A stretch of 64,000 nt of DNA, taken from positions 8,741 to 72,740 of the forward strand of contig CAISET010000036.1 of the NCBI GenBank assembly GCA_903884505.1, given 5' to 3'. The DNA is from an uncultured Candidatus Micrarchaeota archaeon. GTDB taxonomy: Archaea > Micrarchaeota > Micrarchaeia > Burarchaeales > Fermentimicrarchaeaceae. A model generated the notes under the pieces. That model worked only from the letters and a program-made list of their open reading frames with translations, was not told where the DNA came from and made no database searches. This document shows positions 1 through 64,000 of the stretch, in pieces. Both the position numbers and the translations under genes were made by a program. Each line of letters opens with the position of its first letter. Within the stretch, counting starts at the first letter, position 1.

Positions 1-117
1 TAACCCTTTTCGGTTGGGCGCACCGCTCACGAGGTTCACCCGTTCGCTCTCACTTCGTTCGTGCGCCCATATCCTAAAAGCGTTAACGGAAAATTGCAAA
101 CGCGGAAGGGGGTTGAT

Positions 118-153
118 AGGTGAAGGTCGCGTGTTCAAATCACGCCGGGCCCG
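118..153 (+). tRNA. tRNA 3' portion only (anticodon-stem 3' strand through discriminator); the 5' partner is absent from the window
   Basis: Reads A-GGTGA-AGGTC-GCGTG-TTCAAAT-CACGC-CGGGCCC-G. This gives a variable loop, a canonical T-arm (G53 T54 T55 C56 ... C61) and an acceptor 3' strand. An 8-T tract follows. No GGG[CT][CT][CT]G acceptor 5' strand occurs in nt 1-117. Confidence 0.5.
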
Positions 154-158
154 CTCAA

Positions 159-166
159 TTTTTTTT
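159..166 (+). terminator. Oligo-T tract (8 T) directly after the tRNA-like 3' end
   Basis: TTTTTTTT lies 5 nt after the discriminator base. This is the typical archaeal oligo-T termination signal. Confidence 0.45.
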
Positions 167-169
167 CTG

Positions 170-925
170 ATGGTATTCATGGACAATCTCGGCACTGCAC
201 TCTCCAATGCAGTTGCAAAATCAATGGCTCCCAACGCGGGCATCCTGTTCTCCGGCGGCCTGGACAGCGCGGTCCTCGCCTTCCTGGCGAAGAAATCGGG
301 CGCAAATCCTCGCCTCATCACCGCAGGGACCGAAGATTCGGAAGACCTTGCCTTCGCAAGAAAAATCGCTTCTGAACTCGGGATGGAACTGGCGGAAAGG
401 GTCCTCTCGCCTCCTGAAATCCATAGCCTCTACCTCCGAACCGCCAAACTAACCGGCGAAACCAGCTTCATGAAAATCGAGCTGGGCCTTCTTCTCCTCT
501 CATGCTGCGAGCTCGCGCAGAAGAAGGGCATCCATCTCCTGATTTCCGGCAGCGGCGCCGAGGAGCTTTTCCTAGGCTACAAGATGCATTCCGAGAAGCA
601 TGCTGCAAGCGAAGACCTTGAGGAGTTGAGGAGAACGGAGCTTGCAGGGCTTCATGGAAAAGACCTAAAAAGAAGCGAGAAGATTGCAACGGCATGCGGA
701 GTGAGGCTTGCCCTCCCGTATCTGGACGATGCGGTGGTCGCGGCGGCATTGGCCATCCCTGCGGCAGACAATTTCAAAGGCGGCGAAAACAAGGCGGTTC
801 TAAGGAAGCTTGCAAGACAGATGGGCGTTCCGGAGTCCGCATGCTCTAGGCCCAAGCGCGCCATGCAGTACGGCTCGGGAATCCATTCCGAGCTCCAGCG
901 CCTAAGAAAAAGAAAACTGATTTAA
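170..925 (+). CDS. Asparagine-synthase-like PP-loop ATPase (adenine nucleotide alpha-hydrolase fold)
   Basis: PP-loop motif ILFSGGLDSAV and an AsnB-like C-terminus (KAVLRKLARQMGVPE..RPKRAMQYGSG). ORF 14..925 is trimmed to the ATG at 170 because the upstream part covers the tRNA-like element and the T-tract. Confidence 0.7.
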   Translation: MVFMDNLGTALSNAVAKSMAPNAGILFSGGLDSAVLAFLAKKSGANPRLITAGTEDSEDLAFARKIASELGMELAERVLSPPEIHSLYLRTAKLTGETSFMKIELGLLLLSCCELAQKKGIHLLISGSGAEELFLGYKMHSEKHAASEDLEELRRTELAGLHGKDLKRSEKIATACGVRLALPYLDDAVVAAALAIPAADNFKGGENKAVLRKLARQMGVPESACSRPKRAMQYGSGIHSELQRLRKRKLI

Positions 926-948
926 ACGCCGCCAGCCAAATCTTAACT

Positions 949-1629
949 ATGGCGAAGGAAGAGGATGAGTCCCTGATAGCGGGATTCCGCGTCTCGAAAA
1001 ACACAGCGCTAATCCTGGCCCTGGTGATACTCGTGGTAATACTCCTCGCAGCCTTCCTCGCATTCAGGATGATGACTGCGCAACCCCAGACCCCGCCGGT
1101 CAATGTGGGCGGGCTTCCGACACCGGCCCCATCACTCCCTCCCGGTACCAACGCCACTCCCGTCTCATACGGCGGCGCCAACTATTCAGTTAGCCCGCTT
1201 GTTTCCGAATACTCGGTTAGTTCCACGCCGCAGCTGGTGATAAACTGCAACAACATCCGAGTGGGGACATTCGCAAGCAAGGAGCAGTCCGGCGAAGTTC
1301 CCCCCGGGACCGAGAGGCAGGACCTCATCAACAGCCTTTGCAGCATAACCGGCAGGCAGGCGTTCTGCGCAAAGCGCGCCGAAGCCTATGCGGCCGGCAC
1401 CGTCCTGCCCGTGAACAAGCCCGCGTGCCAGGGGGCAAACGGGAAGGCAAGGCTCTATGCATTCCAAAGCCCAAGCTGCGGCAAGAGCTCGGACCAGCGC
1501 ACAATCCTTGACGAGCTTGCGGCTGAATTCCCGGGCGACATCGAGCTCATTTACGTCTGCACGCCAGTCTTCGCGAATGACGATGTGCTCTGCCCCAGAG
1601 AATTGGCGTCAGGCCAATACGGCGAATAA
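949..1629 (+). CDS. Membrane-anchored thioredoxin/DsbA-like protein with a degenerate active site
   Basis: N-terminal TM helix, a Pro/Thr-rich linker, then YAFQSPSCGKS at the position of a CxxC motif (SxxC). It is a paralogue of the next gene. Confidence 0.45.
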   Translation: MAKEEDESLIAGFRVSKNTALILALVILVVILLAAFLAFRMMTAQPQTPPVNVGGLPTPAPSLPPGTNATPVSYGGANYSVSPLVSEYSVSSTPQLVINCNNIRVGTFASKEQSGEVPPGTERQDLINSLCSITGRQAFCAKRAEAYAAGTVLPVNKPACQGANGKARLYAFQSPSCGKSSDQRTILDELAAEFPGDIELIYVCTPVFANDDVLCPRELASGQYGE

Positions 1630-1650
1630 CGGGTGAAAAGGTGAGAACAT

Positions 1651-2661
1651 ATGAAGAAAGTTGAGAATGAAAAATCTCCAGCAAAGGCGATGGTCACGTC
1701 TCTCCAGTATCTGACGCTCGCGCTTTCCGCAGTTGCAGTGATAATGCTGCTCGGGCTGCTCTTCATCTACCACCAGGCGCCGCCCCAGCCAACAACAACG
1801 CCCACGCCAACGCCGCAGCCATCCCCTTCCGTCTGCGCCTACGCAGCACCGGCGCACACCGCTGCAGAAGCGAAGGCCTACCTCTCCCGCGTAATGGCGG
1901 CCTACACGGAGATGATGCGCTCGCAGGTTCCCGACCCCACCTACGACGGCTGCGACAAAACCTGGAGCGCGGTCATCCGCATCCCGGCAACCGGCGGGGA
2001 GAGGCGCACCTACATCAGAATAAACGATACGCCTGCGCTCATGCTCGACAACACATATCTCGAAATCGTGAAGCCCTCCTATGTCACCGAAGACCGCGTG
2101 CTAACGAACGGCACAATCCTCCTTGCCAACAAGATTAACTGCTCGAATGGCTCGCTCGTGCGCATGATGGAGTTCTCCGACCCCTATTGCCCATCCTGCA
2201 TACTCGGGGACCAGCTCATAGACCCGTTCAGGCGCCAGTTCAATTCGTCGCTGGACTTCGACTACCACGTCCTGCCCTCAACCATGCAGGCTATGGAGAA
2301 CAACTACGGCCGAGAGGACGTGAACCGCATCGCCTACTACATCATCTGCGCGCAGAAGCAGCAGCTCCTCGACGACTTCAAGCCCTGCGCAGTCAGGAAG
2401 TACCAGTCCAAGGGCGTTGCTGCGCCGCTCACAAAAGACGAGCTTGACGCCTGCCTCCCCTCCTCGCTCAACAGGACCGAGTTCGACGCCTGCCTCCTGA
2501 ATGCGCCCCGCGACCTGGCGTTCGACAAGAGCATGGCCGAAACCTATGGCGTCTCAGAGACTCCGATGGTCCTCTTCGACTGCCAATACCGCGTGCTGCC
2601 GGAGTTCATTAAGACCGGTTTCTGCTACACGCACCCGACCGCTGCCGGCTGCATACAATAG
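1651..2661 (+). CDS. Membrane-anchored DsbA-like thiol:disulfide oxidoreductase
   Basis: N-terminal TM helix, a PPQPTTTPTPTPQPSPS linker and EFSDPYCPSC (CPSC redox motif). Confidence 0.6.
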   Translation: MKKVENEKSPAKAMVTSLQYLTLALSAVAVIMLLGLLFIYHQAPPQPTTTPTPTPQPSPSVCAYAAPAHTAAEAKAYLSRVMAAYTEMMRSQVPDPTYDGCDKTWSAVIRIPATGGERRTYIRINDTPALMLDNTYLEIVKPSYVTEDRVLTNGTILLANKINCSNGSLVRMMEFSDPYCPSCILGDQLIDPFRRQFNSSLDFDYHVLPSTMQAMENNYGREDVNRIAYYIICAQKQQLLDDFKPCAVRKYQSKGVAAPLTKDELDACLPSSLNRTEFDACLLNAPRDLAFDKSMAETYGVSETPMVLFDCQYRVLPEFIKTGFCYTHPTAAGCIQ

Positions 2662-2710
2662 AATCAGAGGCCCGAACAGGGTTCTGCCCGCCCGTTGCCG
2701 CGCAGTAAAA

Positions 2711-3376
2711 TCAGAGGTCCAGCACTTCAACGATGTCGTCGAGCACGACTTCGGTGTTCACGCAGCCCGACTTCCTCAGGAGGACCGCCTGCGTGGGGAC
2801 GTTGTTTGTCTTCAGCTTCTCAAGGGCCATCTGTATCTCGTTGAAGCATGCGATTCCCACGATTGCCTTGGGTCTGTGCTTCAGGATGAGGTTCTGCACC
2901 TGCGAGCCGCCCCCGCACATGTACCACTTCATCCCGCGCTTCTCGCATTCTGCGGTAATCTTCCCAATCACGCACCTTCCGCACTTCTGGCAGTGGTAGC
3001 CGTCCTCGTCTATGGGCGCCACGCAGTTCTTCGCATCCCTCAGGCAGTGCGGTATGAAAACAATCCGCTCATCCCTCGGCACCCGCTTGAAGAACTCCCT
3101 CTGCAGGTTATTCTGCACCTCAATGCTCGTGAGCTGCACCCACTTCTCATCAACAAGCCCCGTCCTCCTCGCAATCTCGGCAACAACCGAATTCGCGGGC
3201 GTGTTCAGGCCGAAGACCACCACCCTTGAGACTATCGCCTTCAGCCTCCTGCGCATGTCCTCGATGTCTTCCTTCACGCCCACCCTAATCTCGGGCTTGA
3301 GCTCCTCAGCCTTAGAATCAGCAACTCCCATTACGCTGACTGCATCCTCTTTCAGCAATGCCTTTTCCTCAGCCAT
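2711..3376 (-). CDS. DUF116-family Cys-rich protein
   Basis: VFIPHCLRD..C....GYHCQKCGRC..GK...E.....Y.CGGGS...L pattern. Start set at the ATG at 3376 (MAEEKALL), 4 nt after the flpA stop. The longer ORF would overlap flpA. Confidence 0.6.
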   Translation of the reverse strand: MAEEKALLKEDAVSVMGVADSKAEELKPEIRVGVKEDIEDMRRRLKAIVSRVVVFGLNTPANSVVAEIARRTGLVDEKWVQLTSIEVQNNLQREFFKRVPRDERIVFIPHCLRDAKNCVAPIDEDGYHCQKCGRCVIGKITAECEKRGMKWYMCGGGSQVQNLILKHRPKAIVGIACFNEIQMALEKLKTNNVPTQAVLLRKSGCVNTEVVLDDIVEVLDL

Positions 3377-3380
3377 AATC

Positions 3381-4052
3381 TCACTTGAATTTTGCGAGCA
3401 GGAACAGGTGGTCCTTGTCGAACGGCTGCAAATCCATGCGTTCGAGAATCTCAAACGACCCTTCCAGCTCCGCAATCACCTTCTCATACGTCTTCTTCGG
3501 CTGCTCGGCGACATCTATTGACTGTGACTTTATCGCAAACATCGCCCAGCCGCCCTTTTTGAGGAATGCGCGCGCGTTCGCGAGCAGGATTCCCGCCTGC
3601 GAAGGGTCCGCCACATCCTCGTATATTACATCCACTTTCCCCTTAATATACTTCGCGTAATCCTCGGGCCTGCGCGCATCTGCCATCACTGGCAGCATGT
3701 TCTTCCGCACTTCGCAGACCCCGAGCAGGTCCCTCATGCTCCTGGGCGCAAATTCCACGCAATAAACAAGGCCTTTCTCCCCAACAATATCGCTCACATG
3801 GCTCGCCGTCGTCCCGCTCGCAGCCCCCAGGTAGAGGACGTTCGAGCCTCCGGCGATCGGCATCTCCCGCAGGCCCTTCAGAATCGCTGCGGACAATTTG
3901 CTGCGATAGGGGTCCCAGAGGCGGTATTCATCCTTCCCAACTTTTTCCGTCCTCTCCCCGTACACCCTTGTCCCGGGCGCAAAGCTCTTTGTGGCAACCT
4001 TCCCGCTGACCTGGAAGACTCCCTCAAACCTCTTCTCAACCATCCCAATCAC
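3381..4052 (-). CDS. flpA: Fibrillarin-like rRNA/tRNA 2'-O-methyltransferase
   Basis: YRLWDPYRSKLSAAI, VLYLGAASGTTASHVSDIV and VYCVEFAPR motifs. GTG start at 4052 or ATG at 4043. Confidence 0.9.
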   Translation of the reverse strand: MIGMVEKRFEGVFQVSGKVATKSFAPGTRVYGERTEKVGKDEYRLWDPYRSKLSAAILKGLREMPIAGGSNVLYLGAASGTTASHVSDIVGEKGLVYCVEFAPRSMRDLLGVCEVRKNMLPVMADARRPEDYAKYIKGKVDVIYEDVADPSQAGILLANARAFLKKGGWAMFAIKSQSIDVAEQPKKTYEKVIAELEGSFEILERMDLQPFDKDHLFLLAKFK

Positions 4053-4059
4053 AAAACTA

Positions 4060-4134
4060 CGGGCCCGACGGGATTCGAACCCGTGACTTCCTGATTAAAA
4101 GTCAGGCACTCTAGCCAAGCTGAGTTACGGGCCC
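4060..4134 (-). tRNA. tRNA-Lys (anticodon UUU)
   Basis: Reverse complement is GGGCCCGTAACTCAGCTTGGCTAGAGTGCCTGACTTTTAATCAGGAAGTCACGGGTTCGAATCCCGTCGGGCCCG. It folds as a cloverleaf with anticodon loop CTTTTAA. CCA is not encoded. Confidence 0.9.
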
Positions 4135-4159
4135 GTGAAAGGTAGAATAAGAAAAACCC

Positions 4160-4169
4160 GTTTAATATA
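4160..4169 (-). promoter_or_regulatory. TATA-like box for tRNA-Lys (minus-strand TATATTAAAC)
   Basis: Lies 26-35 nt upstream of the tRNA 5' end and overlaps the stop codon of the KaiC-like gene. Confidence 0.4.
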
Positions 4170-4866
4170 CCTTCTCGCCCTCGTACACCCTGACGCCGGA
4201 GCTGGTTATCGCGATGGGAACGAGGTCCGTTGAGTGGTCCGTGCCCCTCATCTTTATCACCTCGAGCGCCCTCACCCTTTTCTCCTGCTTCTCCAGCTTG
4301 TACAGGGCAATTACGCCGTCGGCAACGTACTGCGCCAGCGGGTACTTCATCTTCGTGCTCTCGCCTGTCGGCAGCTCGTGCGTGATTAGCGTGGTGCACT
4401 CCATTCCCGAAAGGTAGGTCATCATGTCGAAGAGCCTCTTCCTGTACTCGTGCGGCTTGTCGAAGTAGAGCTCCATGACCGAGAGCGAGTCTATGACGCA
4501 CCTCGTTGTCTTGAACTGCGAAACATACGTGGTAATCGTATCTATGAACTGCTCATAGGTCCACTTGTCAATCTTCGTGACATTGATATTCTTCTTCTTT
4601 ATGTGGTCGCGGAACCCCGTCCATCCGGGAAAGGCAGCCGCACAGTTGTCTATTATCCTCTCGGGCTTCTCCTCCAGGGAGATGAAAAGCCCCTTCTCCC
4701 CGTCCTGTGCGCCCTGGTACAGGAACTGCATGCAGAAGCTCGTCTTCCCGGTTCCGGGCCCGCCCGTCACAAGCACGTTCTGCTTGGGTGGCAATCCGCC
4801 ATTCAGCATCTTGTCCAGCCCGCTTATCCCAGTCGATATCCTTTCATTTTTTGCCATATTCACCAC
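4162..4866 (-). CDS. KaiC-like / RecA-superfamily ATPase (single domain)
   Basis: ISTGISGLDKMLNGGLP, Walker A GGPGTGKTSF and FISLEE; it ends ...LEVIKMRGTDH. GTG start at 4866 or ATG at 4857. Confidence 0.75.
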   Translation of the reverse strand: MVNMAKNERISTGISGLDKMLNGGLPPKQNVLVTGGPGTGKTSFCMQFLYQGAQDGEKGLFISLEEKPERIIDNCAAAFPGWTGFRDHIKKKNINVTKIDKWTYEQFIDTITTYVSQFKTTRCVIDSLSVMELYFDKPHEYRKRLFDMMTYLSGMECTTLITHELPTGESTKMKYPLAQYVADGVIALYKLEKQEKRVRALEVIKMRGTDHSTDLVPIAITSSGVRVYEGEKVY

Positions 4867-4901
4867 TTAGCGCAATAGCCCAGTTCTATGCCGTCTCGTG
4901 T

Positions 4902-4909
4902 TATTTAAA
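4902..4909 (-). promoter_or_regulatory. TATA box (minus-strand TTTAAATA) upstream of the KaiC-like gene
   Basis: Perfect match to the consensus-like TTTAAATA, about 37-50 nt upstream of the candidate start codons. Confidence 0.4.
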
Positions 4910-4918
4910 TTGCTTGCT

Positions 4919-6577
4919 TTATGCCTGTTTCTTCAGCTTGTCCTCGAGCTCCGCAACCTTCTCATCAGAGACTTTCGCGAAAAGTGGCTTCGCCTCGCCG
5001 ATTGCGGTGCCGGGCTTCAGCAGCTCAACTCCGATATTCTCCCATCTGAGCAGCCCCCTGTCAACTTCCAGCATGTCGAAAATGCGCCTTGAGGTGAATG
5101 GGAGGAACGGCTCAAGAAGGATTGCGAGCGTGGTGACTCCTCGTGTGGAGATGCAAAGGCAGTTGCCGACCTTCTCCCTGCTCTTCTCCTTCCAGGGCTC
5201 CTTAGCGCTCAGGTATTTGTTGAGTTCTGCGGAAAGGGCGAGGATTTCTTCGAGCGCGGAGCGCAATTCAATCTTCTCCATCTTCCCCGCAACCGAGTCG
5301 CGCGCCTTCACCAGGCTGTCAAGCAGCTCAGCGTCTTTTTCATCCGGGTTCTTCAACTCGGGAATCTTCCCGTCGCAGGATTTGCGCAGCAGGATGAGCG
5401 TCCTGTGGATGAAGTTCCCCACGTTCGCAACCAATTCGTTGTTGATTTTCTGCTGGAAATCCTTCCAGTAGAAATCCGCGTCCTGCACATCATAGCCCGT
5501 GATTGCGGTCTCGTAGTAGCGCAGGTAGTCTGGCGGGAATTCAGCGAGGAAGTCTCCGAGGGAGACGAACCAGTTCTTTGATTTGCTGAACTTCCTCCCC
5601 TCCAGGTTCAGGTAGCCCCTTGTTGGGATGAAGTCCGGGAGGCGGAAGCCATCGTCAATTCCCATGAGCATCGCCGGCCAGAAGAGGTAATGGTGGTAGA
5701 TAATGTCCTTACCGATGAAATGGTAAATCTTCGTGGAATCGCCCTTCCAGTAGTCCTCCCAGCGCGCACCCTTCGCTTTTGACCATGCCACGGTCGAGCT
5801 CACATATCCTATAGGCGCGTCAAACCACACGTAGAATACCATCCCCTTCTCGCCAGGCACCGGCACGCCCCAGTTCATATCCCTTGAAATATCCCAGTCA
5901 ATTAGCCCCTGCTTCACCCAGTTCGCAACATAGTTGGTGACCTCGGGCTGCAAGTTCTTGTTCACCTTCAGCCAGTCCGCGAGCCTCTCCGAGAACGCGG
6001 AGAGCCTGAGGAAGTAATGCTTGGACCTCTTCGCAGACGGCGTGCTCTTGCAGGTTATGCATTTCGGCTCCTTCAGCTCCCCGATGTGAAGCGCCTTCCC
6101 GCAGTTCTCGCAGTAGTCGGAATAGATTCCCTGCGCGCCGCAGTGCGGGCAGGTGCCGACAACGAAGCGGTCAGGGAGGAACCTCTTGCAGTTCGGGCAG
6201 AAGGGAGCCTCGACCTCCTTCGTGTAGATGTGGCCGTTCTGCTTCAGCCTGTTGAAGAAATGCTGCGCCATCAACTTATTCTCCTCGCTGCTCGTCCTGT
6301 GGAAGATGTCGAACGAGAAGCCCAGCCTCTCGAACTCCTCCTTGTCCTTCTCGTGGTAGGCGTCAACGAACTCCTGGGGCGTGGTCTTCGCCTTCTCCGC
6401 TGCGGCGACAATCGGCGTGCCGTGCTCGTCGCTCGCGCAGATGTAAATGGCATCCCTTCCCCGCAGCCTCTGATAGCGGGCGAATGTGTCCGCCGGAAGG
6501 TAGGTGGAGCGTATGTGCCCCAGATGGAGCGGGCCGTTCGCGTAAGGCAGCGCGGCCGTAATCAGTATTTTGGGCAT
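4919..6577 (-). CDS. metG: Methionyl-tRNA synthetase
   Basis: ITAALPYANGPLHLGHI (HIGH), KFSKSK (KMSKS) and a Zn knuckle CPHCG...CENCG. Start trimmed to the ATG at 6577 (MPKILIT). Confidence 0.9.
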   Translation of the reverse strand: MPKILITAALPYANGPLHLGHIRSTYLPADTFARYQRLRGRDAIYICASDEHGTPIVAAAEKAKTTPQEFVDAYHEKDKEEFERLGFSFDIFHRTSSEENKLMAQHFFNRLKQNGHIYTKEVEAPFCPNCKRFLPDRFVVGTCPHCGAQGIYSDYCENCGKALHIGELKEPKCITCKSTPSAKRSKHYFLRLSAFSERLADWLKVNKNLQPEVTNYVANWVKQGLIDWDISRDMNWGVPVPGEKGMVFYVWFDAPIGYVSSTVAWSKAKGARWEDYWKGDSTKIYHFIGKDIIYHHYLFWPAMLMGIDDGFRLPDFIPTRGYLNLEGRKFSKSKNWFVSLGDFLAEFPPDYLRYYETAITGYDVQDADFYWKDFQQKINNELVANVGNFIHRTLILLRKSCDGKIPELKNPDEKDAELLDSLVKARDSVAGKMEKIELRSALEEILALSAELNKYLSAKEPWKEKSREKVGNCLCISTRGVTTLAILLEPFLPFTSRRIFDMLEVDRGLLRWENIGVELLKPGTAIGEAKPLFAKVSDEKVAELEDKLKKQA

Positions 6578-6599
6578 GTAAAGGCTTTTCGCGGGAGGG

Positions 6600-6606
6600 T
6601 TTAAAT
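6600..6606 (-). promoter_or_regulatory. TATA-like element for metG
   Basis: TTTAAAT lies about 25 nt upstream of the ATG at 6577, consistent with a leaderless mRNA. Confidence 0.35.
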
Positions 6607-6647
6607 CCCATCCTGGCGCACTGGAAACCACCGGCAGCGGAAAGCTA

Positions 6648-6655
6648 TTTATAAA
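6648..6655 (+). promoter_or_regulatory. TATA box (TTTATAAA) for mcm
   Basis: Sits in the divergent metG/mcm spacer, about 42 nt upstream of the ATG at 6697. Confidence 0.4.
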
Positions 6656-6696
6656 CGCGCGCCAAATAGACTACAGGTCTCGATTTCTCGTCGGGA

Positions 6697-8793
6697 ATGG
6701 TCGCAATGGCAGCTGAAGTCACCCCGCTAGCAGAGTCGTTCGAGGAGTTCTTCAGGAGCTATTACGCTGACAAGATAACCAAGCTCGCCGAGGCCTACCC
6801 CGAGAAAAAGAGCCTCGAGGTCGCCTATTCAGACCTGGAGAAGTTCTCCCCCCAGCTTGCGGACGAATTGCTTGAGCAGCCCGACGCCATACTCGAATCC
6901 GCGGAGACCGCGCTGAAGGGGATGCCCGTGCAGGTGCTCCCGGACGTGAAGTTCGAGCCGCACGTCAGGTTCTTCGGGCTTCCTGCTTCCGATTATGTGA
7001 GGGTCGAGTCAATAGGCGCGGCCCACATCGGAAAGCTCATCGCGGTAGACTGCATGGTCACGAAGAGGACCGAGATAAGGCCAAAGGTGCGAATCGCCCT
7101 CCTGAAGTGCAGGCTCTGCGACGCAAGGTTCAAGATTCCGATGGAGAAGAACACGGTGCTCCCGGAGATTTGCGAGAGCTGCAAGAGGCGTGCGCTAATC
7201 CAGGATGAGGAAGGCTCGTTCTTCGTCGATTTGCAGAAATCCGAGGCGCAGGAGCCTCTCGAGCACCTGAGAGGAGGCGCGCCTGCAACCCACATCGAGC
7301 TTTGGGTCGAGGATGACATGGTGAACTCCTTCTTCCCGGGGCAGAGGCTCATGGTGACCGGAATCCTGAGGATAAGGCCGCCCACGCCAGTCAAGGGGAG
7401 GTCCATCTCCAAGCTCATCTACTCCAAATTCCTTGAAGTGATGCACATACAGAAGATTGAGAAGGAGTTCGAGGAGGTTGACATCTCCCCCGAGGACAAG
7501 AAGAAAATAATCGCGCTCTCGAAGGATCCTGAGGTCTACCAGAAAATCTCCAAATCAATAGCTCCCTCCATCTACGGGCATGATGAGGTGAAGGAGGCGC
7601 TCGCGCTCCAGCTCTTCGGCGGGACGCCTGACAAGTTCACGGTTGACGGAGGAAGAATAAGGAATGACATCCATATTTTGCTCATCGGAGACCCGGGCGC
7701 GGCTAAGACGCGCTTGCTGCAATACATCGCAAGGCTCGCGCCCAAATCCGTCTATGTGAGCGGAAAGTCGGTCACTGGAACGGGATTGACTGCCTCAGCA
7801 GAAAGGGACGACCTCGCGGAAGGGGGCTGGACCCTGAAGGCAGGCGCGCTGGTCCTCGCATCGCAGGGAATCGCCGCGGTTGACGAGTTCGACAAGATAG
7901 AGGACACGGAACGCGCGGCCATGCACGAGGTCATGGAGAGCGGCACTGTCTCGGTTGCCAAGGCGGGAATAGTCGCGAGGTTCAATGCCAAGACCGCAAT
8001 CCTCGCAGCGGCGAACCCGAAGTTCGGCAGGTTCGACCCTAACATGTACCCCGCGCAGCAGTTCGATGTGCCGCCCACGCTGCTTTCCCGCTTCGATTTA
8101 ATCTTCCCGATGAGGGACGTCCTGGACGAGGAGAAGGACAAGCGGATGGCGGACCACATACTTCTGCAGCACATGCTCGGCAGCGGAAAGGTCTCGGCGG
8201 AGATGGCGCAGGGAAGGTCGCTCGATGAGATTGCGCCGCCGCTTGAGATGGACCTGCTGAGGAAATACATCGCCTACGCGCGCAAGAACGTCCAGCCAAT
8301 CCTCACGCAGGAGGCGAACGACAAGCTCAAGGATTTCTACGTGGAGCTGAGGAAGACCGGCGCGCAGCAGGGTGTCGTGCCGATAACCGCAAGGTACATC
8401 GAAGGCCTTGTGAGGCTGAGCGAGGCGAGCGCGAAGACGAGGCTGAGCCCCAAGGTGGAGCTCTCGGACGCGCAGAGGGCGATAAAGCTCGTCGATTTCG
8501 TCCTCAGGACCACTATGATGGACAAGTCCCTCGGAATCATCGATTCGGACATCATAGCAACCGGGCAGCCGAAATCGCGTGTGGACAAGCTCAGGACCGT
8601 CCTGGACATAATCCGCGAGCTGGAGAAGGAGTTTGACATCGTCGCGGTGGAGCGCGTGATTGAGGATGCCAAGCGCTACGACATCGACGAGCAGGACTGC
8701 CGGCGATACATCGACGAGCTGCTCAGGAAGACCTCCGACCTCTACGAGCCCAAGCACGGATTCGTGAAAATCGTGAGGCAGAAAGTGGATTGA
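6697..8793 (+). CDS. mcm: Minichromosome maintenance (MCM) replicative helicase
   Basis: Zn finger CRLCDA...CESCKRR, Walker A LLIGDPGAAKT, Walker B AVDEFDK and arginine finger SRFDLIF. No intein is present. Confidence 0.95.
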   Translation: MVAMAAEVTPLAESFEEFFRSYYADKITKLAEAYPEKKSLEVAYSDLEKFSPQLADELLEQPDAILESAETALKGMPVQVLPDVKFEPHVRFFGLPASDYVRVESIGAAHIGKLIAVDCMVTKRTEIRPKVRIALLKCRLCDARFKIPMEKNTVLPEICESCKRRALIQDEEGSFFVDLQKSEAQEPLEHLRGGAPATHIELWVEDDMVNSFFPGQRLMVTGILRIRPPTPVKGRSISKLIYSKFLEVMHIQKIEKEFEEVDISPEDKKKIIALSKDPEVYQKISKSIAPSIYGHDEVKEALALQLFGGTPDKFTVDGGRIRNDIHILLIGDPGAAKTRLLQYIARLAPKSVYVSGKSVTGTGLTASAERDDLAEGGWTLKAGALVLASQGIAAVDEFDKIEDTERAAMHEVMESGTVSVAKAGIVARFNAKTAILAAANPKFGRFDPNMYPAQQFDVPPTLLSRFDLIFPMRDVLDEEKDKRMADHILLQHMLGSGKVSAEMAQGRSLDEIAPPLEMDLLRKYIAYARKNVQPILTQEANDKLKDFYVELRKTGAQQGVVPITARYIEGLVRLSEASAKTRLSPKVELSDAQRAIKLVDFVLRTTMMDKSLGIIDSDIIATGQPKSRVDKLRTVLDIIRELEKEFDIVAVERVIEDAKRYDIDEQDCRRYIDELLRKTSDLYEPKHGFVKIVRQKVD

Positions 8794-8797
8794 TGCC

Positions 8798-9655
8798 ATG
8801 AACAAACAGCTCGTGCTCATCCTCCTCCTTTTCCTCGCAACGCAGCTGCTTGGAATCTATGTGGGGGTGAACCTCATACTCGCAGCACAGCAGCTCCCGG
8901 ACCTGCAGAACTTTAATGTTGCGCCAGGCGGAGATTCGGGAAGCCCGGCAAGCTCCGCGTTCTTCCTCCTATACGTCCTGGCAGGCGCAGTGATGATGAT
9001 TCTGATACTGAAGTTCTACCGCGGGCTCATGCTCTTCAAGCTGATAGAGGCGGCAACCCTATTCATCGCCTCCAACATAATCTTCTACGTAATCTTCCTC
9101 ACCTTCTCCGTCCCGTTCGAATGGCTCTGGTCCATCATCCTCTCAGGCGCGCTCACGCTCCTCAAATTCTTCAGGCCCGAGGCGAAGAACTTCGCCGCAG
9201 TGTTCGCGGCGGCAGGGGTTGGCGCGGTCTTCGGATTCTCGCTCGACATCATGCCGGCAGTCCTCTTCGTCGCAGGCCTCTCCCTCTACGACTTCCTCTC
9301 GGTCTTCTGGACCGGCCACATGGTCTACATGGCGAAGGAGCTCAGCAAGAAGAACCTTTCATTCTCGGTCGCTGCGACCACGACCGAATATTCGGAAGAG
9401 ACCGGGAAGCCGGAAAAATCCACCCTTGAATTGGGGACGGGCGACCTCGCCATCCCGCTTATGCTCGCAGTCTCATCCTTCAAGATCTCCTCCAACATCC
9501 TCGACCCGCTCTTCGTAGCGCTCGGGGCGGCCATAGGCCTTCTCGCCGTCCTCTGGTATGTCACCCACAGGCGCACCTTCCTCCCCGCGCTCCCGCCGAT
9601 TTGCTTCTCCGCGCTCATATTCCTCGCGCTCGCCAAGCTATTTATTACGGGCTGA
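8798..9655 (+). CDS. Presenilin / signal-peptide-peptidase-like intramembrane aspartyl protease (GxGD type)
   Basis: Polytopic membrane protein with LSLYDF (YD), LGTGDLAIP (GxGD) and FLPALPP (PAL) motifs in the expected order. Confidence 0.7.
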   Translation: MNKQLVLILLLFLATQLLGIYVGVNLILAAQQLPDLQNFNVAPGGDSGSPASSAFFLLYVLAGAVMMILILKFYRGLMLFKLIEAATLFIASNIIFYVIFLTFSVPFEWLWSIILSGALTLLKFFRPEAKNFAAVFAAAGVGAVFGFSLDIMPAVLFVAGLSLYDFLSVFWTGHMVYMAKELSKKNLSFSVAATTTEYSEETGKPEKSTLELGTGDLAIPLMLAVSSFKISSNILDPLFVALGAAIGLLAVLWYVTHRRTFLPALPPICFSALIFLALAKLFITG

Positions 9656-9670
9656 TGAAGGTCTGATGGC

Positions 9671-10987
9671 ATGGGAATGAGAATAAGCGTCATAGGGAGC
9701 GGCTACGTGGGGGCCGTCACGGCCTCCTGCTTTGCGGAACTTGGGAACACCGTCACCTGCATAGACGTCCTAAAGGAGAAAGTCGATTCCATAAACCGCG
9801 GCAGGCCGCCAATCTACGAGCCGGGGCTCGGGGAGATGATGGCGCGCAACCTGAAGGCGAAGAGGCTCAGCGCAACCCTGGACCTTGCGGCCGCGGCCAA
9901 AAATTCCGACATCACATTCATCTGCGTCGGCACCCCCTCGCAGGAGAGCGGCGAGACCGACCTCTCCTACGTCCGCGGCGCGGCTGCGGGCATAGGGAAG
10001 GCCATAAGAAGGAAGAAAACCTTCCACACAATCGTGGTGAAGAGCACCGTCCCCCCGGGCACGAGCGAGGAGGTTGCGAAAATACTCGCAAGGGAGAGCG
10101 GGAAGAAGCCGGGCAAGGGCTTCGGCGTCTGCATGAATCCAGAATTTTTGCGCGAGGGATGCGCGGTCGAGGATTTCATGAAGCCCGACCGCATAGTGGT
10201 TGGGAGCATGGGCGCAAAGGAGGGGAAAATCCTCGCCTCGCTCTACTCCCGCTTCAAATGCCCAAAACTGATGGTCGACCTGCGCACCGCCGAGATGATA
10301 AAGTACGCGAGCAATGCCTTCCTTGCGACGAAAGTTTCGTTCATAAATGAGATGGCGAACATCTGCCAGCGCCTCGGGATAGACGTCTACACTGTGGCCG
10401 AAGGCATTGGCTACGACCAGAGGATAGGCAGGCGCTTCCTGAACGCGGGCGCGGGCTGGGGAGGAAGCTGCTTCGGCAAGGACGTGAAATCACTGGTGCA
10501 TGTTGCAAAGTCTGCCGGCTACAAACCTGCGCTGCTCGAGTCAACGGTTTCGGTGAACGAATCGCAGCCGCTGCGCCTGATTGAGATTCTGCACGACGAG
10601 CTGAAAGTCCTCAACGGAAGGCGCATTGCGGTCCTCGGCCTCGCATTCAAGTCCGATACCGATGACATGCGCGACGCGCCATCAATCAAGGTGATTCACG
10701 CGCTTCTGCGGTTGGGTGCGCACGTAACCGCATACGACCCCCAGGCGATGGAAAACGCGCGCCGAATCTTCCATGGTCACAGCATCTCGCTCGCGAAAAG
10801 TTCGCATGAGGCGCTGAAAGGCGCTGACGCCTGCCTCATTCTCACGGAATGGCAGGAGTTCGCGAAGCTCGGCGCAAAGGACTTCAGGGTAATGAGGAAC
10901 CCACTCGTAGTCGAGGGGCGCAAAATCCTCGAAGGAAAAATCCCGGGAATAACTTACCGCGGGATAGGGAGGCTTCCCTATGGCTGA
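9671..10987 (+). CDS. ugd: UDP-glucose / NDP-sugar 6-dehydrogenase
   Basis: ISVIGSGYVGAVTA Rossmann motif, catalytic GGSCFGKD and FKSDTDDMRDAPS. Confidence 0.85.
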   Translation: MGMRISVIGSGYVGAVTASCFAELGNTVTCIDVLKEKVDSINRGRPPIYEPGLGEMMARNLKAKRLSATLDLAAAAKNSDITFICVGTPSQESGETDLSYVRGAAAGIGKAIRRKKTFHTIVVKSTVPPGTSEEVAKILARESGKKPGKGFGVCMNPEFLREGCAVEDFMKPDRIVVGSMGAKEGKILASLYSRFKCPKLMVDLRTAEMIKYASNAFLATKVSFINEMANICQRLGIDVYTVAEGIGYDQRIGRRFLNAGAGWGGSCFGKDVKSLVHVAKSAGYKPALLESTVSVNESQPLRLIEILHDELKVLNGRRIAVLGLAFKSDTDDMRDAPSIKVIHALLRLGAHVTAYDPQAMENARRIFHGHSISLAKSSHEALKGADACLILTEWQEFAKLGAKDFRVMRNPLVVEGRKILEGKIPGITYRGIGRLPYG

Positions 10988-11945
10988 GCGAATCCTGGTG
11001 ACCGGCGGCGCGGGTTTCATAGGCTCGCACCTGTGCGAATCGCTTGCGAAGAAAGGATATGAGATTGTCGCGCTCGACAATTTCGCAACCGGCAAGAGGA
11101 GCAACCTCAGGAAAATCCCCGTGAAGCTCATCAAGCACGACATTACCAAGCCGTTCGCGAAAAAATTGGCGAGGCTCGGCAAATTCGATTTCGTCTTCAA
11201 CCTCGCATCCCCCGCCTCGCCAGTCGACTACCAGAAGCTCTCAATTCCCACCCTCCTGGTCGGCTCGCTCGGGATGAAGAACTCTCTGGACTTCGCAAAG
11301 GCGAACAGCGCAAGGCTCCTCCAGGCATCCACCTCCGAAGTCTATGGCGACCCGCTCATCCACCCGCAAACCGAGGGCTACTGGGGGAACGTGAACCCAA
11401 TCGGCCCGAGGAGCTGCTATGACGAGGCGAAGCGCTACGCCGAATCACTGTGCATGGCATACGCAAGGGAGGGGACGCCCGTTGTTCTCGCAAGGATATT
11501 CAACACCTATGGCCCGAGGATGCGGCTCGATGATGGCCGCGTAGTCCCGAACCTCGTGGGCCAGGCACTCAGGAATGAGCCGCTCACCGTTTATGGCGAC
11601 GGTTCCCAGACCAGAAGCTTCTGCTACGTGAGCGACCTGGTTGAAGGCCTCGAGAAACTAATGTTCTCAAGCCTCCAAGGCGACGTTTTCAACGTCGGCA
11701 ACCCCGAAGAGCATTCAATCCTAGAATTCGCGCAGCTCGTGAAGCAGCTCACGGGCGCCTCCTCCGAGATAACCTATCTTCCGCTCCCGCAGGACGACCC
11801 GAAGAGGCGCAAGCCCGACATCTCGAAGATTAAGGCTGCGCTCGGCTGGGAGCCAAAGGTTAAATTAGAGGACGGGATGAAAGAGACCATAGCGTGGTTC
11901 AAGAAGGAAGTCAGGAAGAACAAGAAAAAAGAGGCATTGCAATGA
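10980..11945 (+). CDS. uxs: UDP-glucuronate decarboxylase (UDP-xylose synthase)-like SDR
   Basis: ILVTGGAGFIGSHL, SCYDEAKRYAE (YxxxK) and IHPQTEGYWGNVNPIGPR. Overlaps the ugd stop by 8 nt. Confidence 0.8.
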   Translation: MAERILVTGGAGFIGSHLCESLAKKGYEIVALDNFATGKRSNLRKIPVKLIKHDITKPFAKKLARLGKFDFVFNLASPASPVDYQKLSIPTLLVGSLGMKNSLDFAKANSARLLQASTSEVYGDPLIHPQTEGYWGNVNPIGPRSCYDEAKRYAESLCMAYAREGTPVVLARIFNTYGPRMRLDDGRVVPNLVGQALRNEPLTVYGDGSQTRSFCYVSDLVEGLEKLMFSSLQGDVFNVGNPEEHSILEFAQLVKQLTGASSEITYLPLPQDDPKRRKPDISKIKAALGWEPKVKLEDGMKETIAWFKKEVRKNKKKEALQ

Positions 11946-12685
11946 AGGCAATCATACTCGCAGCGGGGAAGGGCACGAGGCTGAAGCCCCTCACCTATGG
12001 CATTCCGAAGCCGCTCCTCCCTGTCGGGGGCAAGCCGGTAATCGACTACGTGATAGACAACCTGATGACCGCGCGCGGCGAAATCAGCCAGATTTTCGTA
12101 GCCGTTTCCTACATGAAGGAAGTGATTGAGAACTATTTGAAGCACGTGCCCCGCGACCACCTCTCCATCGAGACAGTGACCACGCTTGGCTGGGAGACGG
12201 GGGGCGACCTCCAGACGATCGTCGTTGAGAAGGACATAGCCGAGCCCGTGATAGTTGCATACGGGGACAATGTCACCGACATAAACATAGGCGAGATGCT
12301 GAAGTTCCACAGGAAGAGCGGGAAGCTCGCGACCATTGCGCTATTCCGCGTCCCCTGGGAAGAGGTCGACAGGTTCGGCATCGCAGAGGTCACTGCGGAT
12401 TCGCTCGTCTCCTCCTTCATTGAGAAGCCCACGCGTGCGCAGGCCAAGTCGAACCTTGCGAATGCCGGATACTACATCCTCGAGCCTTCCGTCCTCGAGG
12501 CAATCCCGCACAAGAAGGTGAAGATAGAGCACGCGGTATTCCCGACCCTCGCACAGGAGGGGCAACTCGCGGCCTTCATCTACAACCCGAGCTACTGGCT
12601 CGACATCGGGACCATAGACGCCTACCGCAAGGCGAACAAGATGATGGAGGGCATACTGCCCCCGGAAAAGAACGGCGGCCACTGA
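11942..12685 (+). CDS. Sugar-1-phosphate nucleotidylyltransferase
   Basis: MKAIILAAGKGTRLKPLTYGIPKPLLPV signature. ATGA overlap with the uxs stop. Confidence 0.85.
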   Translation: MKAIILAAGKGTRLKPLTYGIPKPLLPVGGKPVIDYVIDNLMTARGEISQIFVAVSYMKEVIENYLKHVPRDHLSIETVTTLGWETGGDLQTIVVEKDIAEPVIVAYGDNVTDINIGEMLKFHRKSGKLATIALFRVPWEEVDRFGIAEVTADSLVSSFIEKPTRAQAKSNLANAGYYILEPSVLEAIPHKKVKIEHAVFPTLAQEGQLAAFIYNPSYWLDIGTIDAYRKANKMMEGILPPEKNGGH

Positions 12686-12715
12686 GGAGCGCGCTTCTCG
12701 TCATCGTAGGCTCGT

Positions 12716-13234
12716 TCAGGCCTTCACTTTTTCCATGCTCCTTTTCCTCGTCGAATAAATCTTCTCGAGCCATTTCACCACGTCCTTATCCGTCAAGAGT
12801 TCCCTTGCATCGCCTATCAGACGCATAGTCGTCTCTCTCAAATAGCGCTCACCATGACCGTGCACCGTTATCCTCGTCTTGCTTTTGCCCTCCACCCAAG
12901 CGCCTTTCCCCTTTTCCAGGTCTGAGACTTCGATTTCCCATATCGCCAAAAGTGCGCGGCATCCGCCCGTTTCTTCCGAATAATTCTCACCAGCGATGTT
13001 CGCAGCGTCCATCTCAGGGCTTATTGTCACGGATATTGAATTCGTAGTCCAAGACCCCTTACCCATGAACAACTTAATGGTCACAGCATCCCCAGACGAG
13101 CCTATGTCCATACATGTGGCCGCTCTTACATTCGCCCCAAAGAACGTTTTTCCGACCAGGCCATGTCTATCCAGCAACGCAATCCGCTCCTTTTCTTCCG
13201 GAGTAAACCCGGTATTAGCCCATGCTGCCATCAA
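12716..13234 (-). CDS. Hypothetical protein (no recognisable motif)
   Basis: A 172-aa ORF with protein-like composition, in a divergent arrangement with the HTH regulator. No family was recognised by eye. Confidence 0.45.
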   Translation of the reverse strand: MMAAWANTGFTPEEKERIALLDRHGLVGKTFFGANVRAATCMDIGSSGDAVTIKLFMGKGSWTTNSISVTISPEMDAANIAGENYSEETGGCRALLAIWEIEVSDLEKGKGAWVEGKSKTRITVHGHGERYLRETTMRLIGDARELLTDKDVVKWLEKIYSTRKRSMEKVKA

Positions 13235-13328
13235 TCATCACCTTGCGCTCAAGTTTCCGCAATCCAACGCCAAAACCCTTCGGCGGACAGGGTTAACCCC
13301 GGAAACGGCATACCCGTCGCCCGTATGC

Positions 13329-13336
13329 TTATATAG
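13329..13336 (+). promoter_or_regulatory. TATA-like box (TTATATAG)
   Basis: Lies about 30 nt upstream of the GTG at 13366. Confidence 0.4.
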
Positions 13337-13365
13337 CGGAAACTCGCGGCATTAGCGGTGACACG

Positions 13366-14019
13366 GTGAGGGAAGCACGATTCGGCCTTTATCATCATGA
13401 TTGCTGGGTCTGCAGGGCGACCGAGAAGCACTCGGACATCTCGCTGGCCCAGGTTTCATGCAGCCAGATTGGGGCGCATAATGACAAGTTCCTAAGGCAC
13501 GGGATATTCGGCGTTTCAGCTTCCTCGCCCAGCGCGCTTTCAGAGTTCATGAAGACGGTAGGAAGGCAGCCGGCAATACGCAGGGCGGACATCATAGAGG
13601 CCGATGGCACGCAGGCTTTGGCGTACTTCAAGTGGGTTACGGACGCTTCGCCTGATGACCTGCTCGCGGGCAAAGGCTGCGTGCTTATCGGCGAAAGTGT
13701 CGAGAATGGATGCGAGTCTTATCACGTCGTAAATCCCGAAGCGAGCATGCTTTCAGAGGCGATAGAGCAGGTGAAGGGCATAGGCGTGCTCAAGGTCAAG
13801 CGGCTCGGGGAATACAAAAAGCCAAAGCACAGAAAGGCAACCGAAAAGCAGATGCAGGCGCTCAGGCTCGCGGTCAGCAGCGATTACTACGCATTTCCGA
13901 GGAAAGCCCGGCTTTCGGAGCTTAGCGCGGCAGCCGGCATCTCGAAGGCGGCATTCCACAAGCTCCTGAGAAGGGCAGAGGCGAACTTCATACCCGCCAG
14001 GGTCTTCGAAAAACAATAG
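13366..14019 (+). CDS. HTH_10 (bacterio-opsin-activator-type) DNA-binding protein
   Basis: C-terminal TEKQMQALRLAVSSDYYAFPRKARLSELSAAAGISKAAFHKLLRRAE, plus N-terminal HHDCW. Confidence 0.7.
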   Translation: MREARFGLYHHDCWVCRATEKHSDISLAQVSCSQIGAHNDKFLRHGIFGVSASSPSALSEFMKTVGRQPAIRRADIIEADGTQALAYFKWVTDASPDDLLAGKGCVLIGESVENGCESYHVVNPEASMLSEAIEQVKGIGVLKVKRLGEYKKPKHRKATEKQMQALRLAVSSDYYAFPRKARLSELSAAAGISKAAFHKLLRRAEANFIPARVFEKQ

Positions 14020-14041
14020 GGCGTTCCCTACATAAGGGGGC

Positions 14042-14051
14042 TTTTTATAAA
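14042..14051 (+). promoter_or_regulatory. TATA box (TTTTTATAAA) for the aIF2-beta gene
   Basis: Lies about 23-32 nt upstream of the ATG at 14074, suggesting a leaderless mRNA. Confidence 0.45.
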
Positions 14052-14073
14052 CCCAACGCCATAACCCCTCTCT

Positions 14074-14493
14074 ATGACTTCTCCGCTGGATTACGAGAAG
14101 CTACTGGACAGGGGCTATGCGCTCATCCCCGCGAAGACCACAAGCGGCGAGCGCTTTGAGATCCCAATAGTGGAAACCCTGCAGCAGGGGAACAAGACTT
14201 TCATAAAGAACTTCGACTCCATAATCGGAAAGCTCAGGCGCGACCCCAAGCTCCTGATGAAATATTTCACCAAGGAGCTCGCAATTCCCGCGACCATCGA
14301 GGGCTCGCGCCTCGTGCTCCACGGGAAGTTCTCCGACCGCGCGCTCAACGACAGGCTCAAGGCCTTCACCGAGATATTCGTCCTGTGCAAGGAATGCCAC
14401 AAGCCCGACACCAAGATAATGGAGGGCGAGCACGGGGGGAAGATGCTCGTGTGCGAGGCATGCGGCGCCCGCGCTCCGATAAGGGGAAGATGA
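14074..14493 (+). CDS. eif2b: Translation initiation factor aIF2 beta subunit
   Basis: LLDRGY..IP, TFIKNF and C-terminal Zn ribbon CKECHKPDT...CEACGA. Confidence 0.9.
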   Translation: MTSPLDYEKLLDRGYALIPAKTTSGERFEIPIVETLQQGNKTFIKNFDSIIGKLRRDPKLLMKYFTKELAIPATIEGSRLVLHGKFSDRALNDRLKAFTEIFVLCKECHKPDTKIMEGEHGGKMLVCEACGARAPIRGR

Positions 14494-14553
14494 TGATATG
14501 GCATGCATAACCGCAGGGATTGGCGCTTCAGGCGCAGCGAGGGCTGATTGCTG

Positions 14554-14868
14554 ATGGCATACCGCCCGCACCACCCGCCCACCGAGGAATTCACGCGCGT
14601 ACGCGTCCCACATGAGAGCGATGGCGAGATGCTCGGCATCGTGGAGGGCCTGATGGGCGCCTCGCGCCTGCTCATTAAATGCGCTGACGGGAAGGAGCGC
14701 ATGATACGCATCCCGGGGAAGATAAGAAGGAACATCTGGGTGAAGACCGGCGACATCGTGATTCTCAAGCCTTGGTCCATAGAGGCGGACAAGAAAGGCG
14801 ACCTCGTCTGGCGCTACACGAAACTCCAGGCCGAATGGCTCAGGCGCAAGGGGATTCTGAAGGACTAG
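14554..14868 (+). CDS. eif1a: Translation initiation factor aIF1A
   Basis: S1/OB signature GEMLGIVEGLMGASRLLIKCADGKERMIRIPGKIRRNIWVKTGDIVIL. Start at the ATG at 14554; a TTG at 14548 is also possible. Confidence 0.9.
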   Translation: MAYRPHHPPTEEFTRVRVPHESDGEMLGIVEGLMGASRLLIKCADGKERMIRIPGKIRRNIWVKTGDIVILKPWSIEADKKGDLVWRYTKLQAEWLRRKGILKD

Positions 14869-14884
14869 TTCTCGGTGGTTCTGT

Positions 14885-15655
14885 TTGGCTCTTCGCCGCT
14901 CTAAAAAGAAGCTCCCCGCCCGCGAAGACAAGATGATGAAGGAGAAGAGCAAGATTGAGGAGGGTGTCTTCGACCGCGCCGTCTTCATGATTTTCTACGG
15001 CCTGCTGAACAAGGGGATAATCTCATCGCTCGACTACCCGATTGCGACCGGGAAGGAGTCCGACGTCTACCGTGCGACCTCTGGGAAGCGCTTCGAGGAC
15101 CAGTCACAATATATGGCTGCCAAGATATTCCGGATTGAGACCGCGAACTTCATCCACATGCAGGACTACCTCTTCGCCGATCCGCGCTTCTCGCACGTGA
15201 GGCGCACCAAGCGCGAGGTCATCTATGCCTGGTGCCAGAAGGAGTTCAGGAACCTGCAGATATGCGCGCAGGCGAATGTCCCTGCGCCGAAGCCCTTCTT
15301 CTTCAGCAAAAGCGTGCTGCTCATGGAGTTCATCGGCGAGGAGGGAATCCCCGACTCCACCCTGAAGGCGGTCGGCTCCGAGGACCCGGAGAAGGACTGC
15401 GAGACCATACTCGGCTACATCCGCAGGCTTTACCGCGCGGGCCTCGTCCATGCGGACCTCAGCGAGTTCAACATCCTGATGCATGGCTACCCCAATCCCG
15501 TCCCCTATTTGATAGACTGCGGCCAGGGAGTCGTGCTCGGGCACCCGAAGGCGAAGGAGTTCCTTGAGCGCGACATCAGGAACGTCCTCCGCTACTTCAA
15601 GCATTACGGAGTGAAGAGGGACGCAACGGAAATACTTGAATGGGTTAAGAAGTAG
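14885..15655 (+). CDS. rio1: RIO-type Ser/Thr protein kinase (Rio1-like, no N-terminal wHTH)
   Basis: ISSLDYPIATGKESDVYRA, VLLMEFIG and LVHADLSEFNIL. TTG start at 14885; alternative ATG at 14933. Confidence 0.85.
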   Translation: MALRRSKKKLPAREDKMMKEKSKIEEGVFDRAVFMIFYGLLNKGIISSLDYPIATGKESDVYRATSGKRFEDQSQYMAAKIFRIETANFIHMQDYLFADPRFSHVRRTKREVIYAWCQKEFRNLQICAQANVPAPKPFFFSKSVLLMEFIGEEGIPDSTLKAVGSEDPEKDCETILGYIRRLYRAGLVHADLSEFNILMHGYPNPVPYLIDCGQGVVLGHPKAKEFLERDIRNVLRYFKHYGVKRDATEILEWVKK

Positions 15656-15656
15656 C

Positions 15657-16823
15657 TCACACTCTCATCTTGAGCGCCAATGCCTTCCCCGCATTGGACG
15701 CTGTCCGCTTCCACATCCTTGCCAAAAAGCGCATCTCCCGCCGCGCATATGTGTTGTTAGTGTAGTAAAGCCCATGGCCGCTGAAGCGTGTCAGGTCCGC
15801 CTCCACCCCAAACTCTGCGCGGAGGTACTCCTCGAGCATCTTCGCCTCAATGGAGCGAACCCCTGGGAAACAGTCGTTTTCACCCTGCACGCACACCTCC
15901 TTTGCGAATGAGAGCGCAAGGAGCGGCTTTGCGAACTCCTTCGGATAGCCCGTCAGACGGATTCCTTCCGCAAACGCACTTCCGAACGGGCCGGAGAGGC
16001 TGACGAACGCCTTCCCAAACTCTGTTGCGAACTCTCCGCGCACCAAGCGGCGCGAGAACGAATCCACGAAATGGCGCAGGGCGAACGTGTTCAGGTCGCA
16101 CATCGGCAACGGCGTCCGCACCGGAACCTCCCAGTCTATGAGGTTCATGAGGCTGCCCCTTTCAGGCACTAGGGCGTTGTAGGGCGAAAGGTCCGGATGC
16201 GAGAGACTATTCGGGAGCTCCAGGCTCTCATGCGCATCAAAAATCCCCTCAAAGCCTGCTTGCAGGGCCGCGGCCGCCTTCCCTTTAAGCGACAGCACTG
16301 AGGCAACCCCTGAAATGATTGGATTCACCCTTTCCGCAAACATCCCGGCTGAAACCGTTTCGAACCCCTTTGGCGTTGAATAGAGCAGTCTTAGCGTCGA
16401 GCCCAAACGCCTGAAAACCCCGGAATTAAAACTGTCGTATCCAGTTTCCCCTGGCTTGAATCCCGCGTTCATCTCCGCTACCGGCCTGCCGCCCAGAGGC
16501 GACTCGAAGTAGGCGAAAAAATCTCCAATCCTTGCAGTTCCCAGCGGCCTCGGGATGTGCCTGGCGAGGCGCGGGCTGACCTCCGCGCGCAGCTCTTTCA
16601 ATGCCCGGCTCTCCTTCACGAACGAGTCGCCTCTTCTCATCTTTGCAATAAGCACGGGTTCCGCAGCTGAGCCGTCGTATATTATGGCCACTGCCTGGCA
16701 CAGCCGGGCATGCCTCTTCCTGCCCGAAGGAATGAGCCTGCAACCAAGCTTTTTCGGCTTCCGCTCCAGCCCAAGCGAAGCCCAATTTTTTTGAACATGC
16801 GGCAGCAAGTCCGGAATCATCAA
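15657..16823 (-). CDS. Aminoglycoside-phosphotransferase/choline-kinase-fold (APH-like) small-molecule kinase
   Basis: LSHPDLSPYNALV...LIDWE matches the HxDxxxxN...(I/L)DWE catalytic and Mg-binding pattern. Confidence 0.6.
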   Translation of the reverse strand: MMIPDLLPHVQKNWASLGLERKPKKLGCRLIPSGRKRHARLCQAVAIIYDGSAAEPVLIAKMRRGDSFVKESRALKELRAEVSPRLARHIPRPLGTARIGDFFAYFESPLGGRPVAEMNAGFKPGETGYDSFNSGVFRRLGSTLRLLYSTPKGFETVSAGMFAERVNPIISGVASVLSLKGKAAAALQAGFEGIFDAHESLELPNSLSHPDLSPYNALVPERGSLMNLIDWEVPVRTPLPMCDLNTFALRHFVDSFSRRLVRGEFATEFGKAFVSLSGPFGSAFAEGIRLTGYPKEFAKPLLALSFAKEVCVQGENDCFPGVRSIEAKMLEEYLRAEFGVEADLTRFSGHGLYYTNNTYARREMRFLARMWKRTASNAGKALALKMRV

Positions 16824-16848
16824 AACATATTATGGAAGAAGTATTAAA

Positions 16849-17658
16849 ATGGGTGGAGGCTGCAAAATAAGCTTGGTCGCAATGTTCTCACTCCGAACCT
16901 ACTGGAACTATCGTGAGCTCATCTGGAACCTCGCTGCCGCGGACCTCAAGAACCGCTACAAGAACTCCGCGCTGGGCTTCCTCTGGTCCTTCATGAGCCC
17001 TCTCCTAATGTCCCTCGTGCTCATCTTCGTCTTCATGCAAGTATTCAAGTTCACGATTGACAACTACCCGCTTTACATCATCTCAGGCATCATACCGTGG
17101 CGCTTTTTCGGCTATACGGCCAACACCATGCACTCCGTAAAGCTCTATTCCAGCCTCATACGTAAGATTTACTTCCCGCGCCAGGTCCTGGTTTTCTCCG
17201 CATGCCTGTCCGCACTCATCTCCACATCCATAGAGTTCGTCCTCCTCCTTCTCATCTCCATTGTGCTCGGAGGCAACATAACCGCATGGATTCTGCTCGT
17301 GCCGGTCTTCCTTGCAGCCCAGTTTTTCCTCGTCCTTGGCATCTCGTACGTGATTGCCGCCCTTTTCGTATTCTACCGCGACCTGCAGCACATCTGGGAA
17401 GTGTTCCTGCAGGTTGCATTCTACGCCGCCCCAATAATCTACCCTGCTACGCTCATCACGCAGTCCTCCCCGTACTACCTCGTCCTGCTCGCGAACCCCA
17501 TGAGCCATTTCATAATCACCTATCGCCACCTCTTCATGTACGGTGATGCGCCCGCCCTCGGCTCCATCATAGGCATAGCCGCATTCACCGTATTTGCCTA
17601 CGTCGCCGGCCTCCTGGTCTTCAAGAAGTTCGAGCCCCGCTTCGCGGAGGAGGTCTGA
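16849..17658 (+). CDS. wzm: ABC-2 type polysaccharide export permease (Wzm/TagG-like)
   Basis: YRELIWNLAAADLKNRYKNSALGFLWSFMSPLL signature and six TM segments. Alternative start at 16882. Confidence 0.85.
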   Translation: MGGGCKISLVAMFSLRTYWNYRELIWNLAAADLKNRYKNSALGFLWSFMSPLLMSLVLIFVFMQVFKFTIDNYPLYIISGIIPWRFFGYTANTMHSVKLYSSLIRKIYFPRQVLVFSACLSALISTSIEFVLLLLISIVLGGNITAWILLVPVFLAAQFFLVLGISYVIAALFVFYRDLQHIWEVFLQVAFYAAPIIYPATLITQSSPYYLVLLANPMSHFIITYRHLFMYGDAPALGSIIGIAAFTVFAYVAGLLVFKKFEPRFAEEV

Positions 17659-17659
17659 G

Positions 17660-18421
17660 ATGAACCCTATCGAGCTAAGGCGCGTGAGCAAGCATTTCCG
17701 CCTCCCACATGAGAAGCGCACGACGCTCTTTTCCGTAGTTGGTGGCCTCCTGCTCGGCAAGCACCAAAGCTTCGAAGATTTCTGGGCGCTCAGGGACATA
17801 AGCTTCGCGGTTGAGGAAGGCGAGGTCCTTGGAGTGGTCGGCCGCAATGGCAGCGGTAAGTCCACGCTCCTGCGCATAATAGGCAACATCTACCAGCCGA
17901 CCTCGGGCACGGTTTCCGTCCGTGGGCGCATCATTCCGTTCATAGAGCTGGGCGTCGGCTTCCAGGAGGAGCTGAGCGGGCGGGAGAACGTCTATCTCTA
18001 CGGCTCCATACTCGGGCTCCCGAAGCGGACAATAGATGTCAAGTATAACGAGATTGTCGAGTTCGCCGAGCTCACAGATTTCATGGACCTTCCGCTCAAG
18101 GATTACTCCTCGGGCATGAACATGCGCCTTGCATTCGCGACGGCAACCATCGCGGAGCCGGATGTCCTCCTCATAGACGAGGTCCTGGCTGTCGGCGATG
18201 CCGAGTTCCAGAAGAAATGCCTGGACAAGATGGAGGATTTCAGGCGCAGGAGCAGGGCCATCGTCTTCGTTTCGCATGACGCCGCGCAGGTGGGAAAGCT
18301 CTGCAGCAGTGCCTTGCTGCTCAGCCACGGGAAGGCGCATGCCCTCGGCGAGCCTTCCGAAGTCCTGAAGGAATACGAGTCGCTCCTGAAGAACGAGGAG
18401 GCGCAGCACGCCGGGAAATGA
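17660..18421 (+). CDS. wzt: ABC polysaccharide export ATPase (Wzt/TagH-like, short form without a C-terminal glycan-binding domain)
   Basis: Walker A GRNGSGKSTLL, signature YSSGMNMRLAFA and Walker B LLIDEVL. Start is 1 nt after the wzm stop. Confidence 0.85.
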   Translation: MNPIELRRVSKHFRLPHEKRTTLFSVVGGLLLGKHQSFEDFWALRDISFAVEEGEVLGVVGRNGSGKSTLLRIIGNIYQPTSGTVSVRGRIIPFIELGVGFQEELSGRENVYLYGSILGLPKRTIDVKYNEIVEFAELTDFMDLPLKDYSSGMNMRLAFATATIAEPDVLLIDEVLAVGDAEFQKKCLDKMEDFRRRSRAIVFVSHDAAQVGKLCSSALLLSHGKAHALGEPSEVLKEYESLLKNEEAQHAGK

Positions 18422-18452
18422 GCAATGGCAGCCATGCCCTGCAGGCAAAGTG

Positions 18453-19361
18453 ATGAAAATGCAGCCCATCTTGGAAGGCAAACGCAACGAATACGTCATA
18501 AGCCTGCCGACGCGGCACATAGACTGCCCGGTCTGCGGGAAGAGCGAGAAGCTGCCGGTCTATGTCGAGCATTCAACCCTCGTCCGCTGCAGGACGTGCG
18601 GCCTGCTTTTCTACGACCCGCAGCCGACCCCGGAAGCCATCAGGGAGTATTATTCCTCACCTATCGGCTACATCGACAGCATAGACAAGGAGCTTGAGAA
18701 GAAGCGCGCGGACCCGCACGCATTTGATGCACTGCACGCGCAGGCCATGGAGCGGATTGAGCGCTTCCACCCGGAGAAGGGGACGCTGCTGGACGTGGGG
18801 TGCGCGCACGGCTTCTTCCTTGACTATGCGAGGAAAAGGGGGTGGAAGGTCAGGGGCGTGGAGCTTGCGCGCAAGACCGCGGATTACGCAAAAAAGGAGT
18901 TCGGGCTTGACGTCGTGAATTCGAGCCTCATAGATGCCGGGTTCCCGGAGGGCTCATTTGACGCGGTGGTGATGCTCGAGGTGCTGGAGCATGTGATGGA
19001 CCCGGTCGCGGAGCTCCGCGAGATTGCCAGGGTTCTGCGAAAGGGCGGGGTGGTCTACATCACGACCCCTAATTTCGACAGCCTCACCTCAAGGGAGTTC
19101 AAGCAGGCGTGGGAGTGCAAGTCCTACCCGAATCACCTCTTCTATTTCACGCGCAACTCAATCAATGCGCTGCTCAGGAAGGCCGGGCTCGAGCCCGTCC
19201 ACCTGGCATCCGAGGAGGGCAGGTATCCTACGCCGGGCGCGGACGCGGAGATACTGAAGCGCAAGCTCGGGGTCTCGGATGCCGAGTCCAAGGGCATGCT
19301 CAAGTGCCTGTATGAAAGCGGCCTCGGCCCCGAGTGGGAGATAGTCGCGCGCAAAAATTAG
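18453..19361 (+). CDS. Class I SAM-dependent methyltransferase with an N-terminal Zn ribbon
   Basis: CPVCG...CRTCG, then LLDVGCAHGFF (motif I) and VVMLEVLEHVMDP. Confidence 0.75.
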   Translation: MKMQPILEGKRNEYVISLPTRHIDCPVCGKSEKLPVYVEHSTLVRCRTCGLLFYDPQPTPEAIREYYSSPIGYIDSIDKELEKKRADPHAFDALHAQAMERIERFHPEKGTLLDVGCAHGFFLDYARKRGWKVRGVELARKTADYAKKEFGLDVVNSSLIDAGFPEGSFDAVVMLEVLEHVMDPVAELREIARVLRKGGVVYITTPNFDSLTSREFKQAWECKSYPNHLFYFTRNSINALLRKAGLEPVHLASEEGRYPTPGADAEILKRKLGVSDAESKGMLKCLYESGLGPEWEIVARKN

Positions 19362-19364
19362 GGA

Positions 19365-20567
19365 TCACTTCTTCTCGCCGGCTTTTGCGAGGATTAGCCT
19401 CCTTATCTGGAGCGTACCGGTGCGGTTGCCGGAGTAGGTGGTGAGGTTCAGTGAAACCATTCTTGAAGCGCGCGGAAGCCCGAACTCGAACCGCAGCCAT
19501 TCCCTTGCAGTGAAATCGCCGTCCAGCAGGGTTCCGGACTCCGGGTCGCCAAGCTCCATGTAAATCCCGTCATCCGAGCCCATGGCCTCGACCACCAGCA
19601 TGTGTTCGGCATTGCCGAGCCCGTTAAGCGTTAGCACGATTCCAGCGTAGGAGTCTCTGGAAGGAACGCTTATTGAGATGGTCTCGCCCACCCTCACCTC
19701 CGTGCCTGGACTTGCCTTAGTCCCTGCGATGGAGAGCATGCCGTTCCGCGAGGTCCTGGCTGGCGGCTCGAGCCTGTCAATCTCCACCAGCTCCGGCAAT
19801 CTGATTGACTGCGCGCCCACCCTCTTCCCCGCCTCCCAGCCGGGCTCCAGCATGAATCCCCATTTGCCCATGAAAACCTTCCGCGAGTGGGTGAACGCCT
19901 CGGGCTTGTTGATTCCCCCGCTGAGCTTCCCCTCGTGGTGCACGAGCACCGCGCTCGGCTCCACGGCCAGCTTCCACCCCCTCCACCGCGCGGCAAAGCC
20001 CTGGTCCACATCATCAAAATAGAAGTAATACTCCTCGTCAGGCAGCCCTATGTCGACAAGGGTTTCGCGCTTTATGAGCGTGCACGTATAGGGCAGGAAA
20101 GCGGGCGTTTCGCCCTCCCTGGTGATCGGGTGGGACCTGCCGTCGCTGCCAAGCCCCATGCCGAGGGACTGCACCCTGCCGTCCGGATATACCAGCTTGG
20201 GCGCCACCATCCCGATGCGCGGGTCGGACTCGGCCTTCTCAACCATGCGCTGCAGCCACCCGCCGTCCTCCGCAGGCGCCTCAACATCCGTGCCATATGC
20301 CAGGCAGTAGTCGAACGAATGCGCCAGCGCATGCCTCAACCCGACATTCAGCGTCCCCGCGTAGCCTACATCCCCTTCAGTCCGCAGGAAGACCATGCCT
20401 TCAAGGCCCTTCAGGTATTCCACGGTGCCGTCGCTGCTGCCCCCGTCCACCACAATCACGGTGTGCGGGTAGCCGGCCTTCGCGAGCCGTTCAAGGCATT
20501 TCGGAAGATACTTCATCCCGTTGTAGGCCGTGATGACCACTGCGACCGTCTTCGGCTTTCCCTGCAT
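19365..20567 (-). CDS. GT2-family glycosyltransferase with a C-terminal beta-rich extra domain of about 140 aa
   Basis: VAVVITAYNG...VIVVDGGSSDGT and a DD acidic motif (FYFDDVD). The C-terminal domain is unassigned. Confidence 0.75.
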   Translation of the reverse strand: MQGKPKTVAVVITAYNGMKYLPKCLERLAKAGYPHTVIVVDGGSSDGTVEYLKGLEGMVFLRTEGDVGYAGTLNVGLRHALAHSFDYCLAYGTDVEAPAEDGGWLQRMVEKAESDPRIGMVAPKLVYPDGRVQSLGMGLGSDGRSHPITREGETPAFLPYTCTLIKRETLVDIGLPDEEYYFYFDDVDQGFAARWRGWKLAVEPSAVLVHHEGKLSGGINKPEAFTHSRKVFMGKWGFMLEPGWEAGKRVGAQSIRLPELVEIDRLEPPARTSRNGMLSIAGTKASPGTEVRVGETISISVPSRDSYAGIVLTLNGLGNAEHMLVVEAMGSDDGIYMELGDPESGTLLDGDFTAREWLRFEFGLPRASRMVSLNLTTYSGNRTGTLQIRRLILAKAGEKK

Positions 20568-20584
20568 GCCCCTATTTGGGAGTG

Positions 20585-20600
20585 CTTATTATATTTATTG
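20585..20600. promoter_or_regulatory. AT-rich bidirectional TATA region (CTTATTATATTTATTG)
   Basis: The only AT-rich stretch in the 56-nt divergent spacer. It lies about 25-30 nt from both start codons (20567 on minus, 20624 on plus). Confidence 0.4.
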
Positions 20601-20623
20601 AACAGGAATATGCATCCGCTGGG

Positions 20624-22294
20624 ATGCGGAAAGCAGGAGGGCATTTGATGGACGCATTATGCATGGAATTCAGCCTGAGGTGCCTTGCGGAAGAAGTGGA
20701 AGGGAAACGTGTGCTTGAGCTCGGCGCCATGGATGTGAACGGGAGCGTCCGCTCCGTGCTTATGCCCCTGAAGCCGGCCGAGTACGTCGGAGTGGACATG
20801 GAAAAGGGCCCAGGCGTGGACGTTGTCTGCCGCGGGGAGGAGCTCGTAAAGAAGTTCGGGAAGAACAGCTTTGACACCGTCGTCTGCGTGGGCACGCTTG
20901 AGCACGTCGAGTACTGGCGCGAAACCATCTCGAACATGAAGGGCGTCTGCAAGCCAGGGGGGGCGATAGTGCTCACCACCTGCTCCCCGGGATTCATATT
21001 CCACGGATACCCGCACGACTACTGGCGTTTCACCCTCAAAGACCTTGAAAAAATATTCTCGGATTTCAAAATCGAGCGCCTCGAGGAGGAAACCACGGTG
21101 CGCGAAGTGATGATAAAAGCAAGAAAGCCGGCGCGATTCATCGAGAAAAGCCTTTCCGGCATAAAGCCATACCGCGTCCGCAAGAGTGATAAGTCGCGGA
21201 AGCGCATTTTGGAGGTCGGCTGCGGGGGAGGGCTCAAATCTCCGGAGATGTGGCTGCGCGGGGACGTGACTGGAATCGACATCTCTGAAGAGGCGCTTGA
21301 AATGGCGCGCAATTATTTCCCACACGCCACGTACCTCAATATGAAGGCGGAAAAGCTCTCCTTCCCGGACTCATCATTTGACGAGGTCCACCTCAGCCAC
21401 TCCCTTGAGCACGTTGAGGATGAGGACAGGACACTGGATGAGGCGTCTCGCGTGCTGAAAGCCGGTGCCAAGCTTTTTGTTGAGGTTCCGCACCACGCGT
21501 CCGAGAATTTCTTCTCGCTCATAAACCCCGGCTACTTCAAGCAGACCGGGCACAGGCGCGTCTTCACCGAGAAAATCATCGTGAGGAAGCTGAACGCGCA
21601 CGGCTTCGAGGTCAGGCGTGCAACATACCACCGCTTCATAATGAACGTTTACCTTGCAGGCCTTTTTCTCAGTGGAAACAAGATTGCCAACCAGCAGGGG
21701 GCTCCGGTGAAGGAGGGCGGCGAGACCAAGGCGGACCGCATCTGCCGTTTCATAATGCTCATCTCGAATGTGCCCGTGGAGCTTGTCCGGGGCTCACTCG
21801 GGAAAGAAGGGGTCAAAGAGATGGAGGAGGCCTTCGGCATGCCCCTGCAGGACATCGCACTTTTCCTCGCCGCTGCCGATGCGGTCGGGACGCGGCTCTT
21901 CCCGGAAGCCATGCGCCTCGAATGCGTGAATGTGGGCGGGAAGGCTGAGCAGAAAGCGGAGGACATCAAGTGGGAGTCCCTTCCTCCTGTTCCGAAGAAG
22001 CTGTTTTCCGGTTCGGGCATCCGTGCCGAGCTCGCGCTGAAGAACTACGACTGCGTTGCCACCCAGCTTGTGCAGGCGAACGCGAAGCTTGCGCATGTCA
22101 TAGCCAAATACGGGGAGCAGGAGAGGCACTACTCGAAAGAGTCTGCAGAGCTGCGCAGGCAGCTGGAGCGCGCCCGCCGCCACTCCCCAACGCACCACGT
22201 GCGGAAAGCTTATTCGTGGCTCGCTCCCCGCATCGCGCTTAGGACGCGCGCACGGAAGTGTTACTCATGGTTAAATGGCCGGCGTGCACGGTAA
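20624..22294 (+). CDS. Dual SAM-methyltransferase-domain protein with a C-terminal coiled-coil/basic tail
   Basis: Domain 1 has VLELGAMDVNGS...VVCVGTLEHV. Domain 2 has ILEVGCGGG...VHLSHSLEHVED...LFVEVP. The tail reads KYGEQERHYSKESAELRRQLE...VRKAYSWLAPRI. Start at 20624 or 20648. Confidence 0.7.
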   Translation: MRKAGGHLMDALCMEFSLRCLAEEVEGKRVLELGAMDVNGSVRSVLMPLKPAEYVGVDMEKGPGVDVVCRGEELVKKFGKNSFDTVVCVGTLEHVEYWRETISNMKGVCKPGGAIVLTTCSPGFIFHGYPHDYWRFTLKDLEKIFSDFKIERLEEETTVREVMIKARKPARFIEKSLSGIKPYRVRKSDKSRKRILEVGCGGGLKSPEMWLRGDVTGIDISEEALEMARNYFPHATYLNMKAEKLSFPDSSFDEVHLSHSLEHVEDEDRTLDEASRVLKAGAKLFVEVPHHASENFFSLINPGYFKQTGHRRVFTEKIIVRKLNAHGFEVRRATYHRFIMNVYLAGLFLSGNKIANQQGAPVKEGGETKADRICRFIMLISNVPVELVRGSLGKEGVKEMEEAFGMPLQDIALFLAAADAVGTRLFPEAMRLECVNVGGKAEQKAEDIKWESLPPVPKKLFSGSGIRAELALKNYDCVATQLVQANAKLAHVIAKYGEQERHYSKESAELRRQLERARRHSPTHHVRKAYSWLAPRIALRTRARKCYSWLNGRRAR

Positions 22295-23595
22295 TCACCG
22301 TCAACTGGAACGGCAAGCAGCATCTCGCCGACTGCCTGCCATCGGTCCTTGCGCTGGACTACCCCAAGAAGCTCCTTGAAGTGATAGTTGTAGACAATGC
22401 CTCAACCGACGGTAGCGTGGACTTCCTGCGGAAGAGCTTCCCATCAGTCCGCGTGGTGGAGACCGGTGCGAACCTGGGTTTTGCCGGAGGCAACAACGCC
22501 GGCGTCAAGCACGCCAAGGGAGAGATAATCGCCCTCATAAATTCGGACGCCAGGGCAGACCCGGGCTGGCTCAAGGCGCTCGTCGAGCCCCTCGTTTCCG
22601 GGAGCAAGAAGCTCGTGGCCACGAGCTGCCTTAGCACCGGGTGGGATGGCACGGGTGTGGATGCGCCTGTTCCAGTAAGCATCCTGGGCGTGGCGACCGG
22701 CTATCCGGTCGGGCTGAAGAAGGCGGAGGATTACCTCGAGCGCAGGCCCGTCCTTCTCCCCGCCGGCAACGGCTGTGCCATACGAAAGAAGGCCTTCGTG
22801 GATGCCGGAGGTTTTGACGATGATTTCTTCATGTACCTGGAGGACGTGGACCTGGGCTGGAGGTTCTGGCTCATGGGCTACGAAATTCTCCACATACCCG
22901 AGGCAAGGATATGGCACAAGGGGACAGGCTCACGCAAGGAGGCAATGTCCAGGCTTTATGCCATCGCAGAGCGGAACGCACTTTTCGTGCTCATAAAGAA
23001 CCTCGAAGATGAGACCCTGGCAAGGCTTCTTCCGGCCGCCCTCTGGGTGAAGATACAGCGCTTCCTAAGCTACGCAAACGTGGACATCGAGAGCTACAAA
23101 TTCGGGAAACCCCGCGACCCAAGGCAATCAATCTCGGTCAATTCCGAAGCATTCACCCCGATAGTGGGCGCAGTCCAGGCGCTTGAGCTTATCGAGAAGA
23201 TGTTCGCGAAGCGCGCCAAGATACAGAAGATGCGCAAGCGCAGCGACAAGGAGATTTTCAAGCTGTTCGACAGGCCGTTCGATTTCCAGTCATTCGATAA
23301 GGGGAGCATCAAACTGCAGCACTCCATGCTTAGCGCAATGGGCTGGGACATCAGGCCACTCCAGGCAACGCCCGAGGAGCTTAGGGGGCTGCACGACATC
23401 ATCGACAAGCAGAACAGGGAATTGAGGGGCGTGCTGCGCAAATACGAAGAGCAGGAGCAGAGGCACAATGCCGAGGTGAAGCGGCTGCTCGAGTGGTCCG
23501 AGCCCAGAATACCGGTTCTCAGCCACGCCTACCGGAGAGCATTGCCCCACCTCAGGCGAGCCAAATCTGCGGTCAAGCGAGTGGTCAGGCGCTGA
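22267..23595 (+). CDS. GT2-family glycosyltransferase with a C-terminal coiled-coil/basic tail
   Basis: CTVITVNWNG...VIVVDNASTDGS...GFAGGNNAG and a YLEDVDL (DxD) motif. The tail KYEEQEQRHNAEVKRLLE...SHAYRRALPHL resembles the tail of the preceding protein. Confidence 0.8.
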   Translation: MVKWPACTVITVNWNGKQHLADCLPSVLALDYPKKLLEVIVVDNASTDGSVDFLRKSFPSVRVVETGANLGFAGGNNAGVKHAKGEIIALINSDARADPGWLKALVEPLVSGSKKLVATSCLSTGWDGTGVDAPVPVSILGVATGYPVGLKKAEDYLERRPVLLPAGNGCAIRKKAFVDAGGFDDDFFMYLEDVDLGWRFWLMGYEILHIPEARIWHKGTGSRKEAMSRLYAIAERNALFVLIKNLEDETLARLLPAALWVKIQRFLSYANVDIESYKFGKPRDPRQSISVNSEAFTPIVGAVQALELIEKMFAKRAKIQKMRKRSDKEIFKLFDRPFDFQSFDKGSIKLQHSMLSAMGWDIRPLQATPEELRGLHDIIDKQNRELRGVLRKYEEQEQRHNAEVKRLLEWSEPRIPVLSHAYRRALPHLRRAKSAVKRVVRR

Positions 23596-23603
23596 GTGGT
23601 ATT

Positions 23604-25889
23604 ATGGTCCCTCCGCTGGTTTCAATCATCACCGTGAACTGGAACGGGAAGGAGCACCTTAACGGCTTCTTCGAGTCAGTCCGAAATCTTGACTATCCGC
23701 AGGGCAGGCTTGAAGTCCTGATGGTTGACAATGGCTCCAAGGACGGCAGCGTGAAACTCACCCATAAGCATTTTCCGTGGGTTAAGCTAATTGAGATGGG
23801 CAAAAACCTCGGATTCGCAGAAGGGAACAACTTAGGGATAAAGGAAGCTAACGGCGAGTACGTGCTTCTCCTGAACAACGACGTCGTAGTGGACCCGAAG
23901 CTCGTGAAGGCGATGCTCGCCTGCTTTTCGGGCAAGTCGGTTGGGGGAGTTGGCGCAAAGGTGCTCCGCTGGAATGAGAGCAACCCGCCATACGACAAAG
24001 CTAACAGCATCTCAACCTCATGGCTGAAGGTCAGTCCGGAAACCGGGATGCCATGGAATTTCAACGATGAGAGGCAGAAAGCGGAAATTGACTACCTTCC
24101 AGGCTGCGCAATGATGATTAAGCGCGAGATTTTAGGCAAGTTGGGGGGCTTTGACCCGGCTTATTTTGCTTACTTTGAAGAAACCGACCTTTGCGCAAGG
24201 ATGATCAAGGCAGGCTACCGCCTCATTTACGCGCCGGATGCAGTTGTCTGGCACAAGGTGATGGGCTCAACAAAAAAGAAAGCAAATGTGGCAAAACAAA
24301 CAACGCCTGCTTCTGTTTTCGAGTCCGGCCCATCAAACTTCAACCAAGTAATGATGGCAAGAAACAGGCTCAGGTTTGTTCTGAAGAATTTTGATGCAAC
24401 CGCGCTCCCAAAATTTGCACTGCTCTATGCGACTGACCTTCTATTCAAAATCATCAATATCGCAATTTTCAAGCCAATTATGGCGTTGAGGTATTGGGCA
24501 GACTGGCAGGGCTGGAAGGAGTATGAACACTTTGAGCGGGCGTATTGGGACGAGGCAAAGTTCATATGGTCTGGCGTTTTCTGGAATTTTATTCATTTGC
24601 CTGAAACCACGCGGGCTAGGCGCCGCGATTTTGGGCGAATCAGCAATCGCCAATCCTACAACCGCAACCTCCCGCTTGCAGAGGTGCCAAATCGCATTAG
24701 TGGCATGCGGAATGGGGAAACAAGCGTAATAGTCATACCCTCAATCTCATGGTTCTTCCCGTTGCACCAGCGGATACACCATTTTGCGGCCCTCTTTGCA
24801 AGAAACGGCTGCGATGTGCTCTACATAGAGCCTGAGCGGCACAGGGAGAATCACTTCGCCAAACAGTTCCTTGAGGTCTGGTACCCAACGACTGGCGCAG
24901 GCAACATTTTCCAGCTTGCAACCGCAGCCAAGCTCAGCATGACCTTCAGATGGCCAATCCAAATTGCATCAGCCATTATGCGCAAGCTGGGCATTTTTGG
25001 CTTTTGGCATAAGGTGAGGGGAGGAGCAGAATCCAAGTTGTTCAAAACCCAGTATGAAGCGAAGTTCACGGAGTATGCAACAGCTAAAAGCAAAGTCGCA
25101 TTTTACCAGATACCATACAAGACCGAATACGTCCCGATGCTGAAGGAGCTTGGCTACAAGATTGTTTACGACATGGTGGATGAGGTCGCAGAGTTCAAGG
25201 GATCCCCTAGCTACTTCAGCAGCGGAGAGGGTTACCTGCTCAAGAATGCAGACGTCGTGCTCACCACGGCGAAGCCCCTCTACGAGCGCGCGAAGAAATA
25301 CAACAAGAATGTCCTGCTAGTGCCAAACGGGGTCGAATACCCGCATTTCGTGAAGGCGAGAAGCAACCTTCCACGGCCTGCGGATATGCCGAAATCCAAG
25401 AAGCCCGTGGTCGGCTATTACGGTGCCATCTGGAACTGGTTCGACATAAACCTCCTGGAATATCTTGCGAGGAAGAGGCCAAATTACAACTTCGTGCTCC
25501 TGGGCACCCTTTACCCGGCTTACAAGCACAGGATTGCACGGCTGGAAAACGTCCATTACCTTGGCGAAAAGCCTTACTTCGAACTGCCAAACTACCTCTC
25601 ACATTTCGACGCAGCAACCATAATGTTCCGGGAGAGCAAGCTCACAAAATCCGTCAACCCGGTGAAAGTCTTCGAATACCTGGCAGGGGGGAAGCCCGTT
25701 GTTTCCACCTATTTGTCCGAGCTGAACGGCTTCCCGGAAGTCACCTTGGCGCACGATAAGGAGGAATTTCTTGCGGCACTCGACAAGACGATTGGGCATA
25801 AACCAGACCTGAACACAATAGACGCATTCCTAAAGGATAAAACCTGGGATGCGCGTTTTAATTCCGCTCGGAAGGCGCTAAGGTCGTAG
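23604..25889 (+). CDS. Bifunctional glycosyltransferase: N-terminal GT2 domain plus C-terminal GT-B (GT4-like) domain
   Basis: N-terminus: VSIITVNWNG...MVDNGSKDGS...GFAEGNNLG..FEETDL. C-terminus: VVGYYGAIWNWFD...VNPVKVFEYLAGGKPVVS (EX7E-like region). Confidence 0.75.
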   Translation: MVPPLVSIITVNWNGKEHLNGFFESVRNLDYPQGRLEVLMVDNGSKDGSVKLTHKHFPWVKLIEMGKNLGFAEGNNLGIKEANGEYVLLLNNDVVVDPKLVKAMLACFSGKSVGGVGAKVLRWNESNPPYDKANSISTSWLKVSPETGMPWNFNDERQKAEIDYLPGCAMMIKREILGKLGGFDPAYFAYFEETDLCARMIKAGYRLIYAPDAVVWHKVMGSTKKKANVAKQTTPASVFESGPSNFNQVMMARNRLRFVLKNFDATALPKFALLYATDLLFKIINIAIFKPIMALRYWADWQGWKEYEHFERAYWDEAKFIWSGVFWNFIHLPETTRARRRDFGRISNRQSYNRNLPLAEVPNRISGMRNGETSVIVIPSISWFFPLHQRIHHFAALFARNGCDVLYIEPERHRENHFAKQFLEVWYPTTGAGNIFQLATAAKLSMTFRWPIQIASAIMRKLGIFGFWHKVRGGAESKLFKTQYEAKFTEYATAKSKVAFYQIPYKTEYVPMLKELGYKIVYDMVDEVAEFKGSPSYFSSGEGYLLKNADVVLTTAKPLYERAKKYNKNVLLVPNGVEYPHFVKARSNLPRPADMPKSKKPVVGYYGAIWNWFDINLLEYLARKRPNYNFVLLGTLYPAYKHRIARLENVHYLGEKPYFELPNYLSHFDAATIMFRESKLTKSVNPVKVFEYLAGGKPVVSTYLSELNGFPEVTLAHDKEEFLAALDKTIGHKPDLNTIDAFLKDKTWDARFNSARKALRS

Positions 25890-25891
25890 TA

Positions 25892-26740
25892 ATGGGTGAA
25901 ACCAGCGAATCAAACGTGATGCTTAAGCCGTTGTTCATGGATGAAGTATTCGAATCACTGCCCAACACTGCAACCGTGCTCGACTTGGGTTGCGGGAACG
26001 GGAGCTTTGACTATTCAAACTACAAGTTTTCAATAAAGGCAGTTGACGTAGCGGAGCCGAGCAAACCCATGCCGCCTAACGCGGAGTTCAAGAAATGTGA
26101 CGTAATATCGCTTCCATTTGAGGCGAACACATTTGACGTTGTGATTGCCAACTGGATTCTCGAACACGTCGCGGAGCCGGAGAAAGTGCTTGCCGAAGTC
26201 GGCAGGGTTCTGAAGGACGACGGATTGTTTTATGTCTCAATTCCCGATGGTTCGGGGTTTGACGACAAGTTGTACCGCTGGCTTTACAATGGCGGCGGGC
26301 ACCTCAACAAATTCAAGTTCGAAGGCTTCCGCGCGCTGGCCGGGAAATCAGCTGGACTTACCCTGGTTGCGTACTCTGATTGGTACTCTGGCTTTACTTA
26401 TCTCCGGACTCCGTCCCAGGAGGCGCGCATATACCTTAAAGAGACGCTCATGCGTGTCACCTACCTTTTGCCAAATATCATCGTGAATGCTGTCCAGCAG
26501 TCAGTAATCTGGTTCGCGAGGAACTCGGATAAGAAAATTGGCACACATCTGAGCAGGTGCGGCTGGATACTGCTCTACAAGAAAACTGAGAGGACAGAAA
26601 CGCCAGAAAAGAGGAGCGTCCCTTTCAACGTTTGCCGGAAGTGCGGGGCATCCTATCGTGGGTCACCGCAGCATGGGGTAATGCCATTTCTGAGGACGTT
26701 CAAGTGCCCGGGTTGCGGAACCGCAAATCTATTCGTATAG
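25892..26740 (+). CDS. Class I SAM-dependent methyltransferase with a C-terminal Zn ribbon
   Basis: VLDLGCGNGSF, VVIANWILEHVAEP and C-terminal CRKCG...CPGCG. Confidence 0.7.
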   Translation: MGETSESNVMLKPLFMDEVFESLPNTATVLDLGCGNGSFDYSNYKFSIKAVDVAEPSKPMPPNAEFKKCDVISLPFEANTFDVVIANWILEHVAEPEKVLAEVGRVLKDDGLFYVSIPDGSGFDDKLYRWLYNGGGHLNKFKFEGFRALAGKSAGLTLVAYSDWYSGFTYLRTPSQEARIYLKETLMRVTYLLPNIIVNAVQQSVIWFARNSDKKIGTHLSRCGWILLYKKTERTETPEKRSVPFNVCRKCGASYRGSPQHGVMPFLRTFKCPGCGTANLFV

Positions 26741-26829
26741 CCCGGTCGCCTCCTACCAAACTCAAGCCGGTTACTGTTGAAATCAAGCGAGTAGGCATCT
26801 AGGCACACTCTTTACGGGATTGGAAATGT

Positions 26830-26840
26830 CTTATATAGAT
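26830..26840 (+). promoter_or_regulatory. TATA-like box (CTTATATAGAT)
   Basis: Lies in the 145-nt spacer, 45-65 nt upstream of the candidate starts (TTG at 26886, GTG at 26904). Confidence 0.35.
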
Positions 26841-26885
26841 ATCTAACGTAACATTCATTCTCAGAATCGCAGCTACGGTGATTTT

Positions 26886-27566
26886 TTGCCATCGACCATA
26901 AGCGTGATCATACCAACGATTAATGAGGAGCGCAGCGTAGGGGAAGTGATAGGTGAACTGCCACGTTCACTAAAGCAGAAATGTGAGATAATAGTTGTCG
27001 ACTCAAACTCCACGGACCGGACAAGGGAAGTCGCGCGCGCACGGGGGGCCCGCGTGGTAGTGGAGAACCGCAGGGGCTATGGCCGCGCATTCCTTTCAGG
27101 CGCCAACGCGGCAAAAGGGGATATCGTCGTGCTTATAGACGGCGATGGCACCTACTCGCTCGCAGAGCTTCCCGCCATCATCAAGCCCATAGTTGATGGA
27201 AATGCCGATTTGGTAATCGGCTCGCGGTTCGACGGCAAGATGGAACGCGGTTCCATGCCTACAATTAACTACCTCGGAAACCATTTGTTCGTCTCAATTA
27301 CAAACCTCCTGTTCAGAACTTCAGTACGCGATTCACATTCGGGCTATCGCGCGATAAGCGCATCTTCGTTGCGCAGCCTCAAGCTTCAATGCAAGGGGAT
27401 GGAATACGCGACCGAGATGGTGGTTCGTGCCGCACAAAAGCGCCTTAGAATCGCTTCAGTGCCGATAACTTACCGCAGGCGCTCGGGCAGCTCGAAGCTG
27501 CATCCCTTCCGGGATGGCGCGAGGCACATGGCGCTCATTCTGAAGCTTTTCCTTTCGCGCCCGTGA
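26886..27566 (+). CDS. Small Dpm1/GtrB-like GT2 (polyprenyl-phosphate sugar synthase-like), soluble form
   Basis: ISVIIPTINEE...IIVVDSNSTDRT...VLIDGDGTY...DSHSGYRA. Confidence 0.75.
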   Translation: MPSTISVIIPTINEERSVGEVIGELPRSLKQKCEIIVVDSNSTDRTREVARARGARVVVENRRGYGRAFLSGANAAKGDIVVLIDGDGTYSLAELPAIIKPIVDGNADLVIGSRFDGKMERGSMPTINYLGNHLFVSITNLLFRTSVRDSHSGYRAISASSLRSLKLQCKGMEYATEMVVRAAQKRLRIASVPITYRRRSGSSKLHPFRDGARHMALILKLFLSRP

Positions 27567-27649
27567 ATAAAACGCTTTAAGCATATAGTCGCGAGTTAAA
27601 TCCGACGAAGCAAACCTATTCGAAGAAATATGCACTGCTTGCCAAGTGC

Positions 27650-30600
27650 CTACTCGCTGCGATAAACATAATATACAGGGTTGCCGTCCCGCTGGTAAAA
27701 TGTCCGTTCCAAGACAAACGTCATATTCCCCCCTTCAGCCAGTTTGGCCATTGTTTCCCTTCTATGCTTGAATTGCGTAAAGTCATCACTATGGAAAAGG
27801 AAGGTCGCGTTTTTCCGGGCCATCAGCGCTTTGGCGCTCTCATTGAACCATGCGTCAGGCTCCGAGGTCCAGCCGAACGCAATCAAGGGCCTTATCCTGC
27901 CATTGCTCAAGTATGCTAAATTGCTGTAGAATCCCCAGTCCATCGCGACCACATCGGATGCATTCCGTTCCAGAAGATACTCATTGAGCCCATATATTGC
28001 GTCTGAGGTTAGGCCTTTGCCGCCATACGTGGCAATGTCACGCAGGTAACCCGTGCTAATGCCAACTTCGGAAAAGAGCAACAGCGCGAACGCGATTATC
28101 ACGATTACCACTATCGCTTTCGGTACAATATCTAGCAGGACTGACGCGAACCGTCCAATCACCAGTGGTATCCATGGGTACAAGATAAGCATGTGGTACG
28201 GCGCAAAGCCGCTCACAGTGAAGCCGCTAAGGAACATGACGATTGCGAGAAGCCAAATCGGCAAAACGTCGGTGAATGTAATCTTCCTCCTGTAAGCCCT
28301 GAAAAGGCAGTAAGCTGCCAAGCCAGCCAAAGCGACCCAGAATGCCTTGACATTCAGGCCATTGAAGTGGACCGTGCCAGCCCCTATCGCAGGCATGCTT
28401 CCCACGAGCACCTGGTTCAATTGGCTTAAGCGGATCCCCTGGTTCCCCACAACATCAAGGTTCTGCACTCCACCGGAACTTTTGAAACTGCCATCTAAAA
28501 TTCCCAGCTTGGCAAGAATTCCCGCGTCGTAGTGCATTACGTTGTAAGCGATGAGCGTTCCTGCCCCCAAAGCAATCAGGAAGACGGCAATTGCCGCCTG
28601 CTTAACCGTTGGCAGCGGCTTCGGTCTGTCTACGAGCAGCCAAAGCGCAATGGCAATCAGGAACCAGGTGAATTGCAGGGCAGCATTCACGCCAAGCCCC
28701 GCCAGGAGCCCGGCAGCGTACAGATACTTCGCATTTTTTGTCTTGCGGTACATCACCACGGCAAGAAACAAGGTGGCTGCAAATAAGTTGGCCTGCCCGT
28801 ATATGCTTACCCGCTCAAGGAAAAGGAATGTGGGCGACACCGCAAGCAGCAACGCCACCAATACGGCGGTTTTGCGGTCCCACGTAATCCGGACGGCGAA
28901 ATACGTTGCATACATTATGAGCAGCGCATAAACCGCATCGGCAAGCCTCAGGGAAAAGCCAGTCGGCCCAAACAGCACGATGAATGGCAATCCCAGGTAT
29001 GCGCTCACCGGGCCGATATAATCCGTGCATTGGAGCAGCATCGGGTGGCCGAACAAATCAACGCTCCAAACAGCATCTATGCTTTGGCCATTCAGCATCT
29101 GGACGGCCGAAGCCAGCATATAAACCTCGTCGCTGTATATGCCTGGGAGATGCGCGTCATAAAGCAGGAACACTGCCATTAGTGCGCTCAGTGCAGCTAA
29201 GAAGCAGAACTCCGCAACTTGCATGTTTTTACTGGGAAGGAACTTCCACGCCCTGTTCAAGTCAAAATTCCCGCGTATCCCGAACTCTCGGGCAATGAAA
29301 TAACCTAAAATCAGCACCAATAAGGTGAAAATTGCACAAGGCAGCACCTGCAGCTGCTGCTTGGTAAAGCCATAGACTAGCGGCACGTCAAGGCGGTATG
29401 GGAGTGGAAACATGCTTTCATCGGATATGAGCCGCGCATGGTAAGCGATGGGCGCGTAGTAAAAGTCATATATCGCTTTGGCCGGCACGAATTCCCCCGG
29501 CTCGCGCAGGGACATTATCCCGCTTGGCATGTTGAACGCGGTGACAATGTTGCCTATCACGCCCAATAGGTTTACGGACAACGTTAACAACAACAGCAAA
29601 ACAAAAATGGCCTTAAACCACGAAGTCTTCCATCTCTTTTCTATTGCTGCACCAAGCGCCAAAATCATGAACGGACTTGCGGGCACCAGGTAGCGCGTCC
29701 CCCATGCTAGCCAACCGTGCCAATCGGTAAACGCAGAAAATACAATCAGCAGGGGCAGGATCCAGGCAAGAAACAGCACCGCCCCTTCCCGTCTCCTGCG
29801 CCACATATCGTATAATCCCACAAGCGAGAGCAAAAGTACCGGCGAATAGATGAAGAGGCCTACTCCGGGGCTGAAAAGAAGGCCGTAAAGCCCGGTCAAA
29901 AGCGGGGTGGCGAACCCGGGGTTCGGTCTCAGGGAGGTGGTGAAAACCGAGCCGACCCGCACGTAGTCGTAGAGCGCGTTTACCGCAATCCATGCCGCGA
30001 ATGGCGCTGCAAAAAATGCTGCGGCAACGAGCTTCTCCCTAAGGCTTCCCCTCCAGGCCCACAGGACATAAAGGCCGAGCGGGAATATGAACATCATGAA
30101 ATCGTACCGCACGAATGCGGCAAGTCCTGCAAAAAATCCGGCGTAGAATAAGTCGCTGTGCTTTTTTGGCCCCCACAGGTAGTACGCGGCCAATGCAATA
30201 AAAAGCGTGACGAGGGGCGCGTTGAATAACGTCTTTGCGTACGGCCAAGCCTGGGTGGCGAACGCGAAAAGCAGGGCCAGGGCAGCCGAAAGCTTTACGG
30301 AGTACTTCATTTTTCTTGCAAAAAAGAACACGACTACGACCGTAAGCGCAGTTATGAGCGGATTAAACATGAAGTCTGTAAACGAAAAATACGTAGCAAA
30401 ATCGGTGAAGTGCGTGAGCTCCGCATTCGGGTTTAGCATTTTTCCCATAATGTAAAATGGGATGAAAAGAAGGCTCTGCCCGAGGCCATACCTCGAATAT
30501 ATTTTTCCTTCCGGGGTGACAAACCATAACCAATTACCTGCCGGATTCGCCCCTTCGAAAACCGGTTTTACTATCTCGAGCGTATGGTACTCGACTATGC

Positions 30601-30718
30601 TCTCAGTTGAAAGGAAGGTTTCCCAAGCGTCGCTGGAGTAGAAATGGCCTCCTGCTGAAAAAACATATACTGTAACTGCCAGCAGGAAAAGCAGTACTGC
30701 CAGCTTTTCTTCGCCCAC
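27650..30718 (-). CDS. Tandem GT-C fold membrane glycosyltransferase (two ArnT/PMT-like modules in one 1022-aa ORF)
   Basis: More than 20 predicted TM segments. Module 2 (from about residue 495) aligns by eye with the whole neighbouring ORF 30764..32383 (IYSDEVYML...TDYIGPVSAYLGLPFI versus LYGDELDKV...TDYIGPVLIYLPMPFI; C-terminal LERTFYQRDGNPVYYVYRSE versus LEKTFYERDGSVAYLLYRAS). Confidence 0.7.
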   Translation of the reverse strand: MGEEKLAVLLFLLAVTVYVFSAGGHFYSSDAWETFLSTESIVEYHTLEIVKPVFEGANPAGNWLWFVTPEGKIYSRYGLGQSLLFIPFYIMGKMLNPNAELTHFTDFATYFSFTDFMFNPLITALTVVVVFFFARKMKYSVKLSAALALLFAFATQAWPYAKTLFNAPLVTLFIALAAYYLWGPKKHSDLFYAGFFAGLAAFVRYDFMMFIFPLGLYVLWAWRGSLREKLVAAAFFAAPFAAWIAVNALYDYVRVGSVFTTSLRPNPGFATPLLTGLYGLLFSPGVGLFIYSPVLLLSLVGLYDMWRRRREGAVLFLAWILPLLIVFSAFTDWHGWLAWGTRYLVPASPFMILALGAAIEKRWKTSWFKAIFVLLLLLTLSVNLLGVIGNIVTAFNMPSGIMSLREPGEFVPAKAIYDFYYAPIAYHARLISDESMFPLPYRLDVPLVYGFTKQQLQVLPCAIFTLLVLILGYFIAREFGIRGNFDLNRAWKFLPSKNMQVAEFCFLAALSALMAVFLLYDAHLPGIYSDEVYMLASAVQMLNGQSIDAVWSVDLFGHPMLLQCTDYIGPVSAYLGLPFIVLFGPTGFSLRLADAVYALLIMYATYFAVRITWDRKTAVLVALLLAVSPTFLFLERVSIYGQANLFAATLFLAVVMYRKTKNAKYLYAAGLLAGLGVNAALQFTWFLIAIALWLLVDRPKPLPTVKQAAIAVFLIALGAGTLIAYNVMHYDAGILAKLGILDGSFKSSGGVQNLDVVGNQGIRLSQLNQVLVGSMPAIGAGTVHFNGLNVKAFWVALAGLAAYCLFRAYRRKITFTDVLPIWLLAIVMFLSGFTVSGFAPYHMLILYPWIPLVIGRFASVLLDIVPKAIVVIVIIAFALLLFSEVGISTGYLRDIATYGGKGLTSDAIYGLNEYLLERNASDVVAMDWGFYSNLAYLSNGRIRPLIAFGWTSEPDAWFNESAKALMARKNATFLFHSDDFTQFKHRRETMAKLAEGGNMTFVLERTFYQRDGNPVYYVYRSE

Positions 30719-30736
30719 GGAGAATTTAAGGCTGCT

Positions 30737-30748
30737 AATAAATATAAT
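30737..30748 (-). promoter_or_regulatory. TATA-like box (minus-strand ATTATATTTATT) for the tandem GT-C gene
   Basis: Lies 20-30 nt upstream of the GTG at 30718. Confidence 0.4.
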
Positions 30749-30763
30749 GCAATCACTCTGGAC

Positions 30764-32383
30764 TCAAGATGCCCTGTAAAGAAGGTAGGCGACGCTGCCG
30801 TCCCGCTCGTAAAACGTCTTCTCCAGCCGCACCGTCCTATTGGATTCATTTACTCCGCGCTCGAAGAACGGGTACAATCCCGTGTTGTACCAGCCGGATG
30901 CATTCCTGTTGAAGAAGATATAAACGTACTTCTGGTCCAACAAGTGCTGCTGCAACTGCTTACTAGCCTGCTCCTCCTGGCCCGGGATGTCCGGCCAGTA
31001 ATGCAGGCTGATGTCCGGAAGGATGCGGCCCCCTGAAAGGAAGTATATCTGGAACAGCATGCCCCAGGCCATCGCAACAGGATGCTCATCAGGATGCTCC
31101 CCAAGGTAATCCACAAGTGCATAGACCTGGGGAGTCATTAAATTCGTGCCGCCAGTTTCAGTGATAGCCCGATGAAAACTTACAACTACGGCCAGCTGGG
31201 AGAATACCAGCACGGCCAGCATGAGAAGCGCAACGAGCTGGAAGCGCCTGTGCACCTGTGCGAGCGCCGCCCCAACCGCCAGCGTTGCGAATGGCCAGAG
31301 CACGATGAGCTGATACGTAATATACCCCACCATAGTGAGGCCGGAAAGCGCAAGAGCCAAAATAGTAATTATCATCGGTGCAGCATCTTGCCTGAAAAAT
31401 TCCTTCTTGTTTTTTGCCACAAGGAAAAGCACCAGCAAAAGCAGGAATGAGAGTTGGAACGCCAGTGGCATCAGCTGGTCAGTGCTTAATCTATCTCTGG
31501 CAACCATGGTTATCTGGAGCGGGTCTATCCCTGCAAGAAGGCCTTTGAAGTTGAAGAGGCTGAGGTCCAATCGGTTCATGACGGTTGCCACTGAAAGGCC
31601 GCTTCCACTTCCTGACCAGCCGATTCGGTTGAAAATTCCCCCAGTCGTCGCCGTCACGAAGATTATGGGGATCCCGGTAAGGACGAAAGCTCCGAAGGCA
31701 ACTGCCAAATGCCGCAATTTAGGCCGTATCCCGTCCAGGAAAAGGAGCGCGAGCAAGCCCATCCCCAGCAGCACCCCGACCGCCTGCATCGCGGTGTTTA
31801 TTGCAATTCCTGCGAACGCAGCGCTCATCCACAAGTCGCGGGGATTGCGGCCCGTGACGAAGCGGGCCAGAAAGAAGAACGTGATGCTCAGGAACATCGT
31901 GACCGGCCCATAGTTATAATAGCCCATCCGCTGGAGGAAGATGAACGTCGGTGAAACTGCCGTGAGGATAATTCCAAACGCCGCAGTCCAAGGGCCAAAC
32001 CATCTTTTTGCCCCGAAGTAGGCGAAGACAATCGTTAGCCATCCGCAGAGGACGGTTGAGATGCGCAGCGCGAATGGAGTATAGCCAAGTAACGCAATGA
32101 ACGGCATCGGGAGGTATATCAGCACCGGCCCTATGTAGTCCGTGTATGCATACGCGATGTCCCTCCCGAATATGTTTATCGTGGCTGCATTGAAGATTTG
32201 CTGGCCCGTGAGCATAGACACAGTGGGCGTGACCTTGTCGAGCTCATCCCCATACAACCCAGGCAGCTCAAGCTGATAAAGGGAAAAGCCAAGGTAAATT
32301 ATGGAAACTGCTATTAGAAATGCGAGGTTCCTGCCCTGCTCAGGTGATACCGAGAGCTTGAGATTTACTGGTATGTGCACCAT
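30764..32383 (-). CDS. GT-C fold membrane glycosyltransferase (ArnT/PMT_2-like)
   Basis: Polytopic protein with an early-loop GDE acidic motif (LYGDELDKV). It is a paralogue of module 2 of the preceding gene. Confidence 0.7.
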   Translation of the reverse strand: MVHIPVNLKLSVSPEQGRNLAFLIAVSIIYLGFSLYQLELPGLYGDELDKVTPTVSMLTGQQIFNAATINIFGRDIAYAYTDYIGPVLIYLPMPFIALLGYTPFALRISTVLCGWLTIVFAYFGAKRWFGPWTAAFGIILTAVSPTFIFLQRMGYYNYGPVTMFLSITFFFLARFVTGRNPRDLWMSAAFAGIAINTAMQAVGVLLGMGLLALLFLDGIRPKLRHLAVAFGAFVLTGIPIIFVTATTGGIFNRIGWSGSGSGLSVATVMNRLDLSLFNFKGLLAGIDPLQITMVARDRLSTDQLMPLAFQLSFLLLLVLFLVAKNKKEFFRQDAAPMIITILALALSGLTMVGYITYQLIVLWPFATLAVGAALAQVHRRFQLVALLMLAVLVFSQLAVVVSFHRAITETGGTNLMTPQVYALVDYLGEHPDEHPVAMAWGMLFQIYFLSGGRILPDISLHYWPDIPGQEEQASKQLQQHLLDQKYVYIFFNRNASGWYNTGLYPFFERGVNESNRTVRLEKTFYERDGSVAYLLYRAS

Positions 32384-32459
32384 TCACTACCCTCAGCTTC
32401 AGAGCCGTGCTCTGTTCTCGACCGCCACCAATTAAAGCATTTCGCAGGCAAATAGCACC

Positions 32460-33119
32460 ATGCGAAAGCTCATCGCAATAATCCCCACGCTTAACGAGCA
32501 AAAGGGGCTCCCATTCGTAATACGCGAGCTTAAGGCTGGTGGCGCGGATGGGGTAGTGGTCGTTGACGGCCATTCCACCGATTCTACCGTGAGGGTTGCA
32601 AAACAGCTCGGTGCAAGCGTAATTTTCCAGAAAGGCCGCGGGAAAGGAATGGCTTTCAGGACTTTTGTCAGGAAATACCCGATACGCAGCGATGATTTTT
32701 ATGTGATGATTGATGGCGACGCATCCTACTCCGGCCATGAAATAAGCAAATTCCGAAGTGCGCTCGAGCGCAGTGACGTGGTGTTCGGGAATCGTGGCAT
32801 ACTCGTACATGACGTCAGAAGCCTTATTCACGTGCTTGGGGGACTGGCAATCTCGCTTTTCGGTTCCCTGCTCTTTTTGCGCTACAATCCGGACATTTGC
32901 AGCGGTTACGTTGGCTTCAGGGGAAACGCATTGAAGAAGTTGGCATTGCGCTCGCGCACTTTCACGCTCGAGGCCAACATATTTGCCGAGTCCGCAAAGA
33001 AGGGGTTGTCCATGTCCCTAGTAAGCGTCTCGTACAGGCGCCGGGAAGGCGTTTCGAAGCTAACGCTTTTTGACGGGCCAAAAATCGTCCTGGCACTGCT
33101 GCGGGAACGCTTCCTATAA
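32460..33119 (+). CDS. Small Dpm1/GtrB-like GT2
   Basis: IAIIPTLNEQ...VVVVDGHSTDST...VMIDGDASY. Divergent from the GT-C gene 30764..32383. Confidence 0.75.
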   Translation: MRKLIAIIPTLNEQKGLPFVIRELKAGGADGVVVVDGHSTDSTVRVAKQLGASVIFQKGRGKGMAFRTFVRKYPIRSDDFYVMIDGDASYSGHEISKFRSALERSDVVFGNRGILVHDVRSLIHVLGGLAISLFGSLLFLRYNPDICSGYVGFRGNALKKLALRSRTFTLEANIFAESAKKGLSMSLVSVSYRRREGVSKLTLFDGPKIVLALLRERFL

Positions 33120-33121
33120 CG

Positions 33122-33679
33122 CTATTTCTTGAACCCAACTGCCATATTGTTCAAGCCAAAGGAAACGGCCCATGCTTTTACGTCCCTAAACCCTGCTGCG
33201 GCCAACAGGCCCTCGATTTCCTCTTTGTTATAATAATGCTTGTGGTCGAAAATCTCCTTCCGGGAGATCACGTGCAGCCACGCAAGAAGTTCCAGAACAG
33301 GCTTCGAAGGAGGGGAAGGGGTCGTAAGGATTATGCGGCCACTGCGCCTCAGCCCGCGCCCGCATTCTCTCAGAAGCGGCGCCGGGTTCTCCAGGTGCTC
33401 TATGATGGCCAGCATGGTAATCGTGCCGAATTCACCATCCGCGATAGGCAGCCGCTTCGTGAAATCCCCGCGCCTCAGTTCCAAATTGCCATCCCGCCCG
33501 TTCTCCACTAGGATGTCTATCCCAACTCCTTTTGAAATTTTCTCCCTGAGCGCCTTGAGCATGACTGGATTCTCGCCGCATCCCACATCGCAAACCGATG
33601 TCCCCTGGGGGACAAGGCGGCTTACTTGGCGCGTGCGCACCCATCTGATAAGCGCGTCAGGCGGCGAGTCGAGATGCAT
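33122..33679 (-). CDS. Class I SAM-dependent methyltransferase
   Basis: VCDVGCGENP (motif I) and ITMLAIIEHLENP...GRIILTTP. Confidence 0.7.
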   Translation of the reverse strand: MHLDSPPDALIRWVRTRQVSRLVPQGTSVCDVGCGENPVMLKALREKISKGVGIDILVENGRDGNLELRRGDFTKRLPIADGEFGTITMLAIIEHLENPAPLLRECGRGLRRSGRIILTTPSPPSKPVLELLAWLHVISRKEIFDHKHYYNKEEIEGLLAAAGFRDVKAWAVSFGLNNMAVGFKK

Positions 33680-33685
33680 ATCCAG

Positions 33686-34366
33686 TCACCAGGCCCCAAG
33701 CCGCATCCCGAGCATCAGGATGAATACCCTGATGCCGTCCGAAATTCCGGTGCCCTTCCCGTTTCCGCCAGGGTAAAGCGTGGCTATCGGCACCTCGCAG
33801 CACCGCAGCCGCCTCCTCCCTGCCTCAAAGATGATCTCCGAGCATACTTCATAGCCATCGGATTTCAGGCGCATCCTTCTGAACGCATCGGAGGTCATCG
33901 CCTTGAATCCCGATTGCGAATCATGGACGCTGGCGCCGGCCAAAAGCTTTGTCGCGAAGGTCAGCCACCAGTTGCCAATCCGCTTGAGCAGCGGCATCCT
34001 CTCGTTGAACCTGCGCGCGGCAAACACGATGTCGTACCCATCCCCAAGCTTTTCAAGAAGCTCCGGAATCTTGGCAGGGGGATGCTGCCCGTCCGCATCA
34101 AGCAGCACAACCCACTCCGCCCCAAGTTCCCCTACTGCCTTCTCAATCCCCTTCCTTGTCGCATGCCCCACGCCCCTATTGCCCGGCAGCCTCAATACCT
34201 CTGCGCCCGCCCTCCTTGCGGCGTAAGAGGTCCGGTCGCTGCTCCCGTCATCCACTACGAGTACTTCATCCACATACTTCCCCGCCTCGCGTACAACCTC
34301 GCCTACCCTCCGCTCCTCATTGTATGCAGGGATGACTGCCACGGTCCTAGCCTTTCCACGCTTCAT
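33686..34366 (-). CDS. Small Dpm1/GtrB-like GT2
   Basis: VAVIPAYNEE...VLVVDDGSSDRT...VLLDADGQH. Start placed at the ATG at 34366, preceded by GGTTGAGGGAT (SD-like). ATG at 34393 is the alternative. Confidence 0.75.
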   Translation of the reverse strand: MKRGKARTVAVIPAYNEERRVGEVVREAGKYVDEVLVVDDGSSDRTSYAARRAGAEVLRLPGNRGVGHATRKGIEKAVGELGAEWVVLLDADGQHPPAKIPELLEKLGDGYDIVFAARRFNERMPLLKRIGNWWLTFATKLLAGASVHDSQSGFKAMTSDAFRRMRLKSDGYEVCSEIIFEAGRRRLRCCEVPIATLYPGGNGKGTGISDGIRVFILMLGMRLGAW

Positions 34367-34380
34367 ATCCCTCAACCAAC
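34277..34380 (-). repeat. Copy 1 of a repeated GT2 5' end/RBS segment (the intact copy)
   Basis: By hand alignment, 84 of 104 nt are identical (ungapped) to 38581-38684. A shared core GCCTTTCCAC-N6/7-TA(T/G)CCCTCAACCAAC also occurs at 36891-36920. Confidence 0.75.
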
Positions 34381-34385
34381 ACCAT

Positions 34386-35057
34386 TCATTCAAACCTGCA
34401 TTTTACAAGCCACTTAAGCGCGATAAATCCGTCCTTCATCCTAATCTTCTTCTCCCCCGTCGGCCGCGCGAAGTAATCTATCGGGATCTCGCGGATGGAG
34501 CGGCCGCTGCGGACGATTTGTGCGGTAATCTCCGGCTCTATCTCGAAATTATCGGCCCTCAGCTTGCGCCAGTCAACGACTCCGCGCCGGAACATCTTGT
34601 ATCCAGTTTCCACGTCGCTTATATCCACGTTATACAGCAGCCTCGTCGCTAGGCTCAATCCCAGATTCCCAATGCGGTTCGTGAGGCTCATCCCATTAAT
34701 CTTTCCCTTGAACCGCGAGCCATAAACCGCATCCGCGCCACTCCGGATTTCCTTAAGCATCTTCGGGATTTCCTCGGGCGGGTATTCAAGGTCCGCGTCC
34801 TGTATCACGATTACGTCCCCAGTCGCCTTTGCCATCGCTTCCCGGATGGCGTGGCCTTTCCCGACGTTCTTCTCAATCCGCATGGGGACGAGCTCCGGGT
34901 TCGAGGCGAACTTTTTGATGATGCGCCCAGTGCCATCAACCGAGCCGTTGTCCACCACTATCACTTCTTTTTTCAGCGGGAGTGCGAGCACTCTTTTCAA
35001 AACCTCGCCAACCATCTTCTCCTCATTATACGCCGGAATGAGAATGCTGAGTTTCAT
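34386..35057 (-). CDS. Small Dpm1/GtrB-like GT2
   Basis: LSILIPAYNEE...VIVVDNGSVDGT...VIQDADLEYPP. Confidence 0.8.
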   Translation of the reverse strand: MKLSILIPAYNEEKMVGEVLKRVLALPLKKEVIVVDNGSVDGTGRIIKKFASNPELVPMRIEKNVGKGHAIREAMAKATGDVIVIQDADLEYPPEEIPKMLKEIRSGADAVYGSRFKGKINGMSLTNRIGNLGLSLATRLLYNVDISDVETGYKMFRRGVVDWRKLRADNFEIEPEITAQIVRSGRSIREIPIDYFARPTGEKKIRMKDGFIALKWLVKCRFE

Positions 35058-36028
35058 CCAATTAACTCCTTAACGTGCGCCCTATACCAGGCAACCGTCT
35101 CACCAATCCCCTTCTCGAGCGGCACTCTCGCCTCCCACCCGAGGAGCCGTTTTGCCTTCGAGCTGTCGAGGCACTGTCTCCCAATCTCGTTCTTCGCCTG
35201 GTTCAGCACGATTGGCTCTGCACTCGAACCGCATGCGCGCATCACCTGCCTGAACAATTCAAGGACGGTTGTCGGCTTGCCGGTCCCGAAGTTGAACGCT
35301 TCCCCGGAAATCCCGTCCCCCGCGGTTTTCTCAGCAAGAGCGAGGTAGCCTGCAACCGCATCGCCAGCATAAATGTAATCGCGCACAAGTTTCCCGTCAC
35401 TCCTTATCACGGGGGTATCGCCGCGGAGGACGGATATTATGGTCCCAGGCACTATCCTGCTCAGGTTCGGGTCCCCGCCCCCGTAGATGTTCGCACACCG
35501 CGTCACAGTCGCCGGCAGCCCGTAGCTCTTCGCGTAGGAGCGGGTCAGGATGTCCGCGCATGCCTTTGACGCATCGTATGGCCCGGCGCCGAGCAGGGGC
35601 ATGTCCTCCGTGTAGGGGAGCCTAGGCTGCTCGCCATATGCCTTGTCGCTGGACGCAACTATCACGCGCTCAATCGACTTCGAATTCCTGCACGCTTCCA
35701 GCAGGTTCCAGGTCCCGGTTATGTTCACCTCAAACGTCCTCGTGGGCGAACGGTTCGCATCAAGGACCAGTGCCTGCGCTGCGAGGTGAAAACAGGTGTC
35801 GAAATCCCCGGAGCGAAGGAACGCGAGGTCTTCTGATTTCGTCAAATCCCCCTCAATTCTCGCCACCTTGCCCGCAATGCCGTGCATTCGGAGGGGCTTC
35901 GCCTCATCTTTCCGCAGGCAAAACGCGGATACTTTTGCGCCCTTCCCCACAAGCTCCTTCGCGAGCCAGGCACCTACAAACCCCCCTGCGCCAGTCACCA
36001 ACACTTTCCTGCCTTCCCAGACTCCCAT
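35054..36028 (-). CDS. rfbG: CDP-glucose 4,6-dehydratase-like SDR
   Basis: WEGRKVLVTGAGGFVGAWL, YDASKACAD (YxxxK) and adjacency to rfbF. 4-nt overlap with the downstream GT2. Confidence 0.75.
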   Translation of the reverse strand: MGVWEGRKVLVTGAGGFVGAWLAKELVGKGAKVSAFCLRKDEAKPLRMHGIAGKVARIEGDLTKSEDLAFLRSGDFDTCFHLAAQALVLDANRSPTRTFEVNITGTWNLLEACRNSKSIERVIVASSDKAYGEQPRLPYTEDMPLLGAGPYDASKACADILTRSYAKSYGLPATVTRCANIYGGGDPNLSRIVPGTIISVLRGDTPVIRSDGKLVRDYIYAGDAVAGYLALAEKTAGDGISGEAFNFGTGKPTTVLELFRQVMRACGSSAEPIVLNQAKNEIGRQCLDSSKAKRLLGWEARVPLEKGIGETVAWYRAHVKELIG

Positions 36029-36029
36029 G

Positions 36030-36749
36030 CTAATGCCTCCAGACTTTCCAGCACCTCTCGTCGGACTGCCAGAGCCACTTCAGATTGGCGTAATCCTTGA
36101 ACGTGTCCATGCAGCGCCAGAACCCGTGGTGCTTGTAAGCGGCAAGCTGCCCCTTTTTTGCAAGCGTCTCAAGCGGCTCGCGCTCGAGCACAATGTTGTC
36201 ATCCAAATAATCGAAAATCCCATTTTTGAAAACGAAGAAGCCGCCGTTTATATACTGCGAGAGCATCGGCTTCTCCCTGAACTTCTTCACCGCGCCGTCT
36301 TTCAGCTCAAGCGCCCCAAACGGGCTCTGCGGCCGCACTGCGACGAGCGTGGCAATCTTCCCCTTCCGCCTGTGGAATGCAAGCAGTTTAGTAATATCAA
36401 CATCTGAAACTCCGTCCGCGTACGTGCAGAAGAATTCATCCCCATCAATGAAGCGTTCGGCCATTTTCACCCTTCCACCAGTGGGCGTGTTCATCCCGGT
36501 GTTGGCAAATTCCACGTCCCACCCGGCCGGGACCGCGCGCTCTATCTCCTGCCTCACGACATCGGCCTTGTGGCCAAGGCAGATTACGTAGCGCTTGAAG
36601 CCGTAGTGCGCGTAAATCCTCATCACGTGCCAGGCGAGCGGTTTTTTCCCAATAGGCAGTACGGGCTTAGGCAGGTTGATGCCATCTGTCATCATCCTAG
36701 TCCCTACTCCGCCTGCTAGGATTACGACTTGCGGGCCATCAGAACTCAT
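36030..36749 (-). CDS. rfbF: Glucose-1-phosphate cytidylyltransferase
   Basis: VVILAGGVGTRM....LPKPVLPIGKKP, C-terminal HHGFWRCMDTFKD...LW. Start trimmed to the ATG at 36749, since a TATA box lies inside the longer ORF. Confidence 0.8.
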   Translation of the reverse strand: MSSDGPQVVILAGGVGTRMMTDGINLPKPVLPIGKKPLAWHVMRIYAHYGFKRYVICLGHKADVVRQEIERAVPAGWDVEFANTGMNTPTGGRVKMAERFIDGDEFFCTYADGVSDVDITKLLAFHRRKGKIATLVAVRPQSPFGALELKDGAVKKFREKPMLSQYINGGFFVFKNGIFDYLDDNIVLEREPLETLAKKGQLAAYKHHGFWRCMDTFKDYANLKWLWQSDERCWKVWRH

Positions 36750-36768
36750 CGGTTGGATTTCACTTCCT

Positions 36769-36780
36769 CGTTTAAAAGCC
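36769..36780 (-). promoter_or_regulatory. TATA-like box (minus-strand GGCTTTTAAACG) for the rfbF-rfbG-GT2-GT2-MTase unit
   Basis: Lies 20-30 nt upstream of the ATG at 36749. Confidence 0.4.
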
Positions 36781-36890
36781 CTTTCCCCTCGCCACGGTGC
36801 TGCAAACCGTTCCAAATCTTTCCAAGAACGATTTCCAACTTCTCCTCAACGGGCCTCTTCCCTTCCTCCCTATCTTCTCTGCAGCATCTG

Positions 36891-36920
36891 GCCTTTCCAC
36901 CGTCCTATCCCTCAACCAAC
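36891..36920 (-). repeat. Copy 3 (short, degraded) of the GT2 5' end/RBS repeat
   Basis: GCCTTTCCACCGTCCTATCCCTCAACCAAC. The position of the ATG in copies 1 and 2 reads ATAG here. It overlaps the stop codon of the GT-C gene 36905..38575. Confidence 0.55.
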
Positions 36921-38575
36921 CTCGCACTTTTCACGAGCCATGCCGAGAAGTCTTTGGCCAGGTAAACGAATATAATCGCGGCTGCGGGGAGCGCAGGGAG
37001 GAGATACCTGTCCCATACCGGCCCGGTGCTGTAAAACAGCATGAATGAGAAGAACCAGAGAAGCGCAAGGAGGAGCAGGGGGTCGCGCCTGAATGGCCAG
37101 TAAGCTGCGCCTGCGAATGCCGCAAGGCCGAACAGCGGCCAGGTGATGCTCCAATTTGAAGTGTAATAGCCGCCATAAACCGCATACCCTGTGAAGAGTA
37201 TCTGCCATGCGGAGAGCGGGGGCACCTGCGCGTATGCGTTAGCCCCGATGCGCCAGGCGATTACGTTGGCCTGCATGCCCGTGAAATCCAGGAGCGAATG
37301 CCCATCCGCGAAATAAACCGAATAGGAGAGCATGAACGGCAAGGCCGCCAGGGGCAGGAGCGCGATGAAGAGGACGGCGCAGTCGCGCCTCCCGGTTGCG
37401 GCAAGGAATATCGCGGCTGCAGGGACAAGCGCGATGAACCCCAGCAGCTTTATGGACAGGCCGATTCCCACCAGCAGGGCGAGGAGCACTACGAGGATGG
37501 TGCGGTTGCTCTTGCCGCCCCTCAAAACCTCGGCAAGAACCGCGATGAAGCAAAGCGAGACGAGCAGCAGCGGCATATCCAGGTACGGCATCTCCGCATA
37601 GGCGCAGAAGAAGCCGCTTGCGGTGAATGCGGCAGTGGCGATGAACGCCCAGAGCCAATTGCCGATTATGCGGTTCGCGACATAAAGCATCATCGCTATG
37701 CTTGCAAGCCCGGCGAGCAGGCCAGGGAGCGCGGGCCTGCCGAAAAGGAGCGTAGAAAGGCCGATGAGATACTTCGCAAGCGGCGGATGTTCGGTGTTGA
37801 ACAGTGCAGGGTCCGTCCCATGGATGTAAAGCCATCCGGCCCAGGTGTAGGCCTGCTGGTCCGTCATTACCTCCGCTCCCGGGCTGTCCGGCCCAATCAC
37901 ATACTGCGAGTGCCCGAACATCTCGTAATACCTGTCCAGGTAAAGCACCTGTCCCGCAGCATACGGGAATATGGAATAGGGCGTGGAGCCGTCGTAGAGA
38001 AAACTGCCCCAAACCGAGCTTGCATAAACCGCGGCAAGCGCCACGAACAGCGCCAGCCAGGCCAAATGCCCGCGCTTTATGCGCGGCATCTGGATTTTCC
38101 CGCCAAAACCAAGACTGAATCCTGCGGCCGCCCTTCTGCGGAGCGCAAAAGCGGCAACCCCGCAATACACCAGGAATACCAAGACCAGGGAGGCGGTGAG
38201 GGCAGGATACAAGTACTGCTTCAGCTGCTGGTAGCGCTTTCCCCATGAGCCGCTCAAAATCCTCCCGCTCACCGATGTGTTGAACTCCATGATTCCGACC
38301 GTGTGGTTGCCGGCTGCAAATTCCCCGTTCACCCCCATCATGCCGCTTGCATCCGCCTGCGCAACGTATGCGTACCGCTTGTCCAGCACCACCAGCTTCT
38401 TCACGCCGGGCTGCAGCCCCGAGAATGAGATACTGGCGTTTCCCTTCTCCGCCAAATAAAAGCTCACGTCCGCAGAGCCGGATGATGCGTCTACCGCATG
38501 GCTGAATCCCATGCCGAGCGCAGGCACTGGGAGCAAGGCGAGAAAAAGCAGGGCCAGCAGCAGGCGGCTTCTCAT
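36905..38575 (-). CDS. GT-C fold membrane glycosyltransferase (PMT_2/ArnT-like) with an N-terminal signal peptide and an extracytoplasmic domain
   Basis: Signal-like MRSRLLLALLFLALLPVPALG, about 130 aa of soluble region, then about 12 TM segments. Confidence 0.65.
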   Translation of the reverse strand: MRSRLLLALLFLALLPVPALGMGFSHAVDASSGSADVSFYLAEKGNASISFSGLQPGVKKLVVLDKRYAYVAQADASGMMGVNGEFAAGNHTVGIMEFNTSVSGRILSGSWGKRYQQLKQYLYPALTASLVLVFLVYCGVAAFALRRRAAAGFSLGFGGKIQMPRIKRGHLAWLALFVALAAVYASSVWGSFLYDGSTPYSIFPYAAGQVLYLDRYYEMFGHSQYVIGPDSPGAEVMTDQQAYTWAGWLYIHGTDPALFNTEHPPLAKYLIGLSTLLFGRPALPGLLAGLASIAMMLYVANRIIGNWLWAFIATAAFTASGFFCAYAEMPYLDMPLLLVSLCFIAVLAEVLRGGKSNRTILVVLLALLVGIGLSIKLLGFIALVPAAAIFLAATGRRDCAVLFIALLPLAALPFMLSYSVYFADGHSLLDFTGMQANVIAWRIGANAYAQVPPLSAWQILFTGYAVYGGYYTSNWSITWPLFGLAAFAGAAYWPFRRDPLLLLALLWFFSFMLFYSTGPVWDRYLLPALPAAAIIFVYLAKDFSAWLVKSARLVEG

Positions 38576-38670
38576 GTTTTCTTCCCCGCCTCCCGGACGA
38601 CCGCGCCAACCATATCCCTTTCATTATGCGCGGGGATGACTGCCACGGCCCTAGCCTTTCCACAATTCAT
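38572..38670 (-). pseudogene. Truncated GT2 remnant (32 codons), ATGA-coupled to the downstream GT-C gene
   Basis: Encodes MNCGKARAVAVIPAHNERDMVGAVVREAGKKT*. Compare MKRGKARTVAVIPAYNEERRVGEVVREAGKYVDE... at the start of GT2 33686..34366. Its stop overlaps the ATG at 38575. Confidence 0.65.
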
Positions 38671-38684
38671 AGCCCTCAACCAAC
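38581..38684 (-). repeat. Copy 2 of the GT2 5' end/RBS repeat
   Basis: About 81% identical to 34277-34380 by hand alignment, while the flanking sequences are unrelated. Confidence 0.75.
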
Positions 38685-38724
38685 TTCGCCCTTTCCACCT
38701 GCTTTTCCGGACCTTCATGCCAGC

Positions 38725-39930
38725 TCAGAATGTCGGGTATCCTGCCACGAACATCACAGTAAAGACAATAAGTAGCGCGATGGATATAGATGTTATGGCC
38801 ATATCAGCGCGCCTGTCCCTCCCTGCAACGGCAAGCGCGGCAAAAATCGGGAATATCGGTGCAATATACCGGAACTCGGAGCCGAGCATCCCAGTCATAA
38901 GTACGACCAGCATCGCCACTACCAAATACAGTGCGTAGCTCTTCCTTAGGAATTTAGCTGATGCAAACGAAATCGCCAGGGCTGAAATGAGGATTGCGCT
39001 CTGGATGAACGCGTATATGGCGTTGAAGCCTTCGGTGGTGGGCAGGAACAGGAGAGACCTGAGCACCTGCTTGGCCGTGCTGAAAATCGCCAGGGTGCCG
39101 TAACTCCTGCCCTGCCATAATTGTTCCTGGTGGATGAAAGCCAACCCGTCCCCGAACTGAAGCTGGCAATACGCCATGAAGAACAGTGCGCCGGCAGGGA
39201 CCAGGAGCAGGAAAAGCGAATCGAGCCTTACCTTATGCAGGCCGAACTCCCGCTGGTCAAGGTATTCGCATGCGAGTGGCAGGAAGAGGACTACGCCATT
39301 TACCCTTGACAGCGCGGCAAGCCCGCCGAGCGCACCTGCCGCAAGCCAGTTCGACCTGCGAGCGAAGTAAAACGCGGCAATGCTAAGTAGCAAGAAAAGC
39401 GATTCAGAGTAGACTGCAGAGAAGAAGAAGCTCGCCGGGAAGACGAGTAGGTATAGCACCGCCCGCTTTGAGTCCGCCTCCCCGAAATCCATTCTTAGCA
39501 GCTTGAAGAGAAGAAGCGAGGAGGCGAGCGCGCAGGCGTTTGAGATGAGCGCGCCGGAAAGCACGTAGCTAACACCGGTCCTGCTAAGTAGCCATATCGA
39601 AATCGGGTAAAGGGGAAAGAAGACTATGTTGGTGGCGATGGTCTGGCTATACGCATAACCGTGCTGCGCGATTGACAAGTACCACCCGCCGTCATACCTA
39701 AGCGTGGTGCCGAGGATGTCGTTTAGCACGTCCCCCGAATATGAAAGGCCCGGCAGGTACGAGCCCTTTGGGACGTAGCCGATTGCAAGAAGTCCGACCA
39801 GGACAAGAAGGGCCCTGCTTGCCATGAAGAGCAGTGTAATACAAGCGTAGTCGCGCCTCTTTAGAATCCAGCCAAGCAGCCGCGATTGGGGTGGCGGATT
39901 TAGTCTCGGTGCCTTGACACCTTTTCGCAT
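38725..39930 (-). CDS. PIG-V-like (Mannosyl_trans2 / GT76-like) GT-C membrane mannosyltransferase
   Basis: LRYDGGWYLSIAQHGYAY signature followed by about 9 TM segments. Confidence 0.6.
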   Translation of the reverse strand: MRKGVKAPRLNPPPQSRLLGWILKRRDYACITLLFMASRALLVLVGLLAIGYVPKGSYLPGLSYSGDVLNDILGTTLRYDGGWYLSIAQHGYAYSQTIATNIVFFPLYPISIWLLSRTGVSYVLSGALISNACALASSLLLFKLLRMDFGEADSKRAVLYLLVFPASFFFSAVYSESLFLLLSIAAFYFARRSNWLAAGALGGLAALSRVNGVVLFLPLACEYLDQREFGLHKVRLDSLFLLLVPAGALFFMAYCQLQFGDGLAFIHQEQLWQGRSYGTLAIFSTAKQVLRSLLFLPTTEGFNAIYAFIQSAILISALAISFASAKFLRKSYALYLVVAMLVVLMTGMLGSEFRYIAPIFPIFAALAVAGRDRRADMAITSISIALLIVFTVMFVAGYPTF

Positions 39931-41048
39931 GCCTTACCAAACCTCTCAAAGAACCTTTCCCAGGAGAACTTCTGCTCAACAAGCTTCCTGCCCTTCTTCC
40001 CCATCTCTTCCGCAAGCTCCGGCCTTTCCGCCAAGTGCGCCATCCTCTCCGCCATCTCGTGCGGCGAGTTGACAAGGAAGCCGGTTTCCCCGCTGGCCAC
40101 GACCTCCCGCGGCCCGCCCTCATTCACCGAGATGACCGGCTTGAAGCTAGCCATCGCCTCGAGCGGCACCATCCCGAAGTCCTCGTTTATGGGCGCGTAG
40201 AGGACCGAGTAGCATTTCGCGTAGAGCGAAACAAGGTCCTCATGCGGAAGGTCGATGAGAATCCTCCCGTCATGCCCCAAGTATCGCTTCACCCACTCAT
40301 AATAAGCGGCATGCTCGGGCCTGTCCGCAAAAAGGGAGCCGGCAATCACCAGCTTCCAGTCCCTGAATTTGCCGTTCCTCTTCCTGAATTCACGGAACGC
40401 GTCTATGACATATTCGAAGCGCTTCTCAGGCGTTATCCTCGAAGGGTAACAGAAGAAATGCCCGTACTCATCGCAGCGGAATTCCTTTGCGTCAACCCCC
40501 GGATGAAGAATCTCCGAATCGGCCCCCAAATACTCGCTCAGCCTTCCCTGAGTGTTCGCGCTGTTCGCGAATATGTGCTCGATTTTCGGGACGGTCTGGC
40601 GCTCCAGCAGCCTGTACGCCTGGAGGGACGTCCAGTAAAGCGCCTTCTCGTGCAGCGCCCGCCCTTTCATCCTGTGCCTGTAAAGGTCGAAGGCCTCGCG
40701 GTTCGGGGAATGGCAGTACCATACTACTGGCGAATTGTAGTGCCGTATCCATTCGCTCGGAGTCCCCTGCGCGTTTATCACATCAAAATCATCCGGCAGC
40801 ACCTTGTGGTAGAAAATCCTGCCCGCGGCTACCGCATGCCTGACGCGGATCGGAATCTGCCCGGGCATATATCTGAAGAAGCGCGTCTTCAGCACCTCTA
40901 CCTCGCAGTCCTTGAACTCAGGAAAAGTCTTTTCCGGCTCGTAGAGCGCGCAATAAATCTTCGCATTGAAATGCTGCGCTACCTTCAGCACGACCCTTTC
41001 AGCGCCGCCCCTCACATACAGGAAGGGATGGCAGACAACAAGCTTCAT
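39900..41048 (-). CDS. GT4-family (GT-B) glycosyltransferase
   Basis: MKLVVCHPFLYVRGGAERVV, and C-terminal YAPINEDFGMVPLEAMASFKPVISVNEGGPREVV (EX7E). Start trimmed to the ATG at 41048. Confidence 0.8.
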   Translation of the reverse strand: MKLVVCHPFLYVRGGAERVVLKVAQHFNAKIYCALYEPEKTFPEFKDCEVEVLKTRFFRYMPGQIPIRVRHAVAAGRIFYHKVLPDDFDVINAQGTPSEWIRHYNSPVVWYCHSPNREAFDLYRHRMKGRALHEKALYWTSLQAYRLLERQTVPKIEHIFANSANTQGRLSEYLGADSEILHPGVDAKEFRCDEYGHFFCYPSRITPEKRFEYVIDAFREFRKRNGKFRDWKLVIAGSLFADRPEHAAYYEWVKRYLGHDGRILIDLPHEDLVSLYAKCYSVLYAPINEDFGMVPLEAMASFKPVISVNEGGPREVVASGETGFLVNSPHEMAERMAHLAERPELAEEMGKKGRKLVEQKFSWERFFERFGKACEKVSRHRD

Positions 41049-41076
41049 CTCGACCGTTAATGGTTTTGGAGAAGCG

Positions 41077-41088
41077 CTTTTTAATAGG
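41077..41088. promoter_or_regulatory. Shared bidirectional TATA-like box (CTTTTTAATAGG)
   Basis: About 25-30 nt from both the minus-strand ATG at 41048 and the plus-strand GTG at 41108. Confidence 0.4.
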
Positions 41089-41107
41089 TTCCCGCCCAAA
41101 CTCCTCC

Positions 41108-42040
41108 GTGAAGCTCGCTGTTTTCATCCCGGCATTCAACGAGGAGGCAACCGTTGCGGACGTGGTAAAAGGCGTGCGGCTGGCGGTCAAAGGGGCCCAG
41201 GTAATCGTAATAGACGACGGCTCAACCGACTCGACGGCCGCGGAGGCTGCAAAGGCCGGCGCAAAGGTGCTGCGGCACGGAAGGAACCTCGGGCTTGCGC
41301 GCGCATTCAGCGACGGAATTGAGGCGGCCCTCAAGGCGGGGGCCGATGCTGCGGTCTGCATAGACGCTGACGGGCAGTACGACCCGAAGCAAATCCCCTT
41401 CCTCTTGGAGCCAATCGCAAAAGGCGAAGCGGACATAGTCTTGGGCTCCAGGTTTGCGGGCGAAATTGAGGATATGCCATTGCAGAAGAGATGGGGTAAC
41501 ATTCTTGCCACAAAAGTGACCTCATTGCTGAGCGGCCTTAGGATAACCGATGCGCAGACGGGCTTAAGGGCATTCTCCAAGGAGGCAATGCTGCGGATAA
41601 ACATCTCCTCGGATTTCACCTACACGCAGGAGACGATAATCCAGGCTGCATTCAAGGGCCTGAGGATTAAGGAAGTTCCAATACGGTTTCTGAAGCGGAG
41701 GCACGGGAGCTCGCGCCTTTTCTCAAGCATATTCTCATACGCCTGGAGGGCTGGCCTGACCATAATAAAGACCGTCTTCTATTATGCGCCGATGACATTT
41801 TTCTCCCTCGCGGCAGCGGCCTCGGGGCTCATCGGGCTGGCTTTCGGGGCAAGGGTTGCGCTGAATTATTCTGAAACCGGGATGGTTTCACCGCACATCC
41901 CTTCCGCCATCATCTCCGCATTCTTCCTGTTCGGCGCAATGGTGCTTTTTGTATCGGGCATGCTCGCCAATTCGCTGAATGCCTCGCGCAGGCTCTATGA
42001 AGAGGCGCTGTATCTCGCAAAGAAGGAAAGGTATGGGTGA
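41108..42040 (+). CDS. GtrB/Dpm1-like GT2 with C-terminal TM helices (polyprenyl-phosphate glycosyltransferase type)
   Basis: LAVFIPAFNEE...VIVIDDGSTDST...VCIDADGQYDP, plus two C-terminal TM segments. GTG start at 41108; alternative ATG at 41060. Confidence 0.8.
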   Translation: MKLAVFIPAFNEEATVADVVKGVRLAVKGAQVIVIDDGSTDSTAAEAAKAGAKVLRHGRNLGLARAFSDGIEAALKAGADAAVCIDADGQYDPKQIPFLLEPIAKGEADIVLGSRFAGEIEDMPLQKRWGNILATKVTSLLSGLRITDAQTGLRAFSKEAMLRINISSDFTYTQETIIQAAFKGLRIKEVPIRFLKRRHGSSRLFSSIFSYAWRAGLTIIKTVFYYAPMTFFSLAAAASGLIGLAFGARVALNYSETGMVSPHIPSAIISAFFLFGAMVLFVSGMLANSLNASRRLYEEALYLAKKERYG

Positions 42041-42795
42041 TTGGCATTCTGAACGCCTTGAGGTTCGGTGAATGGTGGGACAAGCTCGCAACCCACGCAG
42101 TTGCATGCGCTCTCCTCCTCTATGCCCTCTCTTCGCAGCAGGCGTTTGTTTTCCCGTTCGCCGTCTCCTTCGCCTACTCCATCGCATATCTCTCATTCGC
42201 ATACTCCGTCAACTCCCTCTCCGACATCCGCGAGGACAGGATGGCGGGAAAGCGGAGGGATGGGAAACATGTGCGCGCAATCGCATTCCTCTCCGGCCTT
42301 CTTTCATTGGCCCTGCCTTTCGCATTCCTGAGGCAGGACCTCGCCCTGCTCGGCCTCCTCGCATTCCTTCTCGCAGCCTATTATTCCCTCAGGCCCCTCA
42401 GGTTCAAGGGGAACGCGCTTCTGGGCGTATTCGTCCCCGCGATAGCGCAAAGGCCGCTGCCGTTCTTCCTCTTCGTGCTCCTGGCAGGCCTGCAGTCCGC
42501 AGAATCTGCGTATCTTTTCGGTTGGCTTTTCCTCGTAGGTGCATACGCCATACTCGCCCACCAGTTGCGGGATTACCGGGGCGACGCGAAAACGGGGATT
42601 GGAACGCTTGCGGTGCGAGTTGGAAAGCACGGGGCGGAGTCGCTCCGCAACGCGGCCTTTGTGGCATTAATGGCATATTCGCTCGCCGCATTCCTCCTTT
42701 TCCCCAGCGGGCCGCTTTGTTCTGCAATTCTCATCGGCATCTCCGCACTCGGGTTCGCAAAGCAGCTTATTTTTAACCCGGTTGCGCAAAAGTAA
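42037..42795 (+). CDS. UbiA-family prenyltransferase (short, 252 aa)
   Basis: NSLSDIRED (NxxxDxxxD) and LRDYRGD (DxxxD) motifs in a polytopic protein. GTGA overlap with the preceding GT2. Confidence 0.7.
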   Translation: MIGILNALRFGEWWDKLATHAVACALLLYALSSQQAFVFPFAVSFAYSIAYLSFAYSVNSLSDIREDRMAGKRRDGKHVRAIAFLSGLLSLALPFAFLRQDLALLGLLAFLLAAYYSLRPLRFKGNALLGVFVPAIAQRPLPFFLFVLLAGLQSAESAYLFGWLFLVGAYAILAHQLRDYRGDAKTGIGTLAVRVGKHGAESLRNAAFVALMAYSLAAFLLFPSGPLCSAILIGISALGFAKQLIFNPVAQK

Positions 42796-42800
42796 GACCC

Positions 42801-43025
42801 ATGCAATGCTGTGATTCCGGCAAGGAATTCGAGGAACGGGTATTCCTGACGCGTGCCGAGCTTGCGGAGCTTTACCTTCGGATAACGCTCAAGTCAATAG
42901 CAAGGGGCAAGCTGAAGCGCTATTTCTCAGCCCCGCTCTCCGCCAGCAGGCCGCATATCGCAGCCCGGTATCTGGGCGGCATTCTCAGCGCAAGATTCTG
43001 GGCGGGTGCGTGCTGGAGCGGCTGA
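42801..43025 (+). CDS. Small ORF (74 aa): either an independent peptide or a frameshifted N-terminus of the following radical SAM gene
   Basis: Protein-like sequence (LTRAELAELYLRITLKSIARGKLKRYF...). It ends 16 nt inside the next ORF in another frame. No motif was recognised. Confidence 0.3.
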   Translation: MQCCDSGKEFEERVFLTRAELAELYLRITLKSIARGKLKRYFSAPLSASRPHIAARYLGGILSARFWAGACWSG

Positions 43026-43939
43026 GGATGGGCATAACGCACGAATGCCAGTGCAACTGCTGGCACTGCTATGAGAAGCCGATGGGCAAGGAAAAGCGCC
43101 GCGAACTCAGCTCAAACGAAATAATCGGGATTGTGGGGGAGGCCGGCAGGCTGGGCGCGGTGGAATTTGCATTCGCAGGAGGCGAACCCCTTGTCAAAGA
43201 AGGGGTCCTCGACATAGTGAGGGCGGGCAGCGCGCTGGGCGACACGACCATATTCACGAACGGCATTCTTCTCGCGGCGATGGCGCGCGACCTTAGGAAG
43301 GCGGGCCTGAACCGCGTGCGGGTGAGCATTGACACCCCGTCCGCTGCGGCCCATGACGCGTACAGGCAGCACCCGGGCTGCTTCGCCAAGGCGGTTGAGG
43401 GGCTGAAGCGCGCCTCGGAGGAGGGGATTTTCACCTCCATAAGCACGTACGTCACAAGGGCGGCGCTGCGCAGCGGAAAATTCGGGGAAACCTTGGAGCT
43501 GGGCAGGGAAATCGGAGTGGACGCGATACGCATTTTCCCGGTGATTCCCTCGGGCAGGCTCGAGGACTTCAAGGAGATACTCACAATCGAGGACTGCGAA
43601 GAGATTGCGGCGATTCTGAAGGACTTCAACAGGGATGCGCCCCCGCTGGCGTACAATTCGGGCTGGCTCCGCAAGGGAAGGACGTGCATGGGGACGAGCT
43701 CGGCATATCTGAACTGCTATGGCGATGTGATGCCCTGCGGCTTCGTGCCGGTTTCCTATGGAAATGTCAAAAAAGAGCCGCTCGCAAAAATCTGGGAACG
43801 GCTTTACTCCGATACGGGGCTCAGGCACAGCCCGACCCCGTGCCCGATGTACCACAAGGAATTCCGCGCAAGGTATATAGACCCCAGGCCGAAGGATGCG
43901 CCAATCCCCTGCCCGGTCGAGCTGCTGGTGAGAGAATGA
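43010..43939 (+). CDS. Radical SAM enzyme with a SPASM/twitch-like C-terminal Cys cluster
   Basis: ITHECQCNCWHC (CxxxCxxC), GGEPL, and C-terminal CMGTSSAYLNCYGDVMPCGF....PCP. GTG start at 43010 or ATG at 43028. Confidence 0.75.
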   Translation: MLERLRMGITHECQCNCWHCYEKPMGKEKRRELSSNEIIGIVGEAGRLGAVEFAFAGGEPLVKEGVLDIVRAGSALGDTTIFTNGILLAAMARDLRKAGLNRVRVSIDTPSAAAHDAYRQHPGCFAKAVEGLKRASEEGIFTSISTYVTRAALRSGKFGETLELGREIGVDAIRIFPVIPSGRLEDFKEILTIEDCEEIAAILKDFNRDAPPLAYNSGWLRKGRTCMGTSSAYLNCYGDVMPCGFVPVSYGNVKKEPLAKIWERLYSDTGLRHSPTPCPMYHKEFRARYIDPRPKDAPIPCPVELLVRE

Positions 43940-45360
43940 AAATCCTTCTCGTCGGCCTCAGGAACTTCAGGGAGATAAGGACGGAGACGCTTACGCCGCC
44001 AATCAGGATTGCCCTGCTCGCAGGCGTGCTGAAGGAGTTAGGGCATAAGATTGAGTTCATAGACCTGAAGATGCATCCCCTCGGCGATTTGGAAGAGAAG
44101 GCGCGCAAGGGGGGCTACGATTTATTCTTCGTCTTCACCGGAATCTCATTCACCAACCTCAGCGGCGTTACGCTCTATTCCCTTCTCGAAGTCTGCGGGC
44201 TGCTCGGAAAGAAATTCCCGGAAATCCCCCTCGGGATTGGCGGCACGCACGCGCAGCTCGTGCAGGAGAAGATGCTCGGCTACAAGGAAGTGAAAAATAA
44301 CGCGGACTTCATCGTCTACGGGGAGGAAAATGTATTCGCGGGCCTTCTCGGCGCAGGCGGAATCGCGAAGGACCTGGCGAAAGTCAAAGGCGTAATCTAC
44401 AAGGCGGGCGGGAAATGGAAGAAGAGCCCACCCATGCCTTTCATAGCGAACCTCGACTCCCTCCCGATGCCGCTTTTCGAAATAATGGAGATGCACAGGT
44501 ACAAGAAGCACTCGATGTGGGTGACGCGGGGATGCCCGCGCAGGTGCATCTTCTGTTCCGTCCCCCGGATTTACGGCAAGACCTACCGCACCATGTCCCC
44601 GAAGCGGGTCGCAGACGAGATGGAGCATGTCATCAGCAAGTTCGGCATGAAGCGCTACACCTCCTGCGATGACGACCTTTTCGTGAACAGGAAATGGATG
44701 TCCGACCTATGCGACGAGATAATCTCGCGCGGGCTCGGAGTCAAATGGTCGCTGACCGCCGCTGCGCGCGCGGATGAGGTCGAGCTTGAGCTCCTGAAGA
44801 AGATGCGGCGCGCAGGCTGCCTGGAAATCGGAATCGGCGTGGAGTCGGGCGACGACACGGTCCTGAAGGCGATTAGGAAGGACGTCACCACCGAGCAGCT
44901 GAGGAAGGCAATCCGTATGATGAAAGAGGCGGGGATAAGGGCGCAGGCTTTCATGATTGTGGGAAACCCCGGAGAGACAAGGGAGACGATTGAGAACACG
45001 AAGAGATTCCTTAAGGAAACTAAGCCGGACAACATCGTTGTCGCGCACGCCCTTCCGCACCCGAACACCGGGCTATGGGACTGGGTCGAAGAGAATGCGA
45101 CCTGGCTCAGCCCCCCATTCCACACGCTTTTCGCCCATGACAAGAACTTCGCGCTTCCCGAGCCCTCGTTTGAAACCAGGGATTTCACGAAGGAGGACAG
45201 GATGAAGGCGATGCGCGAGCTTTTCTCGCTGAAGATTGCGGCATACCCGCTCCACAGGCTCCCGTTCGCAATAGCCCTCTACAACAAGGACAACGGCTTC
45301 AGGCACTGGCAGGACTCGTTCATGATGGTGAGGGACTGGGTGGAGTGGCGCATGCGCTAG
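43936..45360 (+). CDS. Class B (B12-binding domain) radical SAM enzyme
   Basis: N-terminal Rossmann-like MKILLVGLRN...IEFIDL, then WVTRGCPRRCIFCSVP (CxxxCxxC). ATGA overlap with the preceding gene. Confidence 0.75.
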   Translation: MKILLVGLRNFREIRTETLTPPIRIALLAGVLKELGHKIEFIDLKMHPLGDLEEKARKGGYDLFFVFTGISFTNLSGVTLYSLLEVCGLLGKKFPEIPLGIGGTHAQLVQEKMLGYKEVKNNADFIVYGEENVFAGLLGAGGIAKDLAKVKGVIYKAGGKWKKSPPMPFIANLDSLPMPLFEIMEMHRYKKHSMWVTRGCPRRCIFCSVPRIYGKTYRTMSPKRVADEMEHVISKFGMKRYTSCDDDLFVNRKWMSDLCDEIISRGLGVKWSLTAAARADEVELELLKKMRRAGCLEIGIGVESGDDTVLKAIRKDVTTEQLRKAIRMMKEAGIRAQAFMIVGNPGETRETIENTKRFLKETKPDNIVVAHALPHPNTGLWDWVEENATWLSPPFHTLFAHDKNFALPEPSFETRDFTKEDRMKAMRELFSLKIAAYPLHRLPFAIALYNKDNGFRHWQDSFMMVRDWVEWRMR

Positions 45361-47074
45361 GCGCCTGCATCTTGCGGGCATCAGTGTAGTAATACAAGTA
45401 GAATCGCTTGCCCCCAACGTAATACGCCAGCGCCTCCTGGGCGCCTAATCTGCTGCCGGTAAGGAAGTACTGCCTGGATGCGCCGGAAATCTCCGCCATA
45501 TTGCCGCCCAACGGGATTACAGTAACCGTTGATTTAGGGACGCCCCAGAACTCGAGCGAGAGCGCAAGCTGCTCCGCGCTCACTCCACTGGCACCGTTGA
45601 CCAAGCCGATGGAACTCACGCCCTGCTCCATGTCATTCTTGAAAAACTCCGCCAATATGCGGCCGTGGATAGGCCACGGTTCCTGCGCCGCCATTTGGGT
45701 GTAACCTTTATAGCAGGCAACAAGCTGGAAACCCAAGAGGGCAAGCAAAATCAGGAGCAGAGTATAACGCCTTTGCTTCGGCCGCAGGAAGCGGCTGGAA
45801 AAGAGCAGAGCTGCAATGATGAACACAACGCTCAGCGCGCCATAGAACACGACATTTGAGCGATAAACCATCGTATCTATCGAGTTAAAAGTGCTGGCCG
45901 CAAACCACGCAGGGAACTTCCAGACTGTCTGGCCATAGAGAGTCCCGTGCGCAGAATAAACCAACAGGACCGCGAATATGAGCGCGGCTAGGGCGGCATA
46001 TGGGCTTATGGAGCTGCGCGTTTTCCATAGCTTGTAGGCGGCCAAGACCGCCGCAATAAGGAAAAGTGGCGTAAGCTGCATCAGGTAACGCCCGAGCAGA
46101 TAGCTTGGGGTCGGCTGGTTGTAACTTGCTCTCGCCGAATGCTGGACCGAAACTGCAAGGTAGGCAACAGTAAGGACAACTACGGCTCCGAGGAACATCT
46201 TCTCCTTTGCGCTGACATCCGTTTTTTTTCGGATTGCATTGTAGACGAGAAGCGAAAACAGGCCGGCGGCCGGCGCAATCGCCAGAATAAAGTACGAGCA
46301 ATATGCGGCCGCCCACATGGCAATGCCGGCAACCGAAGGCACGACACTTTTCGCGCTTTCGCTGCCAAACGCCACCCTATACCCGAGCGCATTCAAGATT
46401 CCTATGCCGGAAAGGTGCGCATACGCAAGCCACAGCACGTACACTGCAAAAAAGCTGGCTGCAGCCGTTGCCACATCGGATAACTGCGGCTTCTTCTTCC
46501 GGTCTACGAACCACCATACGGCGAAGAGAATGGGGATGGCCGGAAGAAAGAGATACTTCGTCATGTACGCAAGGGCGCAAGCCGCCCCTAGCAGGCACCC
46601 CGAAAACCGCACGCTTCTTGGGCGGACGAATGCGAAATAAAAGGCGAAAAGGAATAGCGGCAGGAAGAGATTCTCGCTCATTATCATCTGCGGGTATACA
46701 ACATGGACGGGCAGCAATGCCGAAAGGGCAACGGGCACGAACGACAGAGGCCTGGGCAGCAAGCTTCTGCTAATCAGCCATACTGGGAATACAATCGCAG
46801 ATGCGGCCAGCACATTGATGAATAGCATCCACTCGTACCACCTATCCCCTGACAAAAAAGCAGGGCTTAATGCCAAGGAATACAGCGGAGGATAATGGAT
46901 ATCCGTGAAGAGCTGGCCGCTGAACAGCAGCCCCGCATCCTCCTTGTAGACAAGCTCGTCTCCAAAACATGTCGGGCCAGTCACGCCTACCGCATAAAAA
47001 ACAAGGTAGCACTTGACTGCGATGAGAAGCGCAAAAAGCAGGACTACCCCGCCGATTTCCCTGAATTTTTCCAT
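45320..47074 (-). CDS. GT-C fold membrane glycosyltransferase (ArnT/PMT-like)
   Basis: Early-loop CFGDELVYKED acidic motif and about 13 TM segments. Its 3' end overlaps the convergent radical SAM gene by 41 nt. Confidence 0.6.
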   Translation of the reverse strand: MEKFREIGGVVLLFALLIAVKCYLVFYAVGVTGPTCFGDELVYKEDAGLLFSGQLFTDIHYPPLYSLALSPAFLSGDRWYEWMLFINVLAASAIVFPVWLISRSLLPRPLSFVPVALSALLPVHVVYPQMIMSENLFLPLFLFAFYFAFVRPRSVRFSGCLLGAACALAYMTKYLFLPAIPILFAVWWFVDRKKKPQLSDVATAAASFFAVYVLWLAYAHLSGIGILNALGYRVAFGSESAKSVVPSVAGIAMWAAAYCSYFILAIAPAAGLFSLLVYNAIRKKTDVSAKEKMFLGAVVVLTVAYLAVSVQHSARASYNQPTPSYLLGRYLMQLTPLFLIAAVLAAYKLWKTRSSISPYAALAALIFAVLLVYSAHGTLYGQTVWKFPAWFAASTFNSIDTMVYRSNVVFYGALSVVFIIAALLFSSRFLRPKQRRYTLLLILLALLGFQLVACYKGYTQMAAQEPWPIHGRILAEFFKNDMEQGVSSIGLVNGASGVSAEQLALSLEFWGVPKSTVTVIPLGGNMAEISGASRQYFLTGSRLGAQEALAYYVGGKRFYLYYYTDARKMQAPSACATPPSPSPS

Positions 47075-47089
47075 GCGCTCACGCCACCA

Positions 47090-47097
47090 TTTTAAAA
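47090..47097. promoter_or_regulatory. TATA-like box (TTTTAAAA) in a divergent spacer
   Basis: The spacer is 51 nt. The box lies about 30 nt upstream of the ATG at 47126 and about 20 nt from the minus-strand ATG at 47074. Confidence 0.4.
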
Positions 47098-47125
47098 GGC
47101 GGCGAATTTAAACCAGTTGGAAGGT

Positions 47126-48235
47126 ATGGCAGTGAAACTTGCAATCGTTTTCGGCACAAGGCCCGAGATAATCAAGCTTTCAGAGATAATGCTGCTTTCG
47201 AAGAAGACGAAGGGGCTGGAATCCACAATCATACACACTGGCCAGCATTATGACTACAACATGAGCCAGCAGTTCATGGACGAGCTCAAGCTCCCGGAAA
47301 TAGACATTAATCTCGAGGTCGGCTCAGGCACGCACGCGCAAACCACCGGGAAGGCGATGATTGCGCTGGAGGAATGGATGCTTAAGGAGAATCCCGGGGC
47401 AGTGGTTGCGGAAGGCGACACAAACACCGTTCTCGCAGCCGCACTCGCCGCATCCAAGCTCCGCATCCCTTTCGCGCACGTTGAGGCCGGCATAAGAAGC
47501 TTCTGGAGGGGCATGCCCGAAGAGATAAACCGCGTGCTCGCGGACCAGGTCGCCGATTACTGCTTTGCGCCCACGAAAACCGCGGTGGGTAATTTGAGAA
47601 AAGAGGGGATAGCCGCAGGGAGAATCCATCTCACCGGCAACACTATTGTCGAGGCGACGCAGAGAGGCTTGGGGCTCGCGGAAGGGACGGCGATGGCGAT
47701 GCAGAAGCTGGGCTTGGAGAAAGGCGGCTTCATCATCGCAACCGCGCACAGGGAGGAGAATGTGGATTCAAGGCAGCGCTTCTCCGCGCTAATCTCCGCG
47801 CTCGCAAAGCTTCCGTTGCCAGTCATCTACCCCATCCACCCGAGGAGCAGGCGGCAGCTTGGCGAGTTCGGGCTCATGGGCGAGGTTGAGCGCTCAGGGA
47901 ACATCACGCTGACCGACCCCCTTGGCTACTTCGACTTCCTGCAGCTCTCGGCGAACTCGAAATTCATAATCACCGACTCCGGCGGAATCCAGGAGGAATG
48001 CACGGTATACAAGCGGCCCGTGCTCGTCACGAGAGACAACACGGAGAGGCCTGAAATCCTCGGAAGCTTCGGGGAGCTGGTTGGCTGCGACGAGAAGAGG
48101 ATTCTGTCGGGCGCGAGGAAGATACTAAGGAACTACGATTCGCTGATGCGCAGGCTGCGGCGTCTTCCCTCCCCATACGGGGATGGCAGGGCAAGCAGGC
48201 GCATAACAAACATCCTGGTCGGTGGAAATGGCTGA
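47126..48235 (+). CDS. wecB: UDP-N-acetylglucosamine 2-epimerase (non-hydrolysing type)
   Basis: LAIVFGTRPEIIKL, HTGQHYDYNMSQ, GDTNTVLA and DSGGIQEE. Confidence 0.85.
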   Translation: MAVKLAIVFGTRPEIIKLSEIMLLSKKTKGLESTIIHTGQHYDYNMSQQFMDELKLPEIDINLEVGSGTHAQTTGKAMIALEEWMLKENPGAVVAEGDTNTVLAAALAASKLRIPFAHVEAGIRSFWRGMPEEINRVLADQVADYCFAPTKTAVGNLRKEGIAAGRIHLTGNTIVEATQRGLGLAEGTAMAMQKLGLEKGGFIIATAHREENVDSRQRFSALISALAKLPLPVIYPIHPRSRRQLGEFGLMGEVERSGNITLTDPLGYFDFLQLSANSKFIITDSGGIQEECTVYKRPVLVTRDNTERPEILGSFGELVGCDEKRILSGARKILRNYDSLMRRLRRLPSPYGDGRASRRITNILVGGNG

Positions 48236-50798
48236 CTATTACCTCTCTGCCATCATCGCACTAATCTCAACAGCAGTGCCCGGGCTCCTTTTGATGCTGC
48301 CATTTGCGAAAAGGGCAAAAATGCAGCTTCCAGTCGCAATCGGTTTCGGCATCGCGGCAGGAATAGTGCTAGTTCCTCTTCTCGGGTTCGCCGAGTCCCT
48401 CGTTGGAGTGTCATTCACCTCCACCATAGCCATCCTCAACGTCGCCGCACTTTCGCTCATAGGCGCATTCCTCTGCATAAGGGAAAAGGTATTTTCCGAA
48501 ATGAAGCCTGCAGAAGACGCCAAGGCATTCCTCTTCGCCAATTGGCACTGGTTCGCCCTGCTTGCAATACTGCTTCTTGCCTTCTGGATGAGGTCGCTCA
48601 GCAGCCAGCCCTATATTTACGAGACCGACCCATACTTCTACCTCAGGGCAACCCAGTTCATATCCCAGGACGGTTCTATCCCTGCAACAGACAACCTTGC
48701 GTGGTATCCGGACTCCTACACCCACCGAGAGCGGCCGCTCACGAGCTACCTCACCGCAGGGTGGTACATGCTCGCCAATCCCGGAGCGGCCTTCGACAAG
48801 GAAGCGCTCTACACCGCTGCAGCCTCGTATCCTCCACTGGTTGCCGCGCTTGCGGCTTTCATGATTTTCGCAATCGTATACTTAATCTGGGGTGAGCGCT
48901 GGGGACTGGTTGCAGCCGCGCTTTTTGCATTCACCCCAGTGACGGCCGTAAAATTCGCGGCAGGGGTCGTGGAGCAGCAGCCCTGGGGAATATTCGCACT
49001 CCTCTTCTTCGCCGCAGCCTACTGCCTTTACCTGAAGAAGGGTGGGCGCCTGCACGCCGCCCTGGCATCGCTCGCGCTCCTCGCCGCTGTCCTGGGCTCG
49101 AAGCAGGACGTCTTCGCGATTTTCATATTCGCCGCATTCCTCTCCCTCCAGTCCCTGCGCGACTTCCTCTCAGGGAAGATGAAGAAGGAGTTCCTGGCCG
49201 AGAACGCAATCATCGCGGCCGGCGGCCTGATAGGCGTGCTCATGATGCTCCCCTACCGCGCCCAGGGCATCACCGGGGCCGGCGCTTTGCTGGCAGCAAT
49301 AGGCTTCAGCGCATTGCTCTTCGCAATAGCAAGATTCGACAACGCCCCCTCCAGGCGCGTATATTATCCTCTCGCGCTCGCAGCCATCGCATTCCTGGCA
49401 CTGGTTATCACTCCGGCTGGCCCGTGGCTGGCGCGCACCGCAAGCGACTACATCTTCAGCCAGGGCCTCATCTCCATAATCCCGGTCCAGGAGCAGACGC
49501 TCCGCGATGACCTGGGCTTGCAGCTCGGCACGATTGGCAGCTTCGGCCTGCCCCTCCTGATTCTAGCTGCGTCCGCAACCCTGCTCGCCTTTGCCGTAAT
49601 AGGCAGGGACTCGAAGGCGCGGCTGCTGGTGCTCGTTCTGCTTCCGCTCGCGCTGCTCGGATACATTCAGGGAAAGTTCTTCCTGCACCTCGCAACAATC
49701 CTGGCAATAGCCCTTGCCGCGCTTCTGGGCGAGGCGGAGAATTATGTGCGGCCCGCACCCAAAAAAGAGGAGAGCGCGGCGCTTGCATTCTCCGTCAATA
49801 TGGCGAGCGGCCAGGCTGAGGAAAAAACCGAACCAAAGCCGCAACGCGCCAGATACCTGCCGCTGCTCGTTCTCGCAATCGGCGTTCTCGCGGTGGCAGC
49901 GCAGGCCCTGCCCGTCCTATCCGATGTTTCTGCGGGCTTCTCCGGCAGCTACGCCTCCGAAGGCGGCGGCTGGAACTGCACGAAGCTGGCGGAAGACGGG
50001 AAATCTCTGTCCTCGAGCCTGCTCTGCTCGAAGATTGCGCCCGACTGGACCGCTGCCCTCGGCTGGCTTGCGGAGAATGGCGGAAACTCATCCGTGCTTG
50101 CGTGGTGGGATTACGGCCATTGGATAAATTACATCGGCCAAAGCCCGGCGCAGCTTCGCGGCGACCTCGCAGCGCCCGCCATGGTCGCGGATGCCGCAGT
50201 GATATATACGGTCGGCACTCCGCAGGAGCTCGCCAGCTACATGCGCGAGAGGCACATCAAATATGTAATACTAGACGCGGGGCTGTTGCAGAAATGGCAG
50301 GCAATCTCCTATATCTCCTGCTATGGGCGCAACCTGACGCAGGCGGCGTACGGCACAGGCAATACCAGCGCATGCGAGCAGGAGCTCCAGTTCGAATACC
50401 TGGTCGTCCCTCTCGAAGGCCAGTCTGCAAGCGACATCTGCGACCTCAACGGCACGCAGGCGCTGCGCGTCCGCTCCTCATTCAACCAGACCTACTGCCT
50501 TCTTCTGCCGGGGGCAGGCGCCGAAAATGTCACTGTCCTGCCAGTCTTCTTCGAGAACGGCACGCGCCTGCAGATGGGGGAGGAATACGTGGCGCAGGCA
50601 GCGATTAACGGAAGGCTCAGCGCATTGCTGCTTGCCGTCTACAACGCGAGCAGCTGGGATTACAGGCAGGGCAAGGCCTACGACTCCGTGTTCTACCAGG
50701 GGCTTCTGTTGCGCAGCCTTCCAGGCCTGAAACAAGTCTATCCCGAGCCGGGGCAGCCGGGCAGCATAGTCATCTTCGAGTTAGAAACTCCTACTTGA
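48228..50798 (+). CDS. aglB: Oligosaccharyltransferase AglB (STT3 family)
   Basis: Polytopic N-terminal half and the diagnostic WWDYGHWI motif. Its start overlaps the wecB stop. Confidence 0.85.
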   Translation: MADYYLSAIIALISTAVPGLLLMLPFAKRAKMQLPVAIGFGIAAGIVLVPLLGFAESLVGVSFTSTIAILNVAALSLIGAFLCIREKVFSEMKPAEDAKAFLFANWHWFALLAILLLAFWMRSLSSQPYIYETDPYFYLRATQFISQDGSIPATDNLAWYPDSYTHRERPLTSYLTAGWYMLANPGAAFDKEALYTAAASYPPLVAALAAFMIFAIVYLIWGERWGLVAAALFAFTPVTAVKFAAGVVEQQPWGIFALLFFAAAYCLYLKKGGRLHAALASLALLAAVLGSKQDVFAIFIFAAFLSLQSLRDFLSGKMKKEFLAENAIIAAGGLIGVLMMLPYRAQGITGAGALLAAIGFSALLFAIARFDNAPSRRVYYPLALAAIAFLALVITPAGPWLARTASDYIFSQGLISIIPVQEQTLRDDLGLQLGTIGSFGLPLLILAASATLLAFAVIGRDSKARLLVLVLLPLALLGYIQGKFFLHLATILAIALAALLGEAENYVRPAPKKEESAALAFSVNMASGQAEEKTEPKPQRARYLPLLVLAIGVLAVAAQALPVLSDVSAGFSGSYASEGGGWNCTKLAEDGKSLSSSLLCSKIAPDWTAALGWLAENGGNSSVLAWWDYGHWINYIGQSPAQLRGDLAAPAMVADAAVIYTVGTPQELASYMRERHIKYVILDAGLLQKWQAISYISCYGRNLTQAAYGTGNTSACEQELQFEYLVVPLEGQSASDICDLNGTQALRVRSSFNQTYCLLLPGAGAENVTVLPVFFENGTRLQMGEEYVAQAAINGRLSALLLAVYNASSWDYRQGKAYDSVFYQGLLLRSLPGLKQVYPEPGQPGSIVIFELETPT

Positions 50799-51426
50799 AC
50801 CCGTATTCCCCTACAAGCGGAACGAACATCACGGGCAAAATATTCTTCTGCGAGACCTTCTTCCCAATCTTCTCGACGAGCACAAGCTCCTGCCAATATG
50901 AAGGGCCGACCGGGATGAGCATCCTGCCGCCATCCTTCAGCTGTGCGATTAACGGCCCAGGGACAGAGGGCGCAGCCGCGGTCACCATTATCCCATCATA
51001 AGGCGCTTCCGGCTCCCACCCCTTCGTCCCGTCGCCGTAGGCTAATTCAACATTCCCCACTCCAAGGTCTGCCAGGTTCCTCTTCGCCAGCTCGGCTATC
51101 TCGCTCAGCCTCTCCACACTAACCACTTTCCCCTTCTCGCCCACAAGCATAGCCAATATCGCAGCCTGGTAGCCGGAGCCTGCCCCCACCTCAAGAATCT
51201 TCATCCCGGGCCTTGCATCCAGCTCCTTGCTCATCAGCGCGACTATGCTCGGCGCCGAGATGGTCTGGTCGGACCCTATCGGGAGCGGATAATCGTCGTA
51301 AGCGTGCTCGAGATAAGCGGGAGGCACGAATCTCTTCCTATCCACCTTGAGCATGGCGTCCGCCACCCTCGCGCTCGCATAACCGTACTGAAGGAGGTAT
51401 CCGACCATCTCCTCGTTGCTCTTCAT
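50791..51426 (-). CDS. pcm: Protein-L-isoaspartate O-methyltransferase
   Basis: RKRFVP, QTISAPSIVA, ILEVGAGSGYQAA and RMLIPVG. Trimmed to the ATG at 51426. Confidence 0.85.
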   Translation of the reverse strand: MKSNEEMVGYLLQYGYASARVADAMLKVDRKRFVPPAYLEHAYDDYPLPIGSDQTISAPSIVALMSKELDARPGMKILEVGAGSGYQAAILAMLVGEKGKVVSVERLSEIAELAKRNLADLGVGNVELAYGDGTKGWEPEAPYDGIMVTAAAPSVPGPLIAQLKDGGRMLIPVGPSYWQELVLVEKIGKKVSQKNILPVMFVPLVGEYGFK

Positions 51427-51444
51427 CACCCAGTAATTGCACGC

Positions 51445-51452
51445 TTTTATTC
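51445..51452 (+). promoter_or_regulatory. TATA-like box (TTTTATTC)
   Basis: Lies about 33 nt upstream of the ATG at 51485. Confidence 0.35.
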
Positions 51453-51484
51453 TTATTGCTTTCAAAGCTAGTCCAGTGGCGACG

Positions 51485-52042
51485 ATGGAAACTGTCCGCA
51501 TTCCGCAGGAGCGCATTGCAGTCCTCATAGGCGCCGGCGGAAAAATGAAGAGAATGATCGCGAAGCGCGCAGGCGTGAGGCTGCGCGTGGACGAGGAAGG
51601 GGCAGTGGAACTCACATCAAAGGACCCATACCACGAATTCCGCGCGAAGGACATCGTGAAGGCGATAGGCAGGGGCTTCAGCCCGGAGGACGCGCTGAGG
51701 CTCACCGGCGATGACTACTACCTGAGGGTTATAGACCTCAAACTGATAATGGGCAGCGAGAAGGCGCGCGAGAGGCAGAAGGCGCGCATAATCGGCGAGA
51801 ATGGGAAGGCGAAGAGGATGATTGAGGAATGCTCTGGTGCCATCGTCTCAGTCTACGGAAATACCGTCTCCCTCATCGGCCTTCTGGACGAGGTGGAGCT
51901 TGCCGCCACGGCGATAGACAAGCTGCTCGAGGGAAGAAGCCACTCAGCCGTATACACACTCCTGCAAAAGGGCAGGCACAAAATGAAGGAGGAGCGCATA
52001 GCGCACATGTGGGAGCCGGCTCCGAGGGAATCAAATGACTGA
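51485..52042 (+). CDS. Two-KH-domain RNA-binding protein (aDim2/Pno1-like)
   Basis: IAVLIGAGGKMKRMI and RIIGENGKAKRMIE (GxxG loops). Confidence 0.75.
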   Translation: METVRIPQERIAVLIGAGGKMKRMIAKRAGVRLRVDEEGAVELTSKDPYHEFRAKDIVKAIGRGFSPEDALRLTGDDYYLRVIDLKLIMGSEKARERQKARIIGENGKAKRMIEECSGAIVSVYGNTVSLIGLLDEVELAATAIDKLLEGRSHSAVYTLLQKGRHKMKEERIAHMWEPAPRESND

Positions 52043-52086
52043 CAGGATGAAGGGGGCAGTGCACTCCACGAGCGGGGTAATACCTC

Positions 52087-53724
52087 ATGGCTGACGAGAT
52101 GGCGAGCCAATTCAGGGAGCACTCGATTGCCGAGTTCTTCAAGAAGAACAGGCAGATGCTCGGCTTCTCCGGGAAGATAAGGAGCCTCACCACCCTCGTT
52201 CACGAATATGCCACAAATTCTCTTGATGCCTGCGAGGAGGCAGGCATCCTTCCTGACATAGAAGTGCAGATTGAGCAGCTTGATAACGGCCATATCAGAA
52301 TCACAGTTGAAGACAACGGGCCAGGAATCCCGAAGAAGCTCGCAGGGAAAGCCCTGGGCCAGATGCTCGCAGGCACGAAATTCCACCGCTACATGCAGCA
52401 GCGCGGGCAGCAGGGGATTGGCGCTTCGGGTGCGGGAATGTTCGCACAGATAACAACCGGCAGGCCCGTGAAGTTCAGGACCGGGACCGGCGATGGCAAG
52501 GCGTTCTCCGCGGACCTGAAGATAGACTTCAAGACCAACAAGCCGCTGCTTGAGGAAGAGGAGGAGAAGGACTCCGCGTACCGCGGGCTCTGGATACAGG
52601 CGGAGTTCGCGGAAGTGAAATACGATAAGGGCGAATATTCGCCTTTCGAATACCTGAAGCGCACCGCGCTCGCAAACCCGCACGCGCAGATTCTCTTCAT
52701 CGAGCCGACCGGCGAAAGGACGCTCTTCCCAAGGGCGTCTGACCTGATTCCGGAAAAGCCCGTTGAAATCCAGCCGCATCCCCTTGGGATAACAACCAGC
52801 GACCTCGTCGAGTTCGCGCACGCCTCGAAAGAGCGGAAGCTTTCCTCTTTCTTCGTCAACACCTTCTCGCGCTTCTCGCAGGGCAAGGTGCAGGAACTGA
52901 AGGAGGCGCTGCCCGAAGTCAGCATGGACATGCCTCCTGATGAGCTGCAGTGGGAGGATGCCGAGAAGCTCGTTAATGCATTCAAGAAGCTCAGATGGAT
53001 TTCGCCGGAAATGGACGCGCTCCGCCCAGTGGGCCCTGAGCAGGTTGCTAAGGCGCTCAAGAACATCTACAACCCGGAATTCATGGCAGTCGCGGAGAGG
53101 AAGCCGAAAGTTTTCCGCGGCGGAATACCTTTCATGGTAGAAGCGGCAGTCGCCTACGGAGGAAATGCCGGAAGGAGGAAGGCGGACGGCTCTGTCGGCG
53201 GCGACATCCTCCGCTTCGCGAACCGCGTCCCCCTTCTCTTCGATGCCGGAGGCTGCGCAATAATCGATGCCGTGAAGGGGATGGACTGGCGCAGGTACGA
53301 CATCAGGGACTTCGAGAAGGAGCCGGTCTCCGTCTTCGTGAACTTCGTTTCCGTCCACGTTCCCTACACCGGCGCGGGCAAGCAGGCAATCGCGGATGAG
53401 GAGGAAATCGTAGAGGAAATAAGGCTCGCGGTGATGGACGCCTGCCGCGACATGCAGCGCTACCTGCACGGCAAGGTCCGCGAGGCGGGCAGGGAGGCGA
53501 AGAAGAAGGCCATTCTGAAATACGTGACGCAGCTTGCGCAGGACCTGCCCCTGCTCGCGGGGAAAGGGAAGCCCAAGGAGATAGAGAAAAAGCTCCTGCA
53601 GATGATTGAGAACAAGTATTCCCAGCTAACGCTCGATGAGGCGGAGGAGGAGGCGGCGAACGGAAACGGAGTTAAGGAGGAGAAGCCCGAAACCGGTAAC
53701 GGCGATGAGGCGAAGGAGGAGTAG
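52087..53724 (+). CDS. top6B: DNA topoisomerase VI subunit B
   Basis: GHKL ATPase motifs (HEYATNSLDA, DNGPGI, GQQGIGASG) with an acidic C-terminal tail. Confidence 0.9.
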   Translation: MADEMASQFREHSIAEFFKKNRQMLGFSGKIRSLTTLVHEYATNSLDACEEAGILPDIEVQIEQLDNGHIRITVEDNGPGIPKKLAGKALGQMLAGTKFHRYMQQRGQQGIGASGAGMFAQITTGRPVKFRTGTGDGKAFSADLKIDFKTNKPLLEEEEEKDSAYRGLWIQAEFAEVKYDKGEYSPFEYLKRTALANPHAQILFIEPTGERTLFPRASDLIPEKPVEIQPHPLGITTSDLVEFAHASKERKLSSFFVNTFSRFSQGKVQELKEALPEVSMDMPPDELQWEDAEKLVNAFKKLRWISPEMDALRPVGPEQVAKALKNIYNPEFMAVAERKPKVFRGGIPFMVEAAVAYGGNAGRRKADGSVGGDILRFANRVPLLFDAGGCAIIDAVKGMDWRRYDIRDFEKEPVSVFVNFVSVHVPYTGAGKQAIADEEEIVEEIRLAVMDACRDMQRYLHGKVREAGREAKKKAILKYVTQLAQDLPLLAGKGKPKEIEKKLLQMIENKYSQLTLDEAEEEAANGNGVKEEKPETGNGDEAKEE

Positions 53725-53728
53725 GTGG

Positions 53729-54841
53729 ATGTTTATGGCAACAGGCGAAAAGAAACCGGCAACGAAAAAGCTTGAGGAGCTCGGGGAGAGCATGCTTTCC
53801 GAAGTCAACAATGGCGAGTCCCCCACATTCGAGACGCTTCTACGCTCCCGCGGCAACATCCTCTACGATGAGGCCATAGGCTGCCTTCGCCTCGGGAACA
53901 AGATGGAGCAGCGCACCTTCCTGAATGTCGCCCAGGCGCGCAAGTTCATGCAGACGGTCGCGGTCGCCGCGAAATGCAAGAAGTTCATCGAAGAGGAGTC
54001 GCACACCTCAATAAGGGGCCTGTTCTACCAGCTGAAGTATTCGCTTGGTGAAGAATTCGACGAAGAATTATTCTCGGAGCAGGAGGAGAGCAACCCTCTT
54101 ATCGAAGACCTCGAAGTCGCCCTGAAGCTGAAGCGCGAGGACCTCAACCTGAACACGGACCGCAAGGGCGTTGTCGCAGGCAGCGTGGTCCTCATGGACA
54201 AGTTCGGCGGGGAGAGTACAGAGATAGACTGCGCCAAGCAGGGGCGCAGCGGCTGGATGGTCCCCAGCGACGTTGACAACGGGATGGACTTCATCTCGGT
54301 TGACGCGGACTGGGTCCTTGTTGTTGAGAAGGATGCCTTATGGCAGAGGCTTAACGAGGACAAGTTCTGGAAGAAGGAGAACTGCGTCCTCATCACTCCG
54401 AAAGGGCAGGCCTCGCGTGGCTGCAGGCGCCTAATACGCAAGCTCGCCAACAAGAAACTCCCAGTAATCGTTTTCACGGACAACGATGCCTGGGGCTGGT
54501 ACATCTATTGGGCGATAAAGACCGGCTCCATGAACCTCGCCTACCTTGCGAACGACATCGCCACCCCCGAGGCGAAGTTCATAGGGATGACGATGCAGGA
54601 TTTGAAGGACTACGACTTCCTCAATAAGCTCACGATAAAGGCGAAGGACGTCGACGTGAAGCGCGCGGAAGAGCTCCTTTCCTACCCCTGGATCTCCATG
54701 CACAAGCCCTGGGTCGAGGAGCTGAAGACCGTCATCAAGACGAAGAGGAAGATAGAGCAGGATGCGTTGCAAGGCCCGCGCCTCTCCTTTGTCGGCGAAT
54801 ACCTGCGCGAGAAGATGGCCAAGAAGAAGTTCCTTCCCTAG
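53729..54841 (+). CDS. top6A: DNA topoisomerase VI subunit A (Spo11 family)
   Basis: IRGLFYQL (catalytic Tyr region), Toprim VLVVEKDA and FTDNDAWG. Trimmed to the ATG at 53729. Confidence 0.9.
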   Translation: MFMATGEKKPATKKLEELGESMLSEVNNGESPTFETLLRSRGNILYDEAIGCLRLGNKMEQRTFLNVAQARKFMQTVAVAAKCKKFIEEESHTSIRGLFYQLKYSLGEEFDEELFSEQEESNPLIEDLEVALKLKREDLNLNTDRKGVVAGSVVLMDKFGGESTEIDCAKQGRSGWMVPSDVDNGMDFISVDADWVLVVEKDALWQRLNEDKFWKKENCVLITPKGQASRGCRRLIRKLANKKLPVIVFTDNDAWGWYIYWAIKTGSMNLAYLANDIATPEAKFIGMTMQDLKDYDFLNKLTIKAKDVDVKRAEELLSYPWISMHKPWVEELKTVIKTKRKIEQDALQGPRLSFVGEYLREKMAKKKFLP

Positions 54842-54850
54842 GAGAAGGCA

Positions 54851-54858
54851 TTTTAAAA
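54851..54858 (+). promoter_or_regulatory. TATA box (TTTTAAAA) for tRNA-Asn
   Basis: Lies 29 nt upstream of the tRNA 5' end. Confidence 0.45.
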
Positions 54859-54886
54859 CTCATTACCCTAAACTTCCACCCTACGG

Positions 54887-54959
54887 GCCCCGATAGCTCA
54901 GCCGGTAGAGCGACTCGCTGTTAACGAGTAGGTCGTCGGTTCGAATCCGACTCGGGGCG
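54887..54959 (+). tRNA. tRNA-Asn (anticodon GUU)
   Basis: GCCCCGATAGCTCAGCCGGTAGAGCGACTCGCTGTTAACGAGTAGGTCGTCGGTTCGAATCCGACTCGGGGCG, with anticodon loop CTGTTAA. CCA is not encoded. Confidence 0.9.
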
Positions 54960-54964
54960 TGCTA

Positions 54965-54970
54965 TTTTTT
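54965..54970 (+). terminator. Oligo-T tract after tRNA-Asn
   Basis: TTTTTT lies 6 nt after the tRNA. Confidence 0.4.
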
Positions 54971-54991
54971 AACTCGGACAGAGGCGCATTC

Positions 54992-55321
54992 TCAAGATCG
55001 CTTGGAGATATGCGGATGGATGATTCGCAGAAGTATGCCGTCCTTCATCTTTTCGAAGAGAACAAGGTCGTTGATGTGTATTTTAGCCTCGGCGATAAGC
55101 CTCTCCGGAAGAGTAACTACCTTGGAGTTTCCGACCGTACGTATCTTTCGGACATAGCCTTTCCGCCTGCCCGTGAGGATCTCCCAGCGGAGTACCTCAC
55201 CGGACGGAATATATGTTTCACCGCACTTCGTGCACTTCCATCCTTTAAGCTCGACTCCATCGCGCAATTCCGCGCCTTCAATTATCTTTCCCTTGCAGAT
55301 TACACAACGTTCCATAATCAT
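54992..55321 (-). CDS. Zn-ribbon plus AbrB/SpoVT-domain protein (antitoxin-like DNA binder)
   Basis: CVICKG...CTKCGE, followed by VRKIRTVGNSKVVTLPERLIAEAKIHINDLVLFE. ATGA overlap with the upstream ORF. Confidence 0.6.
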   Translation of the reverse strand: MIMERCVICKGKIIEGAELRDGVELKGWKCTKCGETYIPSGEVLRWEILTGRRKGYVRKIRTVGNSKVVTLPERLIAEAKIHINDLVLFEKMKDGILLRIIHPHISKRS

Positions 55322-55572
55322 CTCCTCAGCTTCAGATGGATGAGCACGATTTCCGAGGGGCATTCCACGTAAACTAACTCCCATACGCCATTTCGGGACC
55401 GCTTGAGCACGCGCATCTTCTCCTTTGATTCTTTCTCGTGCGCCCCGTTTTCCAGCAGTTCAAGCGCAAAATGCAGGTTCTTCCGGTACCTTCCATAGCA
55501 CTCTTCGTGGAAATGGCCCGTTCGGACAAGCAGCTTCCCTCTGAAGTAAAGTGCGTTTTCATCGGTATACAC
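55318..55572 (-). CDS. Small putative toxin (DUF4258/RelE-like by pattern only)
   Basis: 84 aa with a GTG start. GHFHEE...YRKN....LLENG...WELVYVECPSEIVLIHL resembles the H...R...G...vv...viTv pattern. It is first in a two-gene operon with the AbrB protein. Confidence 0.35.
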   Translation of the reverse strand: MYTDENALYFRGKLLVRTGHFHEECYGRYRKNLHFALELLENGAHEKESKEKMRVLKRSRNGVWELVYVECPSEIVLIHLKLRR

Positions 55573-55665
55573 TCAAACACCTTTGTATATACTTAATGGA
55601 CTATATATATCCTCGCATATCTTGAGTAGTTAAGTAAATGAAATGATATATTTATATTCCTTTCG

Positions 55666-55679
55666 CAATAAAAGTAAAT
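55666..55679 (+). promoter_or_regulatory. AT-rich TATA-like element upstream of the filament ATPase operon
   Basis: CAATAAAAGTAAAT lies about 20-30 nt upstream of the GTG at 55698. The whole spacer 55573-55697 is very AT-rich, with several further TATA-like words. Confidence 0.35.
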
Positions 55680-55697
55680 CACGAGTTCTGGGTTCAG

Positions 55698-57977
55698 GTG
55701 GTCGAGTTGGGTGGAAGGAAGCTCGTCTGGAATGCGGCGAAGTGCAAGTCTTCCGAGGGCTGCAGCGACTGCGCGCTCGCATGCCCAAGAGGGCTCATCG
55801 CAGTCGGGGAACTCGGAATGAAGTACTGCCGGCACTGCAGCCCGAAATATGCGGTGTGCAGCCAGGCATGCCCGAACGGCGCGATAGTCGCAAACAAGCA
55901 GGGGGTCCTGATTGTAATTAAATCCAGGTGCGATGGCTGCGGTAAATGCGCGCAGGAATGCGCGACAGGCGGAATCTGCCTGAATGCGGAAAAAAAGCTT
56001 GCCGAGAAATGCGACATGTGCGCGGCGCTAGGGAAAGAGCCCCAATGCATCGCGGCATGCAAACATGGTGCGCTTGAGCTAGTGGATGATGGGCAGGAGG
56101 AAAGCCTTGCGGCGATACCTGCAATAGGATTCGCCCATGGCCCTAATTCTTCGAATTTTACGGTGGAAGGCGCGGCCCCTCCTGCCCGGACTCCGCAGTC
56201 AAAAAAGGCGGAGCCGCGGAAAGTAGCGAGAAGAGACGGGGCGATGCTCTACGTGGGAGACGGGAAGAAAATCCCTACGGTTAGGTACCAGGAGGCTCTG
56301 CCTTTCTTCAGCGCCGAGAGGAGGTTCGCGAGCGAGCTCAGCTTCAGGAACCTCTACCTGCCCCCTGGAAAGAAGGCGAGGCTGCTCGAGGGGAACAACG
56401 GCACAAGGATATATGATGTCGAGGACGTGGGGAAGGTCTACTACATGGACTTCCCGTTCTTCAGCGAGGAGAACTGGCGCGCCGCGGAGCAGGCAAAGTA
56501 TTTCACAATCAGGCATCTTGCGGAGGAGCTTCTCGCTGAAGTCGGGCAGGGGAGCGGATATTTCAGCAGGATTGAGAGGAGGGCGCACATCTCACGCGTA
56601 GCGAAGGTCGCGGAGAAGGTGCTGGGCGAGCTCGAGCCAACTATGGATGCACAGAGGAAGGCCGCGCTCGCGAAGATAATAGCAGCGGACACCGCCGGCT
56701 TTGGGCCGATTGAGTTCCTCTGGATGGACGGAGAAGGCGAGCTCGAGGAGGTGGAGATAAACCACCCGGCAAGGGAGATTGTCGTCTACCACAGGAGGCA
56801 CGGGAGGTGCATCACAAATCTTGCGCTCAGGGGCGAGAAGCCGTTTAGGCGCGTGATGAACTCCATACTCCGGCCGATAGGAAGCTCGCTCGACAACGTG
56901 CATCCCGCAGTGGATGCGCAGCTTCCTGATGGCAGCAGGCTGCACGCGCAGATTTATCCTCTTGCGCTCAGCGGCGCGAGCGCGAACATCCGGTTCTTCA
57001 CGAATGACGGCTGGACGATACCGATGATGATAAAGGCGGGGACGGTGAGCGCGGAGATGGGCGCGTTCCTCTGGATGGCCGTGGAGTCTAGGAAAATCTC
57101 GATGGTCGTCACAGGGCCACCTGCAGCAGGAAAGACGAGCTTCCTCTCAGCGCTGCTCGCGTTCCTCCCGAAAGGGGAGCGGGTGATTTCGGTTGAGGAG
57201 GAGATGAACGAGCTGAGATTCTATGACGCCTTCATCGATTGGGTTCCTCTCAGGGGCGCATATGAAGAAAGGAAGCTGGAGGCAGCGCGCAAGGCGCAGA
57301 GCGTCTCGAACCTCAAAACTCCCATTGAACAGGTTATCAACGCGCTGAGGATGAGGCCCGACAGGATAATCGTGGGTGAGCTGAGGGGCGCGGAGGCGCA
57401 GAAGCTCTTCGCAGGCGCGAACCTGGGAATGTCATTTATGGCGACCATGCATTCCAATGAGCGCGGTACGGCAGTCGTGAAGAGGCTCCATTCGCCCCCG
57501 ATGAGCGTGCCTGCCGAAGCACTTTCGCAGCTCGACCTCGTGGTCAGCATGACGATGGACGCCGAGAGGAGAAGGCGCGTTGTAGAAGTTTCCGAGCTCG
57601 CGTGGAGATCTAGAGGGCATTTCCCGGAAGGGCTCGGCGAAGGAAGGGGAAGGAAGGTGCGCGCCGCAGGAAGCCAGGTATGGGAAAACGGCGACGACTC
57701 CGCATTCGCAAACTGCCTTTACGTTTATGACTACTCGAAGAGGGCGCATCGTGCAGTAGGGAATTATCCCTCCGCGGTATTGGACGCGCACGCGCACGTT
57801 CTCGGAAAGAAGAGGCACGATGCTGCGGCGGAACTGGGGTGGAGGGCTGCTGTCCTGGATGCGCTTGTGGAATCCGGCAAGGTCGGATTCCTGGAAGTGG
57901 GAAAGGCGCTTCAGGATTACTACAGCGCAACCGAGGAGGAGCGCGCGAGCTTCGCCGAGAAGATTGCGGGGAGATGA
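55698..57977 (+). CDS. Multi-cluster 4Fe-4S ferredoxin domain fused to a type II/IV secretion-family (FlaI/PilB/VirB11-like) filament assembly ATPase
   Basis: N-terminal Cys groups CKSSEGCSDCALACP, CRHCSPKYAVCSQACP, CDGCGKCAQEC and CDMCAALGKEPQCIAAC. Core ATPase motifs: DAQLPDGSRLHAQ, Walker A GPPAAGKTS, RMRPDRIIVGELRGAEA and MATMHSNE. Confidence 0.8.
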   Translation: MVELGGRKLVWNAAKCKSSEGCSDCALACPRGLIAVGELGMKYCRHCSPKYAVCSQACPNGAIVANKQGVLIVIKSRCDGCGKCAQECATGGICLNAEKKLAEKCDMCAALGKEPQCIAACKHGALELVDDGQEESLAAIPAIGFAHGPNSSNFTVEGAAPPARTPQSKKAEPRKVARRDGAMLYVGDGKKIPTVRYQEALPFFSAERRFASELSFRNLYLPPGKKARLLEGNNGTRIYDVEDVGKVYYMDFPFFSEENWRAAEQAKYFTIRHLAEELLAEVGQGSGYFSRIERRAHISRVAKVAEKVLGELEPTMDAQRKAALAKIIAADTAGFGPIEFLWMDGEGELEEVEINHPAREIVVYHRRHGRCITNLALRGEKPFRRVMNSILRPIGSSLDNVHPAVDAQLPDGSRLHAQIYPLALSGASANIRFFTNDGWTIPMMIKAGTVSAEMGAFLWMAVESRKISMVVTGPPAAGKTSFLSALLAFLPKGERVISVEEEMNELRFYDAFIDWVPLRGAYEERKLEAARKAQSVSNLKTPIEQVINALRMRPDRIIVGELRGAEAQKLFAGANLGMSFMATMHSNERGTAVVKRLHSPPMSVPAEALSQLDLVVSMTMDAERRRRVVEVSELAWRSRGHFPEGLGEGRGRKVRAAGSQVWENGDDSAFANCLYVYDYSKRAHRAVGNYPSAVLDAHAHVLGKKRHDAAAELGWRAAVLDALVESGKVGFLEVGKALQDYYSATEEERASFAEKIAGR

Positions 57978-57978
57978 A

Positions 57979-58839
57979 ATGAGCTTTGTAGGGACAGTCG
58001 CAGTTGATGCGGGTTCGGTCTGCGCAGCGCTCGGGATAGACCCCGAAAAGCTGCTCCCAGCCTCGAAGCAGGAGAGGCTGAAGATACTGCAGGCAGGGAT
58101 GGACATAAGCACGAAGCAGTACTGTGCGTACATTCTTGCAGTAGGGTTCGCAGCAGGGCTCCTATTCTCCGTCGCTTACGTCGCGCTCACTATCCTCTTC
58201 GGCCTGAACATATTATACGTCTTCATCGCGCTTCCCCTCGTTCCGCTTGGCATGATGTTTGCTCGTTACCACTTCGCGTTCCTTGTGCGGGCAAGAGCGA
58301 GGGACGTCGACCTGAATCTTCTTGACGCGCTCAGGCACCTGCTCAGCGAACTGCGCAGCGGGGAGAATATCGCGCATGCGGCGCTCAATGTCTCCGAAGA
58401 GGATTATGGCGCAGTCTCGGATTTGCTGAAGGAGGCGCTCATTTACATAAGCGAGGGCGCGAGCGTGGAGAGCGCGTTCAGGGAGGTCAGCGCGCGCACC
58501 CCGAGCGAGTCATTCAGGAACTTCACAGCCTCCCTGAGCTATTCGCTGAGCACCGGAAACAGCCTCGTCCAGGTTCTCGAGAAGAACGTGCGCGAGCTTG
58601 AGATGTCGCAGAGGATTGCGGTCTCAATCTACACGAACGAGTGCTCGAAGCTGAGCACTCTTGCGGTCGTGCTCACAGGTGTGCTTCCCGGGCTCCTCAT
58701 CTTCGCGCTTGCCGAGGGCGGGTTCGTTTTCGGCTTCAGGCTCCCCGTGGAGTCTTTCATGTTAATCTACCTGCTCGCTTTTCCGCTGGCAAAGTATGTG
58801 ATGCAGGCGAAGCTGGCGAGCATATCGCCAGGTGTGTGA
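57979..58839 (+). CDS. T2SSF-domain membrane platform protein (TadB/FlaJ-half-like), part 1
   Basis: TM hairpin, a cytoplasmic helical domain (LLDALRHLLSELRSGENIAHAL...SFRNFTASLSYSLSTGNSL) and C-terminal TM segments. Start is 1 nt after the ATPase stop. Confidence 0.7.
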   Translation: MSFVGTVAVDAGSVCAALGIDPEKLLPASKQERLKILQAGMDISTKQYCAYILAVGFAAGLLFSVAYVALTILFGLNILYVFIALPLVPLGMMFARYHFAFLVRARARDVDLNLLDALRHLLSELRSGENIAHAALNVSEEDYGAVSDLLKEALIYISEGASVESAFREVSARTPSESFRNFTASLSYSLSTGNSLVQVLEKNVRELEMSQRIAVSIYTNECSKLSTLAVVLTGVLPGLLIFALAEGGFVFGFRLPVESFMLIYLLAFPLAKYVMQAKLASISPGV

Positions 58840-58840
58840 G

Positions 58841-59812
58841 ATGGAAATCGGCGCGGACAAGGCAAAGCTTCTGAAGGGAATTGCAGGAAGAGTGAGCAGC
58901 GACAATGCGCTTTTCGTTGCGATGGAGAAAGGGCTGCGCGGCTCTGTGGAAATCGCGCGCGGGGAGCTGACAGCAAAAGACTGGGCGAGCCTTGTCGCAA
59001 TAGGGTTCATCATTGCATTTGCGGTCTCGGCCTTCATCCTTACTGCGGTCCTACCGCTGCCTCTCGCTGTCTTCTTTGCAGGTGCGGTCGCATTCGTTGT
59101 TGCATTCTCCGTATATGCGCTGCCGCTTGTAATCGCCCAGGGAAAGACATGGGCGCTGGAGCGCGAGCTCCCGTCCTTCATTTCCTACCTCCTCTCCGTC
59201 TATGCAGAGCGGAGGAACATGCACGATGCGCTGCTCGCGGCGACCTACGCGAGCGACTACCTGAATCTGGGCCCTGAACTTAGGGCGGCATTCGCAAGCT
59301 ACAAGGCAGGCGCACCCCCGGCGAAGGCTTACGAAAGGCTGAGAAGGACGATAAAATCGAGGCATGCAAACCGCGCATTCGACTGGGTCGTAAGGTGCCT
59401 TGAGACGGGCCTTGACGTTTCCGAGCCCCTCGGGATGCTCGGCCACGACGCTTCCTCTACCCTCGAGCTTGTCGCCGAGAAGAACTCGAAGGTCGGCATG
59501 ATGACCTGGATGATATCCGCGTCCTCGGGCTTCTTCTACCCCCTCTTCACCTCGCTCGGGCTCATCATAATGTCCGCATTCGAGCGGCTCGCAGCATTCG
59601 AGATGTACTCAGCTTCGGAGAAGGACTTCATCACGCTCGTGCTCGTCGGCTATCTCTTTGCAGGGGTGCTGCTTGACTCCAGCTACAACGGCCAGGTAAA
59701 ATTCGGTGATTTCAGGAGGGGCGTGATGGTCTATTTCCCGATAATGATGCTCGTTGCGTTCAGCGTCTTTCTCATATCATACAGGTCGATTGGTGCATTC
59801 ATCGGAGCATGA
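58841..59812 (+). CDS. T2SSF-domain membrane platform protein (TadC/FlaJ-half-like), part 2
   Basis: Same architecture (ELPSFISYLLSVYAERRNMHDAL...). Start is 1 nt after the previous stop, in another frame. Confidence 0.7.
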   Translation: MEIGADKAKLLKGIAGRVSSDNALFVAMEKGLRGSVEIARGELTAKDWASLVAIGFIIAFAVSAFILTAVLPLPLAVFFAGAVAFVVAFSVYALPLVIAQGKTWALERELPSFISYLLSVYAERRNMHDALLAATYASDYLNLGPELRAAFASYKAGAPPAKAYERLRRTIKSRHANRAFDWVVRCLETGLDVSEPLGMLGHDASSTLELVAEKNSKVGMMTWMISASSGFFYPLFTSLGLIIMSAFERLAAFEMYSASEKDFITLVLVGYLFAGVLLDSSYNGQVKFGDFRRGVMVYFPIMMLVAFSVFLISYRSIGAFIGA

Positions 59813-59889
59813 TAGAGGTGTCCGAATGAGCGGAGGTGTTATGGATGGATTGGAAGGAAGCAGGATGGGCTGCGCAGCAATTCCTGCGC

Positions 59890-60096
59890 ATGCTAAAAAG
59901 CGAAAGGGTGCAGGGCGCGACCGAGTATCTGCTGATACTTGCGGTTGCGTCCATCGTCGTGGTGGTGGTGCTGGCAATGGTGAACGGCATGCGTGCAGCA
60001 GTCCCGACCCAGGTGAGCATCAATGGGACGAACCAGACGATGACCCAGGCGATTCGGAGCCAGTTTGGGAATATGACCCAGATAATAATCCCCTGA
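59890..60096 (+). CDS. Small pilin-like protein with a class III (type IV prepilin-like) signal peptide
   Basis: MLKSERVQG/ATEYLLILAVASIVVVVVLAMV, with sequons NGT, NQT and NMT. Longer starts at 59836/59845 are possible. Confidence 0.65.
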   Translation: MLKSERVQGATEYLLILAVASIVVVVVLAMVNGMRAAVPTQVSINGTNQTMTQAIRSQFGNMTQIIIP

Positions 60097-60101
60097 GGCC
60101 A

Positions 60102-60539
60102 GTGGCTAGCAGCGGCAGGGCGCGCAAGGCGCAGAGTTCGATCGAGTTCATGGTCTGGATTTCGCTCGCGATGCTGATGGCAATCGCGTCCATCTCGGCT
60201 TTCGGCGTCGGCTTCTCCCAGATACGGCCCGCCGCAGGGAACATGGAGCTGCAGGCGATGCTGACAACGCTGTTCGCAAACGCGGACTCCATCGGGGAGG
60301 GCGGGACTCGCATAGCGCGGTTCACAATTCCGCCCGGACTTGGAAATTCGAGCGTGGAGGAGGCGGGCGCGGGCTGGCACGCGATGAGCTTCTCCTATGG
60401 GAATGCGACGTACAACCGAACCTTCCCATACGAGGTGGTTTTCGCCCCCAGGAACCTGCTGGAGATTCCCGGAGAGCACGTAGTGAGGATGAGCAGGAAC
60501 GGAGGTGTTTTGATTGTCGAGGAAATCAGGCATGCGTAA
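60102..60539 (+). CDS. Pilin-like protein with a class III signal peptide
   Basis: GTG start gives MASSGRARKA/QSSIEFMVWISLAMLMAIASI, with Glu at +5 from the predicted cut. Confidence 0.6.
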   Translation: MASSGRARKAQSSIEFMVWISLAMLMAIASISAFGVGFSQIRPAAGNMELQAMLTTLFANADSIGEGGTRIARFTIPPGLGNSSVEEAGAGWHAMSFSYGNATYNRTFPYEVVFAPRNLLEIPGEHVVRMSRNGGVLIVEEIRHA

Positions 60540-60915
60540 GGGCATGCTGAGCCTGGAGATTTTCCAGACTGTTTTCATACTCCTGGCAGTGCTCCTGCTC
60601 CTGCTCGGGAGCTCGCTGAAGGTTAAGGCGAATCTGGAGGCAGGCAGCAAGAGGCAGGCTGCCGCGATGCTCGCTTTGGAAATTGCAGGAAAGCTGGATT
60701 CATTTTACAGGAACGCGTGCGGAGGGGGATTCTGCTACGCGACCTTCAAGGTCGCGAAGGGCAGCGGCAACTACTCGTTCCTGCCCGATGGCGTGCTCGT
60801 GCGAAATGGCGAGATAAATGCGACTGCGCACACGTCGTTTCCGCTCGATTCGCTAAACCTGACGGTGGATGATTTTGGTGGCGAAAGCCGCATCACGGCG
60901 AGGGGATTCGGCTGA
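60532..60915 (+). CDS. Pilin-like protein with a class III signal peptide
   Basis: MRKG/MLSLEIFQTVFILLAVLLLLLG (Glu at +5). Confidence 0.55.
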   Translation: MRKGMLSLEIFQTVFILLAVLLLLLGSSLKVKANLEAGSKRQAAAMLALEIAGKLDSFYRNACGGGFCYATFKVAKGSGNYSFLPDGVLVRNGEINATAHTSFPLDSLNLTVDDFGGESRITARGFG

Positions 60916-60923
60916 AAGGCTTT

Positions 60924-61271
60924 TTGCTGCAGGGCGAGGCGGTGCTCTCCGCGTTCGTGGCTTTCCTTGCAGTTGCAATGCTGATATCTTCCGCGCTCCG
61001 GTTTGACGAGCACTGGAGCCAGAGGATGGTGTGGGAGCGGAAGCAGATTGAGGCCGACACGCTGGCGGATACGGTTGCGAAAAGGCTCGTGGATGGCGGT
61101 GGGAATGTGGACGCAGGTGCTCTTGCAAAGTCGGAGAAGGAGAACGCGGAGATTATGCTCGGGACGGAGAGGTACGGCGCGGCACCGCCGGATAATGTCT
61201 CGCTATTTTATGTTCGCAGGCTTGTGTTCGTCGATGGAAATCCAACGGTCATGGAGGTGCGGGTATGGTGA
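60924..61271 (+). CDS. Possible minor pilin-like protein
   Basis: TTG start, LLQG/EAVLSAFVAFLAVAMLISSAL N-terminal hydrophobic helix, and its position in the pilin gene string. Confidence 0.4.
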   Translation: MLQGEAVLSAFVAFLAVAMLISSALRFDEHWSQRMVWERKQIEADTLADTVAKRLVDGGGNVDAGALAKSEKENAEIMLGTERYGAAPPDNVSLFYVRRLVFVDGNPTVMEVRVW

Positions 61272-62776
61272 GGATGATTAGGATTAGGCGAGGGCAGTCA
61301 TCGATTGAGTTCATGCTGCTCCTCGTTGCAGTCGCAGTGGTCTCACTGCTCGCGCTGGGCGCAGTGAATTCGCAGATGTCCGTCCAGAAGGAAGTCCATG
61401 CTAATGCATCCAACCTGCTGGAGAAATCCTCGCTCGCCCTTGCAAACAATCTTTCCGCAGCCGCGTCAAACCCTTATGCTCCGAATAATGGTAGCGGCAG
61501 CGAAGATGAGACGGATATCCGCCTGGAACTTGCCACCAGCCAGCCATATTATGCGAACCAGACTTCTGTCGTGCAGCTTGTCGCATGGAATTACGGGGGG
61601 AGCGCCGTCACAATACCCGAATTGCTCCTTCAGTCAAACTCCAGTGATATCGGATTCACGCCAGATGAGACTGCCAGCGCGCTCGTAGGGCTTTCCTACA
61701 CCATGACGGCCTCAATCACGCCCAAGCAGGCGGGCACATACCTCCTCTCTGGCAAGGCACTGGATTCTGCGGGAATAGTGATGCGCAATTCCGACGGCCA
61801 GCCCGTCAGGGTGAACAGCTCCATTATTGTCTTGTCTGCCCCAGGGAGCGGAGGCGGCGATGAGCCCATAACAGCGCTGAACTATACAATAACTGCGACC
61901 AGGGGAAATGAGCAGTTCATTTACTCTTCGTCCCCCGCTACGCCAAGCAACATTTATTCCGTAACCGGCTGCATGAATGGGGCAACTATATGCGCTACGC
62001 CATGGCAAACTCCCGAGTGCGGGTTATGGTCATGCGACGGCGGGAACATCAATCCAGGCTGGTGCGAGCGCATTAATGGAGGCCCGTACGTTGGCTGCGT
62101 GTCATTCATATCCACCTCAGACACCTGCAATATGTGGGGCCACAAGAGCGAAGCAACTGCAAGATATATTTTGGGCAACGCCTCACTAAGCTTTGCAGTT
62201 ACCCTGACAGTGAAAAACGCAACAAACTATTCTGCAAGCGTTACGATCACTGGGCCCAGCCAGATGTTTTCGCTAAGTGAAGGGAGAGGCAACGCAACGA
62301 TGCTTGGCAGCCCGACAGCAGTTAGTGGCACGGATCCGTCGGCAACCAGCATTCTGACCGCGGTGCCAGGCACCTCAACCCCGGGTGAACAAAAAGGCAA
62401 TGTAACGACAAACGCCTCAAACTGGGTGCTGCGGAGCAGGAACAAGTTCGATGAATATGCACGTGCCGAGTCCATCTATGCGGCATCAGCTAGCTTTAAC
62501 CTGGGCAAGAATTTCACCGGATTTGGTGGCGGGGAAGGAGATATAATTTTCGTAAATTGCGGGACATTAAACGCAAAGGCAAGCGAGCTTCTTGCATCAA
62601 CTGGAGCTACGGGTTGTGCGGTTAGCGAAGATGCAATAAAATGCTCCGCCGTATCGGTCAGCTATCCACAAATCAAGCTCCAGCTGAGCCGCGAGTTCCT
62701 TGGCGGGCAGGTTCCGGAAACAAACCCGCAATATATCCTGGCGGATAACGTGACTTTTATTGTCTATACGGACTGA
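61265..62776 (+). CDS. Large (about 500 aa) pilin-like surface protein / putative tip adhesin with a class III signal peptide
   Basis: MIRIRRG/QSSIEFMLLLVAVAVVSLLAL (Glu at +5). I count about 15 N-x-S/T sequons and a cluster of 7 Cys within about 55 residues. Start at 61265 or 61274. Confidence 0.65.
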   Translation: MVRMIRIRRGQSSIEFMLLLVAVAVVSLLALGAVNSQMSVQKEVHANASNLLEKSSLALANNLSAAASNPYAPNNGSGSEDETDIRLELATSQPYYANQTSVVQLVAWNYGGSAVTIPELLLQSNSSDIGFTPDETASALVGLSYTMTASITPKQAGTYLLSGKALDSAGIVMRNSDGQPVRVNSSIIVLSAPGSGGGDEPITALNYTITATRGNEQFIYSSSPATPSNIYSVTGCMNGATICATPWQTPECGLWSCDGGNINPGWCERINGGPYVGCVSFISTSDTCNMWGHKSEATARYILGNASLSFAVTLTVKNATNYSASVTITGPSQMFSLSEGRGNATMLGSPTAVSGTDPSATSILTAVPGTSTPGEQKGNVTTNASNWVLRSRNKFDEYARAESIYAASASFNLGKNFTGFGGGEGDIIFVNCGTLNAKASELLASTGATGCAVSEDAIKCSAVSVSYPQIKLQLSREFLGGQVPETNPQYILADNVTFIVYTD

Positions 62777-62848
62777 TAACGAGGTGATGGACTACGATGA
62801 CGGGAAATGGGTGCGGCGAGTTAGCGGGTAGCGAAACGAGCCCTGTTC

Positions 62849-62869
62849 AGGCAGTCAATCCGACTGCCT
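62849..62869 (+). other. Hairpin (8-bp stem AGGCAGTC/GACTGCCT, 5-nt loop) downstream of the large pilin gene
   Basis: A perfect inverted repeat 73 nt after the stop at 62776, with no T-tract after it. Confidence 0.35.
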
Positions 62870-62964
62870 CTAATTCTGAGACCATGGCGTCTTCCCGCGA
62901 AAAAAGAAACTCTAATTCTTGGTGGCCCCCCTCGCCCACCCACCCGAAATTCTGGAAGGGGCAG

Positions 62965-63019
62965 GCGCTCTTTGCCTGCGGCAAAGGCGCCGCGCCTTTG
63001 CGTAGAACGCAAAGAGCGC
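62965..63019. repeat. Nested perfect inverted repeats (A-5nt-B-1nt-B'-7nt-A')
   Basis: A GCGCTCTTTGC (62965-75) pairs with A' GCAAAGAGCGC (63009-19). B GCAAAGGCGC (62981-90) pairs with B' GCGCCTTTGC (62992-63001). The structure contains the predicted TTG start (62998) of the next pilin gene. Confidence 0.8.
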
Positions 63020-63537
63020 AGGTGTCGCTCGAATATTACCTGCTCCTTCTGGTCGTTTCCGTGCTGCTCATAATAGCGCTCTCATGGGCAAGCGGCTTCG
63101 CGGCATCGCAGAAGGGCACTTATGCGAACGTCTCGGTTTTTGTTGAGAACGTCACAAACTCAACACTCGGCGGGCTTGGCGGAAGCGGCATTTCACCTCC
63201 GAGCGACTCAAACGCAACGCCTCAGCTTGCGCTTGAGATAGATTCATACGAGCCGTACTGGGCCGGCCAGCCCACGCTTTTCGTCACGCACATCTGGAAC
63301 CGTGGCGGAGGGATAGGCCATGTAAAACGTCTGTCAATTTCAGTGAGGGATGCCCAGGGCGGGAGCCTTCTTGTCGGGCCGTCGCTGCTTGAAAACATCT
63401 CAGTGCCATTCTCATATTCCGCCGCTTCGCAGTTTGCTCCCAATACTACCGGGATGCACACCATAAAGGCTGTCGCATTCACGGATGGCGGGCAGATTGA
63501 GATCTCGAAAGAAGTCCTTATTTTGGGTGGTGGCTGA
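62998..63537 (+). CDS. Pilin-like protein with a class III signal peptide
   Basis: TTG start gives MRRTQRA/QVSLEYYLLLLVVSVLLIIAL (Glu at +5). The ORF-track start at 62797 would give an implausibly long leader of about 75 aa. Confidence 0.55.
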   Translation: MRRTQRAQVSLEYYLLLLVVSVLLIIALSWASGFAASQKGTYANVSVFVENVTNSTLGGLGGSGISPPSDSNATPQLALEIDSYEPYWAGQPTLFVTHIWNRGGGIGHVKRLSISVRDAQGGSLLVGPSLLENISVPFSYSAASQFAPNTTGMHTIKAVAFTDGGQIEISKEVLILGGG

Positions 63538-63962
63538 TGCGAGCACAAGCCCTCATGCTTGATGCGCTGCTTGCGCTGTCCCTTGCCCTGCTCGTGGGCG
63601 AGGCGGTCTTCGTGCGCTCGTTCGGCTATACGGACACGTCCGCATCCTTAAAGGCAGACCGCGCGGGCTATGACCTGGTCAATTACATTTACATGGACGA
63701 TGCATTTTACAGGAACGTGACAAGTTCGCTTGAACATGATGGAAGAGTGACGAACTCGTCCCTTTTTCTCCTAAGACAGCGGCTGGCGTATTACGGGCGG
63801 ATTCTCGGTCTGGAAGCGCTGGACTTCGAAGTCGCAGGAATCCAGACGGAGCACATCCCCATAACCGATGGAGCCGCAGTCGCTTCGGAAAAGTATTGCT
63901 TTCCGCTTGTTGCAGGAAACGGGACGCGAGTCTTCACGGGCTGCTTGGTGACTTGGATATGA
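63537..63962 (+). CDS. Pilin-like protein (short basic N-terminus plus hydrophobic helix)
   Basis: MRA/QALMLDALLALSLALLVGEAV. ATGA overlap with the previous gene. Confidence 0.5.
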   Translation: MRAQALMLDALLALSLALLVGEAVFVRSFGYTDTSASLKADRAGYDLVNYIYMDDAFYRNVTSSLEHDGRVTNSSLFLLRQRLAYYGRILGLEALDFEVAGIQTEHIPITDGAAVASEKYCFPLVAGNGTRVFTGCLVTWI

Positions 63963-64000
63963 ATTCGAAAAAAGGCTTTGGCGGTTTTGTAATCGCCTCA
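63959..64000 (+). CDS. 5' end of a further pilin-like ORF (truncated by the window edge)
   Basis: MNSKKG/FGGFVIAS... ATGA overlap with the previous stop. Only 14 codons are visible. Confidence 0.3.
   Translation, partial: MNSKKGFGGFVIAS

Follow-up and report, generated by a model that had tools for sequence, protein, structure and literature searches.

A Wzm/Wzt glycan assembly and export core with candidate chain-end enzymes in a Micrarchaeota surface-glycan island

Gene content of the region

The window (the whole 64-kb stretch of DNA that was analysed) is archaeal: the relatives of its MCM are Micrarchaeota (DPANN), and it encodes an AglB with a WWDYG motif, in line with the host proposed by the sequence-only reading. 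Surface-glycan genes occupy an island of ∼41 kb (9.7-50.8 kb) with the oligosaccharyltransferase AglB as its 3' limit, and the island's cytoplasmic core, for assembly and export, spans 15.6-26.7 kb (Table 1). All nine open reading frames listed for the core were confirmed, at the positions listed or within a few codons. Operon packing between the kinase and methyltransferase genes and the glycosyltransferases is tight. No transmembrane segments were found in the kinase, methyltransferases or glycosyltransferases, and many were found in the GT-C proteins and AglB.

AglB has its WWDYG motif at residue 628 and 14 transmembrane-like segments, and its presence inside the same island marks an archaeal N-glycosylation (agl) cluster. 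It lies 22 kb from the export core, so that the link to N-glycosylation in the window is positional; AglB adjoins wzm only in L017, a related locus described below. The block between core and AglB probably serves decoration after export. The island also encodes two NTP-transferases (11894-12685 and 36030-36815) and B12-radical SAM enzymes.

Table 1. Features of the assembly and export core and its surroundings, in window coordinates
Feature	Position	Strand	Basis or detail
APH-fold glycan/sugar kinase, 387 aa, soluble	15657..16820	-	Conserved catalytic motifs, AF2 model, family context
Intergenic region, 61 bp	16821..16881	.	Sequence; AT-rich, TATA-like TTTTAATA / TATTAAAA
Wzm, ABC-2 permease	16882..17658	+	Pfam ABC2_membrane; 6 TM-like segments
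Wzt nucleotide-binding subunit, short form, 253 aa	17660..18421	+	Nucleotide-binding domain only, no carbohydrate-binding module
Zn-ribbon + class I SAM methyltransferase (mt303)	18450..19361	+	Pfam; CxxC...CxxC + Methyltransf_23
GT2 with C-terminal domain of ∼170 aa	19365..20567	-	Pfam
Dual methyltransferase, heptad stalk, basic SW-motif tail	20624..22294 (start elsewhere called 20648)	+	Two methyltransferase stretches
Dual methyltransferase, C-terminal tail	22010..22291	+	Heptad nt 22055-22159, then basic RKAYSWLAPRI...
GT2 with heptad tail and basic amphipathic end	22258..23595 (start elsewhere called 22267)	+	Pfam
GT2, C-terminal tail	23371..23592	+	Heptad segment nt 23398-23502
GT2 + GT-B (GT1/GT4-type) two-module glycosyltransferase	23604..25889 (long ORF from 23493; gene start called elsewhere 23604)	+	Pfam
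Class I SAM methyltransferase, C-terminal Zn ribbon	25892..26740	+	Pfam; sequence
Context block	26886..41099	.	Four small GT2 (Dol-P-sugar synthase-like), four GT-C/PMT_2 membrane proteins, one methyltransferase, epimerase, NTP-transferase, GT4
AglB/STT3 oligosaccharyltransferase, 858 aa	48222..50798	+	STT3 and AglB_core matches

The Wzm/Wzt exporter

The two subunits form a Wzm/Wzt polysaccharide ABC exporter: a six-TM ABC-2 permease, with a weak NCBIfam match to the galactan export permease Wzm/RfbD, is followed after 1 nt by a nucleotide-binding domain (NBD) of the Wzt/TagH clade. The best PDB matches of Wzt were the Aquifex Wzt NBD (E 1e-61), TarH, TagH and Mtb RfbE. Together with the gene families of the core, this placement bears out the proposal of ABC-transporter-dependent glycan assembly in the cytoplasm.

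The absence of a glycan-binding domain from Wzt was confirmed. Alignment of the protein to the 404-aa Aquifex Wzt was confined to the NBD (residues 31-241), and searching a six-frame translation of the 64-kb window with a Wzt_C profile made from 7 loci gave no match (best E 0.6). The coupling central to the O9a logic, in which a carbohydrate-binding module (CBM) on Wzt reads the cap, thus has no CBM anywhere in the 64 kb to work through. In the literature every terminated, gated ABC system (O3/O5/O12/O4/O7 type, with a methyl, methylphosphate or Kdo cap at the non-reducing terminus) has a Wzt CBM, and the CBM-less O1/O2 transporters export ungated. Cap-gated export is therefore unlikely here, and the best reading, which we consider evenly poised between right and wrong, is chain-end methylation or phosphorylation combined with ungated export.

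The kinase and its family

The kinase is divergent from wzm, as first noted from sequence, and the 61 bp between them are probably a shared bidirectional promoter of the kinase and wzm-wzt genes. Against Pfam APH the protein scored 18.9 bits, below the gathering score of 23.2; 28 of 35 members of its family match APH. Lys61, HPDLSPYN (209-216) and IDWE (229-232) are conserved, with K61, H209-N216 and D230-W231 invariant or nearly so across the family. The AF2 model (pLDDT 87) matched APH(3') and APH(2'') structures, with a TMt of 0.55-0.65 to APH(3'). On its motifs and predicted fold the protein is a member of the APH superfamily, with the beta3 lysine, the HxDxxxxN loop, the metal-binding D(W/F)E and a bilobal architecture. 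The C-terminal helix is basic and amphipathic (muH 0.71, net charge +5), and the heptad stretch seen on two neighbouring proteins is not found on the window kinase.

A WbdD-type (Src/ROCK-like) kinase was considered and rejected. WbdD was not within the top 50 Foldseek matches of the model, the top 27 all being APH enzymes, and it was missing from the 60 best PDB profile matches, so that the suggested likeness to the WbdD kinase domain did not hold.

The family is tiny, with 7 representatives below 1e-10 among 1.8e9 searched, and its members were always found in glycan loci, repeatedly with Wzm/Wzt and across distant lineages. Remote loci used for comparison were L004, L007/L017, L008, L010 and L011, whose kinases align with that of the window over about 290-350 aa at 23-27% identity (BLASTP E 1e-16 to 4e-23). 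In 5/5 of these loci the gene immediately upstream of the kinase encodes a methyltransferase of one Trm112-like Zn-ribbon family, Wzt carries Wzt_C in all 3 with a visible Wzt, and some of the remote family members carry coiled-coil tails. In the close relatives L001, L015 and L016 the divergent order of kinase and wzm-wzt(short) is kept and the genes 3' of wzt differ; no methyltransferase lies near the kinase of L001.

These neighbourhoods bear on the possibility that the kinase is an antibiotic or small-molecule kinase and the methyltransferases are lipid or quinone enzymes, placed here by chance. The nearest structures to the kinase fold are indeed aminoglycoside phosphotransferases, which act on small molecules, and the window methyltransferases match generic UbiG/UbiE-type models with scores under the cut-offs. 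Against this stand the repeated occurrence of the family with wzm/wzt, glycosyltransferases and methyltransferases, the tight packing with glycosyltransferases in the window, and the tails common to a methyltransferase and a glycosyltransferase (below). The context is that of Wzm/Wzt loci with a conserved methyltransferase, not of resistance or choline kinases, and a chance location, already disfavoured, is very improbable.

A related archaeal locus with the full kit

The archaeal L017/L018 (ENA ERZ27237563 k141_2930746; NCBI GCA_027364455.1 DAHXPG010000003.1) have the order AglB(WWDYG), divergent from wzm, wzt with CBM, methyltransferase, kinase with coiled coil, mt303 orthologue, split GT2/GT-B orthologues and B12-radical SAM. 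Identities to the window are 57% for wzm, 55% for the wzt NBD, 25% for the kinase, 35% for the Zn-ribbon methyltransferase, 48% for each of GT2 and GT-B, 31% for the B12-radical SAM enzyme and 31% for AglB (WWDYG). Wzt_C on Wzt, the partner methyltransferase upstream of the kinase, the kinase coiled-coil tail and AglB beside wzm are features of L017 and not of the window, which has in their place a dual methyltransferase and a GT2 with putative coiled coils.

A profile of the methyltransferase that partners the kinase family elsewhere matched none of the window ORFs at E<1e-3, and the best BLAST result was a 64-aa SAM-motif match. The kinase-wzm-wzt-methyltransferase neighbourhood proposed for comparison therefore recurs, with the full kit in L017/L018, but is incomplete in the window. 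Because L017/L018 are archaeal and carry the full kit, a predicted archaeal polymerase-terminator pathway is well supported, and judged by gene content the window is a reduced relative of the L017-type locus, without CBM, partner methyltransferase or kinase coiled coil.

Methyltransferases, glycosyltransferases and their tails

The Zn-ribbon methyltransferase and the last methyltransferase of the core were both present as described from sequence, the last likewise with a Zn ribbon, at its C-terminus. Along its whole length the former shares 35% identity with the methyltransferase that immediately follows the kinase in L007/L017. The additional C-terminal domain noted on the GT2 at 19365..20567 was found as ∼170 aa beyond GT2, with no family match in Pfam and an hhalign probability of 0.2% against Wzt_C. 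The second GT2 (22258..23595) is 40% identical to the GT2 adjoining the kinase in L004. The proposed GT2+GT4 enzyme has GT2 and GT-B (GT1/GT4-type) modules, the second by a modest match (Glyco_trans_1_2, 31 bits); it is 48% identical to two adjacent L017 genes (GT2_350 and a 398-aa protein) and is a candidate polymerase by its modular organisation.

The dual methyltransferase is a candidate chain-end methylating terminator by its predicted architecture, which fits the known pattern of a terminating catalytic module at the distal end of a coiled coil. A homologue of matching architecture, P0009, is encoded directly after wzm and a CBM-bearing wzt, an arrangement seen in L019, a bacterial (Aminicenantia) rhamnan-type locus. 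In a further homologue, P0006, the tail unit is duplicated.

Heptad-compatible stretches were found at residues 478-512 of the dual methyltransferase and 381-415 of the neighbouring GT2. Their scores were in the top 0.2-0.3% of scored segments (dual methyltransferase, top 0.16%), the putative coiled-coil assignment being made with a home-made heptad score. The tails are homologous to each other (BLASTP E 0.002) and alone, in all six frames, contain the motif K[FY]xEQE, for which 0.015 occurrences would be expected. The end of the GT2 tail is strongly amphipathic and basic (muH 0.72, net charge +7). The coiled-coil tails claimed for these proteins were thus found as homologous heptad stretches, but at about 35-45 aa they do not establish a ruler on the scale of WbdD.

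In total the island holds 5-6 methyltransferase domains, above the need of a cap, which suggests in-chain methylation and not a cap alone. A pathway with no terminator at all would account for this: the methyltransferases would modify internal residues, the kinase would act on an internal sugar or be an anomeric sugar-1-kinase (NahK/AmgK-like) that supplies the nucleotidyltransferases of the island, and chain length would follow from the balance of polymerase and transporter. The B12-radical SAM enzymes, the two NTP-transferases, the CBM-less Wzt, an APH fold common to sugar and aminoglycoside kinases, and the retention of the kinase with wzm-wzt while the glycosyltransferase/methyltransferase cassette changes are consistent with it. 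However, the remote kinases are always paired with one methyltransferase family and some have coiled-coil tails, which fits enzymes acting at a polymer end and not precursor kinases. The tail of the window kinase is of a membrane-type amphipathic kind, and the stalk architecture of the dual methyltransferase is a mark of terminators, coiled-coil terminator proteins being the hallmark of the polymerase-terminator strategy. A pathway with no terminator is a serious possibility but on balance doubtful.

Comparison with characterised systems

The E. coli O9a / K. pneumoniae O3 system (WbdA-WbdD, Wzm/Wzt-CBM) resembles the window in multi-module glycosyltransferase assembly in the cytoplasm, in Wzm/Wzt export, in a locus with methyltransferase and kinase, and, by prediction, in the order of catalytic domain(s), coiled coil and membrane-binding C-terminus. 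WbdD has a Src/ROCK-like kinase and a C-terminal coiled coil (residues ∼460-708) that ends in a membrane-binding, polymerase-recruiting segment. Its methyltransferase and kinase are fused in one chain, whereas those of the window are separate genes; the remote kinase-family loci keep the WbdD-like sequence of methyltransferase then kinase as gene order. The stalk is ∼40 aa in the window proteins and the C-terminal domain of WbdD 250 aa. O9a and O3 use a Wzt with CBM and the WaaL ligase, and the window a CBM-less Wzt, AglB and a presumed dolichol carrier.

The full O9a logic would have the dual methyltransferase and kinase add a methyl or phospho-methyl cap that halts the chain once it reaches the length dictated by the coiled coil, with only capped chains exported. 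It draws on the kinase-family loci with Wzt_C and an adjoining methyltransferase, on the dual methyltransferase homologue beside a CBM-Wzt, on the homologous tails of methyltransferase and glycosyltransferase, and on the duplicated tail unit of P0006, as expected for a tunable spacer. The NBD-only Wzt in a window free of Wzt_C-like domains, the published rule on CBMs in terminated, gated systems, the missing partner methyltransferase, a kinase not of WbdD type and the short heptad stretch all count against it, and it is unlikely. The WbdD-like capped-chain logic first suggested for the locus is therefore retained in part, as an archaeal ABC glycan pathway, and the cap-gated coupling is not seen in the window.

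The N-terminal methyltransferase-kinase terminator of K. pneumoniae O7 ORF6, which makes a methylphosphate cap, has a kinase unlike that of WbdD and structurally nearest to the APH-type AmiN (Kelly et al. 2024, PMC11231755). By its published description, on which the comparison was made, ORF6 shares with the window an APH-type kinase, which in ORF6 precedes a coiled coil and is combined with GT2 modules. ORF6 unites these parts in one polypeptide, with a compact kinase domain of 223 aa (catalytic D441) and a CBM of Ig-like type (PMC11231755), whereas kinases of the window family have a full 340-390-aa APH fold and their own gene. A methyltransferase and an APH-fold kinase encoded by separate genes may represent a third kind of methyltransferase-kinase terminator pair, beside WbdD and, by its published description, O7 ORF6.

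The K. pneumoniae O1/O2a galactan, mycobacterial galactan Wzm-Wzt and TarGH/TagGH systems share the short CBM-less Wzt and export without a cap gate but, unlike the window, have no coiled-coil terminators or kinase/methyltransferase sets. Terminal modification is present in O1 and only diversifies the chain. Geobacillus stearothermophilus NRS 2004/3a (wzm, wzt, WsaE, WsaB) also makes an ABC-dependent glycan, with an O-methyl cap added by a methyltransferase joined to glycosyltransferase modules, and an oligosaccharyltransferase then moves the glycan onto the surface-layer protein. It differs in being bacterial, with O-linkage through WsaB, a rhamnan chain and a Wzt predicted to bind the methylated end; in the window the last step would be N-glycosylation by AglB, and Wzt is CBM-less.

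Proposed pathway

In the pathway that we propose, a chain linked to what is presumably dolichyl phosphate would be built at the inner membrane face by the soluble GT2 and GT2+GT-B enzymes, held to the membrane by basic amphipathic tails. Several SAM methyltransferases would O-methylate the chain, their likely acceptor. The dual methyltransferase, on its short coiled-coil stalk, would modify the growing chain end, where the APH-fold glycan kinase probably also acts. The K[FY]xEQE tails of the dual methyltransferase and neighbouring GT2 probably pair, which would join the terminator to a polymerase component. Since Wzm/Wzt has no cap-reading module, export would not be gated by the cap and would proceed in the CBM-less Klebsiella O1/O2a mode. 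Outside the cell, Dol-P-sugar-dependent GT-C enzymes probably decorate the glycan, and AglB probably then attaches it to the presumed final acceptors, S-layer or pilin-like proteins. The window locus and the L017-type locus would derive from a common kit, with the CBM, partner methyltransferase and kinase coiled coil lost in the window lineage. To this pathway as a whole, a core that exports without a cap gate and modifies the chain end, we give an even chance.

A broader and rather speculative proposal, improbable as it stands, is that some archaea export lipid-linked N-glycan precursors via Wzm/Wzt with a terminal methyl or phospho-methyl cap from a split methyltransferase and APH-fold kinase as the export ticket (L017, beside AglB), and that the Micrarchaeota lineage lost the CBM gate, leaving kinase, dual methyltransferase and GT2 as a length-setting complex joined through the K[FY]xEQE tails. 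To our knowledge, the transmembrane movement of lipid-linked glycans in archaea is unresolved, and the proposal, if true, would provide a candidate archaeal glycan translocase. It would also give a molecular basis to a finding from 1985, that methylation of halobacterial dolichol-linked glycans takes place solely at the lipid-linked stage. Such methylation in Halobacterium is described as 'yet to be seen elsewhere', and a 2024 review contains no mention of a flippase or an ABC transporter. In a literature search no link between DPANN archaea and Wzm was found, and AglB and Wzm appeared together only for bacterial glycans.

So far only bacterial examples of the polymerase-terminator ABC strategy have been elucidated. 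The archaeal wzm-wzt(CBM)-methyltransferase-kinase locus adjacent to AglB, and its natural CBM-less derivative in a DPANN archaeon, are testable candidates. DPANN genomes are typically very small, and the ∼41 kb devoted to surface glycans would take up a large part of such a genome; any contact with a host cell would be made at the cell surface.

Gene content of the island

The window DNA is archaeal and encodes MCM, RIO1, aIF2-beta and topoisomerase VI, as well as an AglB/STT3 that bears a WWDYG motif. Named relatives of the MCM are Micrarchaeota (DPANN), at 62% identity to Ca. Fermentimicrarchaeum limneticum and 53-60% to many Ca. Micrarchaeota/Micrarchaeia MAGs; a MAG that carries the label Ca. 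ainarchaeum sp. matches at 74%. All 9 of the genes from which the sequence-only reading had proposed an archaeal form of the E. coli O9a (WbdD) pathway were present. They are one portion of a larger glycan island. No TM-like segments were found in the cytoplasmic enzymes, bar one borderline segment in the GT2 + GT-B protein, and 6-17 were found in the GT-C proteins, Wzm and AglB.

Features of the glycan island and its surroundings (window positions)
Feature	Position	Strand	Remarks
UDP-glucose dehydrogenase, epimerase, NTP-transferase	9.7-12.7 kb		Start of island
Short block of housekeeping genes	12.7-15.7 kb		Inside island
172-aa ORF	12716-13234	-	Without family match; called as a 171-aa gene on another contig carrying the same region
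APH-like kinase	15657-16820	-	Divergent from wzm-wzt, 61 AT-rich bp between
wzm	16882-17658
wzt	17660-18421
Zn-ribbon MTase	18450-19361
GT2 (400 aa)	19365-20567	-	~170-aa C-terminal domain lacking family assignment
Dual MTase	20624/20648-22294		Two MTase domains + tail
Tailed GT2	22258/22267-23595		Tail resembles that of dual MTase
GT2 + GT-B protein	23604-25889
MTase	25892-26740		C-terminal Zn ribbon
4 small GT2s, 4 GT-C/PMT_2 membrane proteins, extra MTase, sugar-nucleotide enzymes, GT4, larger GT2	26.9-42.0 kb
GT-C (PMT_2/PIG-V-like) membrane glycosyltransferase	27650-30718	-
GT-C (PMT_2/PIG-V-like)	30764-32383	-
GT-C (PMT_2/PIG-V-like)	36905-38575	-
GT-C (PMT_2/PIG-V-like)	38725-39930	-
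UbiA prenyltransferase, radical-SAM/B12 enzymes, UDP-GlcNAc 2-epimerase			Between the 26.9-42.0 kb block and AglB
B12-binding radical SAM enzymes	43010-45360	+
584-aa protein	45320-47074	-	12 TM-like segments, 0 Pfam matches; between radical-SAM genes and UDP-GlcNAc 2-epimerase; may be a transporter or a further GT-C
AglB/STT3 oligosaccharyltransferase	48222-50798	+	858 aa, WWDYG at residue 628, 14 TM-like segments; closes island
T2SSE/T2SSF-type genes	55698-58839
T2SSE-type secretion/assembly ATPase	55698-57977	+	N-terminal 4Fe-4S ferredoxin-like region
503-aa protein	61265-62776	+

Transporter

Among solved structures, the window Wzt is closest to the NBD of Aquifex aeolicus Wzt (E 1e-61), to TarH, to TagH and to mycobacterial RfbE. 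Of the 404-aa Aquifex Wzt, a protein that carries a carbohydrate-binding domain, only residues 31-241 are aligned. A profile of this C-terminal module (Wzt_C), which reads the chain cap, was built from seven related loci; run over every frame of the window and over L001, L015 and L016, the loci of close kinase relatives, it found no remnant. Because the alignment is confined to the NBD and the profile finds nothing, the Wzt is short, as had been read from the sequence, and is not accompanied by a detached carbohydrate-binding module (CBM) of the Wzt_C family in any of the six frames. The 400-aa GT2's C-terminal domain was considered as a detached Wzt_C-like CBM and this was not supported (0 Pfam matches; hhalign probability 0.2%); it may be a beta-sandwich unrelated to Wzt_C.

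A CBM is present on Wzt in every terminated, gated system (Kelly et al. 2024, PMC11231755). The O1/O2 transporter lacks it and its export is not gated; in O1 a terminal pyruvate serves only to diversify the chain. The export mode of the window is closest to the CBM-less O1/O2a, mycobacterial galactan and teichoic-acid transporters.

Dual methyltransferase and tails

Polymerase-terminator systems are marked by a coiled-coil protein with a terminating module at its distal end (Kelly et al. 2024, PMC11231755). By sequence comparison the tail of the dual MTase is homologous to that of the adjacent GT2 (BLASTP E 0.002), and across all six frames of the window the motif K[FY]xEQE occurs in these two tails only (0.015 expected). 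Coiled coils were called with a home-made heptad score calibrated on the window ORF background, in which both tails fall in the top 0.2-0.3%. A basic segment follows the heptad stretch in each tail and is strongly amphipathic in the GT2 (muH 0.72, net charge +7). PDB searches with the glycosyltransferases returned generic GT2 matches only.

The dual MTase is rare. Its homologue P0009 has the same architecture of two MTase domains, coiled coil and 'SW' terminal motif, and comes immediately behind wzm-wzt(Wzt_C)-MTase in a locus of rhamnose type from a Ca. Aminicenantia bacterium (L019, 6335-11701: rml genes, wzm, wzt with Wzt_C, CmcI-type MTase, two-MTase + coiled-coil protein, GT2), where it ends in ...SRSWKITCFLRNIKR. 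The 'SW..' motif is also found in the window dual MTase (YSWLAPRI, YSWLNGR) and in a second homologue, P0006 (ILSWLR), in which the tail unit is duplicated.

The coiled-coil tails proposed by the sequence-only reading were recovered as homologous heptad-type tails on both proteins, but by this score they span only ~35-45 residues, against ~250 for the C-terminal domain of WbdD. For the full O9a logic, in which export is gated by the cap and a ruler sets the chain length, the defining CBM is missing and the stalk is short; we consider it unlikely.

Kinase

From sequence alone the assignment of the kinase to APH is weak (18.9 bits against Pfam APH, below the gathering score of 23.2). APH was matched by 28/35 family members, and the beta3 lysine, HxDxxxxN loop and D-W-E metal site are conserved family-wide. 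AF2 gave no usable model with 4 sequences (pLDDT 42); the one used was built from 35 sequences (pLDDT 87.2, pTM 0.85). In a structure search this model matched APH(3'), APH(2'') and fructosamine-3-kinase, and WbdD was absent from the top 50 matches; the kinase sequence gave chance matches only against the PDB. As the WbdD kinase resembles Src/ROCK and the model matches APH structures, the two are related at superfamily level only, and by structure and profile comparison the kinase is not of WbdD type. Direct WbdD homology was dropped because no search of the PDB, whether with the dual MTase, with partner MTases (see below) or with the kinase profile, returned WbdD. The kinase C-terminus is strongly amphipathic and basic (muH 0.71, net charge +5).

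The family is very small, with 3 close homologues among 5.8e9 proteins and 7 representatives below 1e-10 among 1.8e9. A profile search of genome contigs with the kinase alignment found nothing, and a metagenome scan yielded two short contigs and nothing else.

Kinase neighbourhoods

The key evidence comes from neighbourhoods, of which there are few (Wzt can be seen in three of the five remote loci). Remote relatives are 23-27% identical. The gene directly upstream of the kinase encoded a partner MTase (Trm112-like Zn ribbon + MTase; 37-56% mutual identity) in 5/5 remote loci, so that the order MTase->kinase is the domain order of WbdD. Wzt carried Wzt_C in 3/3 loci where it is visible (L004-6, L011, L017/18), and two remote kinases have coiled-coil-like C-terminal extensions.

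Locus L017/L018 reads AglB-like <> wzm - wzt+Wzt_C - partner MTase - kinase + coiled coil - Zn-MTase orthologue - GT2 - 398-aa protein - MTases and B12-radical SAM enzymes, with the AglB-like gene directly adjoining wzm. The AglB-like protein (860 aa, WWDYG) is 31% identical to the window AglB over its full length; wzm, the Wzt NBD and the Zn-MTase are 57%, 55% and 35% identical, and the GT2 and the 398-aa protein are each 48% identical to the N- and C-half, respectively, of the window GT2 + GT-B protein. L017 was called archaeal because of this AglB-like gene with WWDYG and its neighbours MEMO1 and IDI2 (type 2 IPP isomerase). From the gene order and these archaeon-compatible neighbours we infer that an archaeal polymerase-terminator kit exists beside AglB. 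The window locus is a relative of this kit without the CBM, partner MTase and kinase coiled coil; the partner-MTase profile matched 0 ORFs in the window.

Searched against genome contigs, the partner-MTase profile found only Opitutaceae loci of the form wzm-wzt(long)-MTase. In these MAGs (L012, L013, L014; ~7400-10900) the long Wzt has a coiled-coil-like linker and Wzt_C-like end, the MTase is 32-36% identical to the kinase-partner MTase and no kinase is nearby; they may represent a form of this kit with a methyl-only cap. The B12-binding radical SAM enzymes of the window and of L017 (18518-21284) are 31% identical and could perform C-methylation or another radical sugar modification.

The window set differs from the WbdD family in three tested features, fusion, kinase type and cognate CBM. 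The O9a/O3 WbdD system is among the nearest in function. Also near, compared by description only, is the K. pneumoniae O7 ORF6-N MTase-kinase, whose kinase is unlike WbdD and nearest to an APH-type enzyme. The Geobacillus S-layer glycan pathway, with an O-methyl cap, Wzm/Wzt and then an oligosaccharyltransferase, is close as well.

Apparent variable cassette

L001, L015 and L016 (66-76% identity) all keep RIO1, the kinase and the divergent wzm-wzt with short Wzt. Identities to the window are 75.5% (kinase), 91% (Wzm), 88% (Wzt) and 87.5% (RIO1) for L015/L016, and 66%, 85% and 78% for kinase, Wzm and Wzt of L001 (RIO1 not compared); the kinase diverges faster than its neighbours. What follows wzt differs in each: the window has the Zn-MTase, L001 another GT2-GT4 and L016 a radical-SAM enzyme. 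L001 then runs directly into orthologues of the window genes at 33.7 and 39.9 kb, so window 18.4-33.7 kb acts like a variable cassette whose flanks are conserved. Inside the stretch replaced in L001, GC drops to 0.505-0.535 at ~24000-32000 (0.56-0.61 in the flanks), as would fit an exchanged cassette; this region takes in the GT2 + GT-B gene, the MTase at 25892, one small GT2 and two GT-C genes.

The constant pairing of kinase and transporter beside a changing cassette favours the main rival reading, in which MTases and kinase act on internal residues or precursors, as do the many MTase domains of the island and the sugar kinases also housed in the APH fold. Against this reading, remote members of the kinase family are invariably paired with an MTase, kinases of other lineages carry coiled-coil tails and the window kinase has a membrane-type tail.

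Proposed pathway and candidate substrate

The most economical reading is a cytoplasmic, multiply methylated, lipid-linked glycan with a modified end and ungated export. The glycan would be assembled on its lipid and methylated in the cytoplasm; the stalked dual MTase, probably together with the kinase, would modify its end, and the ungated Wzm/Wzt would export it. Dol-P-sugar-dependent GT-C enzymes would then decorate it outside the cell, and AglB would probably receive it, judged from gene position, with adjacency to wzm seen only in L017. In the literature searched, no paper connected DPANN archaea with Wzm; the one paper on AglB with Wzm and the few matches for Wzt with archaea dealt with bacterial glycans or were general reviews. 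Halobacterial glycans are methylated at the lipid stage only, a feature that according to a 2024 review is so far without a parallel.

The GT-C proteins, one of double length (1022 aa, two PMT_2 stretches), sit beside the four small GT2s (~220-235 aa). Together they look like several three-component extracytoplasmic decoration systems (Dol-P-sugar synthase + GT-C).

The 503-aa protein, encoded downstream of the T2SSE/T2SSF-type genes, is a candidate N-glycoprotein substrate: its class III signal peptide (RRGQSSIEFMLLL...) resembles those of type IV pilins and archaellins, and it contains several N-x-S/T sequons. The ferredoxin-like region of the T2SSE-type ATPase (Fer4_6/7/11 matches) is an unusual fusion.

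What the first reader, a model, noticed from the sequence alone, without database searches (positions are those of the whole stretch)
55698..57977. Multi-cluster ferredoxin domain fused in-frame to a type IV filament assembly ATPase
Seen: a single uninterrupted 759-codon ORF. Residues 1 to about 135 contain four Cys groups with 4Fe-4S ferredoxin spacing: CKSSEGCSDCALACP, CRHCSPKYAVCSQACP, CDGCGKCAQEC and CDMCAALGKEPQCIAAC. A low-complexity linker of about 50 aa follows. After it comes a complete FlaI/PilB/VirB11-class ATPase (Walker A GPPAAGKTS, Asp/Walker B region RMRPDRIIVGELRGAEA, His box MATMHSNE). The gene heads an operon with platform and pilin genes.

Established: N-terminal domains of these hexameric ATPases normally mediate membrane or platform contacts and regulation.

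Inference: an Fe-S module at this position could couple filament assembly or retraction to redox state, O2 or electron supply. Alternatively, it could relate to a conductive or electron-transfer filament. I do not know of a characterised ATPase of this class with such a fusion.
Basis: partly seen in the sequence, partly recalled or inferred. Interest (0 to 1): 0.8.

Follow-up and report, generated by a model that had tools for sequence, protein, structure and literature searches.

The report
Iron-sulfur wire fused to pilus motor
A tiny symbiotic archaeon (Micrarchaeota, DPANN) encodes a pilus-assembly motor ATPase whose front end is a ferredoxin module predicted to hold four iron-sulfur clusters; this fusion is real, is conserved in dozens of related archaea, and was not described in any paper we could search, which suggests that pilus building in these organisms is tied to cellular redox state.

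Summary
Window 55698-57977 (+) is one uninterrupted 759-codon gene.

- **Fe-S module (residues 1-132).** This is a CooF/HycB/DmsB-beta-type module with 16 cysteines in four groups. Three Pfam Fer4 families score above their gathering cutoffs. AlphaFold pLDDT is above 90, and Foldseek gives TM about 0.72 to four-[4Fe-4S] subunits.
- **Linker (132-204).** Predicted disordered.
- **ATPase (205-759).** A complete FlaI/GspE2/CpaF-class secretion ATPase with all catalytic motifs.
- **Downstream genes.** Two platform genes and seven pilin-like genes follow.

The fusion is not an artefact. The identical protein was called in three separate assemblies, and 72 distinct fused proteins were found in Micrarchaeota and Diapherotrites. 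The cysteines are essentially invariant. One subclade lost exactly the four ligands of one terminal cluster and kept the other twelve.

Closely related unfused orthologues exist, and they have no split ferredoxin gene nearby. The module is therefore an accessory that can be lost.

Neither archaeal type IV filament survey, nor a PilB-regulation review, mentions this fusion. The most likely role is a redox or oxygen input that gates the motor, but this is inferred and not shown. It is a new variant of a known kind.

The parts
55698..57977 (+). Whole fused gene (759 codons from GTG 55698; the alternative TTG start at 55707 gives the 756-aa P0001)
55698..56093 (+). N-terminal polyferredoxin module with a predicted four [4Fe-4S] clusters (residues 1-132), CooF/HycB/DmsB-beta type
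   Evidence: Pfam Fer4_6, Fer4_7 and Fer4_11 above gathering cutoff. NCBIfam DmsB, NrfC and HydN hits. PDB sequence hits to MvhB, HycB3 and FdnH. AlphaFold pLDDT 89.9. Foldseek TM 0.72 to 9mqx_G, 6x1o_B, 7z0s_B and 2vpw_B.
55743..55784 (+). Cys group 1: C16-x5-C22-x2-C25-x3-C29(P)
55827..55871 (+). Cys group 2: C44-x2-C47-x6-C54-x3-C58(P)
55929..55961 (+). Cys group 3: C78-x2-C81-x2-C84-x3-C88
56010..56060 (+). Cys group 4: (K104)C105-x2-C108-x8-C117-x3-C121
56091..56309 (+). Disordered, low-complexity tether (residues 132-204); its length varies among orthologues
   Evidence: pLDDT below 50. Indels are visible in alignment A1; P0002 carries about 44 extra residues.
56310..56732 (+). ATPase N-terminal domain (about residues 205-345), also present in the unfused orthologues
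56733..57617 (+). ATPase catalytic core (about residues 346-640): Walker A 57114-57140, Asp box 57174-57215, Walker B with catalytic Glu 57348-57389, His box 57444-57461
   Evidence: Pfam T2SSE. PDB 2oap E = 4.8e-39, CpaF, FlaI. Foldseek 2oap E = 1e-32. Invariant columns.
57618..57974 (+). C-terminal extension of about 120 aa, specific to this clade (residues 641-759); confidently folded, function unknown
57979..58839 (+). Platform protein 1 (T2SSF/FlaJ N-half-like, TadB-like)
   Evidence: Pfam T2SSF 1e-12. NCBIfam ArlJ/FlaJ. Gene call. Synteny.
58841..59812 (+). Platform protein 2 (FlaJ C-half-like, TadC-like)
   Evidence: NCBIfam ArlJ/FlaJ 1.4e-5. Synteny with L006, L008 and L009.
59845..60096 (+). 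Short pilin-like protein (83 aa) with a class-III-signal-like N-terminus (..RVQGATEYLLILAVASIVVVVVLA..)
   Evidence: Sequence; gene call; no HMM hit.
60102..63962 (+). Six further genes with class-III-signal-like hydrophobic N-termini: 60102-60539, 60514-60915, 60924-61271, 61265-62776, 62797-63537 and 63537-63962
   Evidence: Weak Pfam Class_IIIsignal hits for two of them, and a weak DUF7287 hit. Sequences. Homologues in Burarchaeum-type pilus loci.
55573..55697 (+). AT-rich intergenic region with TATA-like runs; presumed promoter of the operon
   Evidence: Sequence read; inferred only.

Best explanation
**What it is (well supported).** This is a native single polypeptide. A compact CooF/HycB-type polyferredoxin binds, through 16 cysteines, a linear relay of four [4Fe-4S] clusters. 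A flexible linker of about 70 aa tethers it to the N-terminus of a catalytically intact FlaI/GspE2/CpaF-class hexameric type IV filament assembly ATPase. The gene heads a pilus operon of the two-platform-gene type in a Micrarchaeota (DPANN) chromosome. The architecture is inherited across Micrarchaeota and Diapherotrites and has been lost repeatedly.

**How it most likely works (inferred).** The Fe-S module would be an N-terminal input domain. It would play the part that the c-di-GMP-binding MshEN domain plays in bacterial PilB/MshE, but read redox state instead.
1. In these fermentative organisms, which lack an electron-transport chain, the module would equilibrate with the reduced-ferredoxin pool, or be damaged by O2.
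2. Its redox or cluster-occupancy state would change how the six N-terminal modules pack on the face of the hexamer that bears the ATPase N-terminal domains.
3. That would gate ATPase activity or docking to the platform.
4. Pilus assembly, and so attachment to a host or surface, would then follow the cell's redox and energy state.
For: **Architecture**
- One ORF with both Pfam halves above cutoff.
- All catalytic motifs are invariant.
- The ATPase is closest to A. fulgidus GspE (2oap), CpaF and FlaI by sequence and by fold.
- The Fe-S module model has pLDDT about 90. It superposes on subunits that bind four [4Fe-4S] clusters (W-AOR 9mqx, WOR5 6x1o, HycB 7z0s, PsrB 2vpw, AorA 8c0z, HDCR HycB3/4 7qv7, FdnH 1kqf) at TM about 0.7 and rmsd 2.4-3 A.

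**Real and under selection**
- The identical protein was called in three ENA assemblies.
- Seven Micrarchaeota genomes carry it, including the complete genome CP058998.
- 72 fused proteins were counted.
- The cysteines are invariant at 26-48% overall identity.
- One subclade lost exactly group-1 C1-C3 plus group-4 C4 and kept the other 12. By established NarH/DmsB topology, those four residues are the ligands of one terminal cluster.

**An accessory or regulatory part rather than a core part**
- Full-length unfused orthologues at 46-62% identity sit in the same operon, with no ferredoxin gene nearby.
- Fused and unfused members are interleaved in the ATPase tree.
- The module is joined by a disordered tether.

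**Precedent for N-terminal input domains.** MshEN/N1D in PilB (PMC11656802). Subsystem-specific N-terminal domains in archaeal type IV filament ATPases (preprint 10.64898/2026.04.22.720090).

**Physiology.** The Micrarchaeota lineages described in PMC8561730 ferment pyruvate via Por, lack an electron-transport chain and carry type IV pili.
Against: - Nothing here shows cluster occupancy, redox activity or any effect on the ATPase.
- Known Fe-S sensors (FNR, IscR, SoxR and WhiB, recalled from general knowledge) use one cluster. A four-cluster relay is typical of electron transfer between partners, so sensing seems an extravagant use for it.
- No electron donor or acceptor is conserved next to the gene.
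- The link between the fusion and anoxic habitats rests on a handful of genome names.
Confidence: 0.45

Rival explanations
1. **Structural or docking module with no redox signalling.** The clusters would simply rigidify a small domain that acts as a mechanical or interaction element: contact with the platform, the membrane or a partner, or hexamer stabilisation. The N-terminal diferredoxin-like Fe-S domain of the ABCE1/Rli1 ATPase works this way, as does the structural tetracysteine Zn site of GspE/PilB.
For: - Fe-S domains fused to motor ATPases can be purely structural (ABCE1, from general knowledge). ABCE1 appears as a weak fold hit, 7o80_Bz at rank 34.
- A structural metal site is essential in this ATPase family (EpsE zinc, PMC5061722, listed; review).
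- Archaeal type IV filament ATPase N-terminal domains are proposed to be interfaces for subsystem-specific accessory proteins.
- No redox partner is conserved nearby.
Against: - Four clusters at electron-relay spacing is a costly scaffold for genome-reduced organisms.
- Close orthologues do without it in an otherwise identical operon.
- In this clade the module sits on a 70-aa disordered tether, which suits a mechanical element poorly.
Confidence: 0.25
2. **Electron conduit.** The hexamer would carry 24 clusters that move electrons from cytoplasmic reduced ferredoxin to the membrane machine. The purpose could be to dispose of reducing equivalents via the pilus or the host (a conductive or electron-transfer filament), or to drive a reductive step in pilin maturation.
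For: - The closest folds are genuine electron wires. Two of them (HDCR HycB3/4, 7qv7, and AOR AorA, 8c0z) polymerise into nanowires; the fold matches come, the polymerisation from general knowledge.
- These organisms lack an electron-transport chain and need sinks for ferredoxin electrons (PMC8561730).
- A separate Fe-S protein of unknown function, AapX, is encoded in the Sulfolobales Aap pilus locus.
Against: - No acceptor is evident. There are no cytochromes, hydrogenase or other Fe-S proteins in the window or in the compared cassettes.
- The platform proteins have no Cys or heme motifs (one search found none).
- The module has been lost repeatedly without loss of the operon.
- One subclade dropped a terminal cluster.
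Confidence: 0.12
3. **Artefact or misannotation.** Two adjacent genes (a ferredoxin and an ATPase) would have been joined by a sequencing or assembly error or a recent lost stop. Alternatively, the Cys-rich region would bind Zn or nothing.
For: - The window is metagenome-derived, and the linker is low-complexity, where indels are common.
- One orthologous locus (L004) has a break near the ATPase C-terminus.
Against: - The same uninterrupted protein occurs in three assemblies.
- The fusion occurs in 72 proteins across two phylum-level groups, with very different linkers.
- No stand-alone version lies next to the unfused orthologues.
- The cysteines are invariant, the Fer4 HMMs hit and the fold matches four-cluster proteins.
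Confidence: 0.03

Closest known systems
Archaeal secretion-superfamily ATPases: A. fulgidus GspE2 (PDB 2OAP), FlaI (4IHQ/4II7) and bacterial CpaF/TadA (8RKD)
   Same: The bilobed N-terminal plus C-terminal domain fold. Walker A, Asp box, Walker B and His box. An operon with platform protein(s) and class-III-signal pilins.
   Different: - None of these carries an Fe-S domain.
- The window protein scores far below the FlaI equivalog cutoff (146 against 550 bits), so it is not an archaellum motor.
- It has an extra C-terminal domain of about 120 aa.
Four-[4Fe-4S] electron-transfer subunits: CooF/HydN/HycB, PsrB/NrfC, DmsB/FdnH, WOR5-B, AorA, HDCR HycB3/4
   Same: Four Cys groups with the same order and spacing logic. 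Fer4_11 hit. Predicted fold at TM about 0.7. Ligand co-loss consistent with the swapped-ligand topology.
   Different: - Those proteins are stand-alone subunits that dock to catalytic and membrane partners in redox enzymes.
- This module is fused to a motor ATPase, has no redox enzyme nearby, and is minimal (about 125 aa).
MshEN/N1D c-di-GMP-sensing N-terminal domain of bacterial PilB/MshE
   Same: An N-terminal accessory domain on a flexible connection to a type IV filament extension ATPase, which modulates the motor (PMC11656802). This is the best functional analogy.
   Different: An unrelated fold and ligand. No MshEN/T2SSE_N hit in the window protein.
AapX, the Fe-S protein of the Sulfolobales Aap pilus locus (arCOG07320)
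   Same: An Fe-S protein genetically tied to an archaeal type IV pilus machine, function unknown (preprint 10.64898/2026.04.22.720090).
   Different: A separate gene, not a fusion, found in Sulfolobales, some Desulfurococcales, Thermoplasmatales and Thaumarchaeota. Homology to the present module was not tested.
ABCE1/Rli1 (N-terminal Fe-S domain fused to an ATPase)
   Same: A ferredoxin-like multi-cluster domain at the N-terminus of a mechanochemical ATPase (general knowledge; weak fold hit 7o80_Bz).
   Different: An ABC-type rather than secretion-type ATPase. Two clusters rather than four. It acts on ribosomes.

Membership tests
Secretion-superfamily (T2SSE/VirB11-like) type IV filament ATPase | Pfam PF00437 above the gathering score | tested here: met
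   73.5 bits against a cutoff of 24.9, residues 397-616
Secretion-superfamily (T2SSE/VirB11-like) type IV filament ATPase | Walker A, Asp box, Walker B with catalytic Glu, and His box all intact | tested here: met
   GPPAAGKTS 473-481; ERVISVEEE 494-502; RPDRIIVGELRG 553-564; TMHSNE 583-588. K479, E500, E501, E561 and H585 are invariant in 18- and 68-sequence alignments.
Secretion-superfamily (T2SSE/VirB11-like) type IV filament ATPase | Bilobed N-terminal plus C-terminal domain fold as in GspE2, FlaI and CpaF | tested here: met
   Foldseek 2oap E = 1.2e-32, FlaI 8e-30, CpaF 4e-23
Secretion-superfamily (T2SSE/VirB11-like) type IV filament ATPase | Hexamer formation and ATP hydrolysis | not testable with these tools
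   Needs biochemistry or multimer modelling
Archaellum motor FlaI/ArlI (NCBIfam NF058587 equivalog) | Score above the equivalog cutoff, and an operon with archaellins, FlaH and FlaG/F | tested here: not met
   146.5 bits against a cutoff of 550. No FlaH, FlaG, FlaF or archaellin hits downstream.
Archaeal type IV filament 'system 1' (Epd/Tad-like), or the DPANN variant of subsystem 4A | Platform protein split into two genes next to the ATPase | tested here: met
   57979-58839 and 58841-59812. The same arrangement is seen in L006, L008, L081 and L083. Definition taken from the preprint.
Archaeal type IV filament 'system 1' (Epd/Tad-like), or the DPANN variant of subsystem 4A | System-specific pilin arCOGs and a dedicated prepilin peptidase | not tested
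   No arCOG profiles were available. No peptidase A24 gene was looked for beyond the operon.
Four-[4Fe-4S] ferredoxin (Fer4_11; CooF/HycB/DmsB-beta type) | Four Cys groups (16 Cys) in CxxCxxCxxxC-like patterns, and an HMM hit above cutoff | tested here: met
   Fer4_11 29.6 against 26.2; Fer4_6 30.7 against 25; Fer4_7 30.4 against 27. Cys conservation.
Four-[4Fe-4S] ferredoxin (Fer4_11; CooF/HycB/DmsB-beta type) | Double-ferredoxin fold that places the clusters in a linear relay | tested here: met
   Model pLDDT 89.9 and pTM 0.80. TM 0.65-0.73 to 9mqx, 6x1o, 7z0s, 2vpw, 8c0z, 7qv7 and 1kqf. The clusters themselves are not modelled, and the coordinates could not be inspected.
Four-[4Fe-4S] ferredoxin (Fer4_11; CooF/HycB/DmsB-beta type) | Swapped-ligand topology (group 1 C1-C3 plus group 4 C4 bind one cluster, and so on) | tested here: met
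   P0242, P0258, P0270, P0273 and P0278 lack exactly these four Cys and keep the other 12. They form one clade in the tree, so this is probably a single event.
Four-[4Fe-4S] ferredoxin (Fer4_11; CooF/HycB/DmsB-beta type) | Actual Fe-S occupancy and redox activity | not testable with these tools
   Needs anaerobic purification, UV-vis and EPR, and Fe/S analysis
Four-[4Fe-4S] ferredoxin (Fer4_11; CooF/HycB/DmsB-beta type) | Association with a catalytic redox partner (hydrogenase, CODH or a molybdo- or tungstoenzyme) | tested here: not met
   No such gene in the 64-kb window or in the cassettes L081 and L083
MshEN-type sensor ATPases | N-terminal MshEN/T2SSE_N c-di-GMP-binding motifs | tested here: not met
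   No such Pfam hit at E <= 0.01. The analogy is functional only.
Aap pilus with AapX Fe-S protein | A separate arCOG07320 gene in the locus, and Aap pilins arCOG03871/03872 | not tested
   No arCOG profiles were available, and no comparable separate Fe-S gene lies in the operon.

The most novel reading that the evidence does not exclude
DPANN archaea of the Micrarchaeota and Diapherotrites would have a previously unrecognised class of type IV filament motor. Its hexamer would carry a ring of up to 24 [4Fe-4S] clusters. The ring would exchange electrons with the cell's ferredoxin pool, so that pilus extension (and hence contact with a host cell) is switched directly by redox state. Alternatively, the motor would double as an electron outlet towards the envelope or the host. 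That would be the first redox-gated or electron-conducting secretion-superfamily ATPase.
Probability: 0.3. Interest if true: 0.85.

Novelty: new variant of a known kind. Interest (0 to 1): 0.62.

Why it matters
- **A new kind of input.** Type IV filament motors are known to be controlled by second messengers, partner proteins and a structural zinc site. A multi-cluster Fe-S input has not been described in the literature we could search.
- **Relevance to DPANN biology.** These archaea depend on physical contact with hosts, and their pili are prime candidates for making that contact. A redox-linked motor would give a concrete, testable mechanism for when these cells deploy pili.
- **A possible wider link.** It would tie in with the unexplained Fe-S protein AapX of crenarchaeal Aap pili, hinting at a broader connection between Fe-S proteins and pili in archaea.
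- **A natural experiment.** Closely related fused and unfused orthologues sit in identical operons, which makes comparison straightforward.
- **A practical point.** Current annotation ('ATPase, T2SS/T4P/T4SS family') hides the module, so genome-based metabolic reconstructions of DPANN miss it.

Tried and rejected
1. **Lost stop or assembly chimera.** Rejected. The identical protein was called in three assemblies, and the fusion is conserved in 72 proteins.
2. **A split form (stand-alone ferredoxin beside an unfused ATPase) in L005, L006 and L008.** None found. The only candidate was a 74-aa, 8-Cys ORF in L008. It is an Arg/Ser-rich shadow ORF opposite a real gene.
3. **A redox partner in the window.** None found. 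The window holds MCM, MetRS, topoisomerase VI, AglB, many glycosyltransferases and two radical-SAM enzymes. No other ferredoxin-type motif sits in a plausible gene.
4. **A single origin of the fusion.**
   - The window's module is most similar to other ATPase-borne modules (77-66 bits), but the best stand-alone ferredoxin scores 64.5 bits, so this stays unresolved.
   - The ATPase tree is a quick neighbour-joining tree with a midpoint root. It should not be over-read.
5. **Direct measurement of cluster geometry.** Not possible. Model coordinates are not exposed to the script environment.
6. **The N-terminal profile search.** It returned stand-alone ferredoxins but, oddly, not the known fused ATPases, presumably because of the word prefilter. 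It could not be used to count fusions.
7. **My first regex classifier undercounted fusions** (for example P0055 and P0204). I replaced it with a Cys-density rule.
8. **Literature.** Eight full-text searches and four papers read. None describes the fusion, but subscription-only papers are not covered.
Full report
**1.

Window 55698-57977 (+) is a single ORF of 759 codons counted from GTG 55698. Public gene calls for the identical protein (P0001, 756 aa) start at TTG 55707. That TTG lies 7 nt after an AGGTG sequence. The choice of start does not touch any domain.

- Pfam places T2SSE on residues 397-616 (E = 1.6e-20).
- Three ferredoxin families score above their gathering cutoffs on residues 10-130: Fer4_6, Fer4_7 and Fer4_11.
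- NCBIfam adds DmsB, NrfC, HydN, TtrB and FdnH-type hits on residues 42-130. It also gives FlaI, TadA and VirB11-type hits on residues 300-634, all far below their equivalog cutoffs.

**2. Anatomy.**

An AlphaFold2 model built on a 68-sequence alignment has a mean pLDDT of 82.7. It shows three parts:
- residues 5-131, confident (block means 91-96);
- residues 132-204, disordered (pLDDT below 50);
- residues 205-759, mostly confident.

*ATPase.* This part matches A. fulgidus GspE (2OAP) best, then FlaI and CpaF/TadA. This holds by sequence (E = 4.8e-39, 1.9e-24 and 1.2e-28) and by fold (E = 1e-32, 8e-30 and 4e-23). Walker A, the Asp box, Walker B with its catalytic Glu, and the His box are invariant in alignments of 18 and 68 relatives. 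An extension of about 120 aa (641-759) is confidently folded and shared by the clade, including its unfused members.

*Fe-S module.* Modelled alone, the N-terminal module has pLDDT 89.9 and pTM 0.80. It superposes on subunits that each carry four [4Fe-4S] clusters:
- the Fe-S subunits of a bifurcating W-aldehyde oxidoreductase (9mqx_G/E; TM 0.72-0.73, rmsd about 3 Å);
- the WOR5 small subunit (6x1o_B; rmsd 2.5 Å);
- HycB (7z0s_B), PsrB (2vpw_B), AorA (8c0z_C), HDCR HycB3/4 (7qv7) and FdnH (1kqf_B).

Sequence search of the PDB finds the same families. The module is therefore a minimal CooF/HycB/DmsB-beta-type polyferredoxin of about 125 aa. A profile of the module retrieves stand-alone ferredoxins of this type, 128-230 aa long, as its nearest non-ATPase relatives. 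An example is a 128-aa protein of Methanothermus fervidus.

**3. Context.**

The window is ordinary archaeal chromosome (56.6% GC). It carries MCM, MetRS, topoisomerase VI A and B, AglB, a large glycosylation island and two tRNAs.

Directly downstream of the ATPase lie two platform genes: T2SSF/FlaJ N-half-like at 57979-58839, and FlaJ C-half-like at 58841-59812. Seven genes whose products begin with class-III-signal-like hydrophobic segments follow. One of them is an 83-aa short pilin-like protein.

A platform split into two genes is the hallmark of archaeal type IV filament 'system 1' (Epd/Tad-like), and of the DPANN form of subsystem 4A, as described in the 2026 preprint by Sivabalasarma and Albers.

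The window contains no hydrogenase, CODH, cytochrome or other ferredoxin gene.

**4. The fusion is real, conserved and widespread.**

- The identical protein, with the same neighbours, was called in three ENA assemblies, ERZ1426811, ERZ1426812 and ERZ1426813.
- Homologues at 43-85% identity (P0002-P0005 and P0007-P0012) keep the fusion. All 16 motif cysteines are invariant, while a 17th Cys (C94) is not.
- Among species-representative genomes, seven Micrarchaeota loci carry it. One is the complete chromosome of Ca. Fermentimicrarchaeum limneticum Sv326.
- An exhaustive HMMER scan of 1.84 billion cluster representatives turned up a second, more distant group of fused ATPases, about 26-31% identical to the window protein overall.
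- A profile search of that group found many more, named by their sources as Ca. Diapherotrites, Ca. Iainarchaeum or Micrarchaeota.
- Among the 295 ATPase-family proteins collected, 72 have at least 14 Cys in a 135-aa N-terminal window. A further 12 have 8-13; most of these are N-terminally truncated calls or the subclade described in section 5.
- Two of the distant members were inspected in their contigs. Both head the same cassette of a fused ATPase followed by two T2SSF genes, next to giant ORFs of 1,460-3,908 aa.
- Across 61 fused sequences, 14 of the 16 Cys are invariant and two are conserved in at least 90%. In a curated 23-sequence alignment of the module alone, 15 are invariant and one is at least 90% conserved, together with A62 and K104.

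**5. An internal test that the cysteines behave as cluster ligands.**

Five proteins (P0242, P0258, P0270, P0273 and P0278) form one clade in the tree. They lack exactly C1-C3 of group 1 and C4 of group 4, and keep the other twelve cysteines.

In the established topology of NarH/DmsB/FdnH-type proteins (textbook structural knowledge), those four residues together ligate one terminal cluster, FS1. Group 4 C1-C3 together with group 1 C4 ligate the next cluster along.

So this lineage dropped one whole cluster cleanly and kept a contiguous relay of three. It is probably a single evolutionary event. Even so, it is the pattern expected only if the motifs function as canonical clusters.

**6. The module can be lost.**

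- Unfused proteins at 46-62% identity to the window protein are full length, with Walker A at residues 282-285 and at most 3 Cys in the first 200 residues. These are P0006 and P0013-P0018, from sources including Ca. Burarchaeum australiense and other Micrarchaeota.
- They sit in an operon with the same platform and pilin-like genes.
- Those loci contain no stand-alone ferredoxin gene. The single candidate was a shadow ORF.
- In a quick neighbour-joining tree of the ATPase core (267 sequences), fused and unfused members are interleaved within two clades. That pattern implies repeated loss, or less likely transfer of the module.
- The window's module is most similar to other ATPase-borne modules, but only marginally more than to the best stand-alone ferredoxins. 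A single origin is plausible but unproven.

**7. Mechanism.**

*Shown:* the architecture, its conservation, and that it can be lost.

*Inferred:* the function. I favour an N-terminal redox or oxygen input domain (confidence about 0.45), for four reasons.
- N-terminal domains of these motors are the known sites of regulatory input and platform contact. Examples are MshEN binding c-di-GMP (review PMC11656802) and subsystem-specific N-terminal domains in archaea.
- The module is tethered rather than integrated, and close relatives work without it.
- No partner enzyme is conserved nearby.
- The Micrarchaeota lineages described in PMC8561730 ferment pyruvate through ferredoxin-dependent oxidoreductases and lack an electron-transport chain. 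The ferredoxin pool is therefore a natural read-out of their energy state.

The main weakness is that four clusters are more than a sensor needs.

Rivals:
- a purely structural or docking Fe-S domain, ABCE1-like (0.25);
- a true electron conduit to the envelope, the pilus or the host (0.12), which the nanowire-forming nearest folds make attractive but for which no acceptor is visible;
- an artefact or a non-Fe-S site (0.03).

**8. Comparison with what is known, and novelty.**

The ATPase is a member of the secretion-superfamily type IV filament ATPases. It is not an archaellum FlaI. The N-terminal module meets the sequence, fold and topology criteria of four-cluster ferredoxins, but lacks their usual partner context.

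The following do not mention a ferredoxin or Fe-S domain on a type IV filament ATPase:
- the 2016 census of archaeal type IV pili (PMC4858521);
- the 2026 archaeal type IV filament preprint;
- the 2024 PilB-regulation review;
- eight full-text searches.

The nearest precedent is the separate Fe-S protein AapX of Aap pilus loci, whose function is unknown. Databases already hold the fused proteins. JGI's automatic names ('Flp pilus assembly CpaF family ATPase/Fe-S-cluster-containing hydrogenase component 2') reveal both halves. The sequence family is therefore not new, but its recognition and interpretation appear to be.

I rate it a new variant of a known kind, with interest 0.62. The finding is solid, taxonomically broad and easy to test, but its function is unknown.

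Noticed in passing
P0242, P0258, P0270, P0273, P0278 (Diapherotrites/Iainarchaeum-type fused ATPases): This subclade lost exactly four cysteines (group 1 C1-C3 and group 4 C4) and kept the other 12. That amounts to clean loss of one terminal [4Fe-4S] cluster, leaving a three-cluster relay.
   Followed up: partly
window 57618-57974 (residues 641-759 of the ATPase): A confidently folded C-terminal extension of about 120 aa (beta-sheet plus helical bundle). It is shared by fused and unfused members of this Micrarchaeota clade and absent from FlaI/GspE2-length relatives. Its function is unknown.
   Followed up: no
window 54992-55384 (-) and 55318-55572 (-): Two small genes lie divergently upstream of the pilus operon. 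The first has an N-terminal CxxC...CxxC zinc-ribbon and a C-terminal MazE/AbrB (SpoVT)-type DNA-binding domain (Pfam E = 3e-5, just below cutoff). It is a candidate operon regulator, or the antitoxin half of a toxin-antitoxin pair.
   Followed up: no
window 43010-43939 (+) and 43684-45360 (+): Two radical-SAM genes, one with a SPASM domain and one with a B12-binding domain, sit inside a large glycosylation island about 10 kb upstream of the pilus operon. Any link to pilin modification, or to the AapX-type Fe-S proteins of other archaeal pilus loci, was not examined.
   Followed up: no
L081 1-6618 and 15564-end; L083 10301-14863: Giant ORFs (3,908, at least 1,460, and 1,520 aa) with no Pfam hits flank the Fer4-ATPase plus two-T2SSF cassettes in Diapherotrites-type contigs. 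They may be surface or host-interaction proteins functionally linked to the pilus.
   Followed up: no
L004 7980-10200 (MAG MFD04408.bin.1.57): The orthologous fused ATPase is broken into two ORFs near its C-terminus (7980-10004 and 9964-10200). This is either a frameshift error in that assembly or a pseudogene.
   Followed up: no
window 56091-56309 compared with P0002: The disordered linker is prone to indels. P0002, about 85% identical overall, carries about 44 extra low-complexity residues (Ala, Gly, Pro and Gln-rich) at this position. Other fused clades have almost no linker.
   Followed up: partly
window 51853-53469 (-), 57432-58133 (-) and similar: Long antisense 'shadow' ORFs (up to 538 aa) overlap real genes such as topoisomerase VI B and the ATPase. 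They look like a by-product of the window's 56.6% GC content rather than genes.
   Followed up: no
(profile search with the Fe-S module alone): The word-indexed protein search returned stand-alone ferredoxins but none of the known fused ATPases, although these should score about 100 bits. It is a caution that this tool's prefilter can miss domain matches inside longer proteins.
   Followed up: no
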